From the NCBI GenBank assembly GCA_024641305.1, contig JAHEDI010000009.1, positions 32,174 through 96,173 of the forward strand: a DNA stretch of 64,000 nt, given 5' to 3'. The notes under the pieces are model-generated. The model saw nothing but the letters and a program-made list of their open reading frames with translations, did not search any database and was not told where the DNA came from. Positions 1 through 64,000 of this stretch are shown in pieces (within the stretch, counting starts at the first letter, position 1; every line of letters begins with the position of its first letter). The DNA comes from a bacterium (GTDB lineage: Bacteria; Actinomycetota; Acidimicrobiia; Spongiisociales; JAENVV01). A program made the position numbers and the translations under genes.

Positions 1-201
1 GTCGACGAGTCCGGTGACGAAATCGGTTTCGTGAGCTCTGGCGGATTCGGCCCCAGCTACGACGGGCCCATCGCCATGGGCTACGTGCCGACTCGCTTTC
101 AAGATCCCGGCCAGGTTGTGACTGCCCTTCAACGAGGCAAAGAGATCCCCATGACCGTGACAGCACTGCCATTCGTCCCCCATAACTACTACCGAGGTTG
201 A
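1..201 (+). CDS. gcvT: Glycine cleavage system aminomethyltransferase T, 3' end (truncated by window edge)
   Basis: Frame 1 reads [29 protein letters not shown]...[11 protein letters not shown], a typical GcvT C-terminus. Stop at 199-201 abuts gcvP. Confidence 0.9.
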
Positions 202-203
202 TC

Positions 204-3005
204 ATGGAATTCGTAGACCGACATATCGGACCCCGCCACGCAGATGTTGATGAGATGTTGATAGCGGTCGGCGTCAGCACCCTCGGCGAACTAATCGACA
301 AAACCGTCCCGGCCTCGATCCGTGACGAACAAATAAACGCTCCCGAACCTCTGTCCGAGGTCGAAGTCCTCAAAAAGCTGCGAGACATCGCAGCCAAGAA
401 CGAAGTCATGTCATCACTCATTGGCCAGGGGTATTACTCGACGGTAACCCCGGCGGTGATCCGGCGCCGCCTCATCGAAAGCCCTGCCTGGTACACCGCC
501 TACACCCCGTACCAGCCAGAAATCTCCCAGGGACGCCTTGAGGCGCTTTTGAACTTCCAGACCATGGTTGCTGACTTGACCGGGATGGATATTGCCAATG
601 CTTCGCTCCTCGACGAAGCCACCGCCGCCGCCGAAGCCATGACCTTGATTCACCGATCCACCAAGGGCAGCAATGGCGACCGATTCCTCGTCGACCGCGC
701 CTGCTTCCCCCAAACGATTGCGGTTCTCGAGACGCGGGCCGTCCCGCTAGATCTTGAAATCGTCATCGGTGATCCCGATGACATCGACAACAGTTTCTTC
801 GGCATGATCGTCCAATACCCAGGCGAGCGGGGCTCGATACCCGACCTCAAAGCGATCATCGAAAAGGCCCACGGTTCAGGAGTAGCCGTGGCGGTGGCTG
901 CGGACATCCTGGCACTTACCCTCATCGAGGCACCAGGAACCTACGGGGCAGACGTTGTGGTGGGATCCACCCAGCGATTCGGCGTCCCGCTCGGCTTTGG
1001 TGGCCCCCATGCCGGCTACATGGCCGTGACCGACGATCTGAAGCGCTCGATGCCAGGTCGACTTGCCGGAGTTTCGGTGGACACCGAAGGTCGCCCTGCC
1101 TTGCGGTTGGCACTCCAGACCCGCGAGCAGCACATCCGGCGGGAGCGAGCCACCTCCAATATCTGCACCGCCCAAGCGTTACTGGCAATCGTGTCGTCGA
1201 TGTACGCCGTCTACCACGGTCCGGATGGCCTGACCGAAATCGCCACCAGGGTGCACACCAAAGCTGCCCGGATAGCCGCCAGCCTCGCAGGGTCTGCTCA
1301 TGTCGTGAAAAACTCATCCTTCTTCGACACGCTCGAAGTCACGATCGATGGCGGAGCGACCGACTTCATGGAACGAGCCATCACCCAGCGAATCAACGTT
1401 CGGTACCTTGATTCCCAGACCATCGGAATGAGCTTTGACGAGGTGACGTCTGAAAAGACCCTTGAGGCGCTTTGTGAGCTATTCGGCGTCGAGTTGGTCG
1501 CCGATGCCACGACGGGCATTCCCGAGTCGGTGGCCCGGACCACCGACTTCTTGACCCACCCGGTATTCAATGTTCACCATTCCGAAACGCAGCTGCTGCG
1601 CTACATGCACATGTTGGCCAGCAAGGATCTGGCGCTGGATCGGGCGATGATTCCACTCGGATCGTGCACCATGAAACTCAATGCCACCGCCGCGCTAGAA
1701 CCGATCAGCTGGCCGGAATTTGCGTATATCCACCCGTTCGCGCCTTCCGATCAGACGATCGGATACCAGGAGATCATCGGCGATCTTGAACGGTGGCTGA
1801 GTTCGATCACCGGGTATTCCGCGTTCAGTCTCCAGCCGAACGCCGGATCGCAGGGCGAATTTGCCGGTTTGTTGGCCATCGCGGCCTACCACCGTAGCCG
1901 GGGAGACGATCACCGAAATGTCTGCTTGATTCCGGCATCGGCCCATGGCACGAACCCGGCATCGGCAGTCATGGCCGGCATGGAAGTGGTCGTGGTCGCA
2001 ACCACTGATATGGGCGAGATCGACTTGGGCGACCTGCGGGCCAAAGCCGAACAGCACTCAGAGTCGTTGGCAGCCATCATGATTACCTACCCGTCCACCA
2101 ACGGAGTGTTTGAAGAAACGGTTGGCGAAGTCTGCCAGATCGTCCATGACCATGGCGGGCAGGTCTACGTCGACGGAGCCAACCTGAACGCCCTGGTCGG
2201 ATTGGCCAAACCGGGACACTTCGGAGGTGACGTCTCTCACTTGAATCTCCACAAAACGTTCTCCATCCCCCACGGCGGCGGCGGACCTGGCATTGGCCCG
2301 ATCGGTGTCGGAGCCCACCTTGCCCCATTCCTGCCGGGACATCCCGAATTGGACCTCGGTACCAAGCAGGGTCCGGTTTCGGCGGCCCCCTACGGCTCGG
2401 CCGGCGTGCTTCCCGTTCCCTGGGTTTACATCCATATGCTCGGCGAAGCCGGCCTGCGACGCTCGACGGAAGTCGCCATCCTGAATGCCAACTACATCGC
2501 CAAACGGTTGTCAGATGCCTACCCGGTCCTCTATACGGGAACCAACGGGTTTGTTGCTCACGAATGCATCATCGATATCCGGCCCATCACCCACGACTCG
2601 GGAGTAACCGTCGACGACATCGCCAAACGACTCATCGACTACGGCTTCCATGCTCCCACCATGAGCTTCCCGGTCGCCGGCACACTCATGATCGAGCCAA
2701 CCGAGTCAGAATCCAAGCAAGAGTTGGACCGGTTTATCGACGCCATGTTGCAGATTCGCGATGAGATCGCCGAGGTCGAGTCAGGCTCGGTCTCCGTTGA
2801 ACAGTCCGTTTTGCGCCACGCTCCACACCCTGCTCGCGACATGATGACCGAAGACTGGGACCGGTCCTATCCCCGCATGCAGGGCGCATACCCGGGATCG
2901 GCGCACACCGGTCGGAAGTACTGGCCACCCGTGTCACGGATCGACGGCGGTTACGGAGACCGTCACCTGGTGTGCTCGTGCGTCCCGATCGAGGACTACG
3001 CCTAG
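204..3005 (+). CDS. gcvP: Glycine dehydrogenase (decarboxylating), single-chain P protein
   Basis: Motifs [53 protein letters not shown] and [19 protein letters not shown] (PLP Lys). ATG at 204. Confidence 0.97.
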
Positions 3006-3021
3006 GACATTAAAGCACGAC

Positions 3022-4155
3022 CTAGGCGCTCAGAATCACTCCAAGGGTGTTTTCCAACAACGCGACGGTCCGGTCGATGTTGTGCAGTTTGTCGAGGCCA
3101 AATAGTCCCATACGAAACGTCGAGAAATCGGCTGGTTCGTCGCACGCCAGCGGTACACCGGCGGCGATCTGTATACCGGCGACGGCGAACTTCGATCCGT
3201 TCTTGATCGACGGGTCATCTGTGTAGGCGACCACCACGCCCGGAGCTTGAAAGCCGGGAGCGGCCAGGCTCTTGAATCCGAACTGGCCAAGGAGAGCCCT
3301 CACCCGGTCCCCGAGTTCTTGTTGTTCGGCTTTCAGATTCTCAAACCCGTACATCTCAGCCTCGGCCATGACATTCCGAAAGACAATCAGGGCGTCGGTC
3401 GGCATGGTGGCGTGATAGGCATGGCCGCCACCCTCATAGGCTTCCATGATCTCGGTCCACTTCTTGAGATCGCACGCGAAGCTCGAGCTTGTGGTGTTTT
3501 CCATCCTGGCGCGGGCTCGCTCGTTCATCATGACGAGCCCGGCACAAGGCGAGGCACTCCAGCCTTTTTGGGGAGCGCTACATAGGACATCAACTCCGAG
3601 CGCTGCCATGTCGACCCACATCGTGCCCGACGCAATGCAATCGAGCACAAAAAGACCACCCGCGGCGTGCGTCGCATCGGCAACTCTCCGAATGTAATCG
3701 TCAGGCAGGATCATTCCGGCGGAGGTTTCGACATGGGGAGCAAACACAACGGCGGGCCGCTCGGAGGTAATTGTCGCTTCAACCTCATCAATTGGGGCGG
3801 GAGCAAAAAACGCCTGGCGCTCCTCCTCGACAGCCCGGGCCTTGAGAACCGTATGCGACGCAGGAATCCCACCGGCGTCAAAGATCTGAGTCCATCGATA
3901 GCTGAACCAGCCGTTTCGAAGAACGAGGCAGTGCTCACCATTGGCAAACTGGCGGGCGACGGCTTCCATCCCAAACGTTCCGCTTCCTGGCACCACAGCC
4001 ACGGAGGTCGCGTTATAGACCGTCTTGAGCGTGACCGAAATATCCCGCATGGCAAGCTGAAATATCTGCGACATGTGGTTCACCGCTCGATCGGTGTAAA
4101 CCACTGAATATTCGAGTAGGCCGTCCGGGTCGACATCGGGTAGCAATCCGGGCAT
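3022..4155 (-). CDS. Class V PLP aminotransferase (alanine-glyoxylate/serine-pyruvate family)
   Basis: PGSGTFGMEAVA, HVETSAG, LDCIASG and SAPQKGW (PLP Lys) motifs. GGAGG lies 6 nt before the ATG at 4155. Confidence 0.88.
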   Translation of the reverse strand: MPGLLPDVDPDGLLEYSVVYTDRAVNHMSQIFQLAMRDISVTLKTVYNATSVAVVPGSGTFGMEAVARQFANGEHCLVLRNGWFSYRWTQIFDAGGIPASHTVLKARAVEEERQAFFAPAPIDEVEATITSERPAVVFAPHVETSAGMILPDDYIRRVADATHAAGGLFVLDCIASGTMWVDMAALGVDVLCSAPQKGWSASPCAGLVMMNERARARMENTTSSSFACDLKKWTEIMEAYEGGGHAYHATMPTDALIVFRNVMAEAEMYGFENLKAEQQELGDRVRALLGQFGFKSLAAPGFQAPGVVVAYTDDPSIKNGSKFAVAGIQIAAGVPLACDEPADFSTFRMGLFGLDKLHNIDRTVALLENTLGVILSA

Positions 4156-4281
4156 GAACATCCTCCAAAACGGTCAACGTGTCTCCCGTTGGAAGACCCA
4201 TTTTGAGATTACCTCAATTAGGCCGATCCCTTCGACTCGACCAGCGGAGCTCCCCGAGTGCGGTGGCCTGCGTAGGTCGGG

Positions 4282-4659
4282 TCAGCTGCCCTCGGCGCGG
4301 TCCCGAGCCCACGCCAACGCTTCTCCCTCGTCGGAAAACACTTCGACCGGTCGGTCGGGAGACTGGTACTTCTTGAACAGGCCAGCCAATGCAATGGAAA
4401 TATCGGAGCTCACGAGCAGGGCCGTCGCCACCTCTACCCCACCCAGATCATCACTGAACATTCCCCGGGCATCCCGACCGGCGAACTCCATCTCGCGCAT
4501 ATCAACCAACACTGCGACTGGAGCACCACCGGCCAGCTCGACCGTGACCCTCTGAACCTCACGGGCACCTTCAGGACTCAGCACCGCCTGGGAGTCGATG
4601 ACGTGAACAATCACGCGGCCGTCCAGATGCATCTGTCCTATGGGCGTTCTGGAGGCCAT
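4282..4659 (-). CDS. Small STAS/SEC14-like (SpoIIAA-like) domain protein
   Basis: 125 aa alpha/beta pattern with VLVDMR, ATALLV and the C-terminal VEVFSDEGEALAW typical of this family. Confidence 0.6.
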   Translation of the reverse strand: MASRTPIGQMHLDGRVIVHVIDSQAVLSPEGAREVQRVTVELAGGAPVAVLVDMREMEFAGRDARGMFSDDLGGVEVATALLVSSDISIALAGLFKKYQSPDRPVEVFSDEGEALAWARDRAEGS

Positions 4660-4989
4660 GTCCGAACCCTAGTTGGAAGAATCGTAGTCAGGAAGGCAAA
4701 TCGGAAGCTGGGACAACTCGGACCAGGTTCCGGTGGATGCCCCCCCTCAGCCCGATAGTGACCGTAGGTCAATGGACCGAAATCCCCAGCGTGCCTGATC
4801 GCGTTCGCCACAACATACCGACCTCGCGGTCACCTGGGAGAAGTGGAACGTCTGGACCACTGCGTTTTTCGCGCACCCCGAATCATGCTGAATTCGCATG
4901 CCCGGCGCGGTATCCTTGCTTCGGCCAACTTCCTAAACATTCCAATCGACCAAACCAACCAGACGCCATCTGAGTGAGGGGAAGTGGAA

Positions 4990-5157
4990 ATGCGAGAAGA
5001 ACCAGACGGCGAGCGACGGAAGATCCGCCGCAGAACCGAAGAACGCCGGCGCGCCGAACGCCGAACCAAAACCGAAGCTCCTCCCGAAGGCGTCGAACGG
5101 CGCATGGGTGAGCGTCGCAAGGGAGACCGCCGACAACACGACCGGCGTCAGCCCTAA
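4990..5157 (+). CDS. 55-aa Arg-rich microprotein with (E/D)RRxx repeats (below ORF-track cutoff)
   Basis: Manual translation: MREEPDGERRKIRRRTEERRRAERRTKTEAPPEGVERRMGERRKGDRRQHDRRQP*. Purine-rich RBS-like GAGGGGAAG upstream; fills an otherwise empty gap. Confidence 0.65.
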   Translation: MREEPDGERRKIRRRTEERRRAERRTKTEAPPEGVERRMGERRKGDRRQHDRRQP

Positions 5158-5214
5158 ACCGATCTACACATTGGAATCCACTAGCCGCTCCACCGGTCGT
5201 GAACCGGGTTTGGG

Positions 5215-5826
5215 TCAGGATTCCGGCCGCACGAACCACCCGTCTGGGCTTTCGACAAATCCGATCCGCCTCAAATAAGCGATGTGGCCTTGCGACGGCG
5301 CAGCAACTTTGAAAGTGGCCTTCGGTAGCGGGCCGCCCGGCGAATACAAATAGCGACCAATTTTCGAATCTCGAAAACGGGGAATGGCATAGTCAAGATC
5401 TACTTGCCAATCGTCTGGCCCACTCTCATGCCCGATCCACAGCCCGGCAGGCACGAGATCGCGCAATACGAAGATCGCCCGGCAGTCACTCTCCGGCATC
5501 GAAAATGACGGGAAATAGTTGGCGATGTCGGCCCCGTGGAATTCAAGAAACCGCCTGAGGTACGCACTTTCGGGTCCCGTAGAGAGAAACGAGAAATAGT
5601 CCGTCACCTGACTCATGCGATACAGCGACCAGGCGTTGATAGCCATGATGCTCACATTCACAACGATGAGAGGCACCGCCCCAATCAGCGTGGCATACGT
5701 CGTGAAAACCAGCGCACCAGCGAGGCTGACCATGCGAAGACGACGAAGAGAGGTCATGAGCAGGGCGGTAACCACCAGTGCCGAACCGAGGTAGCCAATG
5801 AGCTCATACACGAGGGCTCGACTCAT
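5215..5826 (-). CDS. YgjV-like membrane protein with C-terminal GNAT-like soluble domain
   Basis: N-terminal hydrophobic helices (LIGYLGSALV...RLRMVSLAGALVFTTYATLI) and soluble C-terminus with LDYAIPRFRDSKIG and YLRRIGF. ATGA overlap with the mug stop. Confidence 0.65.
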   Translation of the reverse strand: MSRALVYELIGYLGSALVVTALLMTSLRRLRMVSLAGALVFTTYATLIGAVPLIVVNVSIMAINAWSLYRMSQVTDYFSFLSTGPESAYLRRFLEFHGADIANYFPSFSMPESDCRAIFVLRDLVPAGLWIGHESGPDDWQVDLDYAIPRFRDSKIGRYLYSPGGPLPKATFKVAAPSQGHIAYLRRIGFVESPDGWFVRPES

Positions 5827-6401
5827 GCGATCTCCTTGGTGGTGATGCCAGCCGCATCGGCGGCTTTGCGGTACCAGGTTGCCAGCGAATCAACCGATTC
5901 ATGGGCGTTCAAGCCGCTCGGATTGGGCAAAACCCACAATTCGGCATGACCTATCAGCTCGGGTTGGCGGCCCATGACGGCCTTCGGTCGCCTGAAACCA
6001 GTCCGATACGCGGTGATACCTGCGATCGCTACAACCGCCGGGCGCCACATCTCGATGTTGGCTGTCAATCGATCGGCACCCTGTCTCAGTTCCTCATTCG
6101 ACAGTTCCGAAGCTTTGGCGGTCGCCCGCGGCGCTACATTCGATATGCCCAAGCCCCGCCCGGTAAAGCGGCGTCGGTCGTCATCGGTCATCCCCGCAGA
6201 CGGATCAATGAGCCAATCGACAATCCCCGCCTTCAAAAGTGCCGGATAAAACCGATTCCCCGGGTAGGCGAAGTGCGTCTGGGTCGCCGCCGTCCACAAA
6301 CCCGGGTTGATACCGACGAACAAGAGCTTGACCGGTGGTCGCACCAGATCGGGAACCGTGGCATCACGAAATGCTTCAAGTTCCTGTCGTGTGTATCCCA
6401 C
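5823..6401 (-). CDS. mug: G:T/U mismatch-specific DNA glycosylase (Mug/TDG family)
   Basis: Motifs LFVGINPG, HFAYPGNRFY and VLPNPSGLNAH. Probable GTG start at 6401 (ORF open to 6494). Confidence 0.88.
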   Translation of the reverse strand: MGYTRQELEAFRDATVPDLVRPPVKLLFVGINPGLWTAATQTHFAYPGNRFYPALLKAGIVDWLIDPSAGMTDDDRRRFTGRGLGISNVAPRATAKASELSNEELRQGADRLTANIEMWRPAVVAIAGITAYRTGFRRPKAVMGRQPELIGHAELWVLPNPSGLNAHESVDSLATWYRKAADAAGITTKEIA

Positions 6402-6522
6402 AAGCGACCATGTTAGGTCAGGCAACGCTCCGACACTCAGTGTCCGTGCCGGTCCCGGTTGGCGCAGCCTCTCCTCGTTCAGCCAAGGGAGCAAGCGTCA
6501 GACGAATCGGCGATCGAGGCGC

Positions 6523-7569
6523 CTAGGAAAGATGGCCCCGCAGATCCACGGAAATGACCTCGCCGGTCGAAAGTAACAGCTGATCGACGAGGTTGATCAC
6601 GGGACAAACGTGGTTCGGTATCACTCTGAGCTGGTCGCCGACCATTGGGCGTCGATCTCTACCGCTCAACACGACTGCGTGGTTGTCGTATAGCCTCTCG
6701 ATGACTGCTCCAGGTATCTCCGGGAGGTGGCCGTAGCCTTCAACCCACGGTGGTCGATCCTTTGAGAGAATCTTGGCGCCGCAATCGAGCACGAACCGAT
6801 CCGGAGATGGTGCACTGATCACGGTACCCATCACGGCTACCGCGACATCTTCAAGGTTCATGGAGCCGTTGCTCACTTGCTGCCAATCGCCAAAGAGGTA
6901 TGTCCCCGGTCGCACCTCCGTGATCGGAGCACTCATACCGTAAGGCATTGTCGGTGTCGAGCCGGCGCTCACCAGGGGAACCCGCATGCCGGCTGTTTCA
7001 ATGTGAGCCTTGGCTTCACCCAGCACCCGGATCTCATCGGCACCGGCCCCGGCAGCCGCCCCCGGCGGGTAACCATGTCCCCCGTGGGTGAACACTCCTC
7101 CGAACAGATCTCCACATGCCACCGCCACGGCTACAGCTTCCCTTGGAGCTACCCCGGACCGGCGAAGCCCACTATCGAGTTCGACCATGAGCCGGGGACC
7201 CCCACCGGGATATCGAATGGCCAGCAACCCGGCGACAGACAGGTTGTCGACGGCCAGAGCCAGATCACATCCAGCTTCCAGCAGCCGATCGATCCGGGCC
7301 AACTTCGGCGGTGACGGATAGAACGGAACCGCCACAAACAGATCGCCGCCGACACGGGCATCCGACAAACCAACCGCTTCCGAGAGAGTGGCACATGTCA
7401 GGCCGACGGCGCCCGCTTCGAGTTGTAACCGCGCCAGTCCGGTCGACTTATGGGTCTTGATATGTGGCCGCAACCCAACCCCGGCATCGGTTGCGGCTGC
7501 TTGCACCCTGCCGATGTTGCGCTCCATGACCGGAGCATCAACGGTGACACACGGGGTATCAAAGTTCAC
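6523..7569 (-). CDS. Fold-type III PLP enzyme, D-threonine aldolase/DSD1 (alanine racemase-like) family
   Basis: LRPHIKTHK (PLP Lys), MVELDSGLRRSGV, GVFTHGGHGY, EVRPGTYLFGD, EHA-like DNHAV, PNHVCPVINL. Start placed at GTG 7569 because the longer ORF overlaps pckA. Confidence 0.85.
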   Translation of the reverse strand: MNFDTPCVTVDAPVMERNIGRVQAAATDAGVGLRPHIKTHKSTGLARLQLEAGAVGLTCATLSEAVGLSDARVGGDLFVAVPFYPSPPKLARIDRLLEAGCDLALAVDNLSVAGLLAIRYPGGGPRLMVELDSGLRRSGVAPREAVAVAVACGDLFGGVFTHGGHGYPPGAAAGAGADEIRVLGEAKAHIETAGMRVPLVSAGSTPTMPYGMSAPITEVRPGTYLFGDWQQVSNGSMNLEDVAVAVMGTVISAPSPDRFVLDCGAKILSKDRPPWVEGYGHLPEIPGAVIERLYDNHAVVLSGRDRRPMVGDQLRVIPNHVCPVINLVDQLLLSTGEVISVDLRGHLS

Positions 7570-7594
7570 GGAATCGTCCCAGATCCACGGCCGA

Positions 7595-9181
7595 CTATCC
7601 CTGAGGACCCGATTGCAGGACCTCGGGGCCGAATCCGTCGGCATAGCGTTTGAAGTTCTCGCGGAACATACCGGCGAGGCGGGCGGCCTGGCGATCGAAA
7701 GCTTCCTTATCGTCCCAGGTCTGGCGCGGTTGGAGAAGCGCATCGGGTACACCTTCGACGGCGGTGGGAACGGATAACCCGAAGACCGGGTCGGTGACGA
7801 AGGTGGCTGTACCGAGTGCCTTGTTCAAGGCGGCGTTGAGCATCGCCCTCGTGTGGGGAATGCTGATCCGATGCCCTACCCCGTGCGGCCCGCCCGTCCA
7901 GCCAGTGTTGAGCATCCACACGTCACAGCGGAACTTGTCGAGGCGTTCGGCGAGCCGGTCGGCATACCAGGACGGGTGGAGCGGCAGGAACGGCTCCCCG
8001 AAACAGGCGGAGAAGGTTGCTTCCGGTTCGGTCACGCCTCGTTCGGTACCGGCCAGCTTCGATGTGTAGCCCGACACGAGGTAATACATAGCCTGTTCCC
8101 GACTCAGCTTGGAGATCGGGGGTAGCACCCCGAAGGCATCGGCGGACAAGAACACGATGTCCGTCGGGTGATCGGCCATGCCCGATTTCACAACATTCGG
8201 AAGGTGAGCCAACGGATAGGCGCACCGGGTGTTCTCAGTCTTCGATCCGTCGTCCCATTCAGGTTGGCGGGTCGTCTCGTTGACCACGACGTTCTCAAGG
8301 ATCGTCTCAAACGAATTGGCGGCCGCGAAGATCAAAGGCTCATCGGCGGCCGACAGCCGAATCGTCTTGGCGTACGAGCCGCCTTCGATGTTGAAGATGC
8401 CGTCCTCGGCCCACCCGATCTCGTCGTCGCCAACCATCAACCGTTCCGGGTCGGTCGCCAGGGTGGTTTTTCCGGTCCCGGAGAGGCCATAGATAATCGC
8501 CGAGCGTCCATCCTCCCCAACCGTGGCGGACGCATGCATCGAGAGAGAGCCCTGCTTCGGCAAGAGGTAATTCATGACCGAGAAGACGGACTTCTTCACC
8601 TCGCCGGCGTACTTGGACCCACCGATGAGGAGAACCTTGTCGACGAACGAAATGATGATGAACGTCTCGGACCTGGTTCCATCACGTTGTGGCACGGCTT
8701 CGAAGAACGGCGCATGCACAATTGTGAAATCAGGCATGTATGAGTCGACCGTGTCATCGCGTTGAAAGTGACGAGGCAGGATGAACATATTGCGAGCGAA
8801 GTGGGCATGCCAGGGAGTCTCGGTAATCGTCCTGACGGCGAGTCGCTGCTTCGGATCCGCTCCCGCATAGAGATCCTGAACGTAGATATCCCGTTCCCCG
8901 AGATATTCGGCCACCGTGGAATAGATCGCCTCATAGGTGGACCGATCGATTGGATGATTCACATCGCCCCACCAGATCTCCTCGTCGTAGGGAGCTTCGT
9001 ATACGACGAACTTGTCCTTCGGGCTTCGCCCCGTGTACGGCACCGTGTCGACCACGATGGCGCCTTTGTGAGCCATGAAACCCAGCCCTTTGGCCAGCGC
9101 GTGCTCAACCAGGACCGGGGTCGGAAGGTCCCAATACACCTCCGCTTTTGGGGTTATGCCGTGAGCATTCAGACTTCGCAT
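7595..9181 (-). CDS. pckA: Phosphoenolpyruvate carboxykinase (ATP)
   Basis: [29 protein letters not shown] (P-loop), GDDE and TENTR motifs. GGAGA before the ATG at 9181 (alternative start 9193). Confidence 0.96.
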
Positions 9182-9295
9182 GGTTTCTCCCATCCGATTC
9201 GGAGCCTTGGTTTCGCCGACACTACCGAATGAACAGGACCGTGACCTCGGGTCCGTCGTCAGTTTGCGGACCAGCCATCGCTAGCCTGAATTGCC

Positions 9296-11263
9296 ATGCT
9301 TACTGACTATTCGCACCTCACGCCATCTGCGACCATCGAAATCGCCGACGTTGCCATCTCTACAGCGAACCATCTCATTGACACGGTCGTTTCGGAAACC
9401 TCAGAACGAACCTACGCCAACACCCTCGCACCCCTCGATCAGGCTCTCAACCTCGTCCGCGATGCCGATGGGGTCAGTGCCTTCATGGCGCGAATCCATC
9501 CTGACGAGTCGGTTCGGGGCGCTGGTTCCGAGGCGGACGAAACAATCCAGAAGTGGTTATCCAACCTCGCATTTAACCACGACCTGTACGAAGCGGTTCG
9601 GGATTATTCGCAGAGCGCGGCCGCTTTGGAACTCGACGGCGAATGGGAAAGGAACCTCGACTTCTGGCTCCGGGACTTCCGGCGGGCCGGCCAGGAACTC
9701 GCACCCAAAGACCGCGAAAAGCTCCAGGCTCTCCGAAATGACCTCATCGAACTGCACGTCGCCTACGAGCGGAACCTGGATGAGTGGGACGACGGACTCG
9801 AGGTTTCTCGAGACGACCTTGGCGGCATGTCCGAGCCCTACCTTGCACGCCTGGCCCCCGGGTCAGCCGAAGGAACGTACCGGGTCACCGTTTCCTATCC
9901 CGATTACGTCCCCCTGATGGAGCAATGTACAAATCGGGATCTTCGACAGAAAATGCAGTTCAAATTCATGAACCGAGCAGCCGACGCCAATCTGCCGTTG
10001 CTCAACAGGGCCGTCCAGGTGCGGTGGGATATTGCCCACCTGCTCGGCTACGAGACGTTCGTCGACCTGGCTCTTGAGCCAAAGATGGCCGACCCTGACT
10101 CTCTGGCTGCCTTCTATGACTCTTTGATACCCGGACTGTTAGCTCTCGGTCAGGATGAGCTGAACGTTCTCACCGGCCTCATGAGTTCCGAGTACCCCGA
10201 TCAGATGCTCATGCCTTGGGACTGGACCTTCTATGACGCCAGACAAGCCGAACTCGACTTCGGTGTCGACAACAACCTGGTCAGTGAGTACTTCGCCCTC
10301 GGGGCGACAGTTCAAGGCATGCTCGACATCTGCGCAGAAGTGTTCGGTATCGAATTCGCGCCGATCGAAGAAACCAAAGCCTGGGACGACGACGTTCTTC
10401 TGTTCGAGATTCGCAACGCAGGCGAAGAGGCAGCGATCGCCTACTTCTACGCCGACCTGCATCCCCGTCCCGGAAAGTACGGTCATGCGGCGTGTTGGCG
10501 TCTGCGGGCGGGTTGTCTCGCTACAGACGGAACCTATCGGTTGCCTGTCTCGGCAATTGCCTGCAACTTCACCAAGCCCACCGCTGATAGCCCTTCGCTC
10601 CTTCAGCACAGCGAAGTCGAGACGCTATTCCACGAGTTCGGTCACGTTCTTCACAACACGCTCACCGAGACCAAACTTCCCCGTTTTTCGGGCACCCAGA
10701 CGGAACGTGATTTCGTCGAGGCACCGTCTCAGATCATGGAGAACTGGACCTGGGAGCCGACCGTGCTCAGCCGATTTGCCCGCCACTATCGGACCGGCGA
10801 GCTGATTCCTGAAGAGCTGCTGGCGAGCCTGGTCGAGGCCAGAAACCAGAACATTGCGTTGAAGACGCTCCGACAAGTTTTCTTTGGTCAATACGACCTG
10901 GCGTTACACGGCGGGGCGGCTCCGACGGACGCCGCCGAGGCCTACTGGGATAACATCGGCCTGACCGTCGTTCCCGGACATCCCGGAACCCATTTCGGAG
11001 CGAGCTTCGGACACATGATGTCCGACGGCTACGCCGCCGGCTACTACGGCTACCTGTGGTCGAAGATTTACGGCGACGATATGTTCTCCGTGTTCGTAGA
11101 CCAGGGAGTTCTCAATCCGGGCGTTGGCCGGCGGTATCGCAACACCATCCTGGCTCAGGGCGGTACAAAAGACGGGACGGAGCTGCTGGTCGAATTCCTC
11201 GGGAGGCCGCCTTCATCACAAGCGTTCATGGCCAAACTTGGTTTGAAAGAAACCTTGCCCTAA
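9296..11263 (+). CDS. M3 family Zn oligopeptidase (thimet oligopeptidase/oligopeptidase A-like)
   Basis: FHEFGH zinc motif, RDFVEAPSQIMENW, DLHPRPGKYGHA, YAAGYYGYLWS. Confidence 0.93.
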   Translation: MLTDYSHLTPSATIEIADVAISTANHLIDTVVSETSERTYANTLAPLDQALNLVRDADGVSAFMARIHPDESVRGAGSEADETIQKWLSNLAFNHDLYEAVRDYSQSAAALELDGEWERNLDFWLRDFRRAGQELAPKDREKLQALRNDLIELHVAYERNLDEWDDGLEVSRDDLGGMSEPYLARLAPGSAEGTYRVTVSYPDYVPLMEQCTNRDLRQKMQFKFMNRAADANLPLLNRAVQVRWDIAHLLGYETFVDLALEPKMADPDSLAAFYDSLIPGLLALGQDELNVLTGLMSSEYPDQMLMPWDWTFYDARQAELDFGVDNNLVSEYFALGATVQGMLDICAEVFGIEFAPIEETKAWDDDVLLFEIRNAGEEAAIAYFYADLHPRPGKYGHAACWRLRAGCLATDGTYRLPVSAIACNFTKPTADSPSLLQHSEVETLFHEFGHVLHNTLTETKLPRFSGTQTERDFVEAPSQIMENWTWEPTVLSRFARHYRTGELIPEELLASLVEARNQNIALKTLRQVFFGQYDLALHGGAAPTDAAEAYWDNIGLTVVPGHPGTHFGASFGHMMSDGYAAGYYGYLWSKIYGDDMFSVFVDQGVLNPGVGRRYRNTILAQGGTKDGTELLVEFLGRPPSSQAFMAKLGLKETLP

Positions 11264-11351
11264 CCCAGAACTTAACTCTCCGTTCAGTGTCAGTATTTGT
11301 GGTCACTCCAGTGAGGGGTGACTTCGCGTGCCTTCACCAGGAGAGACCCAC

Positions 11352-12194
11352 ATGTCCGATCCCGATATCAAGGTCCTGTCGACACCGGATCCCTTTCCAG
11401 CAACGGTATCCGAAACACCCAGCCAGCCGCGAGTTCTTCGTCGGTTCGTCAGGCGGGTCTGGCGTCTTATAAAGATTTTTCTGGTCCTCGCCTTCCTCAC
11501 CGGAATCGGCCTCGCCATCTACTACGGCTGGCCAATCGTGCAAGACCGGTATCTCAACCCGATCGCTGCGAATTCAGCAGCTGCTCAAACGGCGGCCGAA
11601 CGTCTTGACTCGGCAGACGCCCGCCTCACCGAGTTGGAAACGCAGGTCGCCACCCTGAACGACTCTGAAGCAGGCATGCCCGAGCGTCTCGCCGCCATCG
11701 AGTCGGCCCAGCAGGACTTTGACGCTCGGGTCGGATCGTTGACCACCCAGATATCGGACCACAGCGCTCGCCTGGACGACCTTGACACCATCCAGGGCGA
11801 ACTGTCGACAGGTCTTGAAACCGCCAACGCCGAGACAGTTCGCCAGGTCGATCTATTACGGTCGATGGAGTTGCTGTCACGGGCACGCCTGTTCCTCTTC
11901 CAGGCCAACTATGGGCTGGCAAAAGCCGATGTACAGACCGCCCGTGTCATCCTTGATGGCATCCAGAAGGGCTATCCCGAATGGGAGCCGGCAGTCGTCG
12001 CCGAGGTCTTGTTCCGGGTCGACAAAACGCTGGGGGCTCTGCCTCTACTGCCGGTACCGGCCTCCAACGATCTCGACATCGCTTGGCAAGTCTTGCTTAC
12101 CCAGGTCGTAATGGGCCCGCCGCCGGTCGATTTGACGCCATCAACAGATGTCCCAACCAGCACTACGACCACGACAGTGGGTACGGGCGGCTAG
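11352..12194 (+). CDS. Membrane-anchored coiled-coil protein of unknown function
   Basis: Basic patch plus one TM helix (IFLVLAFLTGIGLAIYYGW), long heptad region, helical C-domain and Thr-rich tail. GGAG RBS before the ATG at 11352. Confidence 0.75.
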   Translation: MSDPDIKVLSTPDPFPATVSETPSQPRVLRRFVRRVWRLIKIFLVLAFLTGIGLAIYYGWPIVQDRYLNPIAANSAAAQTAAERLDSADARLTELETQVATLNDSEAGMPERLAAIESAQQDFDARVGSLTTQISDHSARLDDLDTIQGELSTGLETANAETVRQVDLLRSMELLSRARLFLFQANYGLAKADVQTARVILDGIQKGYPEWEPAVVAEVLFRVDKTLGALPLLPVPASNDLDIAWQVLLTQVVMGPPPVDLTPSTDVPTSTTTTTVGTGG

Positions 12195-13072
12195 GCAGAA
12201 CCAGAGTCACCAGGCAGACCCACGCCGAGATCGCTGCTCTGCACGATTCGATCCCTCCCTGCCCGCTTGGCCTCATACATCAGCCGATCCGCTGCAGCCA
12301 GCAGGCCCGCGAGAGTCGTGTGAGGACTCTCTGCACTGACTACCCCCATCGAGAACGTGGCCGGCCACGAGTTCGACTGCATTCTGGCATTCAAGACGCC
12401 ACGACTCTTTTCAAGCGCCGCCACCGCCGCCTGTGAATCGGTTTCGGGCATAAGCACCGCGAACTCATCACCGCCGAGCCGGGCGATGATGTCGGTCGAT
12501 CGAAGCGTCGAGATCAGCGTGGCGGCGACTTCAGACAGGAGTTCATCGCCAGCCTGGTGACCCAACCGATCATTTACCTGCTTGAAGTGGTCGATGTCGA
12601 TGAACGCAAGCGACATCGGGCGAGTGTATCGGACGGCTCGCTCAACTTCCCGGCCAGCGAACTCTTCGAACGCCCGGCGATTCTGGACACCTGTCAAGGG
12701 GTCGACCCTCGAGAGATCTCGTTCCCGGTCCAGGTTGTCATGAAGGCGGGCGAACAGGATCGCGAAGAGCGCGAAGTACCCGAGTCGCACCGAGGCGTTC
12801 CAGTATGGGATCAAGGGCTGGGAGTAAGTATGGCCTGCCGCGTAATCGGCCCATAGCCATATGACGGACGCAAAGACGGCGATGGACAGTGCAGATCGCC
12901 GACCAAGGGTCCACGACACCAGCGTGATCGGCATCAAATAGAAGATCGAGAACGAAAATTCTGAACCAGTCCAAACGTCGGCCGCTCCCAGAACCACCGT
13001 AAGGAGCAACGCCTCAACCAGGATCAACATGCGTGATTGTCCGGCGACACTGCGCACAATTGCGGTAAGCAT
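12191..13072 (-). CDS. Membrane-bound diguanylate cyclase (GGDEF)
   Basis: About 4 TM helices, then DPLTG, DIDHFKQVND, RSTD I-site five residues before GGDEF, and ADRLMYEAK. GAAGAGG RBS before the ATG at 13072. Confidence 0.92.
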   Translation of the reverse strand: MLTAIVRSVAGQSRMLILVEALLLTVVLGAADVWTGSEFSFSIFYLMPITLVSWTLGRRSALSIAVFASVIWLWADYAAGHTYSQPLIPYWNASVRLGYFALFAILFARLHDNLDRERDLSRVDPLTGVQNRRAFEEFAGREVERAVRYTRPMSLAFIDIDHFKQVNDRLGHQAGDELLSEVAATLISTLRSTDIIARLGGDEFAVLMPETDSQAAVAALEKSRGVLNARMQSNSWPATFSMGVVSAESPHTTLAGLLAAADRLMYEAKRAGRDRIVQSSDLGVGLPGDSGSA

Positions 13073-13385
13073 CCTCTTCGATCTCACCGACGGGATCATA
13101 GGCCCAGTCGTAGGCCGAACACGGTCTTGTGTAGAGCCAGCATTAAGGAGCGATGACTCCATACCGGGCATATGCCCGAATCCCCCGACACAAACCCGCC
13201 GAATCCTGGATGTCGCCCGTCATCGGCCCGCTACGATTCCTGCAAATATCCGCCGAGAAACCGAACGAGGCTGGCAGCTCGGCGCCTTCCCTGTCGGGTA
13301 ATTTGGCTTACACATATTCCCGTCCGGTACAACATCCGTCCCCGCGATCAGAGACGGTCAATTCTCTGCCATAAGGAGCCAGCAC

Positions 13386-14648
13386 ATGTCCACCCACCTC
13401 TCTCCCCTACTCACCCAATCCACCAATGTGCTGGCAGTCAGGGGAGCCGGAAGCCACCTGTTCGACGAATCCGGGCGCTCATACCTCGACTTCACGTCGG
13501 GTATCGGGGTCACCTCGACCGGACACTGTCATCCCAAGGTGGTCGAGGCCGTTCGACACCAGGTCGGGCAGCTCATCCACGGCCAGGTAACGACCGTCAT
13601 GCACCCGCGGCTTCTGGAGCTGACGGAGCGAATTGGAGCCCACTTACCTCACCCTATCGACTCCATGTTCTTCGCCAACGCCGGCACCGAAGCGGTTGAA
13701 GCCGCCGTCCGGCTGGTTCGCCAGGCGACGGGGCGCACCAACCTCATCGTGTTCCAGGGCTCGTTCCACGGTCGCACTACTGCCGCACTGGCGATGACCA
13801 CCTCGAAGACGACCTACCGCGCCGGTCTTCAGCCGCTCATGTCCGGAGTCTTTGTCGCCCCCTTCCCTTCAAAATTCCGGTATGGATGGTCTGAGGACCA
13901 AACCACCGAATTCTGTCTTCGAGAATTCGACCATCTCTTGGCCACCCAAACCTCTCCTGCGGAAACGGCTGGCGTATTCATCGAACCTGTACTGGGGGAG
14001 GGCGGCTATGTGCCGGTGACCGCAGGGTTCCTTGAGGGAATAGCTGAACGCTGCCGGCAGCACGGCATCATCTTTGTCGCCGACGAGGTACAAAGCGGTT
14101 TCGGGCGCACCGGCAAGTTCTGGGCATATGAACACGGCGACGCCACCCCAGACCTCATAATCATGGCGAAGGGAATCGCGTCCGGGTTCCCGCTGTCGGC
14201 GATCGCGGCATCTACCGAGCTGATGAGCAAAGGCTGGCCGGGCTCCCAAGGTGGTACCTACGGCGGGAACGCCGTCGCCGCCGCCGCGGCTATCGCCACG
14301 CTCGATGTCATCGAACAGGAGGGGCTCGTGGAACGATCAGCCTCCCTGGGTGTCGTCCTTACGGGACTTCTCAAGGAATTGGCTAGCGAACACCCGTATC
14401 GCATCGGCGACGTGCGCGGACCCGGCCTCATGGTTGCCACCGAGTTTGTTGATGACTTCGGGAACCCTGACCCGGCCACGGCGAAGGCGGTTCTGAAGGC
14501 TGCCGAAGCCGAGGGGCTCCTCCTGCTCGGTTGCGGTGCCTACGGAAACATCATCCGGTGGATCCCACCGCTGATCGTCACGGAGGCCGAAATCGCCGAG
14601 GGAGTCGACATGTTCCGACGAGCATTGAAGCGAGTACTTTCGGAGTGA
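13386..14648 (+). CDS. Class III aminotransferase, 4-aminobutyrate aminotransferase (GabT/PuuE)-like
   Basis: YLDFTSGIGV, SFHGRT, IEPVLGEGGY, DEVQSGFGRTG, MAKGIASG (PLP Lys) and GGTYGGN motifs; heads the polyamine operon. Confidence 0.88.
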   Translation: MSTHLSPLLTQSTNVLAVRGAGSHLFDESGRSYLDFTSGIGVTSTGHCHPKVVEAVRHQVGQLIHGQVTTVMHPRLLELTERIGAHLPHPIDSMFFANAGTEAVEAAVRLVRQATGRTNLIVFQGSFHGRTTAALAMTTSKTTYRAGLQPLMSGVFVAPFPSKFRYGWSEDQTTEFCLREFDHLLATQTSPAETAGVFIEPVLGEGGYVPVTAGFLEGIAERCRQHGIIFVADEVQSGFGRTGKFWAYEHGDATPDLIIMAKGIASGFPLSAIAASTELMSKGWPGSQGGTYGGNAVAAAAAIATLDVIEQEGLVERSASLGVVLTGLLKELASEHPYRIGDVRGPGLMVATEFVDDFGNPDPATAKAVLKAAEAEGLLLLGCGAYGNIIRWIPPLIVTEAEIAEGVDMFRRALKRVLSE

Positions 14649-15646
14649 GCGTCGCCGTCGAGTTCAACCAGGTTTCCAAGGCGTTCGGCACGGTAAAGGC
14701 GGCCGACAGTGTCAACCTCATCATCGAAGATGGCGAGTTCTTTTCGATGTTAGGCCCATCGGGGTCAGGCAAAACGACCTGTCTCCGGCTCGTTGCCGGA
14801 TTCGAGACGCCCGACTCAGGGCACATCTTGCTGCACGGCGTTGACGTATCATCGCTTCCCCCACACGCCAGAGACGTCAACACCGTGTTCCAGGACTACG
14901 CCCTTTTTCCTCACATGTCGGTTGCCGAGAATGTCGAATACGGGCTCAAAGTTAAAGGCGTCGCCCCGGCCGAACGGCGTACCAAGGTCGCCGACGCCTT
15001 GGCTCTGGTTCACCTCGACTCACATGCAGAACGCCGACCGTCCCAACTGTCCGGCGGCCAACGTCAGCGGGTCGCCCTGGCCAGAGCCCTGATCAACGAA
15101 CCCTCGGTCCTACTACTTGACGAACCACTCGGCGCCCTCGATCTCAAACTGCGCCAGACGATGCAGACCGAACTGAAAAACATCCAACGCCAGGTCGGGA
15201 TCACGTTCATTTTCGTTACGCACGATCAAGAGGAGGCGCTGACGATGAGCGATCGCATCGCCGTATTCAACAACGGCCAGATCGAACAGATCGGCACCCC
15301 GAGCGAAATCTATGAGAGTCCCCGCAACCTCTTCGTCGCAGAGTTTGTCGGTACTTCGAATGTCTTCGATTCCGGCCTGGCCGAACAGCTGCTCGGGTCC
15401 CGGGATCGCTTCACCGTCCGACCAGAGAAGATCAGGCTCGGAGTCGCCGGCGAATGTACTGTCACCGGCACCATCACTGATCTTGTCTACCTGGGCATGT
15501 ACACCCGTTACCGGATCGACGTCCAGGGTATCCAACTGACCGTCGCAGAACAGAACACCGAATCAAGACTTGCCATGTCGTCGCACGCGGTGGGCGACGA
15601 AGTCCAGGCAAGTTGGAGCAAAGAGTCTTGTCGACTCCTGGCGTGA
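14645..15646 (+). CDS. Polyamine ABC transporter ATP-binding subunit (PotA/YdcT-like)
   Basis: GPSGSGKT, LSGGQRQR, LLLDEPLGALD and C-terminal TOBE. GTGA overlap with the upstream stop. Confidence 0.92.
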   Translation: MSVAVEFNQVSKAFGTVKAADSVNLIIEDGEFFSMLGPSGSGKTTCLRLVAGFETPDSGHILLHGVDVSSLPPHARDVNTVFQDYALFPHMSVAENVEYGLKVKGVAPAERRTKVADALALVHLDSHAERRPSQLSGGQRQRVALARALINEPSVLLLDEPLGALDLKLRQTMQTELKNIQRQVGITFIFVTHDQEEALTMSDRIAVFNNGQIEQIGTPSEIYESPRNLFVAEFVGTSNVFDSGLAEQLLGSRDRFTVRPEKIRLGVAGECTVTGTITDLVYLGMYTRYRIDVQGIQLTVAEQNTESRLAMSSHAVGDEVQASWSKESCRLLA

Positions 15647-15689
15647 AGCCAATGACGCAAGACGCAACAGTAAAAAACGAGAGGAGAGA

Positions 15690-16874
15690 ATGACCATGCA
15701 TAAACGTGGTATTTCGATGGCCATTGTTACGGCAATCGTATTAGCAGCTTGCGGAGGTGGCGGAGAGGCCGACCAGGCGGGCCCCATCACCAAGGTGGGA
15801 GATGGCGAGGGAACGGTAGTTATTGTCGCCTGGGCAGGATATATCGAGGACGGCACAACTGATCCCGCCTATGACTGGGTCACCGGGTTCGAGGAATCTA
15901 CCGGTTGTCAGGTCGAGGTGAAGACGGCCGGGACGTCGGACGAAATGGTCGCCCTCATGACCGAGTCAAAGGACTTCGACCTCGTGACCGCGTCTGGCGA
16001 TGCCAGCTTGCGGCTTATCGCTGGTGGAACGGTCCAGGAAGTCAATACGGATCTGATCCCGAGCTGGAACACCGTCGATTCCCGACTCCAAGAGGCGCCC
16101 TGGCACTTTGTCGATGGCAAACATTATGGAACCCCGTACCAATGGGGAGCGAACGTGCTGATGTACAACACTGACGTCTTCGGAACCGACGCACCGACTT
16201 CCTGGAACGTCGTGTTTGAGGAAACCACGCTCCCCGATGGGGCGTCGAACGCCGGACGGGTTCAGGCCTATGACGGACCCATCTATGTTGCGGATGCAGC
16301 GTTGTATCTCAAGACTGCTCGACCAGACCTGGGCATAACCGACCCCTATCAGCTGAACGAAGAACAGTACCAAGCATCGCTTGAACTATTGCGCGCACAG
16401 CGCAAGCTGGTTGGCCGCTACTGGCACGATGCCTTTGTCCAGATCGAGGACTTCACAAACGAGGGAGTGGCGGCATCATCGTCATGGCCATTCCAGGTGA
16501 ACATTCTGGCGTTCGATGGGCAACCGATCGCATCCACGATCCCCGTCGAGGGCGCGACTGGCTGGGCAGACACGACCATGATGCACAAGGATGCCCCACA
16601 TCCCAACTGCGCATACAAGTGGCTTGACTGGTCCCTGAACCCGGCCCTCCAGGGTGATCTAGCGGCCTGGTTCGGTTCGGTGCCGTCGGTGCCGTCGGCG
16701 TGTGACGGCAACGACCTGCTGGGAGCGGACGGTTGCAAGACCAACGGAATCGAGAACTTCGATCAGATCTCGTTCTGGAAGACCCCCACCGAGGACTGCA
16801 ACGGAACTGGCACCGACTGCGTGCCATATCGCCGCTGGGTTACCGACTATCTGGCCGTGATCGGCGGGCGCTAG
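15690..16874 (+). CDS. Polyamine ABC transporter substrate-binding lipoprotein (YdcS/PotD-like)
   Basis: Lipobox LAAC, WAGYIE, TASGDASLRLI, PYQWGANVL, EGATGWADT. GAGGAG RBS. Confidence 0.9.
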   Translation: MTMHKRGISMAIVTAIVLAACGGGGEADQAGPITKVGDGEGTVVIVAWAGYIEDGTTDPAYDWVTGFEESTGCQVEVKTAGTSDEMVALMTESKDFDLVTASGDASLRLIAGGTVQEVNTDLIPSWNTVDSRLQEAPWHFVDGKHYGTPYQWGANVLMYNTDVFGTDAPTSWNVVFEETTLPDGASNAGRVQAYDGPIYVADAALYLKTARPDLGITDPYQLNEEQYQASLELLRAQRKLVGRYWHDAFVQIEDFTNEGVAASSSWPFQVNILAFDGQPIASTIPVEGATGWADTTMMHKDAPHPNCAYKWLDWSLNPALQGDLAAWFGSVPSVPSACDGNDLLGADGCKTNGIENFDQISFWKTPTEDCNGTGTDCVPYRRWVTDYLAVIGGR

Positions 16875-16889
16875 ACAAAGATCGGGGTC

Positions 16890-16919
16890 GGGTGGGGAAG
16901 GCTTCGGCCTTCCCCACCC
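16890..16919 (+). terminator. 13-bp perfect stem-loop with UUCG loop after the SBP gene (attenuator or mRNA-stabilising element)
   Basis: GGGTGGGGAAGGC-TTCG-GCCTTCCCCACCC, no U-tract, located between the SBP and first permease genes. Confidence 0.75.
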
Positions 16920-16923
16920 CCTC

Positions 16924-17850
16924 ATGCCGTTCAGGGAATTTTCATTGATACGACGCCTCAGCACCTACTTCTACACCAGACGCCGACTGCGCTTGGCGTT
17001 GTTACTGGCGTTGCCGGTTGGATGGCTCGTGGTCGTTTACGGCGGGAGCCTCGGGTCGCTGTTGCTGAACAGTTTCTTCCGAATCGACTCATTCTCTGGC
17101 ACGATCGATCGCACGCCCACCCTTGAGACCTGGCGGCAAGTGTTCACCGACGCCAACATGGCTGTCGCCGGTCGCACGATTGGGATGGCCACTGCGGTAA
17201 CCATCGCTTCGGTACTCATTGGATTTCCGCTCGCCTACCGCATCGCCCGATTCACATCAGGCAGGGCCAAAACCGCTCTGGTACTGGCGGTGCTCATCCC
17301 GCTCTGGTCGTCATATCTGGTACGGGTGTACGCCTGGAAACTGCTGCTGGCGAGTGAGGGGGTCGCCGCATGGTTCTTCAATGTCTTCGGCGCCAGTTCG
17401 GTGCTCGGTTGGATCCTGAGTCTCCCGCTCATCGGTGGACCGTCACTATCGACGTCGTCGCTCGGGCAATTCCTGGTCTTCACGTATATCTGGTTGCCCT
17501 ACATGGTCTTGCCAATGCAGGCAGCCGTCGAGCGGCTACCCGAGTCGCTGCTTGAGGCATCCGCAGACTTGGGCGCTTCACCGGCTACCACCTTTCGCCG
17601 CATCACCTGGCCGCTGATCCTTCCTGGGGTAGCTGCCGGCTCGATCTTTACTTTTTCACTCACCCTGGGCGACTACATCATCCCGACCATCATCGGGAAC
17701 TCAAGTCCGTTCATTGGCCTAGCGATCTACAGCCAGCAGGGGGTGGCCGGGAACCTGCCTCTGGCCGCTGCTCTGGCGATTATCCCGGTTGTGGTTATGG
17801 GCTTGTATCTGACGGGCGCCCGCAAGCTCGGCGCGTTCGAGGCATTGTGA
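16924..17850 (+). CDS. Polyamine ABC transporter permease (PotB/YdcU-like)
   Basis: Multiple TM helices and the EAA loop [10 protein letters not shown]. Confidence 0.9.
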
Positions 17851-18635
17851 AGGCCCGGGCTCCCCGATCATTGACCGTGCTGGCCACGGCCGGGCTGATG
17901 TACCTTCATATACCGATTCTCTTCGTCTTTCTGTACGCGTTCACCACTGAAGACGCCGCATTCACCTTCCCACCTCCGGGTCTGACCATGAGATGGTTTG
18001 GCGTAGCTGCCCAGAATGACGATATCCGTCAAGCGCTTGGCCTATCCCTCATGGTGGCCGCGGTCGCCACCACGACCGCACTCATTCTCGGAACCTTGGC
18101 AGCAGGTGCTGTTTGGCGCACGAAGTTCTTTGGCAGAGATACGCTGTCCCTCTTCATCGTGCTTCCGATTGCGCTGCCGGGAATCATCACCGGCATTGCG
18201 CTACGGTCGGCGATCAGCCTCACCGGAGTCAGCTTCTCTTTCTGGACGCTTGTCATCGGCCACGCCACGTTCTGTGTGGCGGTGGCCTACAACAACGTCA
18301 TCGCCCGAATGCGACGGCTCAACCCGAATCTGCTGGAGGCATCAGCAGACCTGGGTGCCAGCGGATGGCAAACGTTTCGCTACGTGCTGATGCCCCAACT
18401 CGGTTCAGCGATCATCACCGGCGGAATGCTGGCATTTGCGCTAAGTTTCGACGAAATTATCGTGACGACGTTCACGGCCGGGAACCAGCAGACCCTCCCC
18501 ATCTGGATCTTTTCGTCACTCGTGCGGCCACGCAACCGTCCAGTGACCAACGTTGTTGCGTTGTTGGTGATCGCCATTACCTTCGTCCCGATCATCCTTT
18601 CTCAACGGTTCGCCGCGCGGACCGAGAACCAGTGA
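17847..18635 (+). CDS. Polyamine ABC transporter permease (PotC/YdcV-like)
   Basis: EAA loop [16 protein letters not shown] and [12 protein letters not shown] overlap. Confidence 0.9.
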
Positions 18636-18665
18636 CCATCGACAAGCAAACCTGAGGAGAACACC

Positions 18666-20093
18666 ATGCAAACCTTCATGAATTTCGTCAACGGTGCCTA
18701 CGTCGAGGCAGCCGATGGTCGCACCTCGGCGGTTATAAATCCTGCCACTGGCAGTCAGTATGCAACCGCACCGTTGTCGGGTCCTGCTGACATCGACCGT
18801 GCCATGCGCGCCGCCCAGTCAGCCTTCGAGGGGTGGCGGGAAGCCACCCCTTCCGATCGGTCTCTCGCACTGCTTCGTATCGCCGACGCCGTCGAAGCGA
18901 GAGCCGACGAGTTGGTCGCCCTCGAAGTTGAAAACACCGGCAAGCCCCGGTCAATGACGATGGCCGAAGAGATCCCGCCGATGGTCGATCAGATCCGTTT
19001 TTTTGCCGGCGCCGCTCGTCATCTGGAGGGCAAGGCGGCCGGTGAATATATGAGCAGAATGACCTCATTCGTTCGCCGGGAACCGATCGGCGTCTGCGCT
19101 CAAGTTGCGCCATGGAACTACCCGATGATGATGGCCGTCTGGAAGTTTGCTCCGGCCATCGCAGCTGGCAACGCCGTCGTTCTCAAGCCGAGCGACACCA
19201 CCCCGGCCTCAACAACACTATTGGCAGAGATCGCCGCAGAATTTCTGCCTGATGGCGTGTTGAACGTCGTCTGCGGTGATCGCGACACGGGACGGGCGAT
19301 GGTCGTCCACGACATTCCCGCCATGGTTTCCGTGACGGGTTCGGTTCGGGCGGGCATGGAAGTTGCCGAGTCGGCATCCCATTCTCTCAAAAAAGTGCAT
19401 CTGGAATTGGGCGGTAAGGCGCCGGTGGTGGTCTTCGACGACGCCGATCTCGAAGCCACGGCCGAGGGAATCGCCGGAGCCGGATATTTCAACGCCGGCC
19501 AGGACTGCACGGCGGCCACAAGAGTCCTGGCGAGTCCCGGAATCTACGATGAGCTCATCGCCGCCTTGGCTGACCAGGCCGCGGCGACCAAGACCGGCGG
19601 ACCCGACGACGAGGACGCCGCTTTCGGGCCCGTCAATAACGCCAACCAGTTCGCCAGGGTCACTGGATTTGTGGACCGAACTCCGAACCACGCCCGGGTT
19701 GTGGCAGGAGGATCCGGCCTGGGTGGCAGCGGCTACTTCTATCACCCCACGGTCATCGCCGATCTGCGTCAGGACGACGAGATGATCCAAAACGAAATCT
19801 TCGGTCCTGTCATTACCGTTCAACGTTTCTCAGACGAGGACGAGGCGGTCGCCTGGGCCAACGGGGTCGAATATGGTCTGGCGTCGAGCGTCTGGACGAC
19901 CAACTTCGGACGGGCCATGCGGATGGCCAAGCGCCTCGACTTCGGATGCGTGTGGATCAACACGCACATTCCGCTGGTCGCTGAGATGCCTCATGGCGGA
20001 TACAAACGATCCGGGTATGGCAAAGATTTGTCCTCCTACTCGTTCGAGGACTACACCCGAATCAAGCACGTTATGGCCAACCTCGACAGTTGA
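18666..20093 (+). CDS. patD: Gamma-aminobutyraldehyde dehydrogenase
   Basis: APWNYP, LKPSDTTP, VTGSVRAG, LELGGKAP, FNAGQDCTAATR (catalytic Cys) and EIFGPV; YdcW/PatD-type context. Confidence 0.85.
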   Translation: MQTFMNFVNGAYVEAADGRTSAVINPATGSQYATAPLSGPADIDRAMRAAQSAFEGWREATPSDRSLALLRIADAVEARADELVALEVENTGKPRSMTMAEEIPPMVDQIRFFAGAARHLEGKAAGEYMSRMTSFVRREPIGVCAQVAPWNYPMMMAVWKFAPAIAAGNAVVLKPSDTTPASTTLLAEIAAEFLPDGVLNVVCGDRDTGRAMVVHDIPAMVSVTGSVRAGMEVAESASHSLKKVHLELGGKAPVVVFDDADLEATAEGIAGAGYFNAGQDCTAATRVLASPGIYDELIAALADQAAATKTGGPDDEDAAFGPVNNANQFARVTGFVDRTPNHARVVAGGSGLGGSGYFYHPTVIADLRQDDEMIQNEIFGPVITVQRFSDEDEAVAWANGVEYGLASSVWTTNFGRAMRMAKRLDFGCVWINTHIPLVAEMPHGGYKRSGYGKDLSSYSFEDYTRIKHVMANLDS

Positions 20094-20153
20094 CAATTCG
20101 TCGAGACGGGCCGAAGGCGTTTGACTAATGTCGCGAACGATACATGGAGGCGT

Positions 20154-21050
20154 ATGAGAATTGGACTCATCAATCAGTTGCACGGTGCGCCTGATGCGCC
20201 CCGACCCACACCCACCTGGGCATCGATTAGCGAGCGAGCCAGAGTCGCTGAGTTCTGTGGGTTCGATTCGTTTGTGTTCGAGGATGCCCTGTTGTATCGG
20301 GATTCGGTCACGCAAGGGTGCTGGGAATCGTTCTCGATCGCAGCCGCCCTGGCGGCCACAACCAGCACAATCGAGATCGGTCAGTCGGTCGTCAATGCCC
20401 CTTACCGGTCCCCTGCCCTGACAGCCAAGATGGCCGAGACCATCGATGAAATATCCGGCGGTCGCTATATCTTCGGACTGGGAGCCGGCAATACCGACGA
20501 CTCCGACTACGAGGCGTACGGCTTTCCAACCGACAGGCGCTATTCCCGTTTCGCCGAGGCTATCGCGATCATTCACGGTCTGCTCAAGAACGGCGCAATC
20601 GACTACGACGGCCAGTTCCACTCCGCCCGCCGATCTGAACTCGTGTTACGCGGCCCTCGTTCTGGAGGACCACCCATCGTCATCGCCGGTGGAGCTCCCA
20701 AGATGCTCCGACTCGTGGCCAAATACGCCGATGGTTGGAACTGGTGGACGGGAGATCCTGGGAGTGCTGCCACCACGCTCGGGCCGATTGTCGATGAGCT
20801 TGAGATCGCCTGCCAGGAGGTCGGCCGCGATCCCGCGTCGCTGTTCCGGTCACTCGACGTGTACTCCGTCGACGCCACGAACGTCTCCGGTTCGGCCGAG
20901 GTCATTAGCGGTCCACCGGAACACATTGCCGAAACCCTCGTCAGATTCGGGGCCCTCGGCTTTGATGAAGTGCGCTGCGACGTCTACCCGAAAACCATTG
21001 AGGCTATCGAGGCAATGTCCAAAGTCGTCCAGTTGGTCCATGCGGCGTAG
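20154..21050 (+). CDS. LLM-class (luciferase-like) flavin-dependent oxidoreductase
   Basis: GFDSFVFED, AAALAATT, TIDEISGGRYIFGLGAG, PPIVIAGGAPKMLRLVAKYADGWN. GGAGG RBS before 20154. Confidence 0.88.
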   Translation: MRIGLINQLHGAPDAPRPTPTWASISERARVAEFCGFDSFVFEDALLYRDSVTQGCWESFSIAAALAATTSTIEIGQSVVNAPYRSPALTAKMAETIDEISGGRYIFGLGAGNTDDSDYEAYGFPTDRRYSRFAEAIAIIHGLLKNGAIDYDGQFHSARRSELVLRGPRSGGPPIVIAGGAPKMLRLVAKYADGWNWWTGDPGSAATTLGPIVDELEIACQEVGRDPASLFRSLDVYSVDATNVSGSAEVISGPPEHIAETLVRFGALGFDEVRCDVYPKTIEAIEAMSKVVQLVHAA

Positions 21051-21077
21051 ATCACGAGTCTGACGTACGATGGCGAG

Positions 21078-21533
21078 ATGATCGGATTCTCCCAACAGAT
21101 CGACGTACGTGGGGCGCCGCATGTGGTGTTCGAACTACTCGGCGACATGAACGACCTTGACCTTTGGAACCCGAGCGTATCTAGTTCGCGTCGAACCCAA
21201 GGCGACCGCTGGGAACTCGGGTCGCGGTATGAGTCGACGGTCGTCCGCGGTCCCATCGAAATGTCCGCCAAGTCGACGCTTGTGGCTATCGAGTCTGGGC
21301 GAACCGTCCGCTACGAGGGTTCAATCGGCCCGTTCTGGTCGGTAGACACGTTGAACTTCCGACCGTCCCGATTGGGAACCCAGATCACGTTCCATAACCA
21401 GACCGGAACGCCTCCTTGGATGCGGCCGTTTCATCCGTTACTCCATGCTCTGTTCCAACGACAAGCCAAACGGGCCGTCAACGGTGCTCTTGACTATGTG
21501 GCTACTCACCCCGAAGACCCAGAGTTGGCCTGA
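21078..21533 (+). CDS. SRPBCC (polyketide cyclase/START-like) family protein
   Basis: IDVRGAPHVVFELLGD...LWNP N-terminal signature and C-terminal helix. Confidence 0.75.
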   Translation: MIGFSQQIDVRGAPHVVFELLGDMNDLDLWNPSVSSSRRTQGDRWELGSRYESTVVRGPIEMSAKSTLVAIESGRTVRYEGSIGPFWSVDTLNFRPSRLGTQITFHNQTGTPPWMRPFHPLLHALFQRQAKRAVNGALDYVATHPEDPELA

Positions 21534-21543
21534 CTCGACCCGG

Positions 21544-21571
21544 TGTCACCCGAACGCAAGATTGCTTCGTC
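21544..21571 (+). promoter_or_regulatory. Candidate ECF-sigma promoter (TGTCAC...CGTC)
   Basis: TGTCACC-N17-CGTC about 50 nt upstream of the 21620 start; close to the ECF41-type TGTCACA-N16-CGTC consensus as recalled. Confidence 0.35.
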
Positions 21572-21619
21572 TGTACTCACGAGGGGCTGCACCGTGCGCC
21601 CCACAAGGAGGTAACTCGT

Positions 21620-22204
21620 ATGGCGACGCAAACCGAACAAATGCCTGCGATCGAGCGGAGGTCCGGAACGAACATCATTGCCGCCGGCGTGCTGTGGCTG
21701 GCTGCCCTGGGCTTGGCAATCGCTGCGGACGTCCTGGAAGCCACGTCGGGTGCGTTCGACGGGACGGCGGAGACCCTCTGGGGCATCATGACAGTCGCCA
21801 TCGTGACCGCAGGGTTGCTGACCGTCGCAGGTTTGGCCGGCCTCCGAAGAGACCTCGTTATGGGTAGGGCCGGAATGGTCGGCCTGATCCTCGCCGGGCT
21901 CGGCAGCGCCTTCGGCGTCGTGGCGTGGGCGTACCCAATCTGGGGCGGCCTCCTCGGAATCGGGATGCTCATATTCAGTCTCGCACTCATCCGACAGGGT
22001 CAGGCGCCTCGCTGGGCCGCCACCTCATTCGGGTTTGGGATGCTGACCGGCATCGCGATCTTCTTTCTTCTCGCCCTGCTCAAGGTTGGCTCTATCAACT
22101 CGTATGGTGATTACCCGGTTGCCAGCAATATTGGAGCAGCCGTCATGTTGGCAACCAGTGCGCTTGGCTCAATCGGGGTTGGACGGTGGCTCAACAGCCG
22201 CTGA
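21620..22204 (+). CDS. Integral membrane protein of unknown function (5-6 TM)
   Basis: Strong AAGGAGGT RBS; alternating hydrophobic helices. Confidence 0.75.
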   Translation: MATQTEQMPAIERRSGTNIIAAGVLWLAALGLAIAADVLEATSGAFDGTAETLWGIMTVAIVTAGLLTVAGLAGLRRDLVMGRAGMVGLILAGLGSAFGVVAWAYPIWGGLLGIGMLIFSLALIRQGQAPRWAATSFGFGMLTGIAIFFLLALLKVGSINSYGDYPVASNIGAAVMLATSALGSIGVGRWLNSR

Positions 22205-22270
22205 CCAGAAGCCGCTTGTCGGCATGGACGACGGGCCGACCGGTGTCAACTTGCCTGTAACCTGTTCAGG

Positions 22271-22612
22271 ATGAGCCCTGCCCCAGAACCGAAGTCCGCT
22301 ACCGAGGCCCTCAAGGAGTGCGACGCCGCGCTCGTCAAGCTCGACAAAACCTGTTGCGATCCGGGGCGAAGCCCTCAGATGGCAGCCTTGGCGGCCACGC
22401 TCGCCAGCGCCCGAAGCTTCGTCGAGCTGAGCGCCGCCGATCCAACCCTGGCGAGTCGGGCCATTGCCGAACTTGAAGATGCCGGCGCCCAGGTCGGACG
22501 TCTCCAGGTTGGTTGTTGTGCCCCGAACCGCATGCCTCTGTACGTCACAATCCTGGGCGGACTCACCGAGTCCCAACTTCGTCTCAACGCATCGCTCGGT
22601 CTCGGCCACTAA
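22271..22612 (+). CDS. Small helical protein with two CCxPxRxP motifs
   Basis: 113 aa; KTCCDPGRSP and VGCCAPNRMP 54 residues apart, each embedded between helices. Confidence 0.7.
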   Translation: MSPAPEPKSATEALKECDAALVKLDKTCCDPGRSPQMAALAATLASARSFVELSAADPTLASRAIAELEDAGAQVGRLQVGCCAPNRMPLYVTILGGLTESQLRLNASLGLGH

Positions 22613-22717
22613 GTCCAACCCCGCCCATTTGTTGATCGAGTGTGCATACGATGTGGACTATCCAGTCTGGATGCACACTCGTCCGGGCGGACGGTCGACG
22701 GTGATAGCCTTCCGACG

Positions 22718-23506
22718 ATGACACCACCTCTCTTCTCGCTCGAAGGCCGAACCGCGCTCATCACCGGGTCCGGCAGCCCAACCGGCATCGGGTTTGCCTC
22801 CGCCCGGATGCTGGCTTCCCTTGGAGCTCGCGTGGCGGTGACCTCGACGACCGAACGAATCCACAAGCGGGTATCTGAACTACGAAGTCTGGGATTTGAG
22901 GCGTTCGGTACCGTCGGTGATCTGACCGACGAACGGACCGTCGAACGGATCACCGATCAGTCATTATCTGCGTTCGGCTCCGTGGACATTCTCGTGAACA
23001 ACGCCGGCATGACAAGCGTCAGCCAGCCAGGAGACGAAGAAGCCGGTGAGGTGGCAGAGCTCCCCTATTCACAGTGGCGGGCCTCGATCGAACGAAATCT
23101 CGATACGGCCTTCCTAATGTCCCGGGCATCCATACCCCGGATGCGGCAGGCGGGATGGGGCCGGATCATCTCGGTCGGGAGCGTTACCGGGCCGGTCATG
23201 GCGATGCGAAAAGACCCGGCCTACGCAGCTTCCAAGGCGGCCATCGTCGGTCTGACCAAATCACTTGCCGTCGATAACGCTAGCCACGGTATTACTGCCA
23301 ATGTGGTGGCACCCGGTTGGATCGAAACCGGCTCGCAGACCGCCAACGAACGATCAGAGGGCTTGGCCACACCGATCGGTCGAAGCGCTACGCCTGACGA
23401 AGTGGCCAGTGCAGTTGCCTGGCTCGCCACGCCGGGGGCGGGCTACATCACGGGCCAGTGTCTGATCGTCGATGGTGGGAACTCCGTCGCAGAGGAACGC
23501 TCGTAG
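22718..23506 (+). CDS. SDR family oxidoreductase (FabG-like)
   Basis: ITGSGSPTGIG, LVNNAG, YAASKAA (YxxxK), VAPGWIET, VDGG. Confidence 0.92.
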   Translation: MTPPLFSLEGRTALITGSGSPTGIGFASARMLASLGARVAVTSTTERIHKRVSELRSLGFEAFGTVGDLTDERTVERITDQSLSAFGSVDILVNNAGMTSVSQPGDEEAGEVAELPYSQWRASIERNLDTAFLMSRASIPRMRQAGWGRIISVGSVTGPVMAMRKDPAYAASKAAIVGLTKSLAVDNASHGITANVVAPGWIETGSQTANERSEGLATPIGRSATPDEVASAVAWLATPGAGYITGQCLIVDGGNSVAEERS

Positions 23507-23636
23507 CCAAAGACTGGCGAGTGCCCCACTAACGGACCGAGCTAACACAGCGAGCAGGCCTCGGACGCAGACCAGGTCCATGGCCTCTGATTCGGTACAT
23601 CACTCCGACGGATACTGAGTTTGAAAGGAGTGGATC

Positions 23637-24446
23637 ATGCGACAGAGATCTATCGCGTTGCTTGCTCTGCTACTCACAGCATGCGGCACCGATGGAAGCG
23701 TCACGACGACCCTTGGATCATTGCCCACCGACCCGGCCATCATTACGAGCATCCCGGCGGTCGCATTGACTGCGACTCAACCGACAACTCCGCCTCCACC
23801 AATTGAGCCTGTCGATCAGGTCGCGCGCAGTATCACCGTTGGCGGCATGGGTGCCGAATACGCAGAACCTGTGCGATGCATTGTTGACATCGGAGTCACG
23901 AGTCGCCGAACGACCGTAGAAGAATCCAGCCAGGCAGCAACGGCGGCGGCATCGGCCATGATGGACGCTCTACAGGCGACCGGAGTTGAATCGGCCGATA
24001 TCCAGACGTCGGAATTCTCGGTTGGGGCCGTCTACGGCTACTACACCGAGTGGCCTGAGATAACCGGATACGAGACCCGGCTTGGCTACCGTGTGGCGAT
24101 CCCTGACGTCAGCGGGATCGGCCCGATCCTGACCAGCGCCATCAAGGCCGGCGGCGATGATGTGACAGCCTGGGGAATCCGATTCGAAGCCGATCCGCTT
24201 CCCCTGATGGAAGGCGCCCGTTCCCATGCTTGGGCTGATGTGAGGGCCAGGGCCGAATCTCTGGCATCCCTCGCAGGAGAACCGTTGGGAGAGGTACTGG
24301 ACATCCACGAGAAGGTACTCGTGACTTCTCCGCAGGGGATGATGCAAGGTGGGGAAGGCGACTCGGCATCATTCGACATTCCGGTTTCCCCAGGAGTATC
24401 CGGGGTGGTCATTTTGTTGACCGTCACGTTCGCCATCGGCGACTGA
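23637..24446 (+). CDS. SIMPL (DUF541) domain lipoprotein
   Basis: Lipobox LTAC, Thr/Pro linker, RSITVGG, DIQTSEFSV, RARAESLASLAG. AAAGGAG RBS. Confidence 0.85.
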   Translation: MRQRSIALLALLLTACGTDGSVTTTLGSLPTDPAIITSIPAVALTATQPTTPPPPIEPVDQVARSITVGGMGAEYAEPVRCIVDIGVTSRRTTVEESSQAATAAASAMMDALQATGVESADIQTSEFSVGAVYGYYTEWPEITGYETRLGYRVAIPDVSGIGPILTSAIKAGGDDVTAWGIRFEADPLPLMEGARSHAWADVRARAESLASLAGEPLGEVLDIHEKVLVTSPQGMMQGGEGDSASFDIPVSPGVSGVVILLTVTFAIGD

Positions 24447-24458
24447 CCGCGGTGACGC

Positions 24459-24487
24459 GGGAGCGGCCCCCAATGGAGGCCTCTCCC
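24459..24487. terminator. Hairpin between convergent genes
   Basis: GGGAGCGGCC-N9-GGCCTCTCCC (one mismatch) between the stops at 24446 and 24508. Confidence 0.5.
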
Positions 24488-24507
24488 ATCATCAACTTCG
24501 CTCTACG

Positions 24508-24819
24508 TCAGTCGCACCAAGCGAACAGTTCTGGACTGTCCAGGTGGAGTTGAAAGACCTGGTTGATCGGCAGGTAGGCCTCATTGCCAAGATCGGCACG
24601 AATAAGGCCCTCGTACGCCGTGCCCGAGTTGATATCAAACGCTGCGTAATTGACCTGCCCCTTGGCAGCGGCCTTGAAAGCCCCGAGTGAACGGAGGGTG
24701 GCCTGTCCGGCGCGAAGGCAATCGGTGTCCGGAGTCCGAGGAGCGGCCAGTGCTGGCGCGGCGGTGATACCAACCGCCATGGCGGCAATCAGAACGAGTG
24801 AGCTCAGACGATGTTTCAT
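24508..24819 (-). CDS. Small secreted protein with two Cys
   Basis: Signal peptide MKHRLSSLVLIAAMAVGITAAPALA; AGGAGAAGG RBS; Cys near both ends of the mature part. Confidence 0.75.
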   Translation of the reverse strand: MKHRLSSLVLIAAMAVGITAAPALAAPRTPDTDCLRAGQATLRSLGAFKAAAKGQVNYAAFDINSGTAYEGLIRADLGNEAYLPINQVFQLHLDSPELFAWCD

Positions 24820-24939
24820 GCTTGTTCCCTTCTCCTGAGGTTCCCTTTGAACCTCTATTTAGTGATAAATACGGAGCCGGTCGGAATGTGGATGAGCCAT
24901 CGTGTCCACGAGCTAGCGTTGGACCAACAGGAGGGTGCT

Positions 24940-25149
24940 GTGCCAGAACGTCACGACCGGAAACGAGCCTCGGTGGCCGACAACGTGGAGCGGCAGACCG
25001 GCCAATCGCTCGATGACTGGATCGAAGTCATAGGAGAAAGCGGCTTGACGGCCTTTGGGACGATCGTCGATTGGCTCAAACGAGAGCATGGTCTCGGAAA
25101 GTCTCACGCCCGATTGGTCGCAGAAGCGCATCGCGATCACAGCACCTGA
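24940..25149 (+). CDS. DUF4287-like small protein
   Basis: NVERQTGQSLDDW...IVDWLKREHGLGKSHARLV pattern. GGAGG before the GTG at 24940. Confidence 0.75.
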   Translation: MPERHDRKRASVADNVERQTGQSLDDWIEVIGESGLTAFGTIVDWLKREHGLGKSHARLVAEAHRDHST

Positions 25150-25214
25150 ACGCTCAGTCCTCTGGCGGGCACGAACCTCTCGCCTGACGTCCACCCCAAC
25201 CCGAAGGGCACGCC

Positions 25215-25580
25215 ATGCCACCGAGATTGACCGTTGCCGCAACCGTACTTGGAGCTCCCGATGCCAGGGCACTGGCGTCGTTCTACCGACAACTGCTCGG
25301 CTGGGATGTCAAGGTTGAGGAGGCCAACTGGGTGATGTTGAAGCCGCCAGGCGGCGGAACCGGTTTGTCGTTTCAAACTGAAACCGAATACGTGCGGCCC
25401 GTGTGGCCAAGCGGACCTGGCGATCAGCAGATAATGGTCCATCTCGACATTTCGACCGACGATCTCGCCGCAGCTGTCGACTGGGCAATCGGTGCGGGGG
25501 CGGTCCTCGCCGACCATCAACCGCAAGAGGACGTACGCGTCATGCTGGACCCGGCCGGCCACCCGTTCTGCCTTTTCTAG
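25215..25580 (+). CDS. VOC/glyoxalase family protein
   Basis: LASFYRQLLGW, LSFQ, VHLDI and VMLDPAGHPFCL. Confidence 0.9.
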   Translation: MPPRLTVAATVLGAPDARALASFYRQLLGWDVKVEEANWVMLKPPGGGTGLSFQTETEYVRPVWPSGPGDQQIMVHLDISTDDLAAAVDWAIGAGAVLADHQPQEDVRVMLDPAGHPFCLF

Positions 25581-25685
25581 GCGCGAACACGGTGTCTTCC
25601 GACCGGTCGGTCCCGACCATCTTTGCTCACGTTTGAACAGGCGTGTACAATTCGGCGTGATGCCTCTCGTGACCCTCGCTCACCC

Positions 25686-26309
25686 GTGAATCAAGCGCAA
25701 CGCCGGATTCATGAGGCCGCTATCCGCCTGTTCGCCGAGCACGGCAACCAGCGCGTTTCGGTTAGCGATCTCGCCCAGGCCGCCGGAGTGGCCCGCGGAA
25801 CGATATATAACAACATCGAATCCCCCGAGTACCTCTTTGAGCAGGTGGCCGCCCAACTCGCTGCCGAAATGCATGAACGAGTGACCGGCTGCGATCAGAA
25901 CTCAGATCCGGCCCACCGGCTCGCCAACGACATCCGGTTCTTCGTGCGGCGCGCCCATGAAGAACCGCAGTGGGGTTGGTTCGTCTACCGCTTCGGGATC
26001 AACAACGACTCGTTGCGCGACCTCCTCAACGGGACGCCGATGCGGGCTGTCACCAAAGGCGTCGACCGACATCGCTATGACCTTCGGGAGGAGTTGCTTC
26101 CGGGGGCCATGGCCATGATCGCCGGAACGACCCTCACGGCAATGTGGATGGTGCTCGAAGGCCACCAGACTTGGCGAGAAGCTGGTTCGGGTGCCGCAGA
26201 ACTCGTCCTGCGCAGCTTCGGCATCGATCCGAGTGAAGCACGGCGTCTCGCTGAAACCGACCTCCCTCCCCTGCCGCCCACCTCCCCGGATTTGCATGTT
26301 GTTTCATAA
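25686..26309 (+). CDS. TetR/AcrR family regulator
   Basis: [14 protein letters not shown]...[22 protein letters not shown]; directly precedes fadA-fadB. Confidence 0.88.
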
Positions 26310-26332
26310 CCAAACCATCAGGAGATGTACTC

Positions 26333-27544
26333 ATGGCTGACGCCTACATTTACGATGCCGTTCGCACCCCACGTGGTCGCGGCAAGAACACCGGCGCATT
26401 GCACACCACCAAACCAGTCACTCTCGTAACCGGATTGTTGAATGCGATCCGCGAACGCCACCCCCACCTCGATCCCGCCTCCGTTGACGACATCGTGCTC
26501 GGCACCGTTGAGCCCCACGTAGAGCAGGGTGGCGTGCTCGCCCGCACGGCCGCCCTCGCTGCAGGGTTTTCCGAGACCGTTCCTGGCGTCCAACTAAACC
26601 GGTACTGCGGGTCCGGATTGGAAGCCGTCAACCAGGCCGCCGCCCGGGTGCGGGCGGGGTGGGAGGACGTGATCCTGGCTGGCGGATCCGAATCGATGTC
26701 CCGGGTCGCAATCGGCTCGGGGGGAGATCCGTGGGCGATGGACCCGGCTACCAACTACGAGACGTCGTTCGTCCCGCAGGGCATCAGCGCCGACCTCATT
26801 GCCACGATCGAAGGATTCACCCGTCACGACGTCGACGCATTCGCGGTCGAGTCGCAAGGCCGGGCTGCCAAAGCTTGGGCGGACGGCCGGTTCGACCGTT
26901 CGATCATTCCGGTCGTCGACATCGCCGGCCAAGTGGTCCTCGACCGGGACGAACACATGCGCCCCGGTACGAGCATGGACGACCTAGCCAAGTTGCCGCC
27001 CGCATTTTCTGCAATGGGTCAGATGGGCGGTTTCGACGCCGTTGCACTACAGAAGTACACGCGGGTCGAGGAAATCAACCATGTCCACACGGCTGGCAAT
27101 TCCTCGGGCATCGTCGACGGGGCCGCGCTGGTTGTGGTCGGCAGCCAGGAAGCAGGAAAGAAGTACGGAATGCAGGCAAGGGCTCGCGTCGTCTCGGTCG
27201 GAGTGGTTGGCGCCGAGCCGACCATCATGTTGACCGGACCCGCTCCAGCCTGCCGGAAGGCTCTTACCAAAGCGGGGATGACCGTTGGCGATATCGACCT
27301 CATCGAAATCAACGAAGCGTTCGCGTCGGTCGCACTCAAGTTGATGCGCGACCTCGGTGTCGATCACGACATCACCAACGTCAACGGAGGGGCCATCGCC
27401 ATGGGACACCCGCTGGGAGCCACCGGGGCCATGCTGCTTGGCACGATGGTCGACGAGTTAGAGCGTCGGGACCTGAACACCGCACTCATCACATTGTGCA
27501 TTGGTGGCGGCATGGGGATCGCCACCATCATTGAGCGAGTCTGA
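26333..27544 (+). CDS. fadA: Acetyl-CoA C-acyltransferase (thiolase)
   Basis: [10 protein letters not shown] (catalytic Cys), [19 protein letters not shown] and LCIGGGMG. Confidence 0.93.
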
Positions 27545-27559
27545 ACGGAAACCGTGACC

Positions 27560-29761
27560 ATGAACCTTGAAACGATCCAGTACAACCAGGACGAAAACGG
27601 CCTCGTTACGTTGACGCTTGACGACCCACAACAGTCGGCCAACACGATGCGTCGGCAATTCGTCGAGGACTACATCGCCGTCGTCGACCATATCGAGGTC
27701 AACAAGGCCGACATCTCCGGTGTGCTCATCACGTCGGCAAAACCGACATTCTTCGCCGGAGGAGATCTCCGTGAGCTGATCGCCGCCACCCCCGACGACG
27801 CTCCTGCATTCGTCGAATTCTCAAACCGGTTAAAGCGTGCCATGCGAGCCCTCGAAACACTGGGGATGCCCGTTGTTGCGGCGATCAATGGAGCGGCACT
27901 CGGCGGCGGGCTCGAGATCGCCCTGGCCTGCCACTACCGGGTAGCGATGGACAACCCGTCGACTCGCATCGGCCTTCCCGAGGTGACCCTGGGGTTGCTT
28001 CCCGGCGGAGGTGGGGTCGTGAGAACGGTTCGACTACTTGGGGTCATCGAAGCCCTGACGAAAGTACTCATCCAGGGCCAGCAGATGCGGGTGGCAGATG
28101 CCAAAGCCGTCGGACTGGTCGACGAGATCGCCGCCGACTCCGATGCCATGCTGTCTGCTGGCAAGGCCTGGATTGTCGCGAACCCCAAGGCGACTCAGCC
28201 ATGGGACGCCCGCGGCTACAAGATGCCAGGTGGGACCCCAACCCATCCCATGCTGGCCGCCAACCTGCCGGCCATTCCGGCGACGTTGAGGGCGCAGACG
28301 AAGGGCGCCCATTACGACGCGCCACACCACATCATGTCGGCAGCCGTCGAAGGTGCATCGGTGGACATCAATCGGGCGTTCGAGATCGAAACTCGCTATT
28401 TCGTCGACCTGGTGTGCCACTCGCCCCAGGCCAAGAACATGACGCAGGCGTTTTTCTTCGACCTCCAGGCGATCAACAAGGGAGGCTCACGTCCCGACGG
28501 TTTCGAACGCTGGTCTGCCACCAGGGTGGCGGTGCTTGGCGCCGGCATGATGGGGGCAGGTATCGCCTATCAATGCGCCCGATCAGGGATTGACGTTGTG
28601 CTCAAAGATGTCTCACTTGAAGCGGCCGAGAAGGGCAAGGCATACAGCGAGAACCTGGTCACGAAAGCAGTCAAGCGGGGCAAGCTCAGCCAGGACAAAG
28701 CCAATGCCCACTTGAACCGAATCACCCCAACCGACTCCTACGAGAACCTGGCGGGCTGTGATCTGGTAATCGAAGCCGTATTCGAATCACCGGACCTGAA
28801 GAAACAGGTCTTTGCCGACACCGAATCTGTCGTGGCGGCCGACGCACTCTTGTGTTCAAACACGTCAACGTTGCCGATCACCGATCTGGCGACCGGCGTT
28901 TCACGACCGCAGGACTTTATCGGGCTGCACTTCTTCTCACCGGTCGACAAAATGCCCCTCGTCGAGATCATCGTCGGCAAGGAGACTTCGGACGCCGCTC
29001 TTGCCAAAGCTGTCGACCTCGTACTCCAGATCGGCAAGACTCCGATCGTCGTCAACGATTCCCGGGGGTTCTTTACGTCCCGGGTGATCGGTGGTTTCGT
29101 CAACGAGGCCATGGCCATGTTGACCGAAGGCATCAACCCGGTGATGATCGAGCGAGCCGGCAACCAGGCCGGGTATCCCGCTCCCCCGTTACAGCTCATG
29201 GATGAGCTGACCCTGACCCTGCCAGCCAAGATCATGGCGCAGAACCGGGCAGGGGCAGAAGCGGCCGGGGTCGAGTATGTCCCCCACCCCGCCGAAACGG
29301 TCGTCGAGCAAATGCTGGCCGCCGGACGAGCAGGCCGGTCCAGTGGTGCAGGTTTCTATGACTATGACGAGTCGGGGCAACGCCAGAAGCTATGGCCAGG
29401 ACTGTTTGAAATGTTCGGAATCGAGAACGACCGCCACTTGCAAGTCGACGACGAAGACCTGGTGAAAGACATGTCCGAGCGGATGCTCTTCGGAGAAGCG
29501 ATCGAAACGGTCAAATGCTTCGACGAAGGCGTCATCACGTCATACGCCGATGCCAATATCGGGTCGATCTTCGGAATCGGGTTCCCTCCATGGACCGGCG
29601 GGGTTGCCCAATACGTCGATCAGTACCCCGGCGGAACAACCGGCTTCGTAGCTCGCTGCAAGGAATTGTCTGATCGATATGGCGACCGGTTTATAGCACC
29701 AGCCTCTCTGGTGACCAAGGCTGATGGCGGCGAACCCTTCCGACCGCCCGGAGCCGGTTGA
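27560..29761 (+). CDS. fadB: Multifunctional enoyl-CoA hydratase/3-hydroxyacyl-CoA dehydrogenase
   Basis: [56 protein letters not shown]. Confidence 0.93.
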
Positions 29762-29768
29762 ACCGGGC

Positions 29769-31565
29769 CTAAGGGGCGAGCAGTTCGGCCAGCGACGGGT
29801 TATCGATCTCGGACCCGAGTAGGCGAGCAGCTTGTCCGGCGCTCTCGTCACCAAGGGCTTCGGTATGGAGCAGCGACCGAACCAACAGTTCCTTCATGCC
29901 GGTTCGCGAGGCCAGCGAGCGCATCAAGGCGGCCCAGGATCCGGTCTCGGGGTGGCCGTGACGCCGACCCATCTCGCATTGAGCGTCGAGGATGTACGCG
30001 TCCAACCAGACGTACGGATCGGCCAGGCGATTGCATCGGATCCGGGCATCGGCGAGGATCTCAAACGCCCGTTCAGCATGCCCGGCGGTTTCAGCGGCCA
30101 AAGCGAGCCCGCGAGCTGACATACCCTCCCAACAGGGATCGCCAAGCTGACAAGCTCTTGCGAAGGCTTGGTCGAGGAACTCAGAAGCCAGGGCTGGCCG
30201 CGATCGCCCCAATTCGACCTCCCCTCGCATAGCCTGTGGCCACGGCAAGAACGCCAGCCAACGACCTCGTTCACATAGGTCGATCGAGAGATCGAGGCTT
30301 CGGGTCGCCTCATCGAAATCGCCTCGGAGGAGATGAATTCGACCGAGCATCGACAGGGCATAGACCTCCCTTGGGGCCTCGCCCGCCGCACGGGCGGCTT
30401 CCAAACCTTTGTCGAGGTGAGCCAAAGCTTCTGGATAATTGGCGCGATCGCTCTCGACAGACCCGAGATACATTTCGGCTTTGGCAACCATCGATAACGA
30501 ATCCTTGCCAAGAGAAAGGGCATCGGTTAACCACAACTCGGCCCGGTCATAACGAGCCCTTAGGAAATCGACATACCCAATCTCTGCGCGAGCCTGGGCC
30601 GCTAGTCCCGGTTCGTCAATAGTCACCGCAATCTCATCAGCGACGTGCAATGCGGCCACCCCCTCCTCGTCCTGGCCGCGAAGCGAATGAATCAGCGCCT
30701 CCGCAAGGGCGAGGCGGGAAGTAACTCGCAGCCGATCAAAAGAGGCCCTATCGGCCAGCGCCACGCCGCTGCGCAAGGAATGAAGTCCGGCCTCGGTAGC
30801 CCCGGCGGCCACCGCGGCCACGCCGGACTCAACAGTCGCTTCAACCGAAACGGAATCGGTCAGCCCGTCGTCCTGAACGAGCGGAACGCGTATCGCGGCT
30901 TGGACGGACGGGCCTGGGGTCACCCCCAACTCGGCGGCGAACAATCGGGTGCAGGCCGCCAGTTGACGGTTGGCGGCCTGCTCATCGCCGGCCAGTCGGT
31001 ACAGCCGCAGAAGCAAAGCCTGATGATTCTCATCGAGGGCGTTCATCCCAACCAGACTTACGGCATAACCGATCGCACGGACCAGGTCACCCATCGACAT
31101 CATGCCGAGCGCTGCCTCATGCAACATGGCTTCGGTGGCCGCAGCCAGGTAACGTTGCTCAGACAAAAGCCACGTTTCGAAAATGGCCGCATCTTGGAAG
31201 GTAGCTCCTTCGAGAAGTTCCGAACCGAACCCTGGCAGGAGAACGGCTTCGGCCCACGTCCCCTTCGTGAGTACGTTGACGTCTACCGAAACATCTTCCG
31301 GTAACTGGAGACCCAGTGGGTCGCCTTCGATGGATCCGCTTACACCGACCGCTCGACGGATCTCGCCGATACTCCAACGCAAAGCTCTGAGAGGATCGTC
31401 GGCAGCCCCGAACAACAGTGAAGCGAGCTGACTTCGAGACGGCGGCCGCTCGGTCAACATCAGATAGGCAAGAAGCGCCCAACTTTTCCGACTTCGGAAC
31501 CGGTAAATCTCCTCCGATCCGTCAGTGATGGACGGGCGGCCCAAAAGATGGATGGCAAAACTCAT
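29769..31565 (-). CDS. SARP-like regulator: wHTH + BTAD + TPR repeats (no ATPase domain)
   Basis: IHLLGRP, ALLAYL, LRWSIGEIRR, ENHQALLLRLY...LAACTRLFAAELGVTPG, followed by TPR-like helices. Confidence 0.85.
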   Translation of the reverse strand: MSFAIHLLGRPSITDGSEEIYRFRSRKSWALLAYLMLTERPPSRSQLASLLFGAADDPLRALRWSIGEIRRAVGVSGSIEGDPLGLQLPEDVSVDVNVLTKGTWAEAVLLPGFGSELLEGATFQDAAIFETWLLSEQRYLAAATEAMLHEAALGMMSMGDLVRAIGYAVSLVGMNALDENHQALLLRLYRLAGDEQAANRQLAACTRLFAAELGVTPGPSVQAAIRVPLVQDDGLTDSVSVEATVESGVAAVAAGATEAGLHSLRSGVALADRASFDRLRVTSRLALAEALIHSLRGQDEEGVAALHVADEIAVTIDEPGLAAQARAEIGYVDFLRARYDRAELWLTDALSLGKDSLSMVAKAEMYLGSVESDRANYPEALAHLDKGLEAARAAGEAPREVYALSMLGRIHLLRGDFDEATRSLDLSIDLCERGRWLAFLPWPQAMRGEVELGRSRPALASEFLDQAFARACQLGDPCWEGMSARGLALAAETAGHAERAFEILADARIRCNRLADPYVWLDAYILDAQCEMGRRHGHPETGSWAALMRSLASRTGMKELLVRSLLHTEALGDESAGQAARLLGSEIDNPSLAELLAP

Positions 31566-31590
31566 ACGGTTTCCAAGAAAAATGAACCTA

Positions 31591-31621
31591 CATCAAGAAG
31601 TCGTCAAACGCTGCGTCAAAC
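31591..31621. promoter_or_regulatory. Direct repeats at 11-12 nt spacing (candidate SARP/BTAD operator)
   Basis: CATCAAG (31591), CGTCAAAC (31602) and CGTCAAAC (31614) in the divergent intergenic region. Confidence 0.4.
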
Positions 31622-31687
31622 AGCCATGCGGTTCAATGCCCCCAGAACCTCGAAAACGTCGGGGTCACGAACGGATAGGAACCACCC

Positions 31688-31939
31688 ATGTCACTCTACC
31701 TGGATGTCCATACCATCGAAGGCGGCGTTTCGGCCGACGACGTAGCCGGCGCCCATGCCGCAGATCTCGCCACGCAAGAGGCCCACGGGGTCCGTTATCT
31801 GAAGTATTGGGTTGACGAGCAAGCGGGCAAAATCTTCTGCCTGGTCGAAGCACCTGACGCCGAGGCAGCCAATACCGTTCATCGCGAAGCCCACGGACTC
31901 GTTGCGGACGAAATCTATCCCGTTACCGAATTCGAATAG
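31688..31939 (+). CDS. SCO4226/DUF4242 family nickel-binding protein
   Basis: YLDVH, AHAADLATQEAHGVRYLKYWVDE, IFCLVEAPDAEAANTVHREAHGLVADEI. Confidence 0.88.
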   Translation: MSLYLDVHTIEGGVSADDVAGAHAADLATQEAHGVRYLKYWVDEQAGKIFCLVEAPDAEAANTVHREAHGLVADEIYPVTEFE

Positions 31940-31986
31940 GCCGCACGTGGCCGACAATAGAACGCTCCAAATCGACCAGGGTGAAA

Positions 31987-32634
31987 ATGAGTGATCTGAA
32001 CGACATGATGCAGGCAGCCGAGTCGGAATGGCTCGAAAAATGGACAGATGGGCCCACGGAGAAAACTTCAAGCTTGCTCTCCCCTGGAACCCCGGCGCCC
32101 GATCTGGCCATGCCGGACCAGTCTGGGACCGTTAGGCACCTGGCAGAGTTTTGGGCCGGAGGACCGGCCTTGATCATGTTCTGGCGCCACTTTGGTTGCA
32201 GCTGCGGCGCAGACCGGGCACGGCGACTTATCGCCGAATACGATACATACGAACAAGCCAACCTGACTCCGGTAATCATCTCCCAAGGTGAACCGGAGCG
32301 GACCGCAATCTACGGAACCACCCATGGCATACCCTGTCCAATCTTGTGCGATCCCGATCACGACGCCTATCGAAAATTCGGTGTCGGGCAGTGGGCGGTG
32401 GAACAGGTTCTCTTCGATGCGCCTCCCGAATACTGGACGCATCCTCGAAAAATTGGCATCGAGTTCCAGGATGCGAAACGTCGCGACGGAAGAACCCCCG
32501 TCGACGATCCCTGGCGAGCAACCGCCGAGTTCGTCATCGGCGCCAACGGACTCGTCCGACTGGCTTACTCCTACCAACATTGCGAGGACTACCCGGAACC
32601 GCTCGTCCTTACAACCGCAGCAATGCTCAGCTGA
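31987..32634 (+). CDS. Peroxiredoxin-like (AhpC/TSA, PRXL2-like) redox protein
   Basis: PAPDLAMPD, FWRHFGCSC, ILCDPD, FVIGANG; thioredoxin-fold pattern. Confidence 0.75.
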   Translation: MSDLNDMMQAAESEWLEKWTDGPTEKTSSLLSPGTPAPDLAMPDQSGTVRHLAEFWAGGPALIMFWRHFGCSCGADRARRLIAEYDTYEQANLTPVIISQGEPERTAIYGTTHGIPCPILCDPDHDAYRKFGVGQWAVEQVLFDAPPEYWTHPRKIGIEFQDAKRRDGRTPVDDPWRATAEFVIGANGLVRLAYSYQHCEDYPEPLVLTTAAMLS

Positions 32635-32660
32635 GAACCGACTCGACGCCTACCCGAATC

Positions 32661-32933
32661 TCAGCGAGCCACCGTGGCGCCTGAACGTTCGGCTCGATCA
32701 AGGGCCGACAGGATGGCTTCGACCAGGTCACGCGCCGCCTGCTCGGTCAGTTCGACGGCGACTCTGGCACCCGGACCGATCGCTTCGTTCACGAAGTCGA
32801 TGTTCAGGGCATGCTCCACCTGAAGGTCAAAGGGGTGATCGAACGACACGTATGCGTGGTCGATGGGAAACCACCTGGTCGTCTCTTTGGCTGAACCTTT
32901 CACTTCTATTCGCTCTGCGATCATTGTGCACAT
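32661..32933 (-). CDS. DUF6295-like small protein
   Basis: MCTMI...GSAK...YVSFDHP...EHALNIDFVN...RVAVEL...ARDL. Start placed at the ATG at 32933. Confidence 0.7.
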   Translation of the reverse strand: MCTMIAERIEVKGSAKETTRWFPIDHAYVSFDHPFDLQVEHALNIDFVNEAIGPGARVAVELTEQAARDLVEAILSALDRAERSGATVAR

Positions 32934-32952
32934 GGATGTGGTCCCTTCTTGA

Positions 32953-33714
32953 TCAGCCGAGGTGCGATTTGAAGAAATCGAAGACCTTCTGCCAGCCGTC
33001 GAGCGCCTGCTCGGCCCGGTACGCAGAAGGACGGTTGTAGTAGAAAAACCCATGCCCCGCTCCGTCGTATCTGTGAAACACATACTGCTTGGCGTGCTTC
33101 TTGAGTTCAGCTTCGTGCTGGTCTACCTGTTCAGGGGTCGGAGAGCTGTCATCGTTGCCGAATAAGCCGAGGAGTGGACACCCAAGATCTTTGGTGTAGT
33201 CGACCGGCGCAACCGGCCGCTTGTCGTTCAGATCATCCGGACCCACCACGACCCCTCCACCCCACAGGTCGGCAACGGCGTCGAATCCGTCCTGGATCAG
33301 GCAGGCAGCCAGGAAAGCATGGCGACCACCTGAGCAAGTACCGATCACGCCAACTCTCCCAGTGGCATACGGTTGCGACCGCAGGAAGGCCAGTGCCCCG
33401 GCGACATCACCAACCACTTGATCATCGGCAACCCCGCCGTCTGACCGTACCCGGGCAGCGACGTCTTCGGGAGTCCCATGCCCGGCTCGACAGTACAGGT
33501 CGGGCGACACGACCGCGAAGCCGTGGTCGGCGAACTTGCGAGCCATCTCGCGATACCACTCATCCCATCCGGGCAGATGATGCACCAGCACAATGCCAGG
33601 GAACGGGCCCGGCCCAAGTGGACGAGCCAGATATGCATGAACTCGGTCCCCGCCATGGCCCGTAATCGTGGCGGTTTCGGCCACCATTCCCATGTACTGA
33701 CCTGTCTGGTACAT
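32953..33714 (-). CDS. Dienelactone hydrolase family protein
   Basis: GVIGTCSGG nucleophile elbow, GNDD and YDGAGHGFF. Confidence 0.9.
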   Translation of the reverse strand: MYQTGQYMGMVAETATITGHGGDRVHAYLARPLGPGPFPGIVLVHHLPGWDEWYREMARKFADHGFAVVSPDLYCRAGHGTPEDVAARVRSDGGVADDQVVGDVAGALAFLRSQPYATGRVGVIGTCSGGRHAFLAACLIQDGFDAVADLWGGGVVVGPDDLNDKRPVAPVDYTKDLGCPLLGLFGNDDSSPTPEQVDQHEAELKKHAKQYVFHRYDGAGHGFFYYNRPSAYRAEQALDGWQKVFDFFKSHLG

Positions 33715-33864
33715 CTCTTCCTCCGTTGATCAAGGCCGGACTCAACCGCAGACCCTATCTGCGCGAGTTCATTGACCGACGCTACACGAACCATGACTTG
33801 ACGAACATGGCACAAGAAGCCAAGCAGGAGATGTTGCCAGGGCGCCTTCTCGAGAGCATCGACG

Positions 33865-34902
33865 TCAGGGCTTGATGAATACCTTGCCGTTCAACTTCGC
33901 CAATTCTTTAGGCAAACGTTCGATGACCTCATCGAGCGGAATGATGGCAGTTACCTCGGTACGCCACTCGCCGCTAGCGAAGCGCATCTGAGCAGTCTGG
34001 ATGGCTGCCATCTTGTCAGCCAATGGCTTTTCGGCCATCCACCGGGTGAGCCAAAAGCCCTCGATCGATTTCATCATGAAGATCAGGTGTCCGGGCTCGG
34101 TGAGGGTTGGCAGTTCGGCGTCCAGCTTGCCGTAGATGACCCAGCGCGCCCTGCGAGGCATGGCAGCGAAGACATCGGCGCTGACCTGGTTGGCTACCGC
34201 ATCGAGAAAGATCCGCGGTTTCTCATCCCTCATGACCGATCTCAAGCGCCCGGCGTAATCCTCCGACTCGCTATTCAATACCTCCACTGCACCCAGGGCT
34301 TTGAGGGATTCGATCTGGCTTTCACGCCGGACAATCGCGATCGGACGGTAACCCTCGTCCTTGGCAGACGAGATCATCAACTTGGAGAGTTGGCTGGCAC
34401 CGGCAGACACGATAAACGCCTTCGCTCCATCCTCTTTCACGATATCGAACATGGCAAGAGCGGTGAGCGGATTCACGATCATCGCCGCGCCGTCTTCATC
34501 GCGAACTGCCTCGACCAGCGGAATACACGTCGTCGCATCGGCGATGGAGTACTCACTCCAGGTACCGGACGTTGCCCAAGCGGCCACAAACGCCACCCGT
34601 TGGCCGACCAATCCATCGGCATATGCACCGCCACCAGAGGCAACCACTTCGCCGACACCTTCGAAGCCGGCCGGATTCCCTTGGATTCGCGGCTGGCCGT
34701 AGAGGCCCTGAATGAACATCTCGTCTGACGGATTGACTGAGGCAAGAGCTACCCGGACTCGCACCTGCCCATTGGACGGATCAGGTACCAGAACGTCTGC
34801 CAATGAGACGAAGCGTGCCACCTCGGTCAACACAGCGCTGTCGGGTCTTGCCGACGCGTAGCCGTCATCGACCAGGGTAAGGGCTTTCATCGTGTCAGTC
34901 AT
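33865..34902 (-). CDS. MDR family NADPH:quinone oxidoreductase-like protein
   Basis: ASVNPSD, GFEGVGEVV, VNPLTA, SAGASQLS, FLDAV, IEGFWL. Confidence 0.85.
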   Translation of the reverse strand: MTDTMKALTLVDDGYASARPDSAVLTEVARFVSLADVLVPDPSNGQVRVRVALASVNPSDEMFIQGLYGQPRIQGNPAGFEGVGEVVASGGGAYADGLVGQRVAFVAAWATSGTWSEYSIADATTCIPLVEAVRDEDGAAMIVNPLTALAMFDIVKEDGAKAFIVSAGASQLSKLMISSAKDEGYRPIAIVRRESQIESLKALGAVEVLNSESEDYAGRLRSVMRDEKPRIFLDAVANQVSADVFAAMPRRARWVIYGKLDAELPTLTEPGHLIFMMKSIEGFWLTRWMAEKPLADKMAAIQTAQMRFASGEWRTEVTAIIPLDEVIERLPKELAKLNGKVFIKP

Positions 34903-35058
34903 TCGGCGGCTCCTTGGTCAGTAGTCCCAACACCTCATTATGACCGACTACTTGTCCATCCCGTCAGCCTATGGTCGACCGAAGTTGGATTCCGATTTCC
35001 ACTGGCTCGCCCGGCGGCGTCGAACATCAGGACACCGGGTCAATGACAAGGTGTTCGA

Positions 35059-35526
35059 CTACTTCAGGAATATGTAGTGAGCGAGGATCTGATCTCCGTC
35101 GATCTTCAGAACCGATATCCCCTCAACGTTTCCCCAGTACCCGCCAAAGTCCCACTGATACGACGAAACGACGAAGTCACCTTCGGTAAACGGGTCACCG
35201 CTCACCAACACCGAGGCGGCAGGATAGTTGTTGGCATAGTTGGCAATTGCCTCCGGGCCGACGTACGTTCCGCTGCCATTGACGAACTCAATCCGGCCGT
35301 TAGCGGGGAAGAACCCGGCTACGGCATCCCCGTCCAGACTTGCCCAGGCGGCGTTGTAATCGGCGGCCAGGGCTTCCATGTCGCTTTGACCGCCGATGAA
35401 ACCAGTCGTCATCGCCAGGACGAGAGCCAACCCCAAGCTAACGATGGCCAAAATGGCTGTGGTGATCTTCCACGGATCGGAGCGAACAGAGTCGCTCGTG
35501 AGAGGTTTGACGTCCAGCGTTGTCAT
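35059..35526 (-). CDS. Membrane-anchored NTF2/SnoaL-like protein
   Basis: One TM helix, then YNAAWASLDGDAVAGFF and GPEAIANY. GGAG RBS before the ATG at 35526. Confidence 0.7.
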   Translation of the reverse strand: MTTLDVKPLTSDSVRSDPWKITTAILAIVSLGLALVLAMTTGFIGGQSDMEALAADYNAAWASLDGDAVAGFFPANGRIEFVNGSGTYVGPEAIANYANNYPAASVLVSGDPFTEGDFVVSSYQWDFGGYWGNVEGISVLKIDGDQILAHYIFLK

Positions 35527-35718
35527 TTGTGGCTCCTTCCGGCGCACTGCATGCAGAATGCACGTCCTTGGCGGGTGGAGCTGCACAAGTTCGGGACCAC
35601 CCGCGGCGCTCGGTACCAATCGTCCCACCCGTACAGGTTCTGGAATAGGGCCAACGGACCTACAAATTCAACTGCGCAAGGTTATGGCTGCCCAAGGCTG
35701 GATCACCGAATCCACCCT

Positions 35719-36348
35719 TCACCCCGGTAAAGGGTCATTTCGATGGTCTGAACCTCGACCCTCAACGAACCAGATCGCCCGCACCGGAACATCGCCGTCG
35801 TTGAAAAGCCGATGCGGCTCGGTTGAGTCAAAGGCGATGGAATCACCCGGTGCCAGGTCATACCGGACAAAGCCAATCTGGACGCTCAACGTTCCCGAAA
35901 CGATGTAGCCGTACTCGCGACCGTGGTGTCTCATCAGCGTCGCGTCCGGCGTTGATGCCCCTCCGACCTCATAAATGGCTTCGAGGAAGTCGACCCCGTC
36001 TTCATCAGTGGTGCTCAACTCTTCCCATCGGACGCCCGAGTCGAGGTCGATGGCTTTGCGTTGGTGCGGACGAACAACGGACTCAATCGAGGTGGCCGGT
36101 GGGGCGGTTCCCGGCTGTTCAAACTGGTCACCTCGGATGATCCGGTCGAGCGACAGACCAAGTTCGGTCACTATCGCGTACAAGGTCCCAACGGAGGGCT
36201 TGGAAAGACCGCTCTCGATCTGCGAGATCAAGCTCGGCGATAGCCCGAGCCGTCTTGCCAACTCGCGCTGACTAATTCCCGCCTTGGTCCGCTCCACCCG
36301 AAGACGGTCACCAATCCGGTCGAGCTTTTCGTTCAAATCAGTTTGCAT
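35719..36348 (-). CDS. XRE-family HTH + cupin regulator (PuuR-like)
   Basis: ISQRELARRLGLSPSLISQIESG, HHGREYGYIVSG, GDSIAFDSTEPHR; divergent from the ABC/amidohydrolase operon. Confidence 0.9.
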   Translation of the reverse strand: MQTDLNEKLDRIGDRLRVERTKAGISQRELARRLGLSPSLISQIESGLSKPSVGTLYAIVTELGLSLDRIIRGDQFEQPGTAPPATSIESVVRPHQRKAIDLDSGVRWEELSTTDEDGVDFLEAIYEVGGASTPDATLMRHHGREYGYIVSGTLSVQIGFVRYDLAPGDSIAFDSTEPHRLFNDGDVPVRAIWFVEGRGSDHRNDPLPG

Positions 36349-36587
36349 ACGAACCTCGCCTACCTGAACCGCAGCCGACAGCATGACTTCTTCCAGGACG
36401 GAATTCGACTCAGAAACGAGGATAAACATCTGACGCAGCTCCGTGCAGCCTCACTGAGCACTTTTACGCCAAATGGATGAGAAGTCGACTACCTCGGCGT
36501 CCGCCCAAACCGCAGCAGTTTCTCCTCTCAGCCCCTTGGCAAAAGGTCTTCACAAGGATATGGATTTCGGCCGCACCGGCCCGAGAA

Positions 36588-36624
36588 GAGTGTGTAGTGT
36601 CACTAATCGTGGACCTACACACTC
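36588..36624. promoter_or_regulatory. Perfect 10-bp inverted repeat (candidate operator or hairpin)
   Basis: GAGTGTGTAG-N17-CTACACACTC between the XRE regulator and the operon start. Confidence 0.5.
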
Positions 36625-36774
36625 ATCCAGTCGCGCCATACCGGTCTGTTTTGGAACCCCGCCGATGACATCCGCTTGGGCAGCCAACCTCCAGACCGAA
36701 TCCGAACTCGGGCGGGTGGCCGGTGCCGGCGGGTCATTCCTGCGGCCGGTCTTGTTTGACCAGGGTGCCTGCCA

Positions 36775-38109
36775 ATGAGCCGAAAGACGCTTATTCGGGG
36801 TGGAACCGTTCTCACCCTCGGCGCACGAACACCCAACTTTACCGAAGCAGATGTGCTCATCGAGGACGACAGAGTTGTCGAGGTGGCACCAGGAATCCGG
36901 GCCAGGGATGCCGAGGTCGTCGATGCGTCGGATGCAATCGTGATGCCCGGATTTATCGATACGCACCGTCACGTCTGGAAGTCGCTGTTTCGCAATTTCG
37001 GTGTCATGAGCGACGGAGCGTCGAACTCTGCAGCCCGGTATGGGCCGCACTACCAACCCGACGACGCTTACGCAGCCACCCTGATTGGTTTACTTGGCGC
37101 CGTCGCGGCAGGGATCACCACTGTCGTCGATTGGTCTGACATTCAGATCGATGAGGCCTACACCGAGGCGGTCCTCCAAGCCCACGCCGACGCCGGCCTC
37201 CGGACCGTCTTCGTTCATGCTTCACCCCCATGGACAGATAGTCACGATAACCGCACCCAGGCGATTCGACACCTGGTTGAATCTCGGCCGGTAACTCCTG
37301 GATCACTGACAACGTATGCGATAGGACCGCCCGAATCGGACCCCTCGAGGCTTGAGCAGATTGAGGTCGACTGGGCACTGGCCAGAGCACTAGGTCTACG
37401 GATACATGTGCACGCCGGGACGTTGAAGTCAGCCACCGGTACGATCGCATCGATGTCAGGGAAGGGAATGCTCGGAGAAGACGTCACGCTGATCCACTGT
37501 TCCAACCTTGATGACAAAGACCTGACAGCAATCGCCTCATCGGGCGCCCGGGTGTCGCTGACTCCCGCCGCTGAAATGGCCGAAGGCTTCGGATCTCCGC
37601 CGATCCAGCAACTAATCGACCACTCCATTCGTCCGGGCCTGGGAGTAGACAACGAACAGCTTGTCCCTGGAGACATATTTGCCCAGATGCGGGCGCTCAT
37701 TTCGGTTCAGCATGCAACCCTCTTCGATCTCAAACTGGCCGGCAAAGCCGGCATCCCCAACCTCATGAGTACACGCGACGTGATCCGGCACGCCACCATC
37801 GACGGCGCTCGGGTTTCCGGCCTCGGCGAGGTGACGGGATCGCTCGAACCGGGCAAGCAGGCCGATATTGTGGTACTCCGGACCGACCGCCCCAACATCT
37901 ACCCGATAAACGACCCGATCGGAGCAGTGGTATGGGGCATGGACACCTCCAATATCGATTGGGTGTTTGTCGCCGGCCGGGCCCTCGTTCGTAGCGGGGC
38001 CCTCGAAGGGAATATGGATCGGGCTCGGGATCTGGCGATATCAGCCAGAGATCGGGTGGCGTCGGCCGCCGGCCTCGAAGTCGGGGTAAACCAGGACGCT
38101 CCACAATGA
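36775..38109 (+). CDS. Metal-dependent amidohydrolase (MTA/SAH deaminase/TrzA-like superfamily), free paralog
   Basis: VMPGFIDTHRH, HVH, LIHC, GLGVD and GSLEPGKQADIV. Confidence 0.88.
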   Translation: MSRKTLIRGGTVLTLGARTPNFTEADVLIEDDRVVEVAPGIRARDAEVVDASDAIVMPGFIDTHRHVWKSLFRNFGVMSDGASNSAARYGPHYQPDDAYAATLIGLLGAVAAGITTVVDWSDIQIDEAYTEAVLQAHADAGLRTVFVHASPPWTDSHDNRTQAIRHLVESRPVTPGSLTTYAIGPPESDPSRLEQIEVDWALARALGLRIHVHAGTLKSATGTIASMSGKGMLGEDVTLIHCSNLDDKDLTAIASSGARVSLTPAAEMAEGFGSPPIQQLIDHSIRPGLGVDNEQLVPGDIFAQMRALISVQHATLFDLKLAGKAGIPNLMSTRDVIRHATIDGARVSGLGEVTGSLEPGKQADIVVLRTDRPNIYPINDPIGAVVWGMDTSNIDWVFVAGRALVRSGALEGNMDRARDLAISARDRVASAAGLEVGVNQDAPQ

Positions 38110-39158
38110 AAACGACTCGCGCACCGTCATCGGCCCTCACGTCTTTCGTGGTGGCATCCAGGTACATGCCCGTGTATCTGGCACTCATCGTTCTGGTCGT
38201 CGTGGCCTCGATATGGGCACCCGCGACGTTGGGCAACGCTGGACTCAGTGCGATAGCTCTGTTTGGAACCTACCTCGCCATCACCGCTCTCGGCCAGATG
38301 CTGGTGATCATGGCGGGCGGAATCGATCTCAGCGTGCCAGGGACTTTCACGCTTGGTGCGATTGTGATGGTCGGAGTCGGGCAACAGGCGAATGAGCGCA
38401 TTTGGATCGCCATCCTGACAGCAGTCGGTTTGGCGGCCCTGGTCGGTCTGGTCAACGGCATCATCATTGGTGGACTGAAGCTCAACGCTTTGATCGTGAC
38501 CCTGGCCGTAGGTCAGGTCGTAACCGGGATCGTCAACCGGTATCACAAGACATTTGCTATCCAGAGTTCGATACCACCAGCACTCTCCGACTGGATGACC
38601 GTTCGCTTCCTCGGGATCTCAAGACCATTTTGGATAGGGGTCGCCCTAACCGCACTGCTTATCTTCGCGTTTCGATACACCACCGTCGGTCGGAGGTTTC
38701 AGGTCGTCGGAGCCAACCCGGTGGCGTCTCTGGTCAGCGGGCTCAGGGTGAACCTGAATCAGATATCCGCCTATGTGGTAGCTGCAATGCTCTATGCCAT
38801 TGCCGGCGTGCTATTTGCCGCACTCCTCCGCAACCCCGGCGTCACTATCGGGGCACCCTATCTCCTCGGTCCGATCGCAGCCGTTGTAATCGGCGGAGCC
38901 TCGCTGACCGGTGGCTTGGCCAGCCCGCTGTCAACGTGGGCGGCGGCCTTCTTCCTGGCCGGCCTCAATCAGATGATGAGGGTCATGGGTCTCCCGACCG
39001 CCCTCCAGTTCGTCGTATTCGGCCTGGTCATCATCGGGGGCATGCTGGTTTCGGGCGATCGGATCATCAAAGGCGTGGAGCAAGTCCTCCGCGAGCGACG
39101 ACGACCTCCCCGCATCGAGAAACACGGAATGAAGAGCTCAATCGACGGACCCGGCTGA
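38106..39158 (+). CDS. CUT2 (RbsC-like) ABC permease 1
   Basis: GGIDLSV, TTVGRRFQVVGANPVASLVSG, IAAVVIGGASLTGG. Confidence 0.9.
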   Translation: MKTTRAPSSALTSFVVASRYMPVYLALIVLVVVASIWAPATLGNAGLSAIALFGTYLAITALGQMLVIMAGGIDLSVPGTFTLGAIVMVGVGQQANERIWIAILTAVGLAALVGLVNGIIIGGLKLNALIVTLAVGQVVTGIVNRYHKTFAIQSSIPPALSDWMTVRFLGISRPFWIGVALTALLIFAFRYTTVGRRFQVVGANPVASLVSGLRVNLNQISAYVVAAMLYAIAGVLFAALLRNPGVTIGAPYLLGPIAAVVIGGASLTGGLASPLSTWAAAFFLAGLNQMMRVMGLPTALQFVVFGLVIIGGMLVSGDRIIKGVEQVLRERRRPPRIEKHGMKSSIDGPG

Positions 39159-39247
39159 GCCAAAGATCTTCAATAGCGAGTCCCTGAAAAATGATTACCA
39201 ACAGTGAATGAGAAACGTTGGGCTAGACCGCCCAGATGGAGGAAAAG

Positions 39248-40612
39248 ATGAAACCAACAAGAATGGTCGGGTTCGTCGTCATATTGGCGATGACCCTGGC
39301 GGCCTGTTCCGGCGATTCCGGGACGACGACAACGGCAGCGGCTGCAACGCCGACCACCAGTGGCACTCCGGCAACAACCCAGGGTAATTCGACAACGACG
39401 GTGGGCGGAACCGCCACCACCGTTGCACCTGGTGATAATCCACTCGCCGCTTACGGCGAGAGCACCAATGCTGATCCTGCCCTTGTGTTGAAGGCCATGG
39501 GCCCGATCGACGCTCCGGTAGGCGATCCGGCGTATGACATCATCCTGGCAGCAATCGCCCGGGCGAATCAGGACCTTGATCAGGCCACGATCGACAAGGC
39601 GCTTGAGTGCTGGAACGCGCCGGAGTGCGATACCGGCAGTGGCGGAGAACTGATTATGGGCTTTGCCGACGGAGGTGGGCACCTCAACGTCTGGCGTGGG
39701 GTTACGCACATGGAAGCCATCCTCCAGGCGCTTACCTATCCCGAGATCGGCACCATCGTCTCAACTGAAGCCCTGTGGAATGCCGATACCTCGGTGGCTG
39801 CCAACGACATCGACTTCCTGGTCCAGCGTGGCGCCGACTTCATCACCGGCTACCCGGACGCCGGAGTCGCGATCGGAGACGCCATCAAGGCGGCTACCGC
39901 GGCGGGCGTCCCCTATATCCCGTGGTCGGCAGGTTGGGTGGGCTTGCCCGGCCAGGATGGAGCCCTCGTACCCGGACAGGACTACCTCACCGTGGTCGGA
40001 GAAAACCTATGTGCACTCGGAGAGAGCATGGCAAAGGTCCTCAACGACAACGTCGTGGAAGGCAAAGTCGGGGTCCTTGGTGGGACACCTGGCAATGCCC
40101 TTTCCCTGGGATGGCAACAGTGCCTAACCCCGGCACTCAATTCAGGGATTCAGCAGGTCGGTGAACCGGCTGATACCTACTGGGTGAATGACATTGCCCT
40201 GCAGGTCGTTCTCGGATGGCTGTCCACTGACCCCGATATCAAGGGTTACGCCTATGAATACTCCGACGGCATGAACACCGCGTTGCAGGCCTACGACCAA
40301 TTGGGCGTCCCTGTCAAGAATCTGACGCTCGCAATGCGCACCGATGAACAGACCTTGTTCTGCGACTGGGTAAGTCGAAATGAACCGACCTACAACATCT
40401 GGTATTCCGCTGGAGGGAACTTCCAGTCCCGGGTGGCGGTGACTGCAGCAATGATGTATCTCAAGGGTGCCGAGATCCCATCCCAGATCGACGTTCCTCA
40501 CGTGATGCGTCAGGTCACGGCTGCAGACTGCAAGGCGGATCGGGCGACGCCTGCGGTGTCGGGCACATCGCTTGTGCCGGACGGGGTCCTGGCCCTCATG
40601 TTCGGTAACTAA
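39248..40612 (+). CDS. CUT2 ABC substrate-binding lipoprotein with Thr-rich linker
   Basis: Lipobox LAAC, about 40-aa Thr/Ala linker, periplasmic-binding-protein type I pattern (DIDFLVQRGADFI, VGVLGGTPGN). Confidence 0.82.
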   Translation: MKPTRMVGFVVILAMTLAACSGDSGTTTTAAAATPTTSGTPATTQGNSTTTVGGTATTVAPGDNPLAAYGESTNADPALVLKAMGPIDAPVGDPAYDIILAAIARANQDLDQATIDKALECWNAPECDTGSGGELIMGFADGGGHLNVWRGVTHMEAILQALTYPEIGTIVSTEALWNADTSVAANDIDFLVQRGADFITGYPDAGVAIGDAIKAATAAGVPYIPWSAGWVGLPGQDGALVPGQDYLTVVGENLCALGESMAKVLNDNVVEGKVGVLGGTPGNALSLGWQQCLTPALNSGIQQVGEPADTYWVNDIALQVVLGWLSTDPDIKGYAYEYSDGMNTALQAYDQLGVPVKNLTLAMRTDEQTLFCDWVSRNEPTYNIWYSAGGNFQSRVAVTAAMMYLKGAEIPSQIDVPHVMRQVTAADCKADRATPAVSGTSLVPDGVLALMFGN

Positions 40613-42207
40613 TGAACAACGGCAACCCCATAGGAGAGTCGACTGACGAGGCCCTGGTCCTTGAGTTGAGCGGCGTGTCCCGACAGTTCGGGGCCGTTCG
40701 AGCACTGAGCAATGTCAGTTTCGACTGCCGGCCCGGAGAAGTTCACGCCCTCGTTGGCGAGAACGGCTCAGGCAAGTCGACCCTCCTCGGGGTTGCCAGC
40801 GGGTTCGTCGACCCCGATCTGGGCAAAGTCCAGATCGGGGGCAGAACCCTCCGCCGAGATTCTCCTGCGCTGGCTCGCAAACTTGGCCTGGCGATGGCCT
40901 ATCAAGACACCTCGTTGATCCAGGCCGAACCGGTCAAGAACAACCTGTTCCTTGCAGCTCCACCAGGAAAACGGCCGCCCTACTGGAGACGTAAGAAATG
41001 GGCGCGCAGACTGCTGGGCGAGTTCGACCTCGACATGGAACTCTTTCCTGATTCGCCGGCCGGCTTCCTTACGTTGGCCGAACGACAGTTGTTCGAGGTG
41101 GCCAAAGCACTCGTATCGGACCCCAAAGTGATTCTTCTCGACGAACCAACAACGGCCCTCGGGCCTGATGAGGTGGATTCTCTCCATCGGACTATTGCAC
41201 GATGCCGCGATCAAGGAATCGGCGTCGTCTATGTAAGCCACCGACTGCCTGAAGTCCTTGAGATTGCCGACCGGATCACCGTATTGCGAGATGGCGAGAC
41301 GCAAGGCACGTTTGATGCCAGGACCACCACCGAACATGAGTTGGTCGACCTGATTGTCGGTCGGCCTTTCGAGGCGGCTTTCCCACAGCCGTCTGTAGCC
41401 GTACATGAGCAAAAAGACGTCCTGGTTGTCGAAGCTTTGCAGGGCCAGTCGTTCGGACCAGTCAGCTTCACCCTTGAGAGCGGAGAGGTTGTTGGGATTG
41501 CAGGAGCCGAAGGCAACGGACAACCACAACTGTTCGACACCTTGTCAGGCAGAACCCCACCGCGTGCCGGCCGGGTCACCGTTGATGGTAGGGATCTGAC
41601 CTTGATCTCAACGCACGAAGCAATCGAAGCAGGGATCATGCTGCTGCCCGGCGACCGCAAAAACGAGGCCCTTATGACGGTGCTCGGCGTCAGAGTGAAT
41701 GCCACTGTTCAGTCAATTCGCCAATTCAGGCGGCTCTTCTTCCTTCGCCGGCGAGCCGAACGCCGAGCGGTTGGCAAACTCGTTGAGGAGCTCGAAATCC
41801 GCACACCCTCTCTCGAACAGCCGGTCGAGTTTCTCTCCGGAGGCAATCAGCAGAAGGTCGCCGTGTCACGTACATTTCTCAAGAAACCTTCAGTCATCCT
41901 TGCTTACGAGCCCACCCAAGGGGTCGATGTCGGCTCCCGTTTCGACATCTATAAGGCACTGAGGGCGCGCACCAATGATGGGGCCGTGCTTCTGGTCAAG
42001 TCGAGCGACCCGCTCGAGCTCGCCGGGTTGTGCGATCGTGTGCTGGTGTTGTCTCGCGGCCAGATCATTGAAGAAATCCCGGGCGACGAACTCGATGAGG
42101 TCCGGATCGTCGAGGCCATCGTCCGCGGCCCAGGCTTGTCCAGATCCGGGCAATCGTCATTAGGCGTCGCGATGCCGAAGGCCCCTACCCACTCTGATGC
42201 GCCATGA
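40612..42207 (+). CDS. CUT2 (RbsA-like) ABC ATP-binding protein with two NBDs
   Basis: GENGSGKST, LLDEPTT, YVSHRLPEV, LSGGNQQKV and SSDPLEL. Confidence 0.92.
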   Translation: MNNGNPIGESTDEALVLELSGVSRQFGAVRALSNVSFDCRPGEVHALVGENGSGKSTLLGVASGFVDPDLGKVQIGGRTLRRDSPALARKLGLAMAYQDTSLIQAEPVKNNLFLAAPPGKRPPYWRRKKWARRLLGEFDLDMELFPDSPAGFLTLAERQLFEVAKALVSDPKVILLDEPTTALGPDEVDSLHRTIARCRDQGIGVVYVSHRLPEVLEIADRITVLRDGETQGTFDARTTTEHELVDLIVGRPFEAAFPQPSVAVHEQKDVLVVEALQGQSFGPVSFTLESGEVVGIAGAEGNGQPQLFDTLSGRTPPRAGRVTVDGRDLTLISTHEAIEAGIMLLPGDRKNEALMTVLGVRVNATVQSIRQFRRLFFLRRRAERRAVGKLVEELEIRTPSLEQPVEFLSGGNQQKVAVSRTFLKKPSVILAYEPTQGVDVGSRFDIYKALRARTNDGAVLLVKSSDPLELAGLCDRVLVLSRGQIIEEIPGDELDEVRIVEAIVRGPGLSRSGQSSLGVAMPKAPTHSDAP

Positions 42208-44675
42208 CAAGCCAGTACCAACCAACTGGACCAATAGAGGCGGCCCGGCAAGCGGTCCGAAAGGTTGTGCGCAACGCACGTGACAAGAACAAGTGGCGCA
42301 AGGTCGTCAAGGTCCGCCTGTGGATGCCCATTGCGCTCCAGCTCTTGCTGATCGGTGCGCTGCTCTGGTACACGAGTTCCCGTTTCGACGGGTTCCTCAA
42401 CGGCACGAACGTCACCAATGTCCTCGTGATCGCGATTCCACTGGCGATAGCGGCCATGGCCCAGACGCACGCTCTACTCGTTGGCTACCTGGACCTTTCG
42501 GTTGGGGCCATGATCAGCCTGGGTGTTGTCGTCGCCTCATACCTCATCGTGCCCAACTCGTCTCCGACACAAATCATGATCGGAGTCGGGGCGATACTCC
42601 TGATCGGCGTCGTCGTGGGCCTCGTCAACGCCGGTCTGGTTCGGGGAGTGAGGATCCCATCGATCATCGCCACCCTGGCCACGTTGAGCATCCTCGATGG
42701 CATCTCGTTGACGTTGCGAGAGACACCGAGTGGCACCATTAATCCAGGCTTCGTCTCGGGCCTCAAATCGAGTGCCGGATCGGTTCCGATCGCTTTCATC
42801 GCGGTGGTGGTTGTCGCCATCCTGCTCGACTATTGGCTTCACGCAACCGGCTCGGGCCTGAAAGTAAGAGCCACTGGATTCGACGAACGTTCCGCAAAAC
42901 GCAGCGGCGTCCAAACCAACTGGACGCGGGTGCGTGCCCTGCTGCTCTCGGCAGTATTCGCCGCGATTGCCTCATTCTTCGTAATGTCCCGATCTCCCAT
43001 CGGAAACGCACAGATCGGCTCTAGCTTCGCGCTCAACAGCATCACCGCGGCAGTTCTCGGCGGCGCATCTCTGGCGGGCGGACGAGCCACATATGTCGGA
43101 GGGCTCATTGCCTCAGTGCTCCTGGCCCTCATCATCACCGTGCTTCCTTTCTTGGGTCTGACGCCGGATCACGGTTTGATGATTATCGGTGTACTGGTGC
43201 TGCTCGGGATCATTCTGTTCCAGGTGGGCGACATCAAGGAGTTGGTCAAGAGGAATTTCAGACGGGCGCGTCGTTTGGCCTTAGGAAGCAATCTCGTCGC
43301 CGACACAGAGTTACCGACGTTGTACCCATCGGGAATCGATTTCAGCATCGTCTCTACGGGACGAAAGCTGATCAAGGGCGGGACGGTGCTCTCTCTTGAT
43401 CCGACCATCGGTGATTTGAGCAACGGAGATGTTCTCATCGAAGGCGACAAAATCGTCGAGGTTGGCAGAAACCTTGTCGCCGGGGATGCCGAGATCGTCG
43501 ACGCCTCGGGGATGATCGTCATGCCAGGGTTCGTGGACAGTCACCGTCACATTTGGGAAGGCGTTCTGCGCAACATCGGGACCGACGTACCACTTGAAGG
43601 CAGAGTCAGCTACATCTCGTTCATCCTCCGGACACTGGCTCCGGCCTATCGACCTCAAGATGTCTACGCAGGCAACATGGTGTCAGCAGTCGGCGCCATC
43701 GATGCCGGTATCACGACCCTCCTCGACTGGTCCCACATCCAGAGTTCTCCCGCTCATACCGACGCAGCAGTCCAGGCACTTCAAGATTCCGGACTGAGAG
43801 CTGTATTCGCTTACGGGTTCCCATGGTGGGGCAAGTGGGAGGAACGTCAACCGAGCTGGTTCGTGCGCGCCGCCAACGAGTATTTCTCTTCACAGGATCA
43901 ACTGCTCACGCTTGCCCTGGCTGCTCCCGGACCCGAATTCACGGATTTCGAGGTGGCGAGAGATCACTGGAAGCTAGCCAGGGAATCAAGCGCGAGACTG
44001 ACCGCTCATGTTGGCGTCGGGAGTTACGGCCAGGACGCCAAGGTCCAGGAAATGGGAGAAGCCGGGCTACTTGGACCCGACACCACATACATACATTGCA
44101 CCACCCTGAACGACACTGAGATCCAAATGATCGTCGACAGCGGCGGCACCGTGTCACTGGCGTCACCGGTGGAGATGATGATGGGACACGGCATGCCCCC
44201 GATCCAGAAGTTCCTTGACCGCGGACTGAAACCCAGTCTGAGCATTGATGTCGAGACCAACGTACCTTCGGACATGTTCAACCAGATGCGCTCAGTTTTG
44301 GCCCTCCAGCGAACCCTGGCCATCGCCCAGGACCGAGACCCTCTTGCGGCTCGTGAGATCCTCAGCTGGGCGACGATGGAAGGCGCCAAGGCCAACGGCT
44401 TGGACTCAAAGGTCGGCAGTCTCAGTCCGGGGAAGCAAGCAGACATCATTATGTTGCGTACCGACCGGATGAACGTGACTCCGCTCAACGATCCGGCAAC
44501 CGCGGTCGTATTGGGTATGGACACGGGAAACGTCGATACCGTCCTGGTTGCCGGCCGCGTCATGAAACAAGGCGGAAGGCTGCTGCATGTCGACTGGAGT
44601 GCGGTGCGGCAAATGGTCCTCGAATCTCGTGACTACCTGATCGACAAATCGGGCTTCAAGCTTCCCAAGATCTAG
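42204..44675 (+). CDS. Fusion: CUT2 ABC permease (aa 1-345) + metal-dependent amidohydrolase (aa ~386-823)
   Basis: One uninterrupted 823-aa ORF. Permease motifs YLDLSVG and ITAAVLGGASLAGG; amidohydrolase motifs VMPGFVDSHRH, TAH, YIHC, SIDVE and GSLSPGKQADI. Confidence 0.88.
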   Translation: MTSQYQPTGPIEAARQAVRKVVRNARDKNKWRKVVKVRLWMPIALQLLLIGALLWYTSSRFDGFLNGTNVTNVLVIAIPLAIAAMAQTHALLVGYLDLSVGAMISLGVVVASYLIVPNSSPTQIMIGVGAILLIGVVVGLVNAGLVRGVRIPSIIATLATLSILDGISLTLRETPSGTINPGFVSGLKSSAGSVPIAFIAVVVVAILLDYWLHATGSGLKVRATGFDERSAKRSGVQTNWTRVRALLLSAVFAAIASFFVMSRSPIGNAQIGSSFALNSITAAVLGGASLAGGRATYVGGLIASVLLALIITVLPFLGLTPDHGLMIIGVLVLLGIILFQVGDIKELVKRNFRRARRLALGSNLVADTELPTLYPSGIDFSIVSTGRKLIKGGTVLSLDPTIGDLSNGDVLIEGDKIVEVGRNLVAGDAEIVDASGMIVMPGFVDSHRHIWEGVLRNIGTDVPLEGRVSYISFILRTLAPAYRPQDVYAGNMVSAVGAIDAGITTLLDWSHIQSSPAHTDAAVQALQDSGLRAVFAYGFPWWGKWEERQPSWFVRAANEYFSSQDQLLTLALAAPGPEFTDFEVARDHWKLARESSARLTAHVGVGSYGQDAKVQEMGEAGLLGPDTTYIHCTTLNDTEIQMIVDSGGTVSLASPVEMMMGHGMPPIQKFLDRGLKPSLSIDVETNVPSDMFNQMRSVLALQRTLAIAQDRDPLAAREILSWATMEGAKANGLDSKVGSLSPGKQADIIMLRTDRMNVTPLNDPATAVVLGMDTGNVDTVLVAGRVMKQGGRLLHVDWSAVRQMVLESRDYLIDKSGFKLPKI

Positions 44676-44732
44676 CGCTGCGGCACCATTCCGGACAACA
44701 TGCTCCGAACGCAAGAAAAACTTCTCGTGGCG

Positions 44733-44760
44733 CGTCGAATCTGAGCGATGGGCAGCGTCT
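44733..44760 (+). promoter_or_regulatory. ECF-type promoter copy 1, CGTCGAATC-N13-GCGTCT
   Basis: Ends 27 nt before the ATG at 44788. Same motif and spacing at 46045-46072. Confidence 0.65.
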
Positions 44761-44787
44761 TTCCTTGCAACGACGAAAGGTTTCACG

Positions 44788-45462
44788 ATGAAGACAAAGG
44801 TTCTGAGCACGGTGGCCGTGTTCGCGATTGTGATCGGGGCGGCGGGCGCAGCTTTCGCCGGGGACGGCCTATCAACTGGTCTATATGAGGTGGACGTGCC
44901 AGGGATCGGGACCGTCGTTCTCACCGTCGCAGACGGAGTTGTCGAGGTCACCACGGTTCCGGACGGTTACACCGTGGAACTCGACTCCGACGACGATTCG
45001 GAATTCTTGATCCTCGACGCGGCAGGCGACACGGCTCTCAAGATCGAGTTCGAAGGTGATGAGCTGGAAATCAAGGCCGCCACCGCCACGCCTGGCACCC
45101 ATGTCTTCACGCTGCCGAATATCGGAACGGTAACCGTTGAGGTGGCCGCCGATGGTTCGATCACCTCGGTCGATGCTCCTGGCTTCACCGCCGAATGGGA
45201 TGATCACGGCCAGGTTACGTTCGTGTCCGAAGACGGAACGATCGAGATGCAGATCGAGATCGAAAACGGAGTCATCCAACTCCAGGTCGAGGTCGATGAC
45301 GAGTCGGATGCCGTAATTGATGACGAGTCGGACGACGATCATTCAGATAACGTGCTCTCAGACGACTCCGACGACCATGACACCGACGAAGACCACGATC
45401 GAGATAAAGGTCACGAATCAGATGACGATGATGATTCACATGACGAATCACACGACGACTGA
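44788..45462 (+). CDS. Secreted beta-rich protein (two internal repeats) with Asp/His-rich tail
   Basis: Signal peptide ending AAFA, two roughly 65-aa repeats (PGIGTVVLTVADG / PNIGTVTVEVAADG), acidic tail with 6 His. Confidence 0.8.
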   Translation: MKTKVLSTVAVFAIVIGAAGAAFAGDGLSTGLYEVDVPGIGTVVLTVADGVVEVTTVPDGYTVELDSDDDSEFLILDAAGDTALKIEFEGDELEIKAATATPGTHVFTLPNIGTVTVEVAADGSITSVDAPGFTAEWDDHGQVTFVSEDGTIEMQIEIENGVIQLQVEVDDESDAVIDDESDDDHSDNVLSDDSDDHDTDEDHDRDKGHESDDDDDSHDESHDD

Positions 45463-45487
45463 TCCTCGCTAAACCCAGCGACCACAG

Positions 45488-45516
45488 TGGGGGGCGGCCC
45501 AAGAAGCCGTCCCCCA
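45488..45516 (+). terminator. Rho-independent terminator-like hairpin
   Basis: TGGGGGGCGGC-N7-GCCGTCCCCCA followed by TTT, after the 45462 stop. Confidence 0.6.
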
Positions 45517-45523
45517 TTTACGC

Positions 45524-46102
45524 GTGACCGAAGATCTTGACGCCCTCGTAGCTGGAGTCGTTCAACGCGACAACCAGGCTTTCAGCCAGCTGTACGACCT
45601 GCTGGCCGATTCGCTCGCGGCTTTTGCCTTCCGGCTCGTACGAGACCGGCAGGCCGCCGAGGACGCCGTCCAACAGGCATTCATCGAACTGGCCAACGCC
45701 GCCCCCGGTTTCACGGGCGACGGTCGGAGTCTGCAAGCGTGGTTGTACAAGAGTGTTCGATTCAGCTGCCTAGACGAGTTCCGTCGCCGATCACGCCGGC
45801 CCGAAGTACCAACCGAAACGGTTCCCGAGGTTCCATTTGTCGGGTCGGACGCCGAACCCTATTCCGCCGAGCTCGCCAGCGCGATAGGCAGCCTCCCCTA
45901 CCGCCAGCAGCTCCTTCTCGATCTTCGCCATGTCCACCAGCTTTCCGGGTATGAGATGGCCGAGGTTCTTGGGATGACAAGACCGGCCGCGTACGCAGCA
46001 CTCGGCCGGGCCGAGAAGAACCTCAGAAAAGCATTCACTGATGCCGTCGAATCCATGAACCAGATGGCGTCTCTATCAGTGAAAGACGGAGAACATACGT
46101 GA
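45524..46102 (+). CDS. ECF RNA polymerase sigma-70 factor
   Basis: AFSQLYD, AAEDAVQQAF, LQAWLYK...LDEFRRR (region 2); LPYRQQ...YEMAEVLG...LGRAEKNLRK (region 4). Confidence 0.92.
   Translation: MTEDLDALVAGVVQRDNQAFSQLYDLLADSLAAFAFRLVRDRQAAEDAVQQAFIELANAAPGFTGDGRSLQAWLYKSVRFSCLDEFRRRSRRPEVPTETVPEVPFVGSDAEPYSAELASAIGSLPYRQQLLLDLRHVHQLSGYEMAEVLGMTRPAAYAALGRAEKNLRKAFTDAVESMNQMASLSVKDGEHT
46045..46072 (+). promoter_or_regulatory. ECF-type promoter copy 2, inside the sigma gene 3' end
   Basis: CGTCGAATC-CATGAACCAGATG-GCGTCT, ending 26 nt before the anti-sigma GTG at 46099. Confidence 0.65.
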
Positions 46103-46866
46103 TCGACCCAATTGAACTGCTCAGCAGGCAAGTCCCTGCCATCTCGATTGGCGCCGAAACGCGTTCACGCCATCTTTCGCGAATTCACGCTTCGCTAGTC
46201 GCCCCCGTCGCGGGTCCTCCCGCTTCTCTATTCGACCTCCATCCGATCACAACGTCAATCGTCAACAGGTTCCGCTCGTTCGATTGGCGACAAAGGCTCA
46301 CTGCTGGCCTGGTTGCTTTCATGGTGGCAATTCCTTCAGCGGCAGTGGCCACAGAAGGCAGCCAGCCCGATACGTGGTTGTATCCGGTCAAGCTGGCTGT
46401 CGAACCGATCTGGCTCCTGGTTGACGACGAAATCGTGGCTCAGCACCGAATCGAAGAGTTGCGGCTGGCCCTGCGTGATGACCTGCCAACGGACGCCCTA
46501 CTCTCCAGAGCCGATGAGGCGGTTAACCGACTCGATCCTGACTCGATTTGGCGTGATGAGTTTGCCCTGATCGAACGCACGGTCAAGGAACGGGCCGCCG
46601 ATGTTGAAACGACGACAGACACCGAATCCAAGGCTGTGATCGATTCCCCGGTGGTCGACGAGTCCGCTGGAGCGGAGAGCTCCCCGAAGGTCGATGAGGC
46701 CACGGAGCCTGCCGGGGATGCCAACCACTCTCCAGAATCAAGCGAGATTTCCGACCCGGACGACAATGGGTCCTCGCACGACTCGGACGATTCGGACCAC
46801 GACTCGGACGACGAAACACACAGCTCAGACGATTCCCACGACGACGACCACGAGGGCGACTCATGA
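46099..46866 (+). CDS. Putative anti-sigma factor, DUF5667-like, with Asp/Ser/His-rich tail
   Basis: GTGA overlap with sigma; N-terminal helix, TM/signal segment, SQPDTWLYPVKLAVE...HRIEE pattern, acidic His-containing tail. Confidence 0.72.
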   Translation: MIDPIELLSRQVPAISIGAETRSRHLSRIHASLVAPVAGPPASLFDLHPITTSIVNRFRSFDWRQRLTAGLVAFMVAIPSAAVATEGSQPDTWLYPVKLAVEPIWLLVDDEIVAQHRIEELRLALRDDLPTDALLSRADEAVNRLDPDSIWRDEFALIERTVKERAADVETTTDTESKAVIDSPVVDESAGAESSPKVDEATEPAGDANHSPESSEISDPDDNGSSHDSDDSDHDSDDETHSSDDSHDDDHEGDS

Positions 46867-47507
46867 TCCACAAAACGATACTGATCGGCGCACTTGTGAC
46901 CCTGGCTGCCTGCTCGGGGACCGGAGCACCTGCATCAACGGCCTCGGTAGAAGGGCCCACGCCGGTCTCCACCGTCGGGGTCACTCAGACCCCGATATTC
47001 GAGACGACAACCGTCCCCGCTCTGAGCCAATTCGAGGCCGCCCTCGACTCGACGATCACGGCTGGCTCCTACGAGTTTGGCGGCCAACTGATCGCGTATG
47101 TTGGAAGCTCTACCGTCACCACCAACCTGCATGGTTGGGTCGACGGAACCAGCCAACTGATCGTCACGGAGGCCACCAGCGGGGTCGTCGAAACCCTGGT
47201 CGTAGATGGAATTGCATCGGTGACCCAAAACGGGTCAACGTCGACGGTCGATCTCGGGGCAGTCGAGAGCGCTCCTTCGTTTGACCTTCTCAACGCCATT
47301 GACATTCAGGAAGAGACACCCGGCATGGTCAAAGGAACGGTGAAAGGATCTTCAGCCGACGTTGATGCCGCCTCTGGGGACCTAAACGTGACAGTCTGGT
47401 ATTCGACCGGAATCAGCGCCTACGAGATATCGGACCCGAACGGTGCCTGGGAGCTGTCAATGACGTTCTCCAACGTTGGGACGTTTGACTCGACATCAAC
47501 TCCCTAG
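46863..47507 (+). CDS. Lipoprotein, LppX/LprAFG-like (LolA-like fold)
   Basis: Lipobox LAAC, Thr-rich linker, beta-rich domain ending LSMTFSNVG. ATGA overlap. Confidence 0.6.
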   Translation: MIHKTILIGALVTLAACSGTGAPASTASVEGPTPVSTVGVTQTPIFETTTVPALSQFEAALDSTITAGSYEFGGQLIAYVGSSTVTTNLHGWVDGTSQLIVTEATSGVVETLVVDGIASVTQNGSTSTVDLGAVESAPSFDLLNAIDIQEETPGMVKGTVKGSSADVDAASGDLNVTVWYSTGISAYEISDPNGAWELSMTFSNVGTFDSTSTP

Positions 47508-47677
47508 GCATCGCCAGGGCGTACCCGTTGGGCGGCCAGTACTCACCCTCGGATTGACGAAAACGATGCCCGTCTGGGACCGCGCAGCCTGAAGGCGCGA
47601 GTATATTCAACCATGTCCCCGCCAGGTCGATTCAGATCAAAGGGCGGCAAGATTCCATATGCAACAAGGAGATTCGA

Positions 47678-48922
47678 ATGTCTTCGACCATCACCGCTCC
47701 TCGAATCCGAACCATATTGACGGCTGCCGTCCTTGTGCTTGGCATGGTCTTCACACTCCCTAGTGCCGCCGATGGCGCGGTAGCCTCGGGTGGAGACTCG
47801 GTCCGCTTTGCCACATTCAATGCCTCACTCAATCGGAATAACGCCGGTGACCTGGCGGCGGAGCTATCGGCGCCCGGCAGCACCCAACCCGACGTGATCG
47901 CCGAAATCATTCAACGGACTCGGCCAGATGTGCTGCTCATCAACGAATTCGACTACGACGCCGGCAACCTTGCACTCGAGGGATTCCAGGCCAACTATCT
48001 GGCGGTCGCCCACGGATCCGCCGCCCCAATCGTTTATCCCTTCCGGTATACCGCACCGTCGAATACCGGAATCTACTCTGGGTTTGACCTCGACAACAGC
48101 GGCGTGGCCGGCGACTTTGTCCCCAACGACGCGTTCGGTTTCGGTTTCTTCCCCGGACAGTACGGTATGGCCGTGTATTCCATGTACCCGATCGACTACG
48201 ACTCGATCCGAACGTTCCAGAACTTCTTGTGGAAAGACATGCCCGGCGCCCTTCTCCCGGACGATCCAACGTTCGCTGGTCTGGCCGACTGGTACTCCCC
48301 CGCCGAGTTAGACGTGTTCCGTCTCTCCTCGAAGAGCCATTGGGACGTCCCGATTGAGATCGGCAAGCGGACTGTTCACTTCCTGGTCAGTCATCCGACG
48401 CCTCCAGTGTTCGATGGTCCCGAGGACCGCAACGGGACCCGCAACTTTGACGAAATTCGCTTCTGGGCCGACTACATCCATCCCGGGCGCAGCGGTTACA
48501 TCTACGACGACAACGGCGGCACCGGCGGACTGGCCGCCGACGCATTGTTCGTGATCGCCGGCGATCAGAATTCAGACCCACTCGATGGCGACAGTATCCC
48601 TGGCGCCATCCAGCAGCTCCTGAATCATCCAAAGGTGAATACCAAGGTGACTCCAACCAGCCCGGGGGCTCCCGAGCAGTCGGCCTTGCAAGGCGGCGCC
48701 AACACGACACATCTCAGCGACCCGGTGTACGACACGGCTGACTTCTCGGACTTCAGCCCTGGCAACCTGAGAGCTGACTATGTATTGCCGCGCAAGAACA
48801 TGCAGATGATCGGCGCCGGGGTGTTCTGGCCCGTATCGACCGATCCGCTGTTCACTCTGGTCGGCACGTACCCCTTCCCCAGCTCGGACCACCGACTGGT
48901 CTGGATCGACGTCCGACCCTAA
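47678..48922 (+). CDS. Secreted endonuclease/exonuclease/phosphatase (EEP) family protein
   Basis: Signal peptide, RFATFNASLNR, PDVLLINEFDYD, SHPTPPVFDG, AGDQNSDP, LRADYVLP, SSDHRLVW. Confidence 0.88.
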   Translation: MSSTITAPRIRTILTAAVLVLGMVFTLPSAADGAVASGGDSVRFATFNASLNRNNAGDLAAELSAPGSTQPDVIAEIIQRTRPDVLLINEFDYDAGNLALEGFQANYLAVAHGSAAPIVYPFRYTAPSNTGIYSGFDLDNSGVAGDFVPNDAFGFGFFPGQYGMAVYSMYPIDYDSIRTFQNFLWKDMPGALLPDDPTFAGLADWYSPAELDVFRLSSKSHWDVPIEIGKRTVHFLVSHPTPPVFDGPEDRNGTRNFDEIRFWADYIHPGRSGYIYDDNGGTGGLAADALFVIAGDQNSDPLDGDSIPGAIQQLLNHPKVNTKVTPTSPGAPEQSALQGGANTTHLSDPVYDTADFSDFSPGNLRADYVLPRKNMQMIGAGVFWPVSTDPLFTLVGTYPFPSSDHRLVWIDVRP

Positions 48923-48940
48923 GCATGTCTCAACCTTTCC

Positions 48941-48966
48941 GAGATGGGCCCATCGGGGCCCATCTC
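48941..48966. terminator. Perfect 11-bp hairpin between convergent genes
   Basis: GAGATGGGCCC-ATCG-GGGCCCATCTC between the stops at 48922 and 48979. Confidence 0.7.
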
Positions 48967-48978
48967 CGCTTGGGCCGT

Positions 48979-50193
48979 TCAGGTACCGGGCCGGTCGGGC
49001 ACAGGTGCGTCCTGGCGAATGAACCGAGCCGCCTTGAGCAACAATGTGTTGTTGGCGCCATCTGAATGAAGGAACGCGGCGGCGTCTCGAACGAGCTTCT
49101 CGATCCCCGTGTCGCGCATGTAGCCATAGCCGCCGTGCAGTTCGAGGGCGCTTGTCACGACTTCCCAGGCGACCTCTGACGCGAAGACCTTCGGGAGTGC
49201 CCCCATCTTTGGGTCCCATCCCAGCTGGCGGTTGTCTGCCATCCACACTGCCCGATGTATGTAGGCCTGCGCGGCGTCGATGTTCATTCGCATCCGGCTG
49301 AGGACCAGCGCAACCGAGTCCTTCTCGAGCAGATAGCTTCCGCCCTGGTAGCGGGTCCGGGTCCACTCAAGTGCCTGCGAATAGGCCGCTTGAGCGACAC
49401 CGAGGACGCTGGCTGCCGCGTAGGCATTCGAAGCGGGAAAAAACTGGACGAGTACATCGAAACCTCTCCCAACTTCACCGAGAACGTTTTCGTCCGGGAT
49501 GAAGCAATCATCAAAGAAGAGTTCCGAGTTGTTGGCGAGCCGTTCACCCATCTTGTCGTGGACCCGACCGATCGTAAAGCCGGGAGCTGATCGCTCAACC
49601 AGAAAACAGGTGCTACCGGCCACCAGGCCTTTGCCCGGTTCGGTTTGGGCAAACAGCAAGTAGAGACGAGCCCGGTTCCCGTTGGAGATGAAATGTTTCT
49701 GGCCGTTGACGATCCAGCCGCCTTCGGTGCGCACCGCCTTGGTGCGAAAATCTCCCGGAGCGTACGGGATGATGTAGTCCGAAGACCGATCCGGCTCAGT
49801 GATGCCGATCGCCAGTAAACCGCGCGGATCAGCGGCGTAATCTGGAATGAAACGCTCCTGCTGGTCAGGCGTCGCCGCAGCCTGCAATGTCTGGGCAATC
49901 TTGAGCGTCTGGGCGAAGACCACCGATACTCCGAGATCGAACTTTCCAAGTTCTTCGATAATCATCGCCGTGGTAAGCGAGTCGATGCCCGCCCCGCCGT
50001 ACTCCTTGGCGAGAGTGGCAGTTCGTATCCCGGCTGCGTCCGCCTGCTCGACGATATCCCACGAAAAACAGTCGGCCGGATCGGTGCGGCGGTCGAGCTC
50101 ATCGGCCACTGGTGCCACCACGTCGTTGCCGAACCTCCGGGTGATCTCCAGCAATGCCTGCTGGTCCGAACTCAGACTTGCTCCCTGCACCAT
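48979..50193 (-). CDS. Acyl-CoA dehydrogenase superfamily flavoprotein (atypical catalytic residue)
   Basis: IGITEPDRSSD, VNGQKHFISNG, DKMGER, ALELHGGYGYM...EKLVRD; C-terminal site reads HSDG rather than YEG. Confidence 0.85.
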   Translation of the reverse strand: MVQGASLSSDQQALLEITRRFGNDVVAPVADELDRRTDPADCFSWDIVEQADAAGIRTATLAKEYGGAGIDSLTTAMIIEELGKFDLGVSVVFAQTLKIAQTLQAAATPDQQERFIPDYAADPRGLLAIGITEPDRSSDYIIPYAPGDFRTKAVRTEGGWIVNGQKHFISNGNRARLYLLFAQTEPGKGLVAGSTCFLVERSAPGFTIGRVHDKMGERLANNSELFFDDCFIPDENVLGEVGRGFDVLVQFFPASNAYAAASVLGVAQAAYSQALEWTRTRYQGGSYLLEKDSVALVLSRMRMNIDAAQAYIHRAVWMADNRQLGWDPKMGALPKVFASEVAWEVVTSALELHGGYGYMRDTGIEKLVRDAAAFLHSDGANNTLLLKAARFIRQDAPVPDRPGT

Positions 50194-50419
50194 CAGCTCC
50201 TGTCACTTGATAGCCATTGCCTGCATCGTCCCGGACTGAGACGGCGGCCTGTTGGCCAACCTACTCCCGCCACCGATACTGCCCGATTCGTCGGGCGCGG
50301 CTCTTCGACTGATTCGTCATCGCGACGCAGTCCTCAAAGGAATAGGTCGCCAGACTTCCGCTACCGGTCGGCCAAAGTGTCGGTACTATCCGGCTGGCAG
50401 CAATCGGGAGGATTGACAC

Positions 50420-51175
50420 ATGAATACAGATGCTTGGTTTGATTTCTCCGACCACGTGGTCCTAGTTAGCGGTGGGGCGGGCGGCATCGGAAGGGAGATA
50501 TCGCGGGCCTTCGCTCACCATGGAGCTCATGTGGTGGTCGCCGACATCGACGGTGGTGCCGCTGAGACAGTTGCCTCCGAGATCGGAACGGCGACTCCCG
50601 CCCAGGTCGACGTTCGCAATGGCAACGCAGTCGAAACCCTCATTGCCGAAACATGCCATCAGCACGGCAAGATCGATGTGTTGGTCAACACGGCCGCCAT
50701 CTATGTTCGAGTACCGGCTCTTGAGCTATCCGAGACCGACTACGACCGAACGATGGACATCAACGTGAAAGGCACCTGGCTCATGTGCCAGGCGGCCGCA
50801 CGCCGCATGATCGAAGGTCAGTCGGGGCGGATCATTAACTACACGTCAAACGCAGGTAACCGCGGTTCGGCGCTCCAGCTCGCCTACAACGCTTCGAAGG
50901 CAGCAGTCATTTCGATCACAAAGTCCCTGGCTGTCGAGTGGGGTCACACCGGCGTCACGGTCAACGCCGTTGCGCCAGGACCAACGGATACAGCTCTGAT
51001 GGCACCGGCTTTCACCGATCGGGCACTCGTCGAAAGTTTTGCCCAGAGGATCCCGCAAGGTCGACTGACGCCGCCCGACGTCACGGTCGGTCCGGTGCTC
51101 TTCCTCGCTTCGCCACTGGCTGGGTCAATCACCGGTCACACCCTTTATGCCGACGGCGGAATGAGTGCCACCTAG
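50420..51175 (+). CDS. SDR family oxidoreductase
   Basis: SGGAGGIG, LVNTAA, YNASKAA, VAPGPTDT, ADGG. Confidence 0.92.
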   Translation: MNTDAWFDFSDHVVLVSGGAGGIGREISRAFAHHGAHVVVADIDGGAAETVASEIGTATPAQVDVRNGNAVETLIAETCHQHGKIDVLVNTAAIYVRVPALELSETDYDRTMDINVKGTWLMCQAAARRMIEGQSGRIINYTSNAGNRGSALQLAYNASKAAVISITKSLAVEWGHTGVTVNAVAPGPTDTALMAPAFTDRALVESFAQRIPQGRLTPPDVTVGPVLFLASPLAGSITGHTLYADGGMSAT

Positions 51176-51197
51176 GCCGGCAGGAACCGCCCGCTTC

Positions 51198-51650
51198 TCA
51201 GTCCCGGGCCGTGACGGCGACGCCGCCAGCCCTGGTTGTGGCATGGATGCGCAGGCGCGGTGCGTCTTCTGGCAGCTCTTCGCTCGGCGTCACGTCGATA
51301 TCAACGCCGCCCATCTGAGCATCCGTCTCGACATCGACTGCCCAGCCTCCCGGCACAAAGACGCGTACCCCACCCAGTGCGGCGGTAAGTTCGAGATCAG
51401 CACCCATCGGATCGACACTGGCATCGCGCAGGTCGACTTCCAAGCCGCCCAGGGCAGCCACAGCCGATCCCGACTTCAGCGCAGTTGCAATACTGTGGAA
51501 CCGCTTCCCACCGAAGATGGCGGCGATCCGGAAGTCATTGGTGCCTTCATTGCCGGTTGTCATCTTCCGTGAGGCCAGGTGGCCAACTGCGAACGCGAAA
51601 GCTTCAACCACGGTTATCCATAGAAAGATCCGCCCAAGTTTTCTGACCAT
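51198..51650 (-). CDS. LiaF/DUF2154-like cell-envelope stress protein
   Basis: N-terminal TM, AIFGG, AALGGLEVDLRDA, ALGGVRVFVPGGWAV, QMGGVD. Confidence 0.75.
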   Translation of the reverse strand: MVRKLGRIFLWITVVEAFAFAVGHLASRKMTTGNEGTNDFRIAAIFGGKRFHSIATALKSGSAVAALGGLEVDLRDASVDPMGADLELTAALGGVRVFVPGGWAVDVETDAQMGGVDIDVTPSEELPEDAPRLRIHATTRAGGVAVTARD

Positions 51651-52141
51651 ACCAGTCCTTTCTGGATGGAGCACAAAACCTAGTCCGGCGCGAAGCGTGA
51701 ATCGCCTGCTTGTTCATAGTCATCAAGCTGAAACGGGTAGTTGATCGCACCTGTCGACGATCCGACGTTCACAACACCCGGTCACCGACCCCAAGGCGGC
51801 TTCCCACGATATGGCTTTCCACGGCGTCGACGTATGGATGCCACGGTGACAAGAGACGAAACAGATCCAGCGACGGTTGCAGTCGCCGTGGCGACGGGGT
51901 CGGCCGGTTCGGCTATCGCTCCGATCATGGAAGCGGCGGACCACGACGATCGGCGTCGAATGCAGATCCAGAGTTCGTTAGCGACCAGCTTTCGCCGGTG
52001 ACCTAGAACCGATCAGCGGTGAACCCTCTATTCGCCCCTTCTGACACCACGGAAACCAAACTAGGGACGAATTGCCCACCGACCTCTGGTCATTCGCCAG
52101 GGATCCGTAAGGGCCTTTCTGGCATAACGTTGCTAGCGGCA

Positions 52142-52160
52142 GGTCGACACCGTGTCGACC
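52142..52160. promoter_or_regulatory. Perfect 9-bp palindrome upstream of the cytochrome cluster
   Basis: GGTCGACAC-C-GTGTCGACC, 23 nt before the GTG at 52184. Confidence 0.5.
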
Positions 52161-52183
52161 GCCGCCCGCAAGCTGGAGTGCAT

Positions 52184-53380
52184 GTGGATACAGACCGAAA
52201 CATCGATTCGGATCTGAATGTAGCTACCTTCGATCGTCCGGATGGACCACGCTGGGCCGCCAGACGTTCGTCGGTCCGGAGGCTGACGGCGGGTGCTTTT
52301 GCCTTGATTGCCTGCACCGCGTTGCTGATGCTTGCTTTCGATCCGGGCGGAGTTGCGTCTGCTCAGGATGATGCTCGTTTCAACAACGACACCTGCCTGA
52401 GCTGTCACGATGTTCCGAGTCTTGAAGTACCACTTCCGTCCGGCGAAACCCTGAACGCGACGGTTGACTCGGACACCTACGCCGCATCGGTACATGGCCA
52501 ATTGGAACTTCCGTGCGTCCTCTGCCACACCGACATCGACGGATACCCGCACCCCGAAGTTGTGGCTGAAACATTGCGAGATTTCGCAGTCGAACGGTAC
52601 ACCTCATGTTTCGGCTGCCATCAAGATCAATACTCAGCGACCGTCGACAACGTTCACGCTCGAGCGCGCGCCGAAGGTAACTCGGCAGCTGCGGTTTGTA
52701 CCGACTGTCACGGCGCACACGACGTCGCCCGCCCGAGTCACAATGACGTCGACATCACCCAAACTTGCCGGTCGTGCCATTCCGAGGTCTACGACCTGTA
52801 CGCCGGCAGCGTTCATGGAGCGGCATTGACCGACGGCAACACAGACGTGCCGACGTGTACCGACTGCCACGGTGTCCACGATTCTCAGGGGCCCACCGAC
52901 ACCAACTTCCATCTCTTTTCCCCTCAACTCTGTGCCGACTGCCACGCCGACCAGGAACTGATGGGCAAGTACGGCATCAGTACGGATGTTTTCGATACGT
53001 ACGTGTCCGACTTCCACGGCTCAACAGTTGTTCTTTTCGAGGAACTGGCCCCTGATCAAGAGACCAACAAACCCGTGTGCGTCGACTGCCACGGCGTTCA
53101 CCACATCACGGCTCCAACCGACCCGGAGAGCTCGGTCTTCAAGGAAAACATCCTGAGCACCTGCCAGCGTTGTCACCCCGACGCCACGACAAACTTCCCG
53201 GCCGCCTGGCTCAGTCACTATCAGCCGAGCCCCGGCAAGACCACCCTCGTATTTGTGGTTCGACTTTTCTACCGGATCCTGATCCCGGTGGTCATCGGGG
53301 CCATGCTCGTTTACATCATCTTCGATCTGGCCCGGCGAGGTCGATTCCACCGTAAGGCCGAACGTGTCCAGCACAGCTGA
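52184..53380 (+). CDS. Nonaheme cytochrome c with C-terminal membrane anchor (CbcL c-domain-like)
   Basis: Nine CxxCH motifs: CLSCH, CVLCH, CFGCH, CTDCH, CRSCH, CTDCH, CADCH, CVDCH, CQRCH. N-terminal signal/TM and C-terminal TM. GGAG before the GTG at 52184 (ORF open to 52019). Confidence 0.9.
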   Translation: MDTDRNIDSDLNVATFDRPDGPRWAARRSSVRRLTAGAFALIACTALLMLAFDPGGVASAQDDARFNNDTCLSCHDVPSLEVPLPSGETLNATVDSDTYAASVHGQLELPCVLCHTDIDGYPHPEVVAETLRDFAVERYTSCFGCHQDQYSATVDNVHARARAEGNSAAAVCTDCHGAHDVARPSHNDVDITQTCRSCHSEVYDLYAGSVHGAALTDGNTDVPTCTDCHGVHDSQGPTDTNFHLFSPQLCADCHADQELMGKYGISTDVFDTYVSDFHGSTVVLFEELAPDQETNKPVCVDCHGVHHITAPTDPESSVFKENILSTCQRCHPDATTNFPAAWLSHYQPSPGKTTLVFVVRLFYRILIPVVIGAMLVYIIFDLARRGRFHRKAERVQHS

Positions 53381-54560
53381 ATCCACCAGCATCCTGCGTT
53401 TTACGGTTTCGGACCGTCTTGAACACATCGCCCAAATAACCACTTTTGTCCCCCTCGCCGTCACCGGACTGGTGCAGCGCTACGCAGGTAGCGGACTCTC
53501 GCAGGGGATCATCACCCTCTTCGGCGGCATCGAAAGCGTACGAATTATCCACCGGGTATTCGCGGCAATCCTGATGGTGGCGGTCGTCTACCACCTGGGA
53601 GCCATCGGATACCGGCGATTCGTACTGAATATTCCCCGCAGCATGGGTCCATCCCTGGCCGACTTGCGAGCCGCCGGCCAGACACTCGCCTACAACCTCA
53701 GGAGGCGCGACTCTCGTCCGCCGCAGGGTCGGTACACATTCGAGGAGAAGATCGAGTATTGGTCCCTGGTGTGGGGTACGGTCCTCATGGTCGCGACAGG
53801 ATTCCTTCTATGGAACCCGATCGCCGGCGCAAAGATACTCCCTGGCTCCTTCATCCCCGCAGCCCGAGCCGCCCATGGCGGGGAAGCAGTGCTGGCTATT
53901 CTGGCCATTCTGGTCTGGCACTTCTACCACGTGCATCTCAAACATTTCAACAAGAGCATCTTCACCGGATACATGACGCTCGAAGAAATGGAGTCCGAGC
54001 ACCCCCTCGCTTTGACCATGGAAGTGGCGGACCCGCCGTCACAGGACGAACTCCGCCACCGGCGCAACAGGTATGTCCCGCTCTACAGTTTGGGAGCGTT
54101 CGTTCTGCTCATCGGAATCTGGCTCTTTGTCAGCTTCGAGGACACCGCCATCACCACCATCGAACCGCTGGAAAGCCCGGCGGTCTACGCTCCGATCCCC
54201 ACCACGACCATGCCGCTCGCCACTACCACGACCATGGCCACCACCGGGTCGACGCTGCCCAGCACAACGACAACTGTGATCGTGATCGCCGAAGATCTCA
54301 CCTGGGCCTCTATCGGCCCGATCTTCGAGGCGAAATGCCTCATGTGCCACGGCGCGACGAACCAAACTGCCGGCTTGAGCCTCGCCACCTTCAATGACAC
54401 CATTGCCGGAGGAAACGACGGACCCGGTGTCGTCCCTGGCGACCCCGGGACTTCGATGATCGTGACGATCCAGGAGGCCGGCGGACATCCCGGCCAACTC
54501 GACGCCAACGAAATCGCCAACCTACGCGCCTGGATCGACGCGGGCGCCCCGGAAAAGTGA
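53364..54560 (+). CDS. FdnI/HydC-type diheme cytochrome b + extra TM + Pro/Thr linker + monoheme cytochrome c (PSCyt-like)
   Basis: RFTVSDRLEH, IIHR, YTFEEKIEYW, AHGGEAVLAILAILVWHFYHVH (b-heme His); CLMCH at 54336-54350; PGDPGTS...EIANLRAWIDAGA. Confidence 0.88.
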   Translation: MSSTAESTSILRFTVSDRLEHIAQITTFVPLAVTGLVQRYAGSGLSQGIITLFGGIESVRIIHRVFAAILMVAVVYHLGAIGYRRFVLNIPRSMGPSLADLRAAGQTLAYNLRRRDSRPPQGRYTFEEKIEYWSLVWGTVLMVATGFLLWNPIAGAKILPGSFIPAARAAHGGEAVLAILAILVWHFYHVHLKHFNKSIFTGYMTLEEMESEHPLALTMEVADPPSQDELRHRRNRYVPLYSLGAFVLLIGIWLFVSFEDTAITTIEPLESPAVYAPIPTTTMPLATTTTMATTGSTLPSTTTTVIVIAEDLTWASIGPIFEAKCLMCHGATNQTAGLSLATFNDTIAGGNDGPGVVPGDPGTSMIVTIQEAGGHPGQLDANEIANLRAWIDAGAPEK

Positions 54561-54647
54561 CATCGGCATGAACCCTCCCCTCCCATCACCATCCCGATCG
54601 GGCCGGTGTGCTCTAGCAGGCCGCTGCCCCGCTCCCTACCGTCAGGA

Positions 54648-56207
54648 ATGAACATGGAGCAAGAACCCGACCGCGGCGGAGAACCCCCTTCAGGAGTACT
54701 TCGAGAGACACGGACTCTGTATCAGCATCCTCTGGCAGCCGTCGGTGGCGCTCTCATTGTTGGTGGAGTCCTCGGCTTCATCGTGCTTTTCTTCTTCGAC
54801 TTCTTCTCACCGGGCGAGAACCCCTACCGGTCGCTGGTCACATTCATCGCCATTCCCGCGATAATCATTCTCGGAGTCTTGATATTCCTCATCTCGATCC
54901 GCATACAGGTCGTGCGGGCCCGACGACGCGGCGAACATGTCCGGTTCTTGCTACGCATCGAACCATCCGACCCCCGTTACATGCGCAACCTATGGCTCTT
55001 CCTCGGCTTGAGCGCCTTGTTCGTCACGCTCGCCGCATTCAGCGGCTTCAAAGCCTATGAGACCACCGACTCGGTGGCCTTCTGTGGGAGCGCCTGCCAC
55101 GACGTCATGGGTCCCCAAGACGTCACATACCTTAACGGTCCACATGCCCGGGTTCTCTGCGTGGACTGTCACATCGGTCCGGGTGGTTCTTTCTGGGTCA
55201 AGTCGAAAATCGACGGAATCCGACAGGTCCTGGCCGTGGCCACCGACAGCTATGACCGGCCGATCCACACTCCGGTCACGAGCCTCCGACCTGCCCAGGA
55301 AACCTGCGAGGGCTGCCACTGGCCGCAGCAGTTTCTCGGCCAGAAACTGATCACGAAGAATTACTTCCGGACCGACGAGAATAATTCACCTTGGACCATC
55401 AGCCTGCTAATGAACATCGGCGGCGGGAATCCGCGTACCGGGCGCCTGGAGGGAATCCACTGGCACATGCTCAGTGAGCAGAAAGTCGAGTACATCGCCA
55501 CAGATGAGCAACGCCAGGATATCGCCTGGGTCCGGGTAACCGATGCATCCGGCCAGGATGTGGCGGTCTTTTCGGACCCGAACGTCGACATCCCCGACCC
55601 GGAGGCCGAAACGACCGAAGTCCGCACCTTCGACTGCATGGACTGTCACAACCGACCCAGTCATGACTTCCTACCCCCGGCCACAGCCATGAACCTGGAA
55701 TTGTCCAAAGGCACCATCTCAACCGATTTACCGTTCATCCGCAAGGTTGGCCTGGATCTTCTGAATGCCCCCTACGAAACCAGCGCCGAAGCGAAAGCGG
55801 CGATAACCAGCGGCCTCCGTAACTTCTATCTAACCCAGTACAACAGCAAGTATGAAGTGCTGCGGGCCGATATCGACCAGACAGAGAAAGTGCTACACGA
55901 CATCTACGAGGCCAACTTCTTTCCGGAGATGAAAACGGACTACCGGGCCAGGGAGAACGATCTGAGCCACTTCGTGAGCCAGGGTTGTTTCCGCTGTCAC
56001 TTCTCGGACCTTGAGACCGAAACAGGTAGGAAGATCTCGAGCTCTTGCACTTCCTGCCACACCATCGTGGCCCAGGGACCAGCCGACAACGTCGCCGACC
56101 TGCCAAGCGATATCGGAGGTTTGGAGTTCGAACACCCCGTCGAGATTGGCGACGTATGGAAAACCGTGCGCTGTACCCAATGCCACTCGCCGGCCTCGGG
56201 TTACTAA
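54648..56207 (+). CDS. imcH: ImcH-like heptaheme inner-membrane cytochrome c (NapC/NirT-related N-domain)
   Basis: Three TM helices; CGSACH (CX3CH) plus CVDCH, CEGCH, CMDCH, CFRCH, CTSCH, CTQCH. PHARV, LRPAQETC..CHWP, GIHWH, CHNRPSH, NFFPEM and HPVEIG match Geobacter ImcH as recalled. Confidence 0.85.
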   Translation: MNMEQEPDRGGEPPSGVLRETRTLYQHPLAAVGGALIVGGVLGFIVLFFFDFFSPGENPYRSLVTFIAIPAIIILGVLIFLISIRIQVVRARRRGEHVRFLLRIEPSDPRYMRNLWLFLGLSALFVTLAAFSGFKAYETTDSVAFCGSACHDVMGPQDVTYLNGPHARVLCVDCHIGPGGSFWVKSKIDGIRQVLAVATDSYDRPIHTPVTSLRPAQETCEGCHWPQQFLGQKLITKNYFRTDENNSPWTISLLMNIGGGNPRTGRLEGIHWHMLSEQKVEYIATDEQRQDIAWVRVTDASGQDVAVFSDPNVDIPDPEAETTEVRTFDCMDCHNRPSHDFLPPATAMNLELSKGTISTDLPFIRKVGLDLLNAPYETSAEAKAAITSGLRNFYLTQYNSKYEVLRADIDQTEKVLHDIYEANFFPEMKTDYRARENDLSHFVSQGCFRCHFSDLETETGRKISSSCTSCHTIVAQGPADNVADLPSDIGGLEFEHPVEIGDVWKTVRCTQCHSPASGY

Positions 56208-56291
56208 GCCCCGACCTAGCCGTCCAGCCCTCCTCCCCGAATGACAGGTATTTCGAGGGTGAAGGAGCCCTAGTGTTGCCGAAGGCATCGG

Positions 56292-57128
56292 ATGGGAGTC
56301 AGAGTGGCTGGTAGGCAAGAAACGAACCGGATCAGAGTCGTGGTGGCCGGCGCAACGGGATGGGCCGGTTCGGCACTGGTAACGGGGATAGTTGAAGCTG
56401 CCGACATGGAGTTGACCGGTGCAATATCGCGGTCGCTCGCCGGTAGGCAATTAGGCGAGGTGCTCGGTTTCATCGACCCCGCCGTGGAAATCAGCGGAAC
56501 CACGAAGCAGGCCCTGGCATCCCGACCTGACGTGTTCGTGGAATACACCGATCCGTCGGTCGCCCGGCAGAATATCCTCGAGGCACTCGACGCAGGCGCT
56601 CATGTCGTCGTGGGTACTTCCGGTCTGACCGACGAGGATTACGATTCCATTGATCGGTCGGCCCAAGAAAAGAGACTCGGAGTGCTGGCGTGCGGCAACT
56701 TCTCGATAACGGCCGTTCTCATGATGAAGTTCAGCGAGATGGCCGCCAAATGGGTAAAAAGCTGGGAGGTCATGGACTATGCGAGCGCCGGTAAAGTAGA
56801 TGCCCCAAGCGGGACCGCCCGAGAACTCGCCAACCGCTTGGCGAAGGTCGGCTTGCCTGACATCCGAGTAGCGGTTGAAGACACCCGGGGAGAAAAGGAA
56901 GCTCGAGGTGCTTCTTTTGGGGGGACCCAGGTCCACTCCATTCGCCTGCCGGGTTTCGTTCTCTCCATCGAGTCGCTATTCGGCGCAGAAGACGAGCGAC
57001 TCAGCATCAGACACGACGCGGGTACCAGCGCCAAGCCTTATGTAGCGGGAGGTCTGCTGGCGATCCGGCAGGTCAGCAGGCTCGTTGGAGTCCACCGCGG
57101 ACTTGACACCGTTATGGACCTGAACTGA
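56292..57128 (+). CDS. dapB: 4-hydroxy-tetrahydrodipicolinate reductase family (His-His motif absent)
   Basis: GATGWAG, VVVGTSG, CGNFSI, KVDAPSGTA, VHSIRLPG and IRHDA. Confidence 0.75.
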   Translation: MGVRVAGRQETNRIRVVVAGATGWAGSALVTGIVEAADMELTGAISRSLAGRQLGEVLGFIDPAVEISGTTKQALASRPDVFVEYTDPSVARQNILEALDAGAHVVVGTSGLTDEDYDSIDRSAQEKRLGVLACGNFSITAVLMMKFSEMAAKWVKSWEVMDYASAGKVDAPSGTARELANRLAKVGLPDIRVAVEDTRGEKEARGASFGGTQVHSIRLPGFVLSIESLFGAEDERLSIRHDAGTSAKPYVAGGLLAIRQVSRLVGVHRGLDTVMDLN

Positions 57129-57167
57129 AACCAGCCACGAACCCGAAGTTGTACGGAAGGAATCCCG

Positions 57168-58262
57168 ATGTCTCTGCCAACCGTCCCCCTCGATCCCTTC
57201 GGGCCGACCGCCGGGCGCACCCACCCGACCACCAACACGTCCCGTCCTGACACGGTCACGGTCGACCTGCATAATCACCTTCGGATCACGGCCGCAGATG
57301 AGTTCGTGAGGCCGCATCTCCCGTCTGAGGGGGCCAACACCGCCTACCGCTATTCCGATCCTAGAAGCCGGGAGATCTACGACCGGATTCACGCATCGAG
57401 GATCTCAGAATGGACCGACATCGAGACCCGCCTGGCCGACATGAACAAGATGAATATCGACGTCATGGCGGTCTCCTGCTTGCCTCCCCAGTTCTACTAC
57501 ATGGTCGAACCGGGCGTTGGGCACGAGACGAGCCAGATCGTCAACGACGGCATCGCCTCCAAGATCAGGGACTACCCCACCCGCTTTGTCGGGCTTGGTA
57601 CGGTGCCGATGCAGGACACCGGCCTCGCAATCAGCGAGCTCAACCGCTGCATAAACGAGCTGGGTTTTCGGGGCATTCAAATTGGCGCCCGGGTGGTCGA
57701 TGAGGAGCTTTCCGCGGAGCGCTTCGAACCGTTCTGGACCCGGTGCGAGGAACTCGATGTCCCGATCTTTATTCACCCATCATCGTTCGCAAGCCCCCGC
57801 CTCGGCCGCCACCATTTCGCCAACGTCATCGGCAATCCCCTCGACACCACAGTGGCGGTTCACTACCTCATATTCGACGGCGTGATGGCCCGCCATCCCA
57901 ACCTCAAAATCTGGCTGTCGCATGGCGGAGCCTTCGCCGGTGCCTACGGGGCACGCATGGACCACGCGTTCGGAGTCCGGCCCGAATGCCGTGATCACAT
58001 CGATGAGCTGCCAAGTACCTACCTAAAACGCTTCTATGTCGACACCCTCGTATTCGCTCCCGACCAGCTGGAATATCTGGTCAAAAAGCTGGGCGCCGAT
58101 CATGTCGTGCTCGGTACCGACTATCCGGCCGACATGGCAGATTACGATCCGATCGAACTGGTCTACCAAACACAAGGCCTCTCCGAGTCAGACCGCCAGA
58201 AGATCTGTGGTCTTAATGCCTTCAACCTTTTGGGCCTTGACCCGGCGCAATTCGCCCGCTGA
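57168..58262 (+). CDS. Amidohydrolase_2 family (ACMSD-like metal-dependent decarboxylase/hydrolase)
   Basis: DLHNH, GLGTVPMQD, FIHP, SHGG, FYVDT, GTDYP. Confidence 0.88.
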   Translation: MSLPTVPLDPFGPTAGRTHPTTNTSRPDTVTVDLHNHLRITAADEFVRPHLPSEGANTAYRYSDPRSREIYDRIHASRISEWTDIETRLADMNKMNIDVMAVSCLPPQFYYMVEPGVGHETSQIVNDGIASKIRDYPTRFVGLGTVPMQDTGLAISELNRCINELGFRGIQIGARVVDEELSAERFEPFWTRCEELDVPIFIHPSSFASPRLGRHHFANVIGNPLDTTVAVHYLIFDGVMARHPNLKIWLSHGGAFAGAYGARMDHAFGVRPECRDHIDELPSTYLKRFYVDTLVFAPDQLEYLVKKLGADHVVLGTDYPADMADYDPIELVYQTQGLSESDRQKICGLNAFNLLGLDPAQFAR

Positions 58263-58273
58263 GGCCGGTCGAG

Positions 58274-59149
58274 CTACCGGGCCTGCTTCGCCCAGGCCAG
58301 TACCCGTCGAGCGTTGACCGCCATGGCGGTATCCACCATCAAACCATCGACGGTCGTGGCCGCCTTGCCTTCTTTGTCGGCCTCCTCAAGGGCCGCCAGC
58401 ACTCGTTCCTGGAAGTCGATCTCCTCGGCGGTCGGCATGAAGATTCGGTTGGCTGCCTCGATTTGACCCGGGTGAACGAGTTTCTTACCCCGGTATCCGA
58501 GCTGACGAGCCCGTGACGCCTCAGCTTCGAACCCAGCCATATCGCGGATCGCCGGGTACGTCCCATCGAGCGGGTTCGTAATCCCGGCGTGGCGAGCTTC
58601 GATAATCACCTTCGATCGTATATAGAGACTCTCGATGCCAATATCCGAATGGTGATAACCGACATCCCGCTGGAGGTCGCCATTGACGGCCACCCCCACC
58701 ACACACGATCCCACCCGGGCGGCCGCGGACAGAATGTCGTAGCAGCGGTATACCCCGGCCACCGACTCGATACCCACGATCACCTCAACCGACCCTGGTT
58801 CCAGACGGCGCTCCCGTTCAAGCGTCAACAGTTTTTCGTCGATGGCTCGGATCACCTCAGGGGAGTCAGCCTTCGGACACTGAATCCCTCTGAGACCGGG
58901 AAGGACGATCGCCTCCAAGTCTCCTTCGAATAGTCCCGAGCCGAACGAGTTGACCCGAACGTAGGTCAAGGCACCCCCAGCTCCTCCAGAGATGAACTCT
59001 GCAGACATCTCACGAGCCTCGGCTTTCCGGTCCAGTGGCACTGAATCCTCCAGATCGAGAATGAGGGCATCGGCACCGTATCCTGCCGCCTTGTCCAACA
59101 TGCGTGGCTGATTGCCGGGGACGCTGAGGAGACTGCGAAGCAGGTCCAT
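58274..59149 (-). CDS. CitE-like acyl-CoA lyase (HpcH/HpaI aldolase/citrate lyase family)
   Basis: RSLLSVPG, ILDLEDSV, YVRVN, CPKAD, GIES, GKKLVHPGQI. Confidence 0.88.
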   Translation of the reverse strand: MDLLRSLLSVPGNQPRMLDKAAGYGADALILDLEDSVPLDRKAEAREMSAEFISGGAGGALTYVRVNSFGSGLFEGDLEAIVLPGLRGIQCPKADSPEVIRAIDEKLLTLERERRLEPGSVEVIVGIESVAGVYRCYDILSAAARVGSCVVGVAVNGDLQRDVGYHHSDIGIESLYIRSKVIIEARHAGITNPLDGTYPAIRDMAGFEAEASRARQLGYRGKKLVHPGQIEAANRIFMPTAEEIDFQERVLAALEEADKEGKAATTVDGLMVDTAMAVNARRVLAWAKQAR

Positions 59150-59150
59150 G

Positions 59151-60359
59151 TCAGATCACCCCACGCCTGTACAGGTCATCGATCTCTGGGGCGGTGAGCT
59201 CAAGCAACTCTGCAAGGACTTCGCGGGTATGTTCGCCAATCGCGGGTCCGGCGTGCCGCACCTTCCCCGGTGTTGCCGAGAACTTCGGGACTACCCCCGG
59301 CATGAGCACCTGGCCAATGTCTGCGTAAGCCTTGCGGATCAGGCTGTCGCGGGCAAAAAGCTGAGGATCAACTATCACTTCCGCCATGGTGTTGACGGGA
59401 GAGCATGGAACGTCGTGCTCGTCCATAACCGCCATAACTTCGTCAAGGTTGTGCTCCGAGAACCAACCCTGGACGATGTCATTGATATCCCCGCTCGGGG
59501 CGGTGCGAGCAGTATTGGTCGCATAGCGATCGTCCTTGAGCAGATCCGATCGTCCGATGGCTGTCATCAGGCGCTCGAAGACCGTCTGGGTTGCCGAACT
59601 GTGAAAGACATAGTGAGCGTCCCTGGTCCGGAAAACGTCGGAAGGGGCAACGTTGATGTAGCGGTTGCCATTTCGTTGAGGCGTGTCACCGAGCACGTCC
59701 TGACGGGTAATCAAGGAATCGAGCAGACGGATCACCGATTCGTAGAGGGAAAGGTCGATCCATTGGCCCTCCCCGCCATTGGCCGACCGATCGTACAACG
59801 CCATCGAAACTGCCATGGCGCCGAAGGTTCCAGCCACGTAATCGACCAGGGGCACCCCCATCTGCAGCGGAGGGCCATCAAGCTCACCGGTTTGATTCAT
59901 GAGTCCACTTGCTGCTTCGATGACTCGCCCGAAGCCGGGCAGGTGACTCTTGGGACCGGTCTGGCCGTAGCCCGAAAGACTGAGCAGCACGAGGCCAGGG
60001 TTGATAGTACGTAGGTCGTCGTAGCCCAGGCGCCACTTCTTGATCGTTCCGGGCCGATAGTTCTCTATCACGACGTCGCAAAGGCCAACCAGTCGCCGAA
60101 CGAGATCCTGGCCAGCCTCTGTGTGGAGGTCGATTGTGACGGATTTCTTGCCACGGCCGACCACCGCCCAACGCAGAGATTGATCGTTCTTGAATGGACC
60201 CATGCCGCGCAGGCTGTCACCGCGACCAGGCAACTCGACGTGAATGACTTCGGCTCCGAAGTCGGCAAGCAGCGAGGAACAATGGCCGGCACCAAGCATG
60301 GTGGCGATATCGAGAACGCGCACGCCGCGTAGTGGTCCTTCTAATGGATCGGCCGTCAT
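59151..60359 (-). CDS. Family III CoA-transferase (CaiB/BaiF)
   Basis: LRGVRVLD, LLADFGAEVI, GKKSVTIDL, ENYRPG, SGYGQTGP, PLVDYVAG (catalytic Asp). Confidence 0.92.
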   Translation of the reverse strand: MTADPLEGPLRGVRVLDIATMLGAGHCSSLLADFGAEVIHVELPGRGDSLRGMGPFKNDQSLRWAVVGRGKKSVTIDLHTEAGQDLVRRLVGLCDVVIENYRPGTIKKWRLGYDDLRTINPGLVLLSLSGYGQTGPKSHLPGFGRVIEAASGLMNQTGELDGPPLQMGVPLVDYVAGTFGAMAVSMALYDRSANGGEGQWIDLSLYESVIRLLDSLITRQDVLGDTPQRNGNRYINVAPSDVFRTRDAHYVFHSSATQTVFERLMTAIGRSDLLKDDRYATNTARTAPSGDINDIVQGWFSEHNLDEVMAVMDEHDVPCSPVNTMAEVIVDPQLFARDSLIRKAYADIGQVLMPGVVPKFSATPGKVRHAGPAIGEHTREVLAELLELTAPEIDDLYRRGVI

Positions 60360-60490
60360 GGCCGTTACTTTACCCGCGGTGCCAAACGGCCCGCGGCCCA
60401 GGGCGAACTCGCCCGGCGACCCTCCGCCAAGCGTCTAGCATCCTGCGAGTTTCCCATGAGTTGGTTTGACACATTGTCAAAGGAGAAAGC

Positions 60491-61441
60491 GTGGAGCATC
60501 GCAACATCGGTCCGCTATCGGTTTCGACCGTCGGACTCGGCTGCAATAACTTTGGCCGCAAGCTGAGCGCCGAAGACAGCGCCTCGGTCGTCGACACCGC
60601 AATCGACGTTGGTATCAACCTCTTCGACACCGCAGATATCTACGGGTATGGCGACCACCCGTACTCAGGTACTGGCCGTTCGGAAGAATTCCTGGGTCAG
60701 GCATTAGGGACACGACGCTCAGACGTGATCATCGCTACCAAATTCGGGATCTCCATGAGCAAGACCGACAAGTCGATGAGGGGTGGGGGGAGAGCTTGGG
60801 TCCAGCGCGCCTGCGAGGACAGCCTGCGTCGCCTGCAGACCGACTACATCGATCTCTATCAGATCCATCGACCGGACCGCGACTCGCACATTTCCGAAAC
60901 TCTCGGGGCGTTGAACGAATTAGTCGACCAGGGGAAAGTTCGCGTCATCGGTTGCTCCAATTTCTCTGCCGAGCAACTGGAGGAGGCGGAGGCAGTAAGC
61001 GAAGACCTCGGTACTGCCCGCTTCGTGAGCGTCCAAAACGAGTACTCCCTGCTGAGTCGCGAAGTTGAAGAGGCCGTATTGCCGGCATGTCAACGCCTCA
61101 ACATCGCCTTCATTCCGTACTTCCCACTGGCGAGCGGCCTCCTGACGGGAAAGTACCGCAAGGGCGAGGCTGCCCCCGAAGGGTCCCGGTTGGCGTTCTG
61201 GGAGCCCCGCCCCCATCAGACGCTGGCCGACGACGTATTGGACCGCGTTGCGAAACTCACCGAAACTGCCGAGAAGTTCGGCCACACCCTTCTTGATCTG
61301 GCGATCAGCGGATTACTCGCACGACCCCAGGTCGCTTCTATCGTTGCCGGCGCGACTGCCCCATCCCAGGTTCGGGCCAACGTTGCCGCGGCGGCCTGGA
61401 TTATGTCGCAGCACGAGGTAGCCGCCCTTGACTCTGTCTGA
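60491..61441 (+). CDS. Aldo/keto reductase
   Basis: GLGCNNFG, FDTADIYG, IATKFG, DLYQIH, IGCSN, PYFPLASG. Confidence 0.93.
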   Translation: MEHRNIGPLSVSTVGLGCNNFGRKLSAEDSASVVDTAIDVGINLFDTADIYGYGDHPYSGTGRSEEFLGQALGTRRSDVIIATKFGISMSKTDKSMRGGGRAWVQRACEDSLRRLQTDYIDLYQIHRPDRDSHISETLGALNELVDQGKVRVIGCSNFSAEQLEEAEAVSEDLGTARFVSVQNEYSLLSREVEEAVLPACQRLNIAFIPYFPLASGLLTGKYRKGEAAPEGSRLAFWEPRPHQTLADDVLDRVAKLTETAEKFGHTLLDLAISGLLARPQVASIVAGATAPSQVRANVAAAAWIMSQHEVAALDSV

Positions 61442-61606
61442 TACCGCGTCACACCAGCCGTGGCCAGTTGCACGGTGCAAGACCCAGAGCGGCCGATCGA
61501 CATCACGCACCTGTCTGGTTCCGTTCTGGATACCAGGGCTGGCCGCACCCCCATCGCCTGCGGGTCTTCCTAGTAAGGTCAAGATTGTCTTGGAAGGGAT
61601 CACGTG

Positions 61607-62587
61607 ATGCTGCAAAGAAGTGTGGGAAACACGGATGTCACCGTGTCGGCAATGGGGCTCGGGTGTATGGCCCTGAGCGGGACCTACCGGCCGTCGGACG
61701 ATGAATCGGGAATCGCCTTGGTCCATCGGGCGATCGAACTGGGCGTGACTCACCTCGACACATCGAATGCCTACGGTTGGGGGCACAACGAGACCCTGCT
61801 CGGGCGAGCGTTGGCCGGACGGAGGGACCAGGTCTTTCTTGCCAGCAAGTTCGGCCAGGCCATGGAGGACGGAAAACGGGTCGTGCACGGCGAACCTCAG
61901 TACGTACGAGACAGCTGCGACCAGAGCCTGGCCCGCTTGAAAACTGATTACATCGACCTCTATTACATCCATCGGGTCGACCCGACGATTCCGGTCGAAG
62001 AAACGGTCGGGGCAATGGCGGGTCTCGTAGCGGCAGGCAAGGTTCGTCACCTCGGCATTTCCGAGGCTGCCCCCGCGACTATCCGACGCGCCCATGCGGT
62101 CCATCCCCTGGCGGCCGTCCAGACCGAATACTCGCTGTGGACCCGGTTCGCCGAGGAAGAGATTTTCGGCGTGTGCGACGAACTCGGCATCTCCTATGTC
62201 GCATATGCGCCCATCGGACGAGGCTTCCTCTCCGGCGAGATCAAGGGCACCGAAGACCTCGACGAGACCGACCGACGACGCCAGCATCCGCGCTTCGCTC
62301 AGGAGAACATCGACCACAACAAGGTCATGCTTCAAGCCCTCCAGGACGTCGCCATAACACACGGCATTTCTCCATCACAGGTTGCCCTGGCCTGGTTGCT
62401 GGCACAACACGACTTCTTGCTGCCGATCCCGGGGACGACGAGCATCTCGCACCTCGAGGAGAACGTCGCCGCTACCGCAGTTACCTTGACCGATCAAGAA
62501 CTCTCCGTGCTTTCGGAGACGTTCGATCCGGCGAGGACGGCCGGGGACCGCTACCCGGCTGCCGCTCTCGCCAAGGTTCAGATCTGA
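61607..62587 (+). CDS. Aldo/keto reductase
   Basis: GLGCM, LDTSNAYG, ASKFG, DLYYIHR, VQTEYSLW, PIPGT. Confidence 0.93.
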   Translation: MLQRSVGNTDVTVSAMGLGCMALSGTYRPSDDESGIALVHRAIELGVTHLDTSNAYGWGHNETLLGRALAGRRDQVFLASKFGQAMEDGKRVVHGEPQYVRDSCDQSLARLKTDYIDLYYIHRVDPTIPVEETVGAMAGLVAAGKVRHLGISEAAPATIRRAHAVHPLAAVQTEYSLWTRFAEEEIFGVCDELGISYVAYAPIGRGFLSGEIKGTEDLDETDRRRQHPRFAQENIDHNKVMLQALQDVAITHGISPSQVALAWLLAQHDFLLPIPGTTSISHLEENVAATAVTLTDQELSVLSETFDPARTAGDRYPAAALAKVQI

Positions 62588-62663
62588 ACCATTGACCGGG
62601 TTCGGACGGACCCGTTTCCGCGTCGGGAGTTTGCAGAACGACCCAGGGTTCAGAGGTCGACTC

Positions 62664-63218
62664 CTACCTGCCGAGGGTGGAAGCCTCGCCGGTGACGTCC
62701 CACAGATGGTGAACCGGATCATGGATCTCGTATCTGGCGAAGGTTTCAACCGTGAAGTTGGCGCCGTCGCTGCGACGACCCGTGCGAGCAAGCTGTTCAG
62801 GGGTGATCTCGTCGAATTTCGCGGCGATTGCTTCAGCCGCGGCAATTAGTTCCACCCGCACAACTCGGGGATCGGCCAGGTCGTAGCGCTCGGCCTCTTG
62901 AGTGAGGTTCGGATCCCAGTTGGCGAAGGCTGGATCGTCCTCGGAAAGCATGAGATCGAGGCGGTAGGCGAAGAGTCGAAACACGTCCCGTACATGACAG
63001 GCGTATTCGAGGGGCGACCAGACTCCTGGCTCGGGTCGAGTTCGTAGCCATGCTTCGTCCCGCTCAATCACAGAAAACCACCCTTGAGCGTTCCCACGAT
63101 TGGCCTCGGCAATCTCGGCGATGAGCAGGGCACCAACCCATGCTCCACACTCCGGGCAGGGACGGTCAAGCACCCAGGTCCAATCTTTGTTGTCAGGTGT
63201 TGCACCGATGGGATTCAT
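62664..63218 (-). CDS. DinB family protein
   Basis: DWTWVLDRPCPECG, WSPLEYACHVRD, HDPVHHLWD. Start placed at the ATG at 63218. Confidence 0.85.
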   Translation of the reverse strand: MNPIGATPDNKDWTWVLDRPCPECGAWVGALLIAEIAEANRGNAQGWFSVIERDEAWLRTRPEPGVWSPLEYACHVRDVFRLFAYRLDLMLSEDDPAFANWDPNLTQEAERYDLADPRVVRVELIAAAEAIAAKFDEITPEQLARTGRRSDGANFTVETFARYEIHDPVHHLWDVTGEASTLGR

Positions 63219-63414
63219 TCGATAAATGCCTGCCTTTTGCCAATTTGATCGACCCAGGATACGGGCGTCATTTCGCGATTGCGACCGTCCGGCCCCAACG
63301 ATCAGCACGTCGTTCGCCGATGCCGCACGGAGTGAACCATCGGCAGGCCTTCTTGCTCCCGGCCCCCTAAACAATTCCTTGACGTCCGTCCGGGGCGATG
63401 CTTACGTGGGACCC

Positions 63415-64000
63415 ATGGACCAAGCAGCTCCCGAGCCGAGCGCATCGCGTCGCGCCTTGCCCAACTGGGCTGCTGTGCTCTCGATGACGGTCATATTCAT
63501 CTCCGTCCTGGCGCTCCCATTGAAGGCGGCGGTCGATCTTGGATTGTCGCCGGCGGAAACCGCCACATGGCTCGTTGCGATCTACGGGCTGCCTGGTGCG
63601 GTTGCCCTCGTGCTTGCACTGCGGTTTAGAGAACCTCTGCTCCTGACCGGCAACCTCTTCGTCCTCATCTTCATCAGCCGACTAGCCGGGCAAGTGCCGT
63701 GGGCCGAACTGGTCGGTGCCTCGATCGTCGCAGGAGGCGTCGTGCTCCTCCTTGAGCCACTTGGGCTAACTAAGAAGCTGATCGCATGGCTTCCTGCTCC
63801 GATCGTGTTCGGGCTTCTGGCAGGTGCTGTTCTGCCGTTCTTCGTCAATTTGTTCACCGTATTGGGAGATGCCCCAATTCTCATCGGCGGAACCCTGCTC
63901 ATCTACCTGCTTGCCCGATCCCTCCTGGAGCCAAAGGTCCCGGCAATCTTGCCTGCACTGGTTGGAGGCTTACTCATTGCCACAATCTCCGGTGACCTCA
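63415..64000 (+). CDS. BenE-family benzoate/H+ symporter-like transporter, 5' part (runs off window)
   Basis: Manual translation MDQAAPEPS...LGLSPAETATWLVAIYGLPGAVALVLALRFREPLLL..., hydrophobic and open to the window end. Confidence 0.7.
   Translation, partial: MDQAAPEPSASRRALPNWAAVLSMTVIFISVLALPLKAAVDLGLSPAETATWLVAIYGLPGAVALVLALRFREPLLLTGNLFVLIFISRLAGQVPWAELVGASIVAGGVVLLLEPLGLTKKLIAWLPAPIVFGLLAGAVLPFFVNLFTVLGDAPILIGGTLLIYLLARSLLEPKVPAILPALVGGLLIATISGDL

Follow-up and report, generated by a model that had tools for sequence, protein, structure and literature searches.

The closest described arrangement is the rpoE-rseABC operon of Escherichia coli, in which the sigmaE-dependent promoter rseA P3 lies inside rpoE (Rhodius et al. 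2006, via PMC8595263). As presented in the latter account, P3 precedes rseA by over 230 nt and gives rise to a regulated leader of 228 nt; it transcribes only the anti-sigma factor and its downstream partners, while the operon as a whole is transcribed from another cognate promoter farther upstream, and negative feedback is thereby built in. Canonical autoregulated ECF operons (Casas-Pastor et al. 2021, PMC7826278) encode a sigma factor consisting of regions 2 and 4 only, together with a co-transcribed, translationally coupled membrane partner, and the bipartite promoter in front of them is conserved, with CGTC in the -10 element. The gene family of the module described here appears to be previously unstudied, and its layout, by analogy, resembles the known E. 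coli arrangement.

The module lies on the + strand of the window, the whole stretch of 64,000 nucleotides that was analysed, which derives from the 3,421,925-bp (3.42 Mb) assembly of an uncultured Acidimicrobiia bacterium. It would constitute a self-contained ECF sigma unit of an Acidimicrobiia-specific, uncharacterised ECF clade. The order of elements is a predicted promoter, P1 (44733-44760); gene 1, an ORF for a secreted protein of 224 aa (44788-45462); a GC-rich hairpin (45487-45517); the sigma gene (45524-46102), with a second predicted promoter, P2 (46045-46072), inside it; ORF3 (46099-46866), for a 255-aa membrane protein with a single pass, putatively an anti-sigma factor; and an ORF for a lipoprotein of 214 aa with a LAAC lipobox (46863-47507). 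As with rseA P3, the predicted cognate promoter P2 lies within the sigma gene, in the same orientation and ahead of the putative anti-sigma start, and would transcribe only the anti-sigma gene and the one downstream, while the second cognate promoter lies upstream of the whole module. Unlike P3 as depicted in PMC8595263, P2 falls within the final 19 codons of sigma, and its predicted leader is about 18-20 nt long. The module also differs from rpoE-rseABC in that a target gene and a hairpin separate the upstream promoter from sigma and the embedded promoter fixes a conserved peptide tail on the sigma factor, as well as in lineage (Acidimicrobiia), motif and anti-sigma type. The sigma regions, the coupled membrane partner and the CGTC-type bipartite promoter are shared with canonical ECF operons; unlike in these, the promoter precedes the gene for the secreted protein and not sigma, and the partner lacks a recognisable class I anti-sigma domain.

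The two promoter predictions start from a motif, CGTCGAATC-N13-GCGTCT, that an earlier, sequence-only reading of the window had located at 44733-44760 and 46045-46072 on the + strand; both matches are exact. The genome-wide scan which that reading called for, computed directly on both strands of the whole assembly, returns only these two exact copies, with 0.009 expected from base composition. By a weight matrix built from sites in orthologous modules, P1 has the top score of the genome (31.4 bits), P2 scores 26.6 bits and the next best site 16.8 bits; because the scan yields no additional site in this genome, the regulon is predicted to consist of the module alone. The -35 element of P1, GTCGAATC, is at 44734-44741 and its -10 element, CGTCT, at 44756-44760, with transcription predicted to start at about 44767-44770; the corresponding positions for P2 are 46046-46053, 46068-46072 and about 46079-46082. 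The same reading placed the copies 26-27 nt before a start codon, and the distances are 27 nt for P1 (ATG 44788) and 26 nt for P2 (GTG 46099). Its remark that an AGAAAA tract precedes each copy by about 20 nt is correct for the window, where the tracts read in the sequence (44714-44719 and 46025-46030, + strand) lie 19-20 nt upstream, start-to-start, but does not extend to the orthologues. A conserved UP element was considered and rejected, since the sequence is not conserved and the 48 P1 sites show only a weak patch of A/T enrichment (0.62-0.71 at -16 to -13); the tract upstream of P1 may be such a weak UP-like A/T patch.

Conservation is evident at both places. Among 66 non-redundant orthologous modules, [G/A]TCGAATC-N14-CGTCT is present once in 48 at the P1 position, 24-39 nt before the signal-peptide gene upstream of sigma, and a second, in-frame copy lies in the sigma 3' tail (P2) in 33, counts that are shaped in part by the pattern used for collecting the sites. 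P1 is retained even where sigma identity falls to about 45%, and the N14 spacing is invariant in the 48 P1 and 33 P2 sites. Outside the search pattern, the two sets share CC at -2/-1, cGG before CGTC, T after CGTC, and a GTG 8-10 nt downstream. When the 1.1 kb upstream of sigma is analysed de novo, with no prior pattern, the motif halves emerge as the most widely shared 8-mers. The bipartite -35/-10 structure, CGTC-type -10 element, fixed spacing and conservation upstream of orthologous modules are those of an ECF-type promoter, and they support the view that both copies behave as cognate ECF promoters. Since a conserved bipartite promoter lies upstream of the operon, the candidate consensus that had been proposed for the group is readable from the sequence and can be written as CC-GTCGAATC-N14-CGTCT, or CC-GTCGAATC-N10-cGG-CGTCT. 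A literature search linking GTCGAAT with ECF factors found only primers and unrelated text, and the ECF classification paper gives no motif for this group.

There is a close association between the motif and the sigma factor. In a survey of 81 related genomes, 20 contain both, six the sigma only, seven the motif only and 48 neither (Fisher p = 2e-8); the six sigma-only genomes carry variant motifs, and a reversed-pattern control gives a single match. The motif is essentially confined to the module in every sigma-bearing genome and nearly absent from genomes without the sigma, where most motif sites fall inside ORFs, apparently by chance, and two represent module fragments or relics. A sister genome has a third exact site, which was considered as an extra regulon member and rejected: it is inside an ORF and looks like chance. 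From this co-occurrence and the ECF-like geometry we infer that the adjacent sigma recognises the motif.

The sigma factor itself is readily classified at the level of the superfamily. Pfam detects Sigma70_r2 (5e-15), Sigma70_r4_2 (1e-7) and no other domains, and the score for TIGR02937 (sigma70-ECF) is 74.2 bits, above the cut-off of 42.9. The protein has regions 2 and 4 but lacks 1.1 and 3, and its length of 192 aa is within the range of about 170-220 aa, which places it among the ECF (group 4) sigma factors. Assignment to a named ECF group or equivalog (SigE, SigM, SigW, BldN, SigK and others) finds no support among 82 NCBIfam hits, all below their cut-offs apart from the superfamily model, the best of them being NF004113 (91 bits vs 208). 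The best PDB relatives reach E values of about 1e-7, and the homologues are Acidimicrobiia MAG proteins. Translation would start at a GTG with no Shine-Dalgarno sequence. Beyond the Pfam region 4 match extends a C-terminal tail (about residues 168-192), and it is in this tail that P2 resides.

P2 occupies codons 175-183 (V-E-S-M-N-Q-M-A-S) of the 192-codon ORF, as expected from the claim that the second copy is embedded in the last codons of the sigma gene. Across the 33 P2-bearing orthologues the glutamate codon is GAA in all 33, against a background of 34%; NCG (GCG/ACG) is likewise found in 33/33, where NNG has a background of 30%; TCT, which accounts for 5% of Ser codons, occurs in 25/33, and xTC in 32/33. 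The four codons between the elements vary freely, and the amino-acid changes that do occur, V to I and A to T, leave TCGAAT and CGTC intact. Because the orthologues are related, the binomial figures overstate independence, although with about 10 independent lineages the figure for GAA would still be about 2e-5. Judged from these directly computed biases, the constraint on P2 acts on the DNA and not on the protein. Its presence goes with a longer tail, the median being 29 aa with P2 vs 15 aa without, a difference of about 14 codons, and around half of the sigma family lacks the tail altogether. The distribution of P2 on the sigma tree is patchy; a single origin was rejected, as at least 5-7 gains or losses are required.

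The hairpin, flanked by the stop codon of gene 1 (45462) and the start of sigma (45524), has a 12-bp stem and a 7-nt loop, and the 81-nt stretch around it folds with a centroid energy of -30.4 kcal/mol (z = -3.2 vs shuffles). Computed over the orthologous loci, strong hairpins at the same place go with P2, being found in 24 of 32 P2-bearing loci vs 7 of 34 loci without P2, with mean best free energies of -25.3 and -17.6 kcal/mol, respectively (Mann-Whitney p = 2e-6). Compensatory changes are seen in 3/13 hairpin pairs within one family, and the structure matches no known RNA family in Rfam. The description of this hairpin as terminator-like is apt for the conserved GC-rich stem-loop but not for what follows it: an intrinsic terminator has a U-tract directly after the stem, only UUU is present here, and most orthologues have no U-tract. 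A simple terminator scan did not call the hairpin, because only three U follow, and a hairpin of this kind may not terminate at all; we infer that it either attenuates transcription or stabilises a 3' end. Neither a sigma-70-like promoter nor a further motif copy was found between gene 1 and sigma. With no other promoter detectable, a gap of only 6 nt between hairpin and sigma start, and no U-tract, transcripts from P1 that read through are still the most likely source of sigma expression. The proposal that the circuit operates rather than simple positive autoregulation is thus not supported, sigma having no second promoter that can be discerned.

The flanking genes are less easily placed. The chief output predicted for the regulon is the gene 1 product. 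This protein carries a signal peptide and a C-terminal tail rich in Asp, His and Ser, and its core is all-beta and made up of two repeats; its AlphaFold2 model has a mean pLDDT of 72.5, with blocks of 81-89 over about residues 31-170, and contains 15 strands. It belongs to no family in Pfam or NCBIfam, only five homologues were found, and a Foldseek search of the PDB gave no match (best E = 0.011, TM < 0.2). The other types of gene 1 across the modules likewise show no family except PT repeats.

Membrane proteins with the Pfam domain DUF5667 (PF18915) are encoded beside ECF sigma genes, and the sequence-only reading had assigned the module to a DUF5667 group. ORF3, whose start overlaps the sigma stop (GTGA), would encode a protein with one short conserved helix in the cytoplasm, a membrane-spanning helix, a DUF5667-like bundle of helices outside the cytoplasm, and a disordered Asp/His/Ser tail. 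AlphaFold2 places helical segments at residues 19-34 (the sole confident cytoplasmic helix), at 63-83 across the membrane and at 94-176; pLDDT is about 94-96 for residues 111-160. The protein has no hit in Pfam or NCBIfam, including the N-terminal four-helix class I anti-sigma domain of the zf-HC2 or RskA type, and no PDB relative by sequence (profile of 37 orthologues) or fold (Foldseek). The group assignment does not hold for the window's own protein, which has no DUF5667 hit up to E = 10, and six of the seven orthologues tested score 13.1-25.4 bits in the same segment, below the gathering cut-off of 27 bits. Their extracytoplasmic juxtamembrane segment (PGDxLYPVK...HRxEEL) aligns with the opening 60-70 positions of the profile, which is suggestive of a distant kinship only. 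No papers on DUF5667 were found. The lipoprotein gene, translationally coupled to ORF3 through an overlap of its start with the ORF3 end (ATGA), occupies the same position in related modules, matches no family in Pfam or NCBIfam, and comes last on the predicted P2 transcript.

Taken as a whole, the observations are probably best explained by a circuit in which P1 drives gene 1 and an attenuated read-through into sigma, and P2 supplies extra transcript for the anti-sigma factor and the lipoprotein. The sigma would recognise CC-GTCGAATC-N14-CGTCT, with GTCGAATC as the -35 and CGTCT as the -10 element, and transcribe from P1 the gene for the secreted beta-rich, Asp/His-tailed protein. Most P1 transcripts would probably be stopped, or trimmed back and stabilised, at the hairpin (45487-45517), and the fraction that continues into sigma, anti-sigma and lipoprotein would provide a damped positive autoregulation. 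The P2 transcript, with a GGAG ribosome-binding site in its short leader, would encode only the anti-sigma-like membrane protein and the lipoprotein, so that active sigma would raise its inhibitor more than itself, resulting in negative feedback and fast shut-off.

A stricter version of this circuit makes the hairpin an efficient terminator, such that P1 yields the secreted protein only, sigma is constitutively expressed from another promoter, and feedback is solely negative, via P2. The strength and conservation of the hairpin, its co-occurrence with P2 and the missing Shine-Dalgarno sequence at the sigma start speak for this version, but neither the 6-nt gap between hairpin and GTG nor the 3' region of gene 1 contains a promoter-like site, so that any transcript reaching sigma must cross a hairpin that lacks a U-tract here and in orthologues. 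Furthermore, modules without P2, where gene 1 and sigma are 33-60 nt apart with no hairpin, have the layout of an ordinary autoregulated operon, and the strict version is unlikely. It is more doubtful still that the element is bound by some other protein, be it a further ECF paralogue or a transcription factor. Recognition by the adjacent sigma is predicted from sequence, and the genome offers many ECF-like candidates, 33 at first look; the confinement of the motif to modules where the sigma is present nevertheless argues against another binder, as do the GAAT-type -35 element, CGTC -10 element, fixed spacing and distance of 24-39 nt to the start, which are the geometry of an ECF promoter. In addition, 30 loci around more distant ECF sigmas (28-35% identity) gave no match.

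A third alternative concerns the peptide that P2 encodes. Were V-E-S-x4-A-S maintained for a function of its own, for example contact with the anti-sigma factor, the likeness to P1 would be coincidental, and VESxxxxAS is indeed conserved in the protein alignment. That explanation is hardly credible in light of near-invariant synonymous positions filled by rare codons (TCT, GAA), of substitutions that preserve the nucleotide cores, of a tail that about half of the family does without, and of flanking CC and cGG equal to those at P1 sites. A more elaborate proposal, added here as a speculative and rather improbable one, is a closed extracellular feedback circuit, in which the secreted protein is the only real target of sigma and competes with or mimics the sensor tail. 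On this view the low-complexity tail of the secreted protein matches the one that the anti-sigma factor exposes outside the cytoplasm, and does so from locus to locus throughout the family; both tails may then share a ligand or surface, such as metal cations for the Asp/His tails. Hairpin and P2 may then set expression in the ratio gene 1 > anti-sigma > sigma, and the VES...AS tail of sigma may be without protein function, kept only for the overlying promoter.

The module provides a promoter consensus derived from sequence and a full predicted regulon for an ECF clade that is known from uncultured Acidimicrobiia alone, and the sigma and its motif could serve as an orthogonal sigma/promoter pair. 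The module is also a clear case of a regulatory element constraining coding sequence, in that the conserved C-terminal sigma peptide is explained by a promoter rather than by protein function, a caution against reading such conserved peptide motifs as functional peptides. The recurrent order of target gene, hairpin, and sigma with an embedded inhibitor promoter suggests selection for a particular expression ratio. This combination would extend the logic of E. coli rseA P3 to a distant Gram-positive lineage.

Four tightly packed, co-directional ORFs were called at 44700-47510 of the window: gene 1 (44788-45462; 224 aa, with a signal peptide), the sigma factor gene (45524-46102; 192 aa), a gene for a single-pass membrane protein (46099-46866; 255 aa) whose GTG overlaps the sigma stop, and a lipoprotein gene (46863-47507; 214 aa) whose ATG overlaps the stop of the preceding ORF. 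The sigma factor contains regions 2 and 4 only; it passed the ECF superfamily model and none of the group-specific sigma models. Its nearest relatives are proteins from Acidimicrobiia MAGs, and because identity falls sharply from about 45% to 28-35%, the latter with ECF sigmas of other phyla, it is by sequence identity a representative of an Acidimicrobiia-specific clade.

The membrane protein has no family match. The DUF5667 label of the sequence-only reading holds only approximately, as the family was matched in the juxtamembrane segment of six of seven tested orthologues, always under the curated cut-off. In an AlphaFold2 model, one short cytoplasmic helix (residues 19-34) is predicted with confidence and corresponds to a conserved E-x-R-x-x-H-L-x-x-I motif; it is followed by a transmembrane helix (63-83), by an extracytoplasmic bundle of helices (94-176), also confident, and by a tail that is acidic and disordered. 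Since PDB searches by sequence and fold also revealed no resemblance, the protein is a putative anti-sigma factor, judged only by where its gene lies, by its translational coupling and by its topology. In orthologues of one subclade (L018, L022, L025 and L075), an extra C-terminal beta domain with a weak CarboxypepD_reg match (...VELDVAYDTGIR) replaces the low-complexity tail. The gene 1 product is predicted to be all-beta and hairpin-built, ending in an Asp/His/Ser tail; no protein of related fold was found for it, and its homologues number only five. Its tail (45290-45459) has a counterpart, likewise rich in Asp, His and Ser, at the end of the anti-sigma-like protein (46730-46863). Composition was compared over 34 modules: the mature gene 1 product correlates with its own anti-sigma extracytoplasmic tail at r 0.55 vs 0.40 for tails of other loci, and shared 3-mers stand at 0.088 vs 0.061. 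Neither value was equalled in any of 5000 permutations; these figures include the uncorrected effects of genome composition and relatedness.

As the sequence-only reading described, CGTCGAATC-N13-GCGTCT is present at 44733-44760 (P1) and 46045-46072 (P2), with AGAAAA tracts and start-codon distances of 27 and 26 nt, P2 occupying sigma codons 175-183. The genome-wide scan proposed there returned only these two exact copies, both in the module, from both strands of the 3.42 Mb assembly (0.009 expected from base composition). With a weight matrix built from 81 sites of the P1 and P2 classes, the two score 31.4 and 26.6 bits, and the runner-up among 6.8 million positions, within coding sequence, scores 16.8 bits. 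In this genome, which is 97% complete, the regulon is predicted to consist of the module alone.

The motif is conserved in orthologous modules. Among 66 non-redundant modules drawn from related genomes, [G/A]TCGAATC-N14-CGTC(T) occurs once upstream in 48, always on the sigma strand and with identical spacing, 24-39 nt ahead of the start codon of the signal-peptide gene directly preceding sigma. The products of that gene are highly diverse and the promoter before them is almost invariant. A pattern-free 8-mer count over the 1.1 kb upstream of sigma gave CGTCGAAT, GTCGAATC, CCGTCGAA, CGGCGTCT and GGCGTCTC as the most widely shared words. Both site classes also share identical positions beyond the search pattern: CC before the -35 element, cGG before CGTC, T next to CGTC on its other side, and GTG at 8-10 nt downstream of CGTC. 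This GTG occupies positions +33 to +35, counted from the G of GTCGAATC (44767-44769 and 46079-46081), is enriched in both classes (about 25-33 of 48 P1 sites, which are non-coding, and 26-28 of 33 P2 sites, which are coding), and is probably the transcription start or initially transcribed sequence. Of 81 related genomes, 20 have both the sigma gene and an exact match to the pattern, 6 have sigma only, 7 the motif only and 48 neither (Fisher p = 2e-8); the sigma-only genomes carry variant motifs, and a reversed-pattern control gave one match. A relaxed pattern found no match at loci around 30 more distant ECF sigmas. Comparative sequence evidence thus strongly supports the reading of the motif as a promoter; the searchable literature yielded no description of the motif or of the sigma clade.

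P2 is found in 33 orthologues, always in frame, encoding (V/I)-E-S-x4-(A/T)-S in the tail past region 4. Conservation of the peptide rather than the DNA is effectively excluded by the codons used at the site, measured against the remainder of the same genes, and by replacements that keep the core. The Glu codon is GAA in 33/33 (background 34%), the Ala/Thr codon GCG or ACG in 33/33 (30% NNG), the final Ser codon TCT in 25/33 (5% of Ser codons), and the third base of the Val/Ile codon C in 32/33 (44%); AGY is never used for the first Ser. The GAA result alone has a probability of ~2e-5 even if only ~10 independent lineages are counted. Replacements of V by I and of A by T retain TCGAAT and CGTC, and the four intervening codons vary freely. 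Because P2-bearing sigmas have longer tails past the last RAE of region 4 (median 29 vs 15 residues; p = 5e-11), the tail appears to exist as a carrier for the promoter and for the next gene's leader.

The hairpin reported between gene 1 and sigma is real: it has 12 bp, spans 45487-45517 and gives, over an 81-nt stretch, a centroid energy of -30.4 kcal/mol (z = -3.2). A strong GC hairpin lies just upstream of the sigma start in 24/32 loci with P2 vs 7/34 without (Fisher p = 2e-5), and best free energies differ likewise (Mann-Whitney p = 2e-6). Its sequence varies from clade to clade; in one family, compensatory double changes affect 3 of 13 pairs, and the nine core pairs are never broken. From this co-occurrence and pairing, the hairpin is, on sequence grounds, a selected RNA or DNA structure that accompanies P2. 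Only three U follow the stem in the window, and neither there nor at orthologous loci is there a U-tract. No Shine-Dalgarno sequence precedes the sigma GTG at 45524 (45518-45526), and AAGG/GGAG precedes the starts of orthologues in other families; sigma translation may be weak or hairpin-dependent in the window's genus.

Only 6 nt separate the hairpin from the sigma GTG, and neither another copy of the motif (best -11 bits) nor a sigma-70-like promoter occurs in the interval from gene 1 to sigma, so that transcripts reaching sigma must traverse the hairpin. Where P2 is absent, gene 1 and sigma simply follow P1 as a compact operon of the ordinary kind. P1 would stay the autoregulatory promoter, the hairpin would reduce the share of transcripts continuing into sigma or stabilise the gene 1 message, and P2 would compensate by separately supplying anti-sigma and lipoprotein message. 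The feedback wiring is plausible; its negative arm, a separate transcript for anti-sigma and lipoprotein, was already proposed in the sequence-only reading. The further proposal of that reading, that the wiring replaces simple positive autoregulation of sigma, is unsupported and less likely, since P1 is read as still autoregulatory and the hairpin as lowering read-through or stabilising the gene 1 message.

The module is accessory within the genus, as five of seven same-genus genomes, two of them >95% complete, lack both sigma orthologue and motif. Four of the seven motif-only genomes have apparent chance matches inside or beside unrelated ORFs, and in G063 the site lies 34 nt ahead of an unrelated ORF. 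G018 has a P2-like site without detectable sigma: at L108 (G018:C103:1-3100, minus strand, position 570 of the reverse complement), a perfect copy with P2-type flanks encodes ...AVESIDPAAS... within an ORF of 281 aa. Similarity to sigma was not detectable at this locus, and the genome has no orthologue of sigma at E <= 1e-25; here a sigma 3' end may have survived as a relic together with its internal promoter. The P1-type site at L110 (G058:C53:800-3900, minus strand) precedes a ribosome-binding site and a start like that of gene 1 (MGRRALLIG...), with no sigma gene downstream; the locus resembles what is left of a module after decay or rearrangement. The second match in sigma-bearing G070 is P1 of its own module, separated by a contig break. 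Acidimicrobiia-type modules in MAGs labelled Verrucomicrobiales, Saprospiraceae, Acidobacteria, Kiloniellales and Gammaproteobacteria (L028, L058, L060, L063, L075) probably reflect binning errors rather than horizontal transfer.

A precedent is E. coli rseA P3, a sigmaE-dependent promoter inside rpoE from which rseABC is transcribed behind a leader of 228 nt (PMC8595263). There a cognate promoter within the sigma gene transcribes the anti-sigma operon only, and P2 would do likewise. Unlike rseA P3, the present promoter lies in the last sigma codons with a short leader, and the element is dual-coded and conserved in at least four families of one order, with several losses or gains; the module has a target gene and a hairpin between P1 and sigma, and no class I anti-sigma domain is recognisable in the partner protein. 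The internal-promoter logic is thus already established in E. coli, and by this comparison the present module is a variant of it, one that is well documented and testable.

Follow-up and report, generated by a model that had tools for sequence, protein, structure and literature searches.

A linked set of ImcH- and CbcL-type cytochrome genes in a probable Acidimicrobiia bacterium

Do three adjacent genes for multihaem cytochromes in a generalist heterotroph, probably a Gram-positive one, encode the kinds of quinol-oxidizing proteins that are known as ImcH and CbcL in Geobacter sulfurreducens, and if so, where would the electrons go? The genes lie within a 64-kb stretch of DNA (the window). All three are on the plus strand, with nine, one, and seven haem c motifs: nine CXXCH in ORF1, one CXXCH in ORF2, and one CX3CH plus six CXXCH in ORF3 (Table 1). 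An independent gene caller, run on identical metagenome contigs, gives the same products and its coordinates agree with the window. The layout and motif counts given in a preliminary description of this DNA are correct. When all six frames of the 64 kb were scanned, the only CXXCH outside the cluster was in one 68-aa ORF, which is not a credible gene, so the clustering of haem motifs is not due to chance.

The flanking genes encode an acyl-CoA dehydrogenase, an SDR, a LiaF-like protein, a DapB-like protein, an amidohydrolase, HpcH, a CoA-transferase, and aldo-keto reductases. As had been claimed, no catalytic subunit of a terminal reductase (molybdopterin, NiFe, or NrfA type) adjoins the cluster. 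The remainder of the window has the gene content of a generalist heterotroph.

Table 1. Features of the cytochrome cluster (positions in the window)
Feature	Position	Strand	Basis or remark
GGAG ribosome-binding site	52175..52178	+	5 nt 5' of ORF1 GTG start (52184); read from sequence; start agrees with the independent gene caller
ORF1, nonahaem cytochrome c, 398 aa	52184..53380	+	matches the haem c half of CbcL-type proteins together with helix 1
ORF1 N-terminal signal or anchor helix (aa 34-52), then ASA/Q	52283..52339	+	Kyte-Doolittle scan
ORF1 C-terminal transmembrane helix (aa 365-383), equivalent to CbcL helix 1	53276..53332	+	hydropathy and alignment with fused proteins
ORF2, cytochrome b with cytochrome c tail, 398 aa	53364..54560	+	
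ORF2 dihaem cytochrome b domain (aa 1-265), FdnI-type four-helix bundle plus fifth helix	53364..54158	+	Pfam, PDB match, model
ORF2 Thr/Pro-rich linker, predicted disordered	54159..54299	+	pLDDT < 50 at residues 270-309
ORF2 C-terminal monohaem cytochrome c domain (PSCyt1; CLMCH)	54300..54560	+	Pfam PSCyt1 8e-8; pLDDT ~90
ORF3, ImcH-family heptahaem quinol dehydrogenase, 517 aa	54654..56207	+	homologues, motif spacing, conserved residues
ORF3 three-helix region	54729..55067	+	hydropathy; helices 26-51, 57-91, 107-138 in model
ORF3 atypical first haem motif CGSACH (CX3CH), directly 3' of helix 3	55083..55100	+	invariant in 120 homologues

ORF3 and the ImcH family

We assessed membership in both families through homologues and through the published positions and residues of GSU3259 (ImcH) and GSU0274 (CbcL). 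Judged from its sequence, ORF3 is a member of the ImcH family, as it has every feature of ImcH that can be tested. It has over 6,000 homologues and matches the NapC/NirT N-terminal region in Pfam (9.3e-7). Its length lies within the published definition of the family (495-519 aa) and is close to that of GSU3259 (507 aa), which is a NapC/NirT-related heptahaem menaquinol dehydrogenase. Like GSU3259, ORF3 has three N-terminal helices, CX3CH by the third helix, and then six CXXCH. The spacing of these motifs is 25, 49, 110, 117, 20, and 42 residues, versus 24, 49, 106, 117, 20, and 38 in GSU3259 and 24, 49, 110, 117, 20, and 42 in Melioribacter roseus. In other words, the third and sixth spacings are longer by 4 residues than in Geobacter, as they are in the homologues from Melioribacter, Ignavibacteria, and Caldithrix. 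ORF3 also keeps the lysine, glutamine, and tyrosine of the proposed quinol site: K185, Q191, and Y200 correspond to K173, Q179, and Y188 of Geobacter ImcH, with spacings of 6 and 9 residues in both, and K185 and Q191 are invariant across 120 homologues. Six more histidines fit the bis-His ligation of haems 2-7. Five of these are invariant, and H271 is a histidine in 116 of the 120 homologues. Unlike GSU3259, which has Glu127, ORF3 has Asp139 at the equivalent position, and its host is a probable monoderm from the Actinomycetota. The published identity of the Geobacter ImcH group to proteins from other phyla is only 31.5-49%. The preliminary description had called ORF3 ImcH-like, noting its three transmembrane helices and CX3CH first haem, and we agree.

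If ORF3 functions like ImcH, then its three helices would anchor it in the membrane, and menaquinol would be oxidized at the outer face of the membrane by the CX3CH haem (His149 with Gln191, and with Lys185 and Tyr200 nearby). From there, electrons would pass through the six bis-His haems, ending at a last haem that is exposed.

ORF1 and ORF2 compared with CbcL

ORF1 and ORF2, taken together and judged by alignment, are a CbcL-type cytochrome that is split into two genes. Their concatenate aligns end to end with fused proteins that combine a multihaem domain with cytochrome b; ORF1 is collinear with these, and H345, which lies ahead of its C-terminal helix, is kept in them. The split falls in the loop that joins helices 1 and 2, where the start of ORF2 overlaps the stop of ORF1 by 17 nt. 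When joined, the two proteins have nine haem c motifs and then six helices, in the same order of domains (haem c, then cytochrome b) as GSU0274, which belongs to the CbcL/MtoC/MtrH family but is a single gene. The five-histidine pattern that was described for CbcL is also kept: one near helix 1, one in each of helices 2 and 3, and two FdnI-like histidines in helix 5. These observations bear out the CbcL-like identity that had been suggested.

There are differences from GSU0274 in the haem domain and at the C terminus. ORF1, which matches Paired_CXXCH_1, Cytochrom_c3_2, and Cytochrome_C7 in Pfam, has CXXCH spacings of 40, 31, 30, 23, 30, 25, 49, and 28. The first six differ from those of GSU0274, whose last two are 43 and 28 before the helix. 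The gap from the last haem motif to that helix is about 35 residues in ORF1 versus 28 in GSU0274. In related loci, the haems of the fused neighbours are spaced as in family members from a 2018 survey, such as Cabys_319 from Caldithrix. Finally, GSU0274 ends at residue 619, just past its last helix, without the threonine-rich linker and PSCyt1 domain of ORF2.

The preliminary description of ORF2, as an FdnI-type cytochrome b with a monohaem extension, fits both its sequence and its predicted structure. It matches Ni_hydr_CYTB (5e-14) as well as PSCyt1, and by sequence it matches FdnI, the cytochrome b556 of E. coli formate dehydrogenase-N (1KQF chain C; 4.6e-6). FdnI is also the top Foldseek match of its AlphaFold2 model (pLDDT 81.8; E 8e-7, TM 0.71). 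Of the four haem b ligands in FdnI, three (H18, H57, and H155) align exactly with histidines of ORF2 (H21, H63, and H171), and the fourth is off by one residue. Among 120 homologues of ORF2, H63, H77, H171, H186, and H213 are invariant, and H21 is a histidine in 114, with gaps in the remainder. C325, C328, H329, and H375 of the tail are invariant too. ORF2 is just 21% identical to FdnI and differs from it in having a fifth helix, a cytochrome c domain as a tail, and a multihaem partner instead of FdnGH.

Could ORF3 and ORF2 instead anchor enzymes that are encoded elsewhere, ORF3 a nitrite reductase (in the manner of NrfH) and ORF2 a formate dehydrogenase (in the manner of FdnI)? The best matches among curated HMMs are indeed to NrfH (TIGR03153; 3.8e-17, 62.6 bits) and to formate dehydrogenase gamma (TIGR01583; 1.6e-11, 44.6 bits), and the PDB matches are NrfH (2J7A chain C; E = 0.0018 for ORF3) and FdnI. 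But these scores are far under the curated cut-offs (134.2 and 115.85 bits). ORF3 resembles NrfH and the other NapC/NirT/CymA quinol dehydrogenases in helix 3 and the first haems, yet it has three helices and seven haems versus one and four in NrfH, and CX3CH with a distal glutamine instead of CXXCHXM with an aspartate. ORF3 also has no dedicated reductase partner nearby, and neither the window nor the 80+ related loci that we inspected contain a gene for NrfA (CXXCK) or FdnG/H. We consider this explanation to be very improbable.

Another comparison is with the Cbc-like clusters of Carboxydocella thermautotrophica, which is Gram-positive, and with CbcBA of Geobacter. In these, as here, a dihaem cytochrome b and a one-helix multihaem cytochrome c are separate proteins. 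However, CbcB has four helices, its fourth histidine is supplied by CbcA, and it reportedly has no sequence homology to CbcL, whereas ORF2 follows the CbcL/FdnI pattern and ends in a cytochrome c domain. C. thermautotrophica has an ImcH homologue as well, but in a different cluster from its Cbc-like pairs.

We propose that the FdnI-like cytochrome b of ORF2 would take electrons from quinol and that ORF1, a membrane-anchored nonahaem protein, would carry them outward. The cytochrome c domain, tethered to the outer end of ORF2's last helix, could be a further relay. Overall, we think it likely that the three genes specify two membrane-bound enzymes, both quinol:cytochrome c oxidoreductases from known families, that operate in these ways.

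Linkage, distribution, and host

In G. sulfurreducens, ImcH and CbcL are encoded apart, while here they are linked. The preliminary description viewed the presence of both in one cluster as a trait of this organism. The pairing is real, but it is not peculiar to this bacterium: of 80 related loci from the diderm Zixibacteria, Ignavibacteriales, Acidobacteriota, Pseudomonadales, and Calditrichota, 47 have a CbcL-type gene no more than 3.5 kb away from the ImcH-like gene. Published locus tags indicate that the genes are also adjacent in relatives from the Desulfuromonadales (Desulfuromonadaceae) and in Syntrophus MAGs. What is new is the lineage and the cytochrome c tail on one subunit. We did not find any paper that describes a cluster of ImcH and split CbcL in this lineage.

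Thirteen loci of the Acidimicrobiia type keep the split cluster, with the genes in either of two orientations. Also, in some Acidimicrobiia, an ImcH-like gene is inside a menaquinone biosynthesis cluster. The cluster is present in environmental RNA: contigs of 151-224 nt from an estuary metatranscriptome, mostly 92-99% identical, cover all three genes, although these are from close relatives rather than from the source genome and could include DNA carry-over.

The source is likely an Acidimicrobiia bacterium from sediment, and because its closest relatives are MAGs of Acidimicrobiia, a Gram-positive host is likely. Among the listed matches from GTDB representatives (63-69% identity), most are Acidimicrobiia, Acidimicrobiaceae, Actinomycetes, or Actinomycetota; one is labelled "bacterium" and one "Gammaproteobacteria". 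The named relatives of ORF2 are from Actinomycetota or Acidimicrobiia. These matches agree with the origin that had been guessed from the sequence. GcvP does not discriminate among lineages: it is 63% identical to proteins from Acidimicrobiales, Kribbella, Porticoccus, and Meiothermus alike.

Where the electrons might go

In a monoderm host, as this one seems to be, the pair would connect the menaquinone pool with acceptors outside the cytoplasm. The likeliest of these are Fe(III), Mn(IV), humics, or other cells, and cytochromes encoded elsewhere in the genome would pass the electrons on. We view extracellular respiration by this cluster as plausible but tentative. In its favor, relatives have additional genes at the cluster, for MtrC/MtrF-like hexahaems or decahaems and for CcmF/CcmH, and there are transcripts from the estuary. 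Against it, there is no surface multihaem cytochrome in the window (nor are there cytochrome c maturation genes or a regulator tied to the cluster), and in other relatives a Rieske/cytochrome b complex is beside the cluster. As for the division of labor between high and low potentials, this is a result from Geobacter, and homology cannot carry it over.

Instead, both complexes might be part of an ordinary respiratory chain that serves soluble acceptors such as O2, nitrite, or N-oxides. Monoderm bacteria are not known to have soluble periplasmic cytochromes c. Tethered cytochrome c domains, such as the PSCyt1 tail, could then link the quinol dehydrogenases, a Rieske/cytochrome b complex, and terminal oxidases or reductases. 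Such a complex does adjoin the cluster in two Acidimicrobiia-type loci (L008 and L010) and in one from Anaerolineales (L088), as genes for Rieske, cytochrome b, and a petD-like protein that is fused to 5-7 class I cytochrome c domains. Furthermore, the tail of ORF2 is a class I-like monohaem domain, which in relatives matches Cytochrome_CBB3 and Cytochrom_C in Pfam, and the rest of the window has the genes of a generalist heterotroph. On the other hand, the characterized members of both families serve extracellular acceptors, and the MtrC/MtrF-like multihaems are the commonest extra neighbours in relatives. The invariant His375 suggests bis-His ligation of the tail, as opposed to the His-Met ligation that is typical of oxidase donors, and no oxidase or reductase adjoins the cluster in any locus that we inspected. 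So we consider an ordinary chain to be somewhat unlikely.

Because members of the CbcL/MtoC/MtrH family are found in Fe(II) oxidizers as well as in Fe(III) reducers, the family does not fix the direction of electron flow. The module might run in reverse, with electrons from Fe(II), Mn(II), reduced humics, a cathode, or a partner cell entering the quinone pool. Inward electron uptake by MtoC with the monohaem MtoD has been proposed for Gallionella, Sideroxydans, and Dechloromonas; in Fe(II) oxidizers, mtoC clusters with mtoD, and in the present cluster the b subunit carries a fused monohaem domain. Fe(II) oxidation occurs in some cultured Acidimicrobiia, such as Ferrimicrobium (PMC8350767). But homologues of ImcH have so far been linked only to reducers, the window has no carbon fixation or Cyc2-like genes, and the haem spacing of ORF1 is an exact fit to neither MtoC nor Geobacter CbcL. 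We think that reverse flow is quite unlikely and still favor the oxidation of menaquinol.

The preliminary description overlooked one aspect of the monohaem extension of ORF2. In relatives named as Actinomycetota and Chloroflexota, it is a variable tandem module, and the best 120 homologues of ORF2 have from 1 to 4 copies of the PSCyt1 tail.

Identity of the three cytochrome genes

The gene calls and motif counts agree with the preliminary description, which had read the cluster as three co-oriented genes with nine, one, and seven haem c motifs. ORF1, for a nonahaem cytochrome c, has nine CXXCH motifs; ORF2, for an FdnI-type dihaem cytochrome b with a monohaem c tail, has one; and the seven of ORF3, for a heptahaem protein, are a CX3CH and six CXXCH. 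Scanning all six frames across the window turned up just one other CXXCH, within a 68-aa ORF, so the packing of 17 motifs into 4 kb is not due to chance. The GC content is uniform at about 0.60 and is the same in the cluster as in the remainder of the window, whose other genes encode GcvP, PEPCK, beta-oxidation enzymes, aminotransferases, ABC transporters, and regulators. The genes that flank the cluster are not syntenic with any related locus that we compared, so they support neither vertical inheritance nor a mobile island.

Coordinates of the cytochrome genes and other features. Positions refer to the window unless a related locus in another genome or MAG contig (handle beginning with L, with its own coordinates) is named.
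Feature	Location	Strand	Length	Remarks
ORF1	52184-53380	+	398 aa	gene call on identical metagenome contigs; GTG start at 52184, GGAG 5 nt before
ORF2	53364-54560	+	398 aa	gene call on identical metagenome contigs
ORF3	54654-56207	+	517 aa	gene call on identical metagenome contigs
CGSACHDVM with Met152 (ORF3)	55083-55109	+		aa 144-152
Insert between haems 3 and 4 (ORF3)	55338-55574	+		aa 229-307
Permease/amidohydrolase ORF	42204-44675	+	823 aa	
Putative sigma factor gene pair	45524-46866	+		
Small membrane protein gene	51198-51674	-		
CcmF/CcmH beside cluster	L090 9186-11628			also L016, L012, L013, L017, L009
Menaquinone biosynthesis neighbourhood with ImcH-like gene	L004 about 2900-14600			also L005, L027; Acidimicrobiia MAG contigs
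Rieske/cytochrome b complex	L008 10511-13790			Acidimicrobiia-type
Rieske/cytochrome b complex	L010 4452-8147			Acidimicrobiia-type
Rieske/cytochrome b complex	L088 4742-8034			Anaerolineales
ImcH-like protein with PSCyt1 match	L088 8053-9741			Anaerolineales MAG

Judged by the published features of the family, ORF3 is an ImcH-family protein. ImcH homologues are defined as having 495-519 aa, three N-terminal helices, an atypical CX3CH motif adjacent to the membrane, and six CX2CH motifs (Zhong & Shi, PMC6295460). ORF3 fits this definition in size (517 aa), in topology, as hydropathy places three transmembrane helices near its N-terminus (30-48, 64-82, and 113-131; the AlphaFold2 model also has three), and in its motifs, with CGSACH at 144 and CXXCH at 169, 218, 328, 445, 465, and 507. 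In GSU3259, the ImcH of Geobacter sulfurreducens, the helices are at 13-35, 45-67, and 100-122, and the motifs are at 132, 156, 205, 311, 428, 448, and 486 (Zhong & Shi Table S3, PMC6295460). Compared via these published positions and residue numbers rather than by sequence alignment, the haem spacing is 25,49,110,117,20,42 in ORF3 versus 24,49,106,117,20,38 in GSU3259, with four-residue differences at two places; in the ImcH of Melioribacter roseus it is 24,49,110,117,20,42.

According to Pimenta et al. (bioRxiv 10.1101/2023.05.03.539133), haem 1 of Geobacter ImcH is ligated by His137 and Gln179, the remaining haems are bis-His, and E127, K173, and Y188, which belong to the proposed menaquinol site, are conserved. 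ORF3 repeats the Lys-6-Gln-9-Tyr pattern, with K185, Q191, and Y200 in place of Geobacter K173, Q179, and Y188. Among the best 120 of more than 6000 homologues of ORF3, K185 and Q191 never vary, position 200 holds Tyr or Phe, and position 139 (Asp in ORF3) always holds Asp or Glu. Six further histidines are kept in this set (five without exception, and the sixth, H271, in 116 of the 120), and these fit the distal ligands that haems 2-7 would need to be bis-His. Separately, Met152, three residues past the haem 1 His, is invariant in 43 aligned homologues and recalls the Met ligand in the CXXCHXM of NrfH.

Homologues of ORF3 at about 60% identity are found in MAGs labelled Zixibacteria, Acidobacteria, Ignavibacteriales, and Acidimicrobiia, and identity to the lineages that held ImcH in the 2018 survey by Zhong & Shi (Zixibacteria, Ignavibacteria, Caldithrix, and Acidobacteria) is 53-62%. 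The only matches of ORF3 in curated libraries are to the N-terminal region of NapC/NirT and to NrfH, and neither reaches the cut-off; in the PDB it matches NrfH (E 0.0018). The best Foldseek match of its model has E 0.2; the haem regions, modelled without cofactors, have pLDDT below 50. The insert between haems 3 and 4 is predicted to be rich in beta sheet, partly with good confidence, and has no match in the PDB.

The preliminary description had named, among the cases that would count against this assignment, that the proteins are partners of NrfH or formate dehydrogenase type, and had remarked that no catalytic reductase is adjacent. The first does not hold, and the second does. ORF3 scores 62.6 bits against the NrfH model TIGR03153 (cut-off 134.2), and ORF2 scores 44.6 bits against the FdnI model TIGR01583 (cut-off 115.85). 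The architecture and the missing partner genes also speak against this reading: neither NrfA nor FdnGH is encoded in the window. More broadly, we found no cytochrome c maturation genes, reductase, or oxidase within these 64 kb.

Taken together, ORF1 and ORF2 are a split CbcL-type cytochrome, as judged from alignments and a predicted structure. The architecture of CbcL, with nine haem c motifs and then six helices, is present only in the two combined. Hydropathy shows an anchor at the N-terminus of ORF1 and a helix at its C-terminus, and the membrane part consists of one helix from ORF1 and five from ORF2. The concatenate is collinear in alignment with fused multihaem-plus-cytochrome-b proteins that adjoin ImcH-like genes in other phyla, and the break falls in the loop after the first helix. 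Bit scores against fused proteins of the family type are 130-220 for ORF1 and 60-116 for ORF2. CbcL, MtoC, and MtrH are single polypeptides, and here there are two genes with a 17-nt overlap, so we speak of a split CbcL-type cytochrome and not of CbcL proper. The split is real, because it is kept in complete Acidimicrobiia-type loci. A sequencing frameshift can be rejected as its cause, as both the split and the overlapping stop and start codons recur in independent Acidimicrobiia-type assemblies.

ORF2 matches Ni_hydr_CYTB (Pfam) and also the sequence of E. coli FdnI (4.6e-6), whose His18, His57, and His155 align to His21, His63, and His171. In the AlphaFold2 model of ORF2 (pLDDT 81.8), five long helices are followed by a disordered linker at 270-309 and then by a confidently predicted C-terminal domain; the sole significant match of the model in the PDB is FdnI (Foldseek E 8e-7, TM 0.71). 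H63, H171, and H186 of ORF2 are invariant, H21 is His in 114 of 121 rows (the others have gaps), and H345 of ORF1 is conserved in the fused forms. There is thus one histidine ahead of helix 1 (H345), one each in helix 2 (H21) and helix 3 (H63), and a pair in helix 5 (H171 and H186), which is the pattern given for CbcL by Joshi et al. and differs from that of CbcB; the total of six helices also fits CbcL. By published motif positions, the haem spacing of ORF1 (40,31,30,23,30,25,49,28 and then a helix) agrees with that of GSU0274, the CbcL of G. sulfurreducens (23,25,23,24,29,28,43,28 and then a helix), towards the end but differs at the beginning. The fused neighbours in related loci have haem spacing as in Table S2 members such as the 19-haem Caldithrix Cabys_319.

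Past its last helix, ORF2 continues with a Thr/Pro-rich linker and a PSCyt1 monohaem domain in which the CxxCH and His375 are invariant. Because of the topology, we expect this tail to be outside the cell, which agrees with the requirement for haem c attachment. The tail varies in length: among the best 120 of more than 1300 homologues of ORF2, a single copy of PSCyt1 is present in 16, two copies in 55, three in 45, and four in 4, with a repeat period of about 100 residues. The named relatives of ORF2 are from Actinomycetota, Acidimicrobiia, Anaerolineales, and Thermoflexales, and in the alignment the tail is absent from the fused CbcL-type proteins of diderm loci. We also note an ImcH-like protein in an Anaerolineales MAG (L088) with its CX3CH as early as residue 54, a position that points to a single helix. 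Near its C-terminus this protein carries an additional CXXCH with a PSCyt1 match, so the tail module occurs on ImcH-type proteins too.

Linkage and gene context in related loci

The preliminary description had this host carrying both the ImcH and the CbcL route in one cluster; the pairing is not peculiar to it. Of 80 related loci, 47 have a CbcL-type cytochrome b gene no more than 3.5 kb from the ImcH-like gene (directly adjacent in 35), and the same is seen in 29 of the 48 loci that have at least 4 kb on both sides. In three Desulfuromonadales-related MAGs, the two genes are likewise adjacent, as they have consecutive locus tags in published tables (A2X79_01185/01190, A2X96_02390/02395, and A2X92_08560/08565). 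Clusters with both families are therefore common. The form is split in Acidimicrobiia-type loci, with the genes co-directional or convergent, and fused, with 11-19 haems, in those from Pseudomonadales, Acidobacteriota, Zixibacteria, Ignavibacteriales, and Calditrichota; in the Pseudomonadales the fused forms are found together with MtrA-like decahaems. The papers that we consulted do not point out this adjacency. Its occurrence across phyla also bears on the work in Geobacter, because it suggests a wider functional coupling of ImcH and CbcL, as opposed to two independent alternatives.

Other genes recur beside the cluster in its relatives. In six Actinomycetota/Acidimicrobiia-type loci, CcmF and CcmH of System I cytochrome c maturation are directly adjacent (followed in L090 by a TPR protein and a thioredoxin-like protein), and they could form a lyase devoted to the CX3CH haem. 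A hexahaem of 350-370 aa with MtrC/MtrF-like domains is encoded in at least nine distinct related loci, and others have decahaems of 730-760 aa. In one Acidimicrobiia group, the ImcH-like gene lies among menF, menD, menH, menA, menB, and menE (identified from Pfam domains), with an MtrC-like hexahaem adjoining. In two Acidimicrobiia-type loci and one from Anaerolineales, the cluster adjoins genes for a Rieske protein, a cytochrome b, and a petD-like subunit with 5-7 class I cytochrome c domains; with its petD-like poly-monohaem subunit, this is an unusual bc-type complex. CcmF/CcmH, the MtrC-like hexahaem or decahaem, the men genes, and the Rieske/b complex are all absent from our 64-kb window.

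Probable host and possible role

An Actinomycetota- or Acidimicrobiia-like host had been proposed, and the labels of most of the listed relatives of ORF3 make an Acidimicrobiia origin likely. In a scan of one genome per GTDB species, the relatives listed have 52% identity or more, and those at 63-69% identity are mostly labelled Acidimicrobiia, Acidimicrobiaceae, Actinomycetes, or Actinomycetota. Two contigs labelled Gammaproteobacteria (L017) and Saprospiraceae (L031, which additionally carries a 14-haem cytochrome) have the Acidimicrobiia-type split cluster at 60-64% identity; the labels may reflect binning errors, or the cluster may have been transferred horizontally. GcvP does not discriminate, as its named matches at 63% identity span several phyla.

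The source of the contig is a sediment metagenome. Acidimicrobiia are abundant in marine and estuarine sediments, account for a few percent of the community in coastal ones (one study gave about 4%), and are regarded as aerobic heterotrophs or chemolithotrophs. Short contigs from an estuary metatranscriptome, mostly 92-99% identical, fall on ORF1, ORF2, and ORF3; these stem from close relatives, and could be due to DNA contamination. As a member of the Acidimicrobiia, the host would have a monoderm envelope.

The best-supported reading is that the cluster would encode a pair of quinol:cytochrome c oxidoreductases that link the menaquinone pool with the outer side of the cytoplasmic membrane. 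As for its role, we lean, tentatively, towards extracellular respiration as the most likely one, because of the roles of the characterised family members and the MtrC-like neighbours in relatives. The genes might instead serve an ordinary respiratory network built from tethered cytochromes, which we consider unlikely, and uptake of electrons in the reverse direction seems more unlikely still. In Geobacter, ImcH is used for high-potential acceptors and CbcL for low-potential ones, but this division cannot be transferred by homology.

Our literature search found no paper that combines ImcH or CbcL with Acidimicrobiia. Within Actinobacteria, the 2018 survey listed one atypical ImcH (from Intrasporangium, with one helix) and zero CbcL-type proteins (PMC6295460). 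A lake study reported CbcL homologues in Thermoleophilia, remarked on the lack of extracellular electron transfer (EET) genes in Actinobacteria, and suspected that searches are biased against Gram-positives. In the Firmicute Carboxydocella, an ImcH homologue is encoded apart from two-gene Cbc-like clusters. What is new here is the presence of known families in a new lineage, the split architecture, and the variable cytochrome c tail. The conserved cluster of ImcH and split CbcL would give a genetic handle on whether metals, humics, or electrodes serve Acidimicrobiia in respiration. An MtrC-like cytochrome and a haem lyase are further members of the cluster in relatives.

It is conceivable, if doubtful, that the Thr/Pro linker and its one to four probably bis-His monohaem domains form a relay that spans the cell wall, within a previously undescribed EET pathway of Acidimicrobiia. 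The tail would then have evolved in lineages that lack an outer membrane (Actinomycetota and Chloroflexota), where it would take the place of the periplasmic cytochromes and porin-cytochrome conduits found in diderms. Such a pathway would comprise the tail array, ImcH, a dedicated CcmF/CcmH lyase, and an MtrC-like hexahaem.

Other observations in the window

Neither tRNAs nor Rfam families were found in the window, and a scan for promoters and terminators gave nothing informative. In the 823-aa ORF, a permease domain of the branched-chain ABC type (BPD_transp_2, aa 70-334) is combined with an amidohydrolase domain at aa 438-786; this is a fusion, or else the ORF was called too long. About 5 kb upstream of the cytochrome cluster, a putative sigma factor gene overlaps the gene downstream of it, whose product ends in a long acidic tail rich in Ser, Asp, and His (…DSDDSDHDSDDETHSSDDSHDDDHEGDS). 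Finally, the gene for a small membrane protein, with a weak match to a LiaF-like C-terminal domain (7.7e-5, below cut-off), is divergent from ORF1, and the intergenic region between them is 510 bp.
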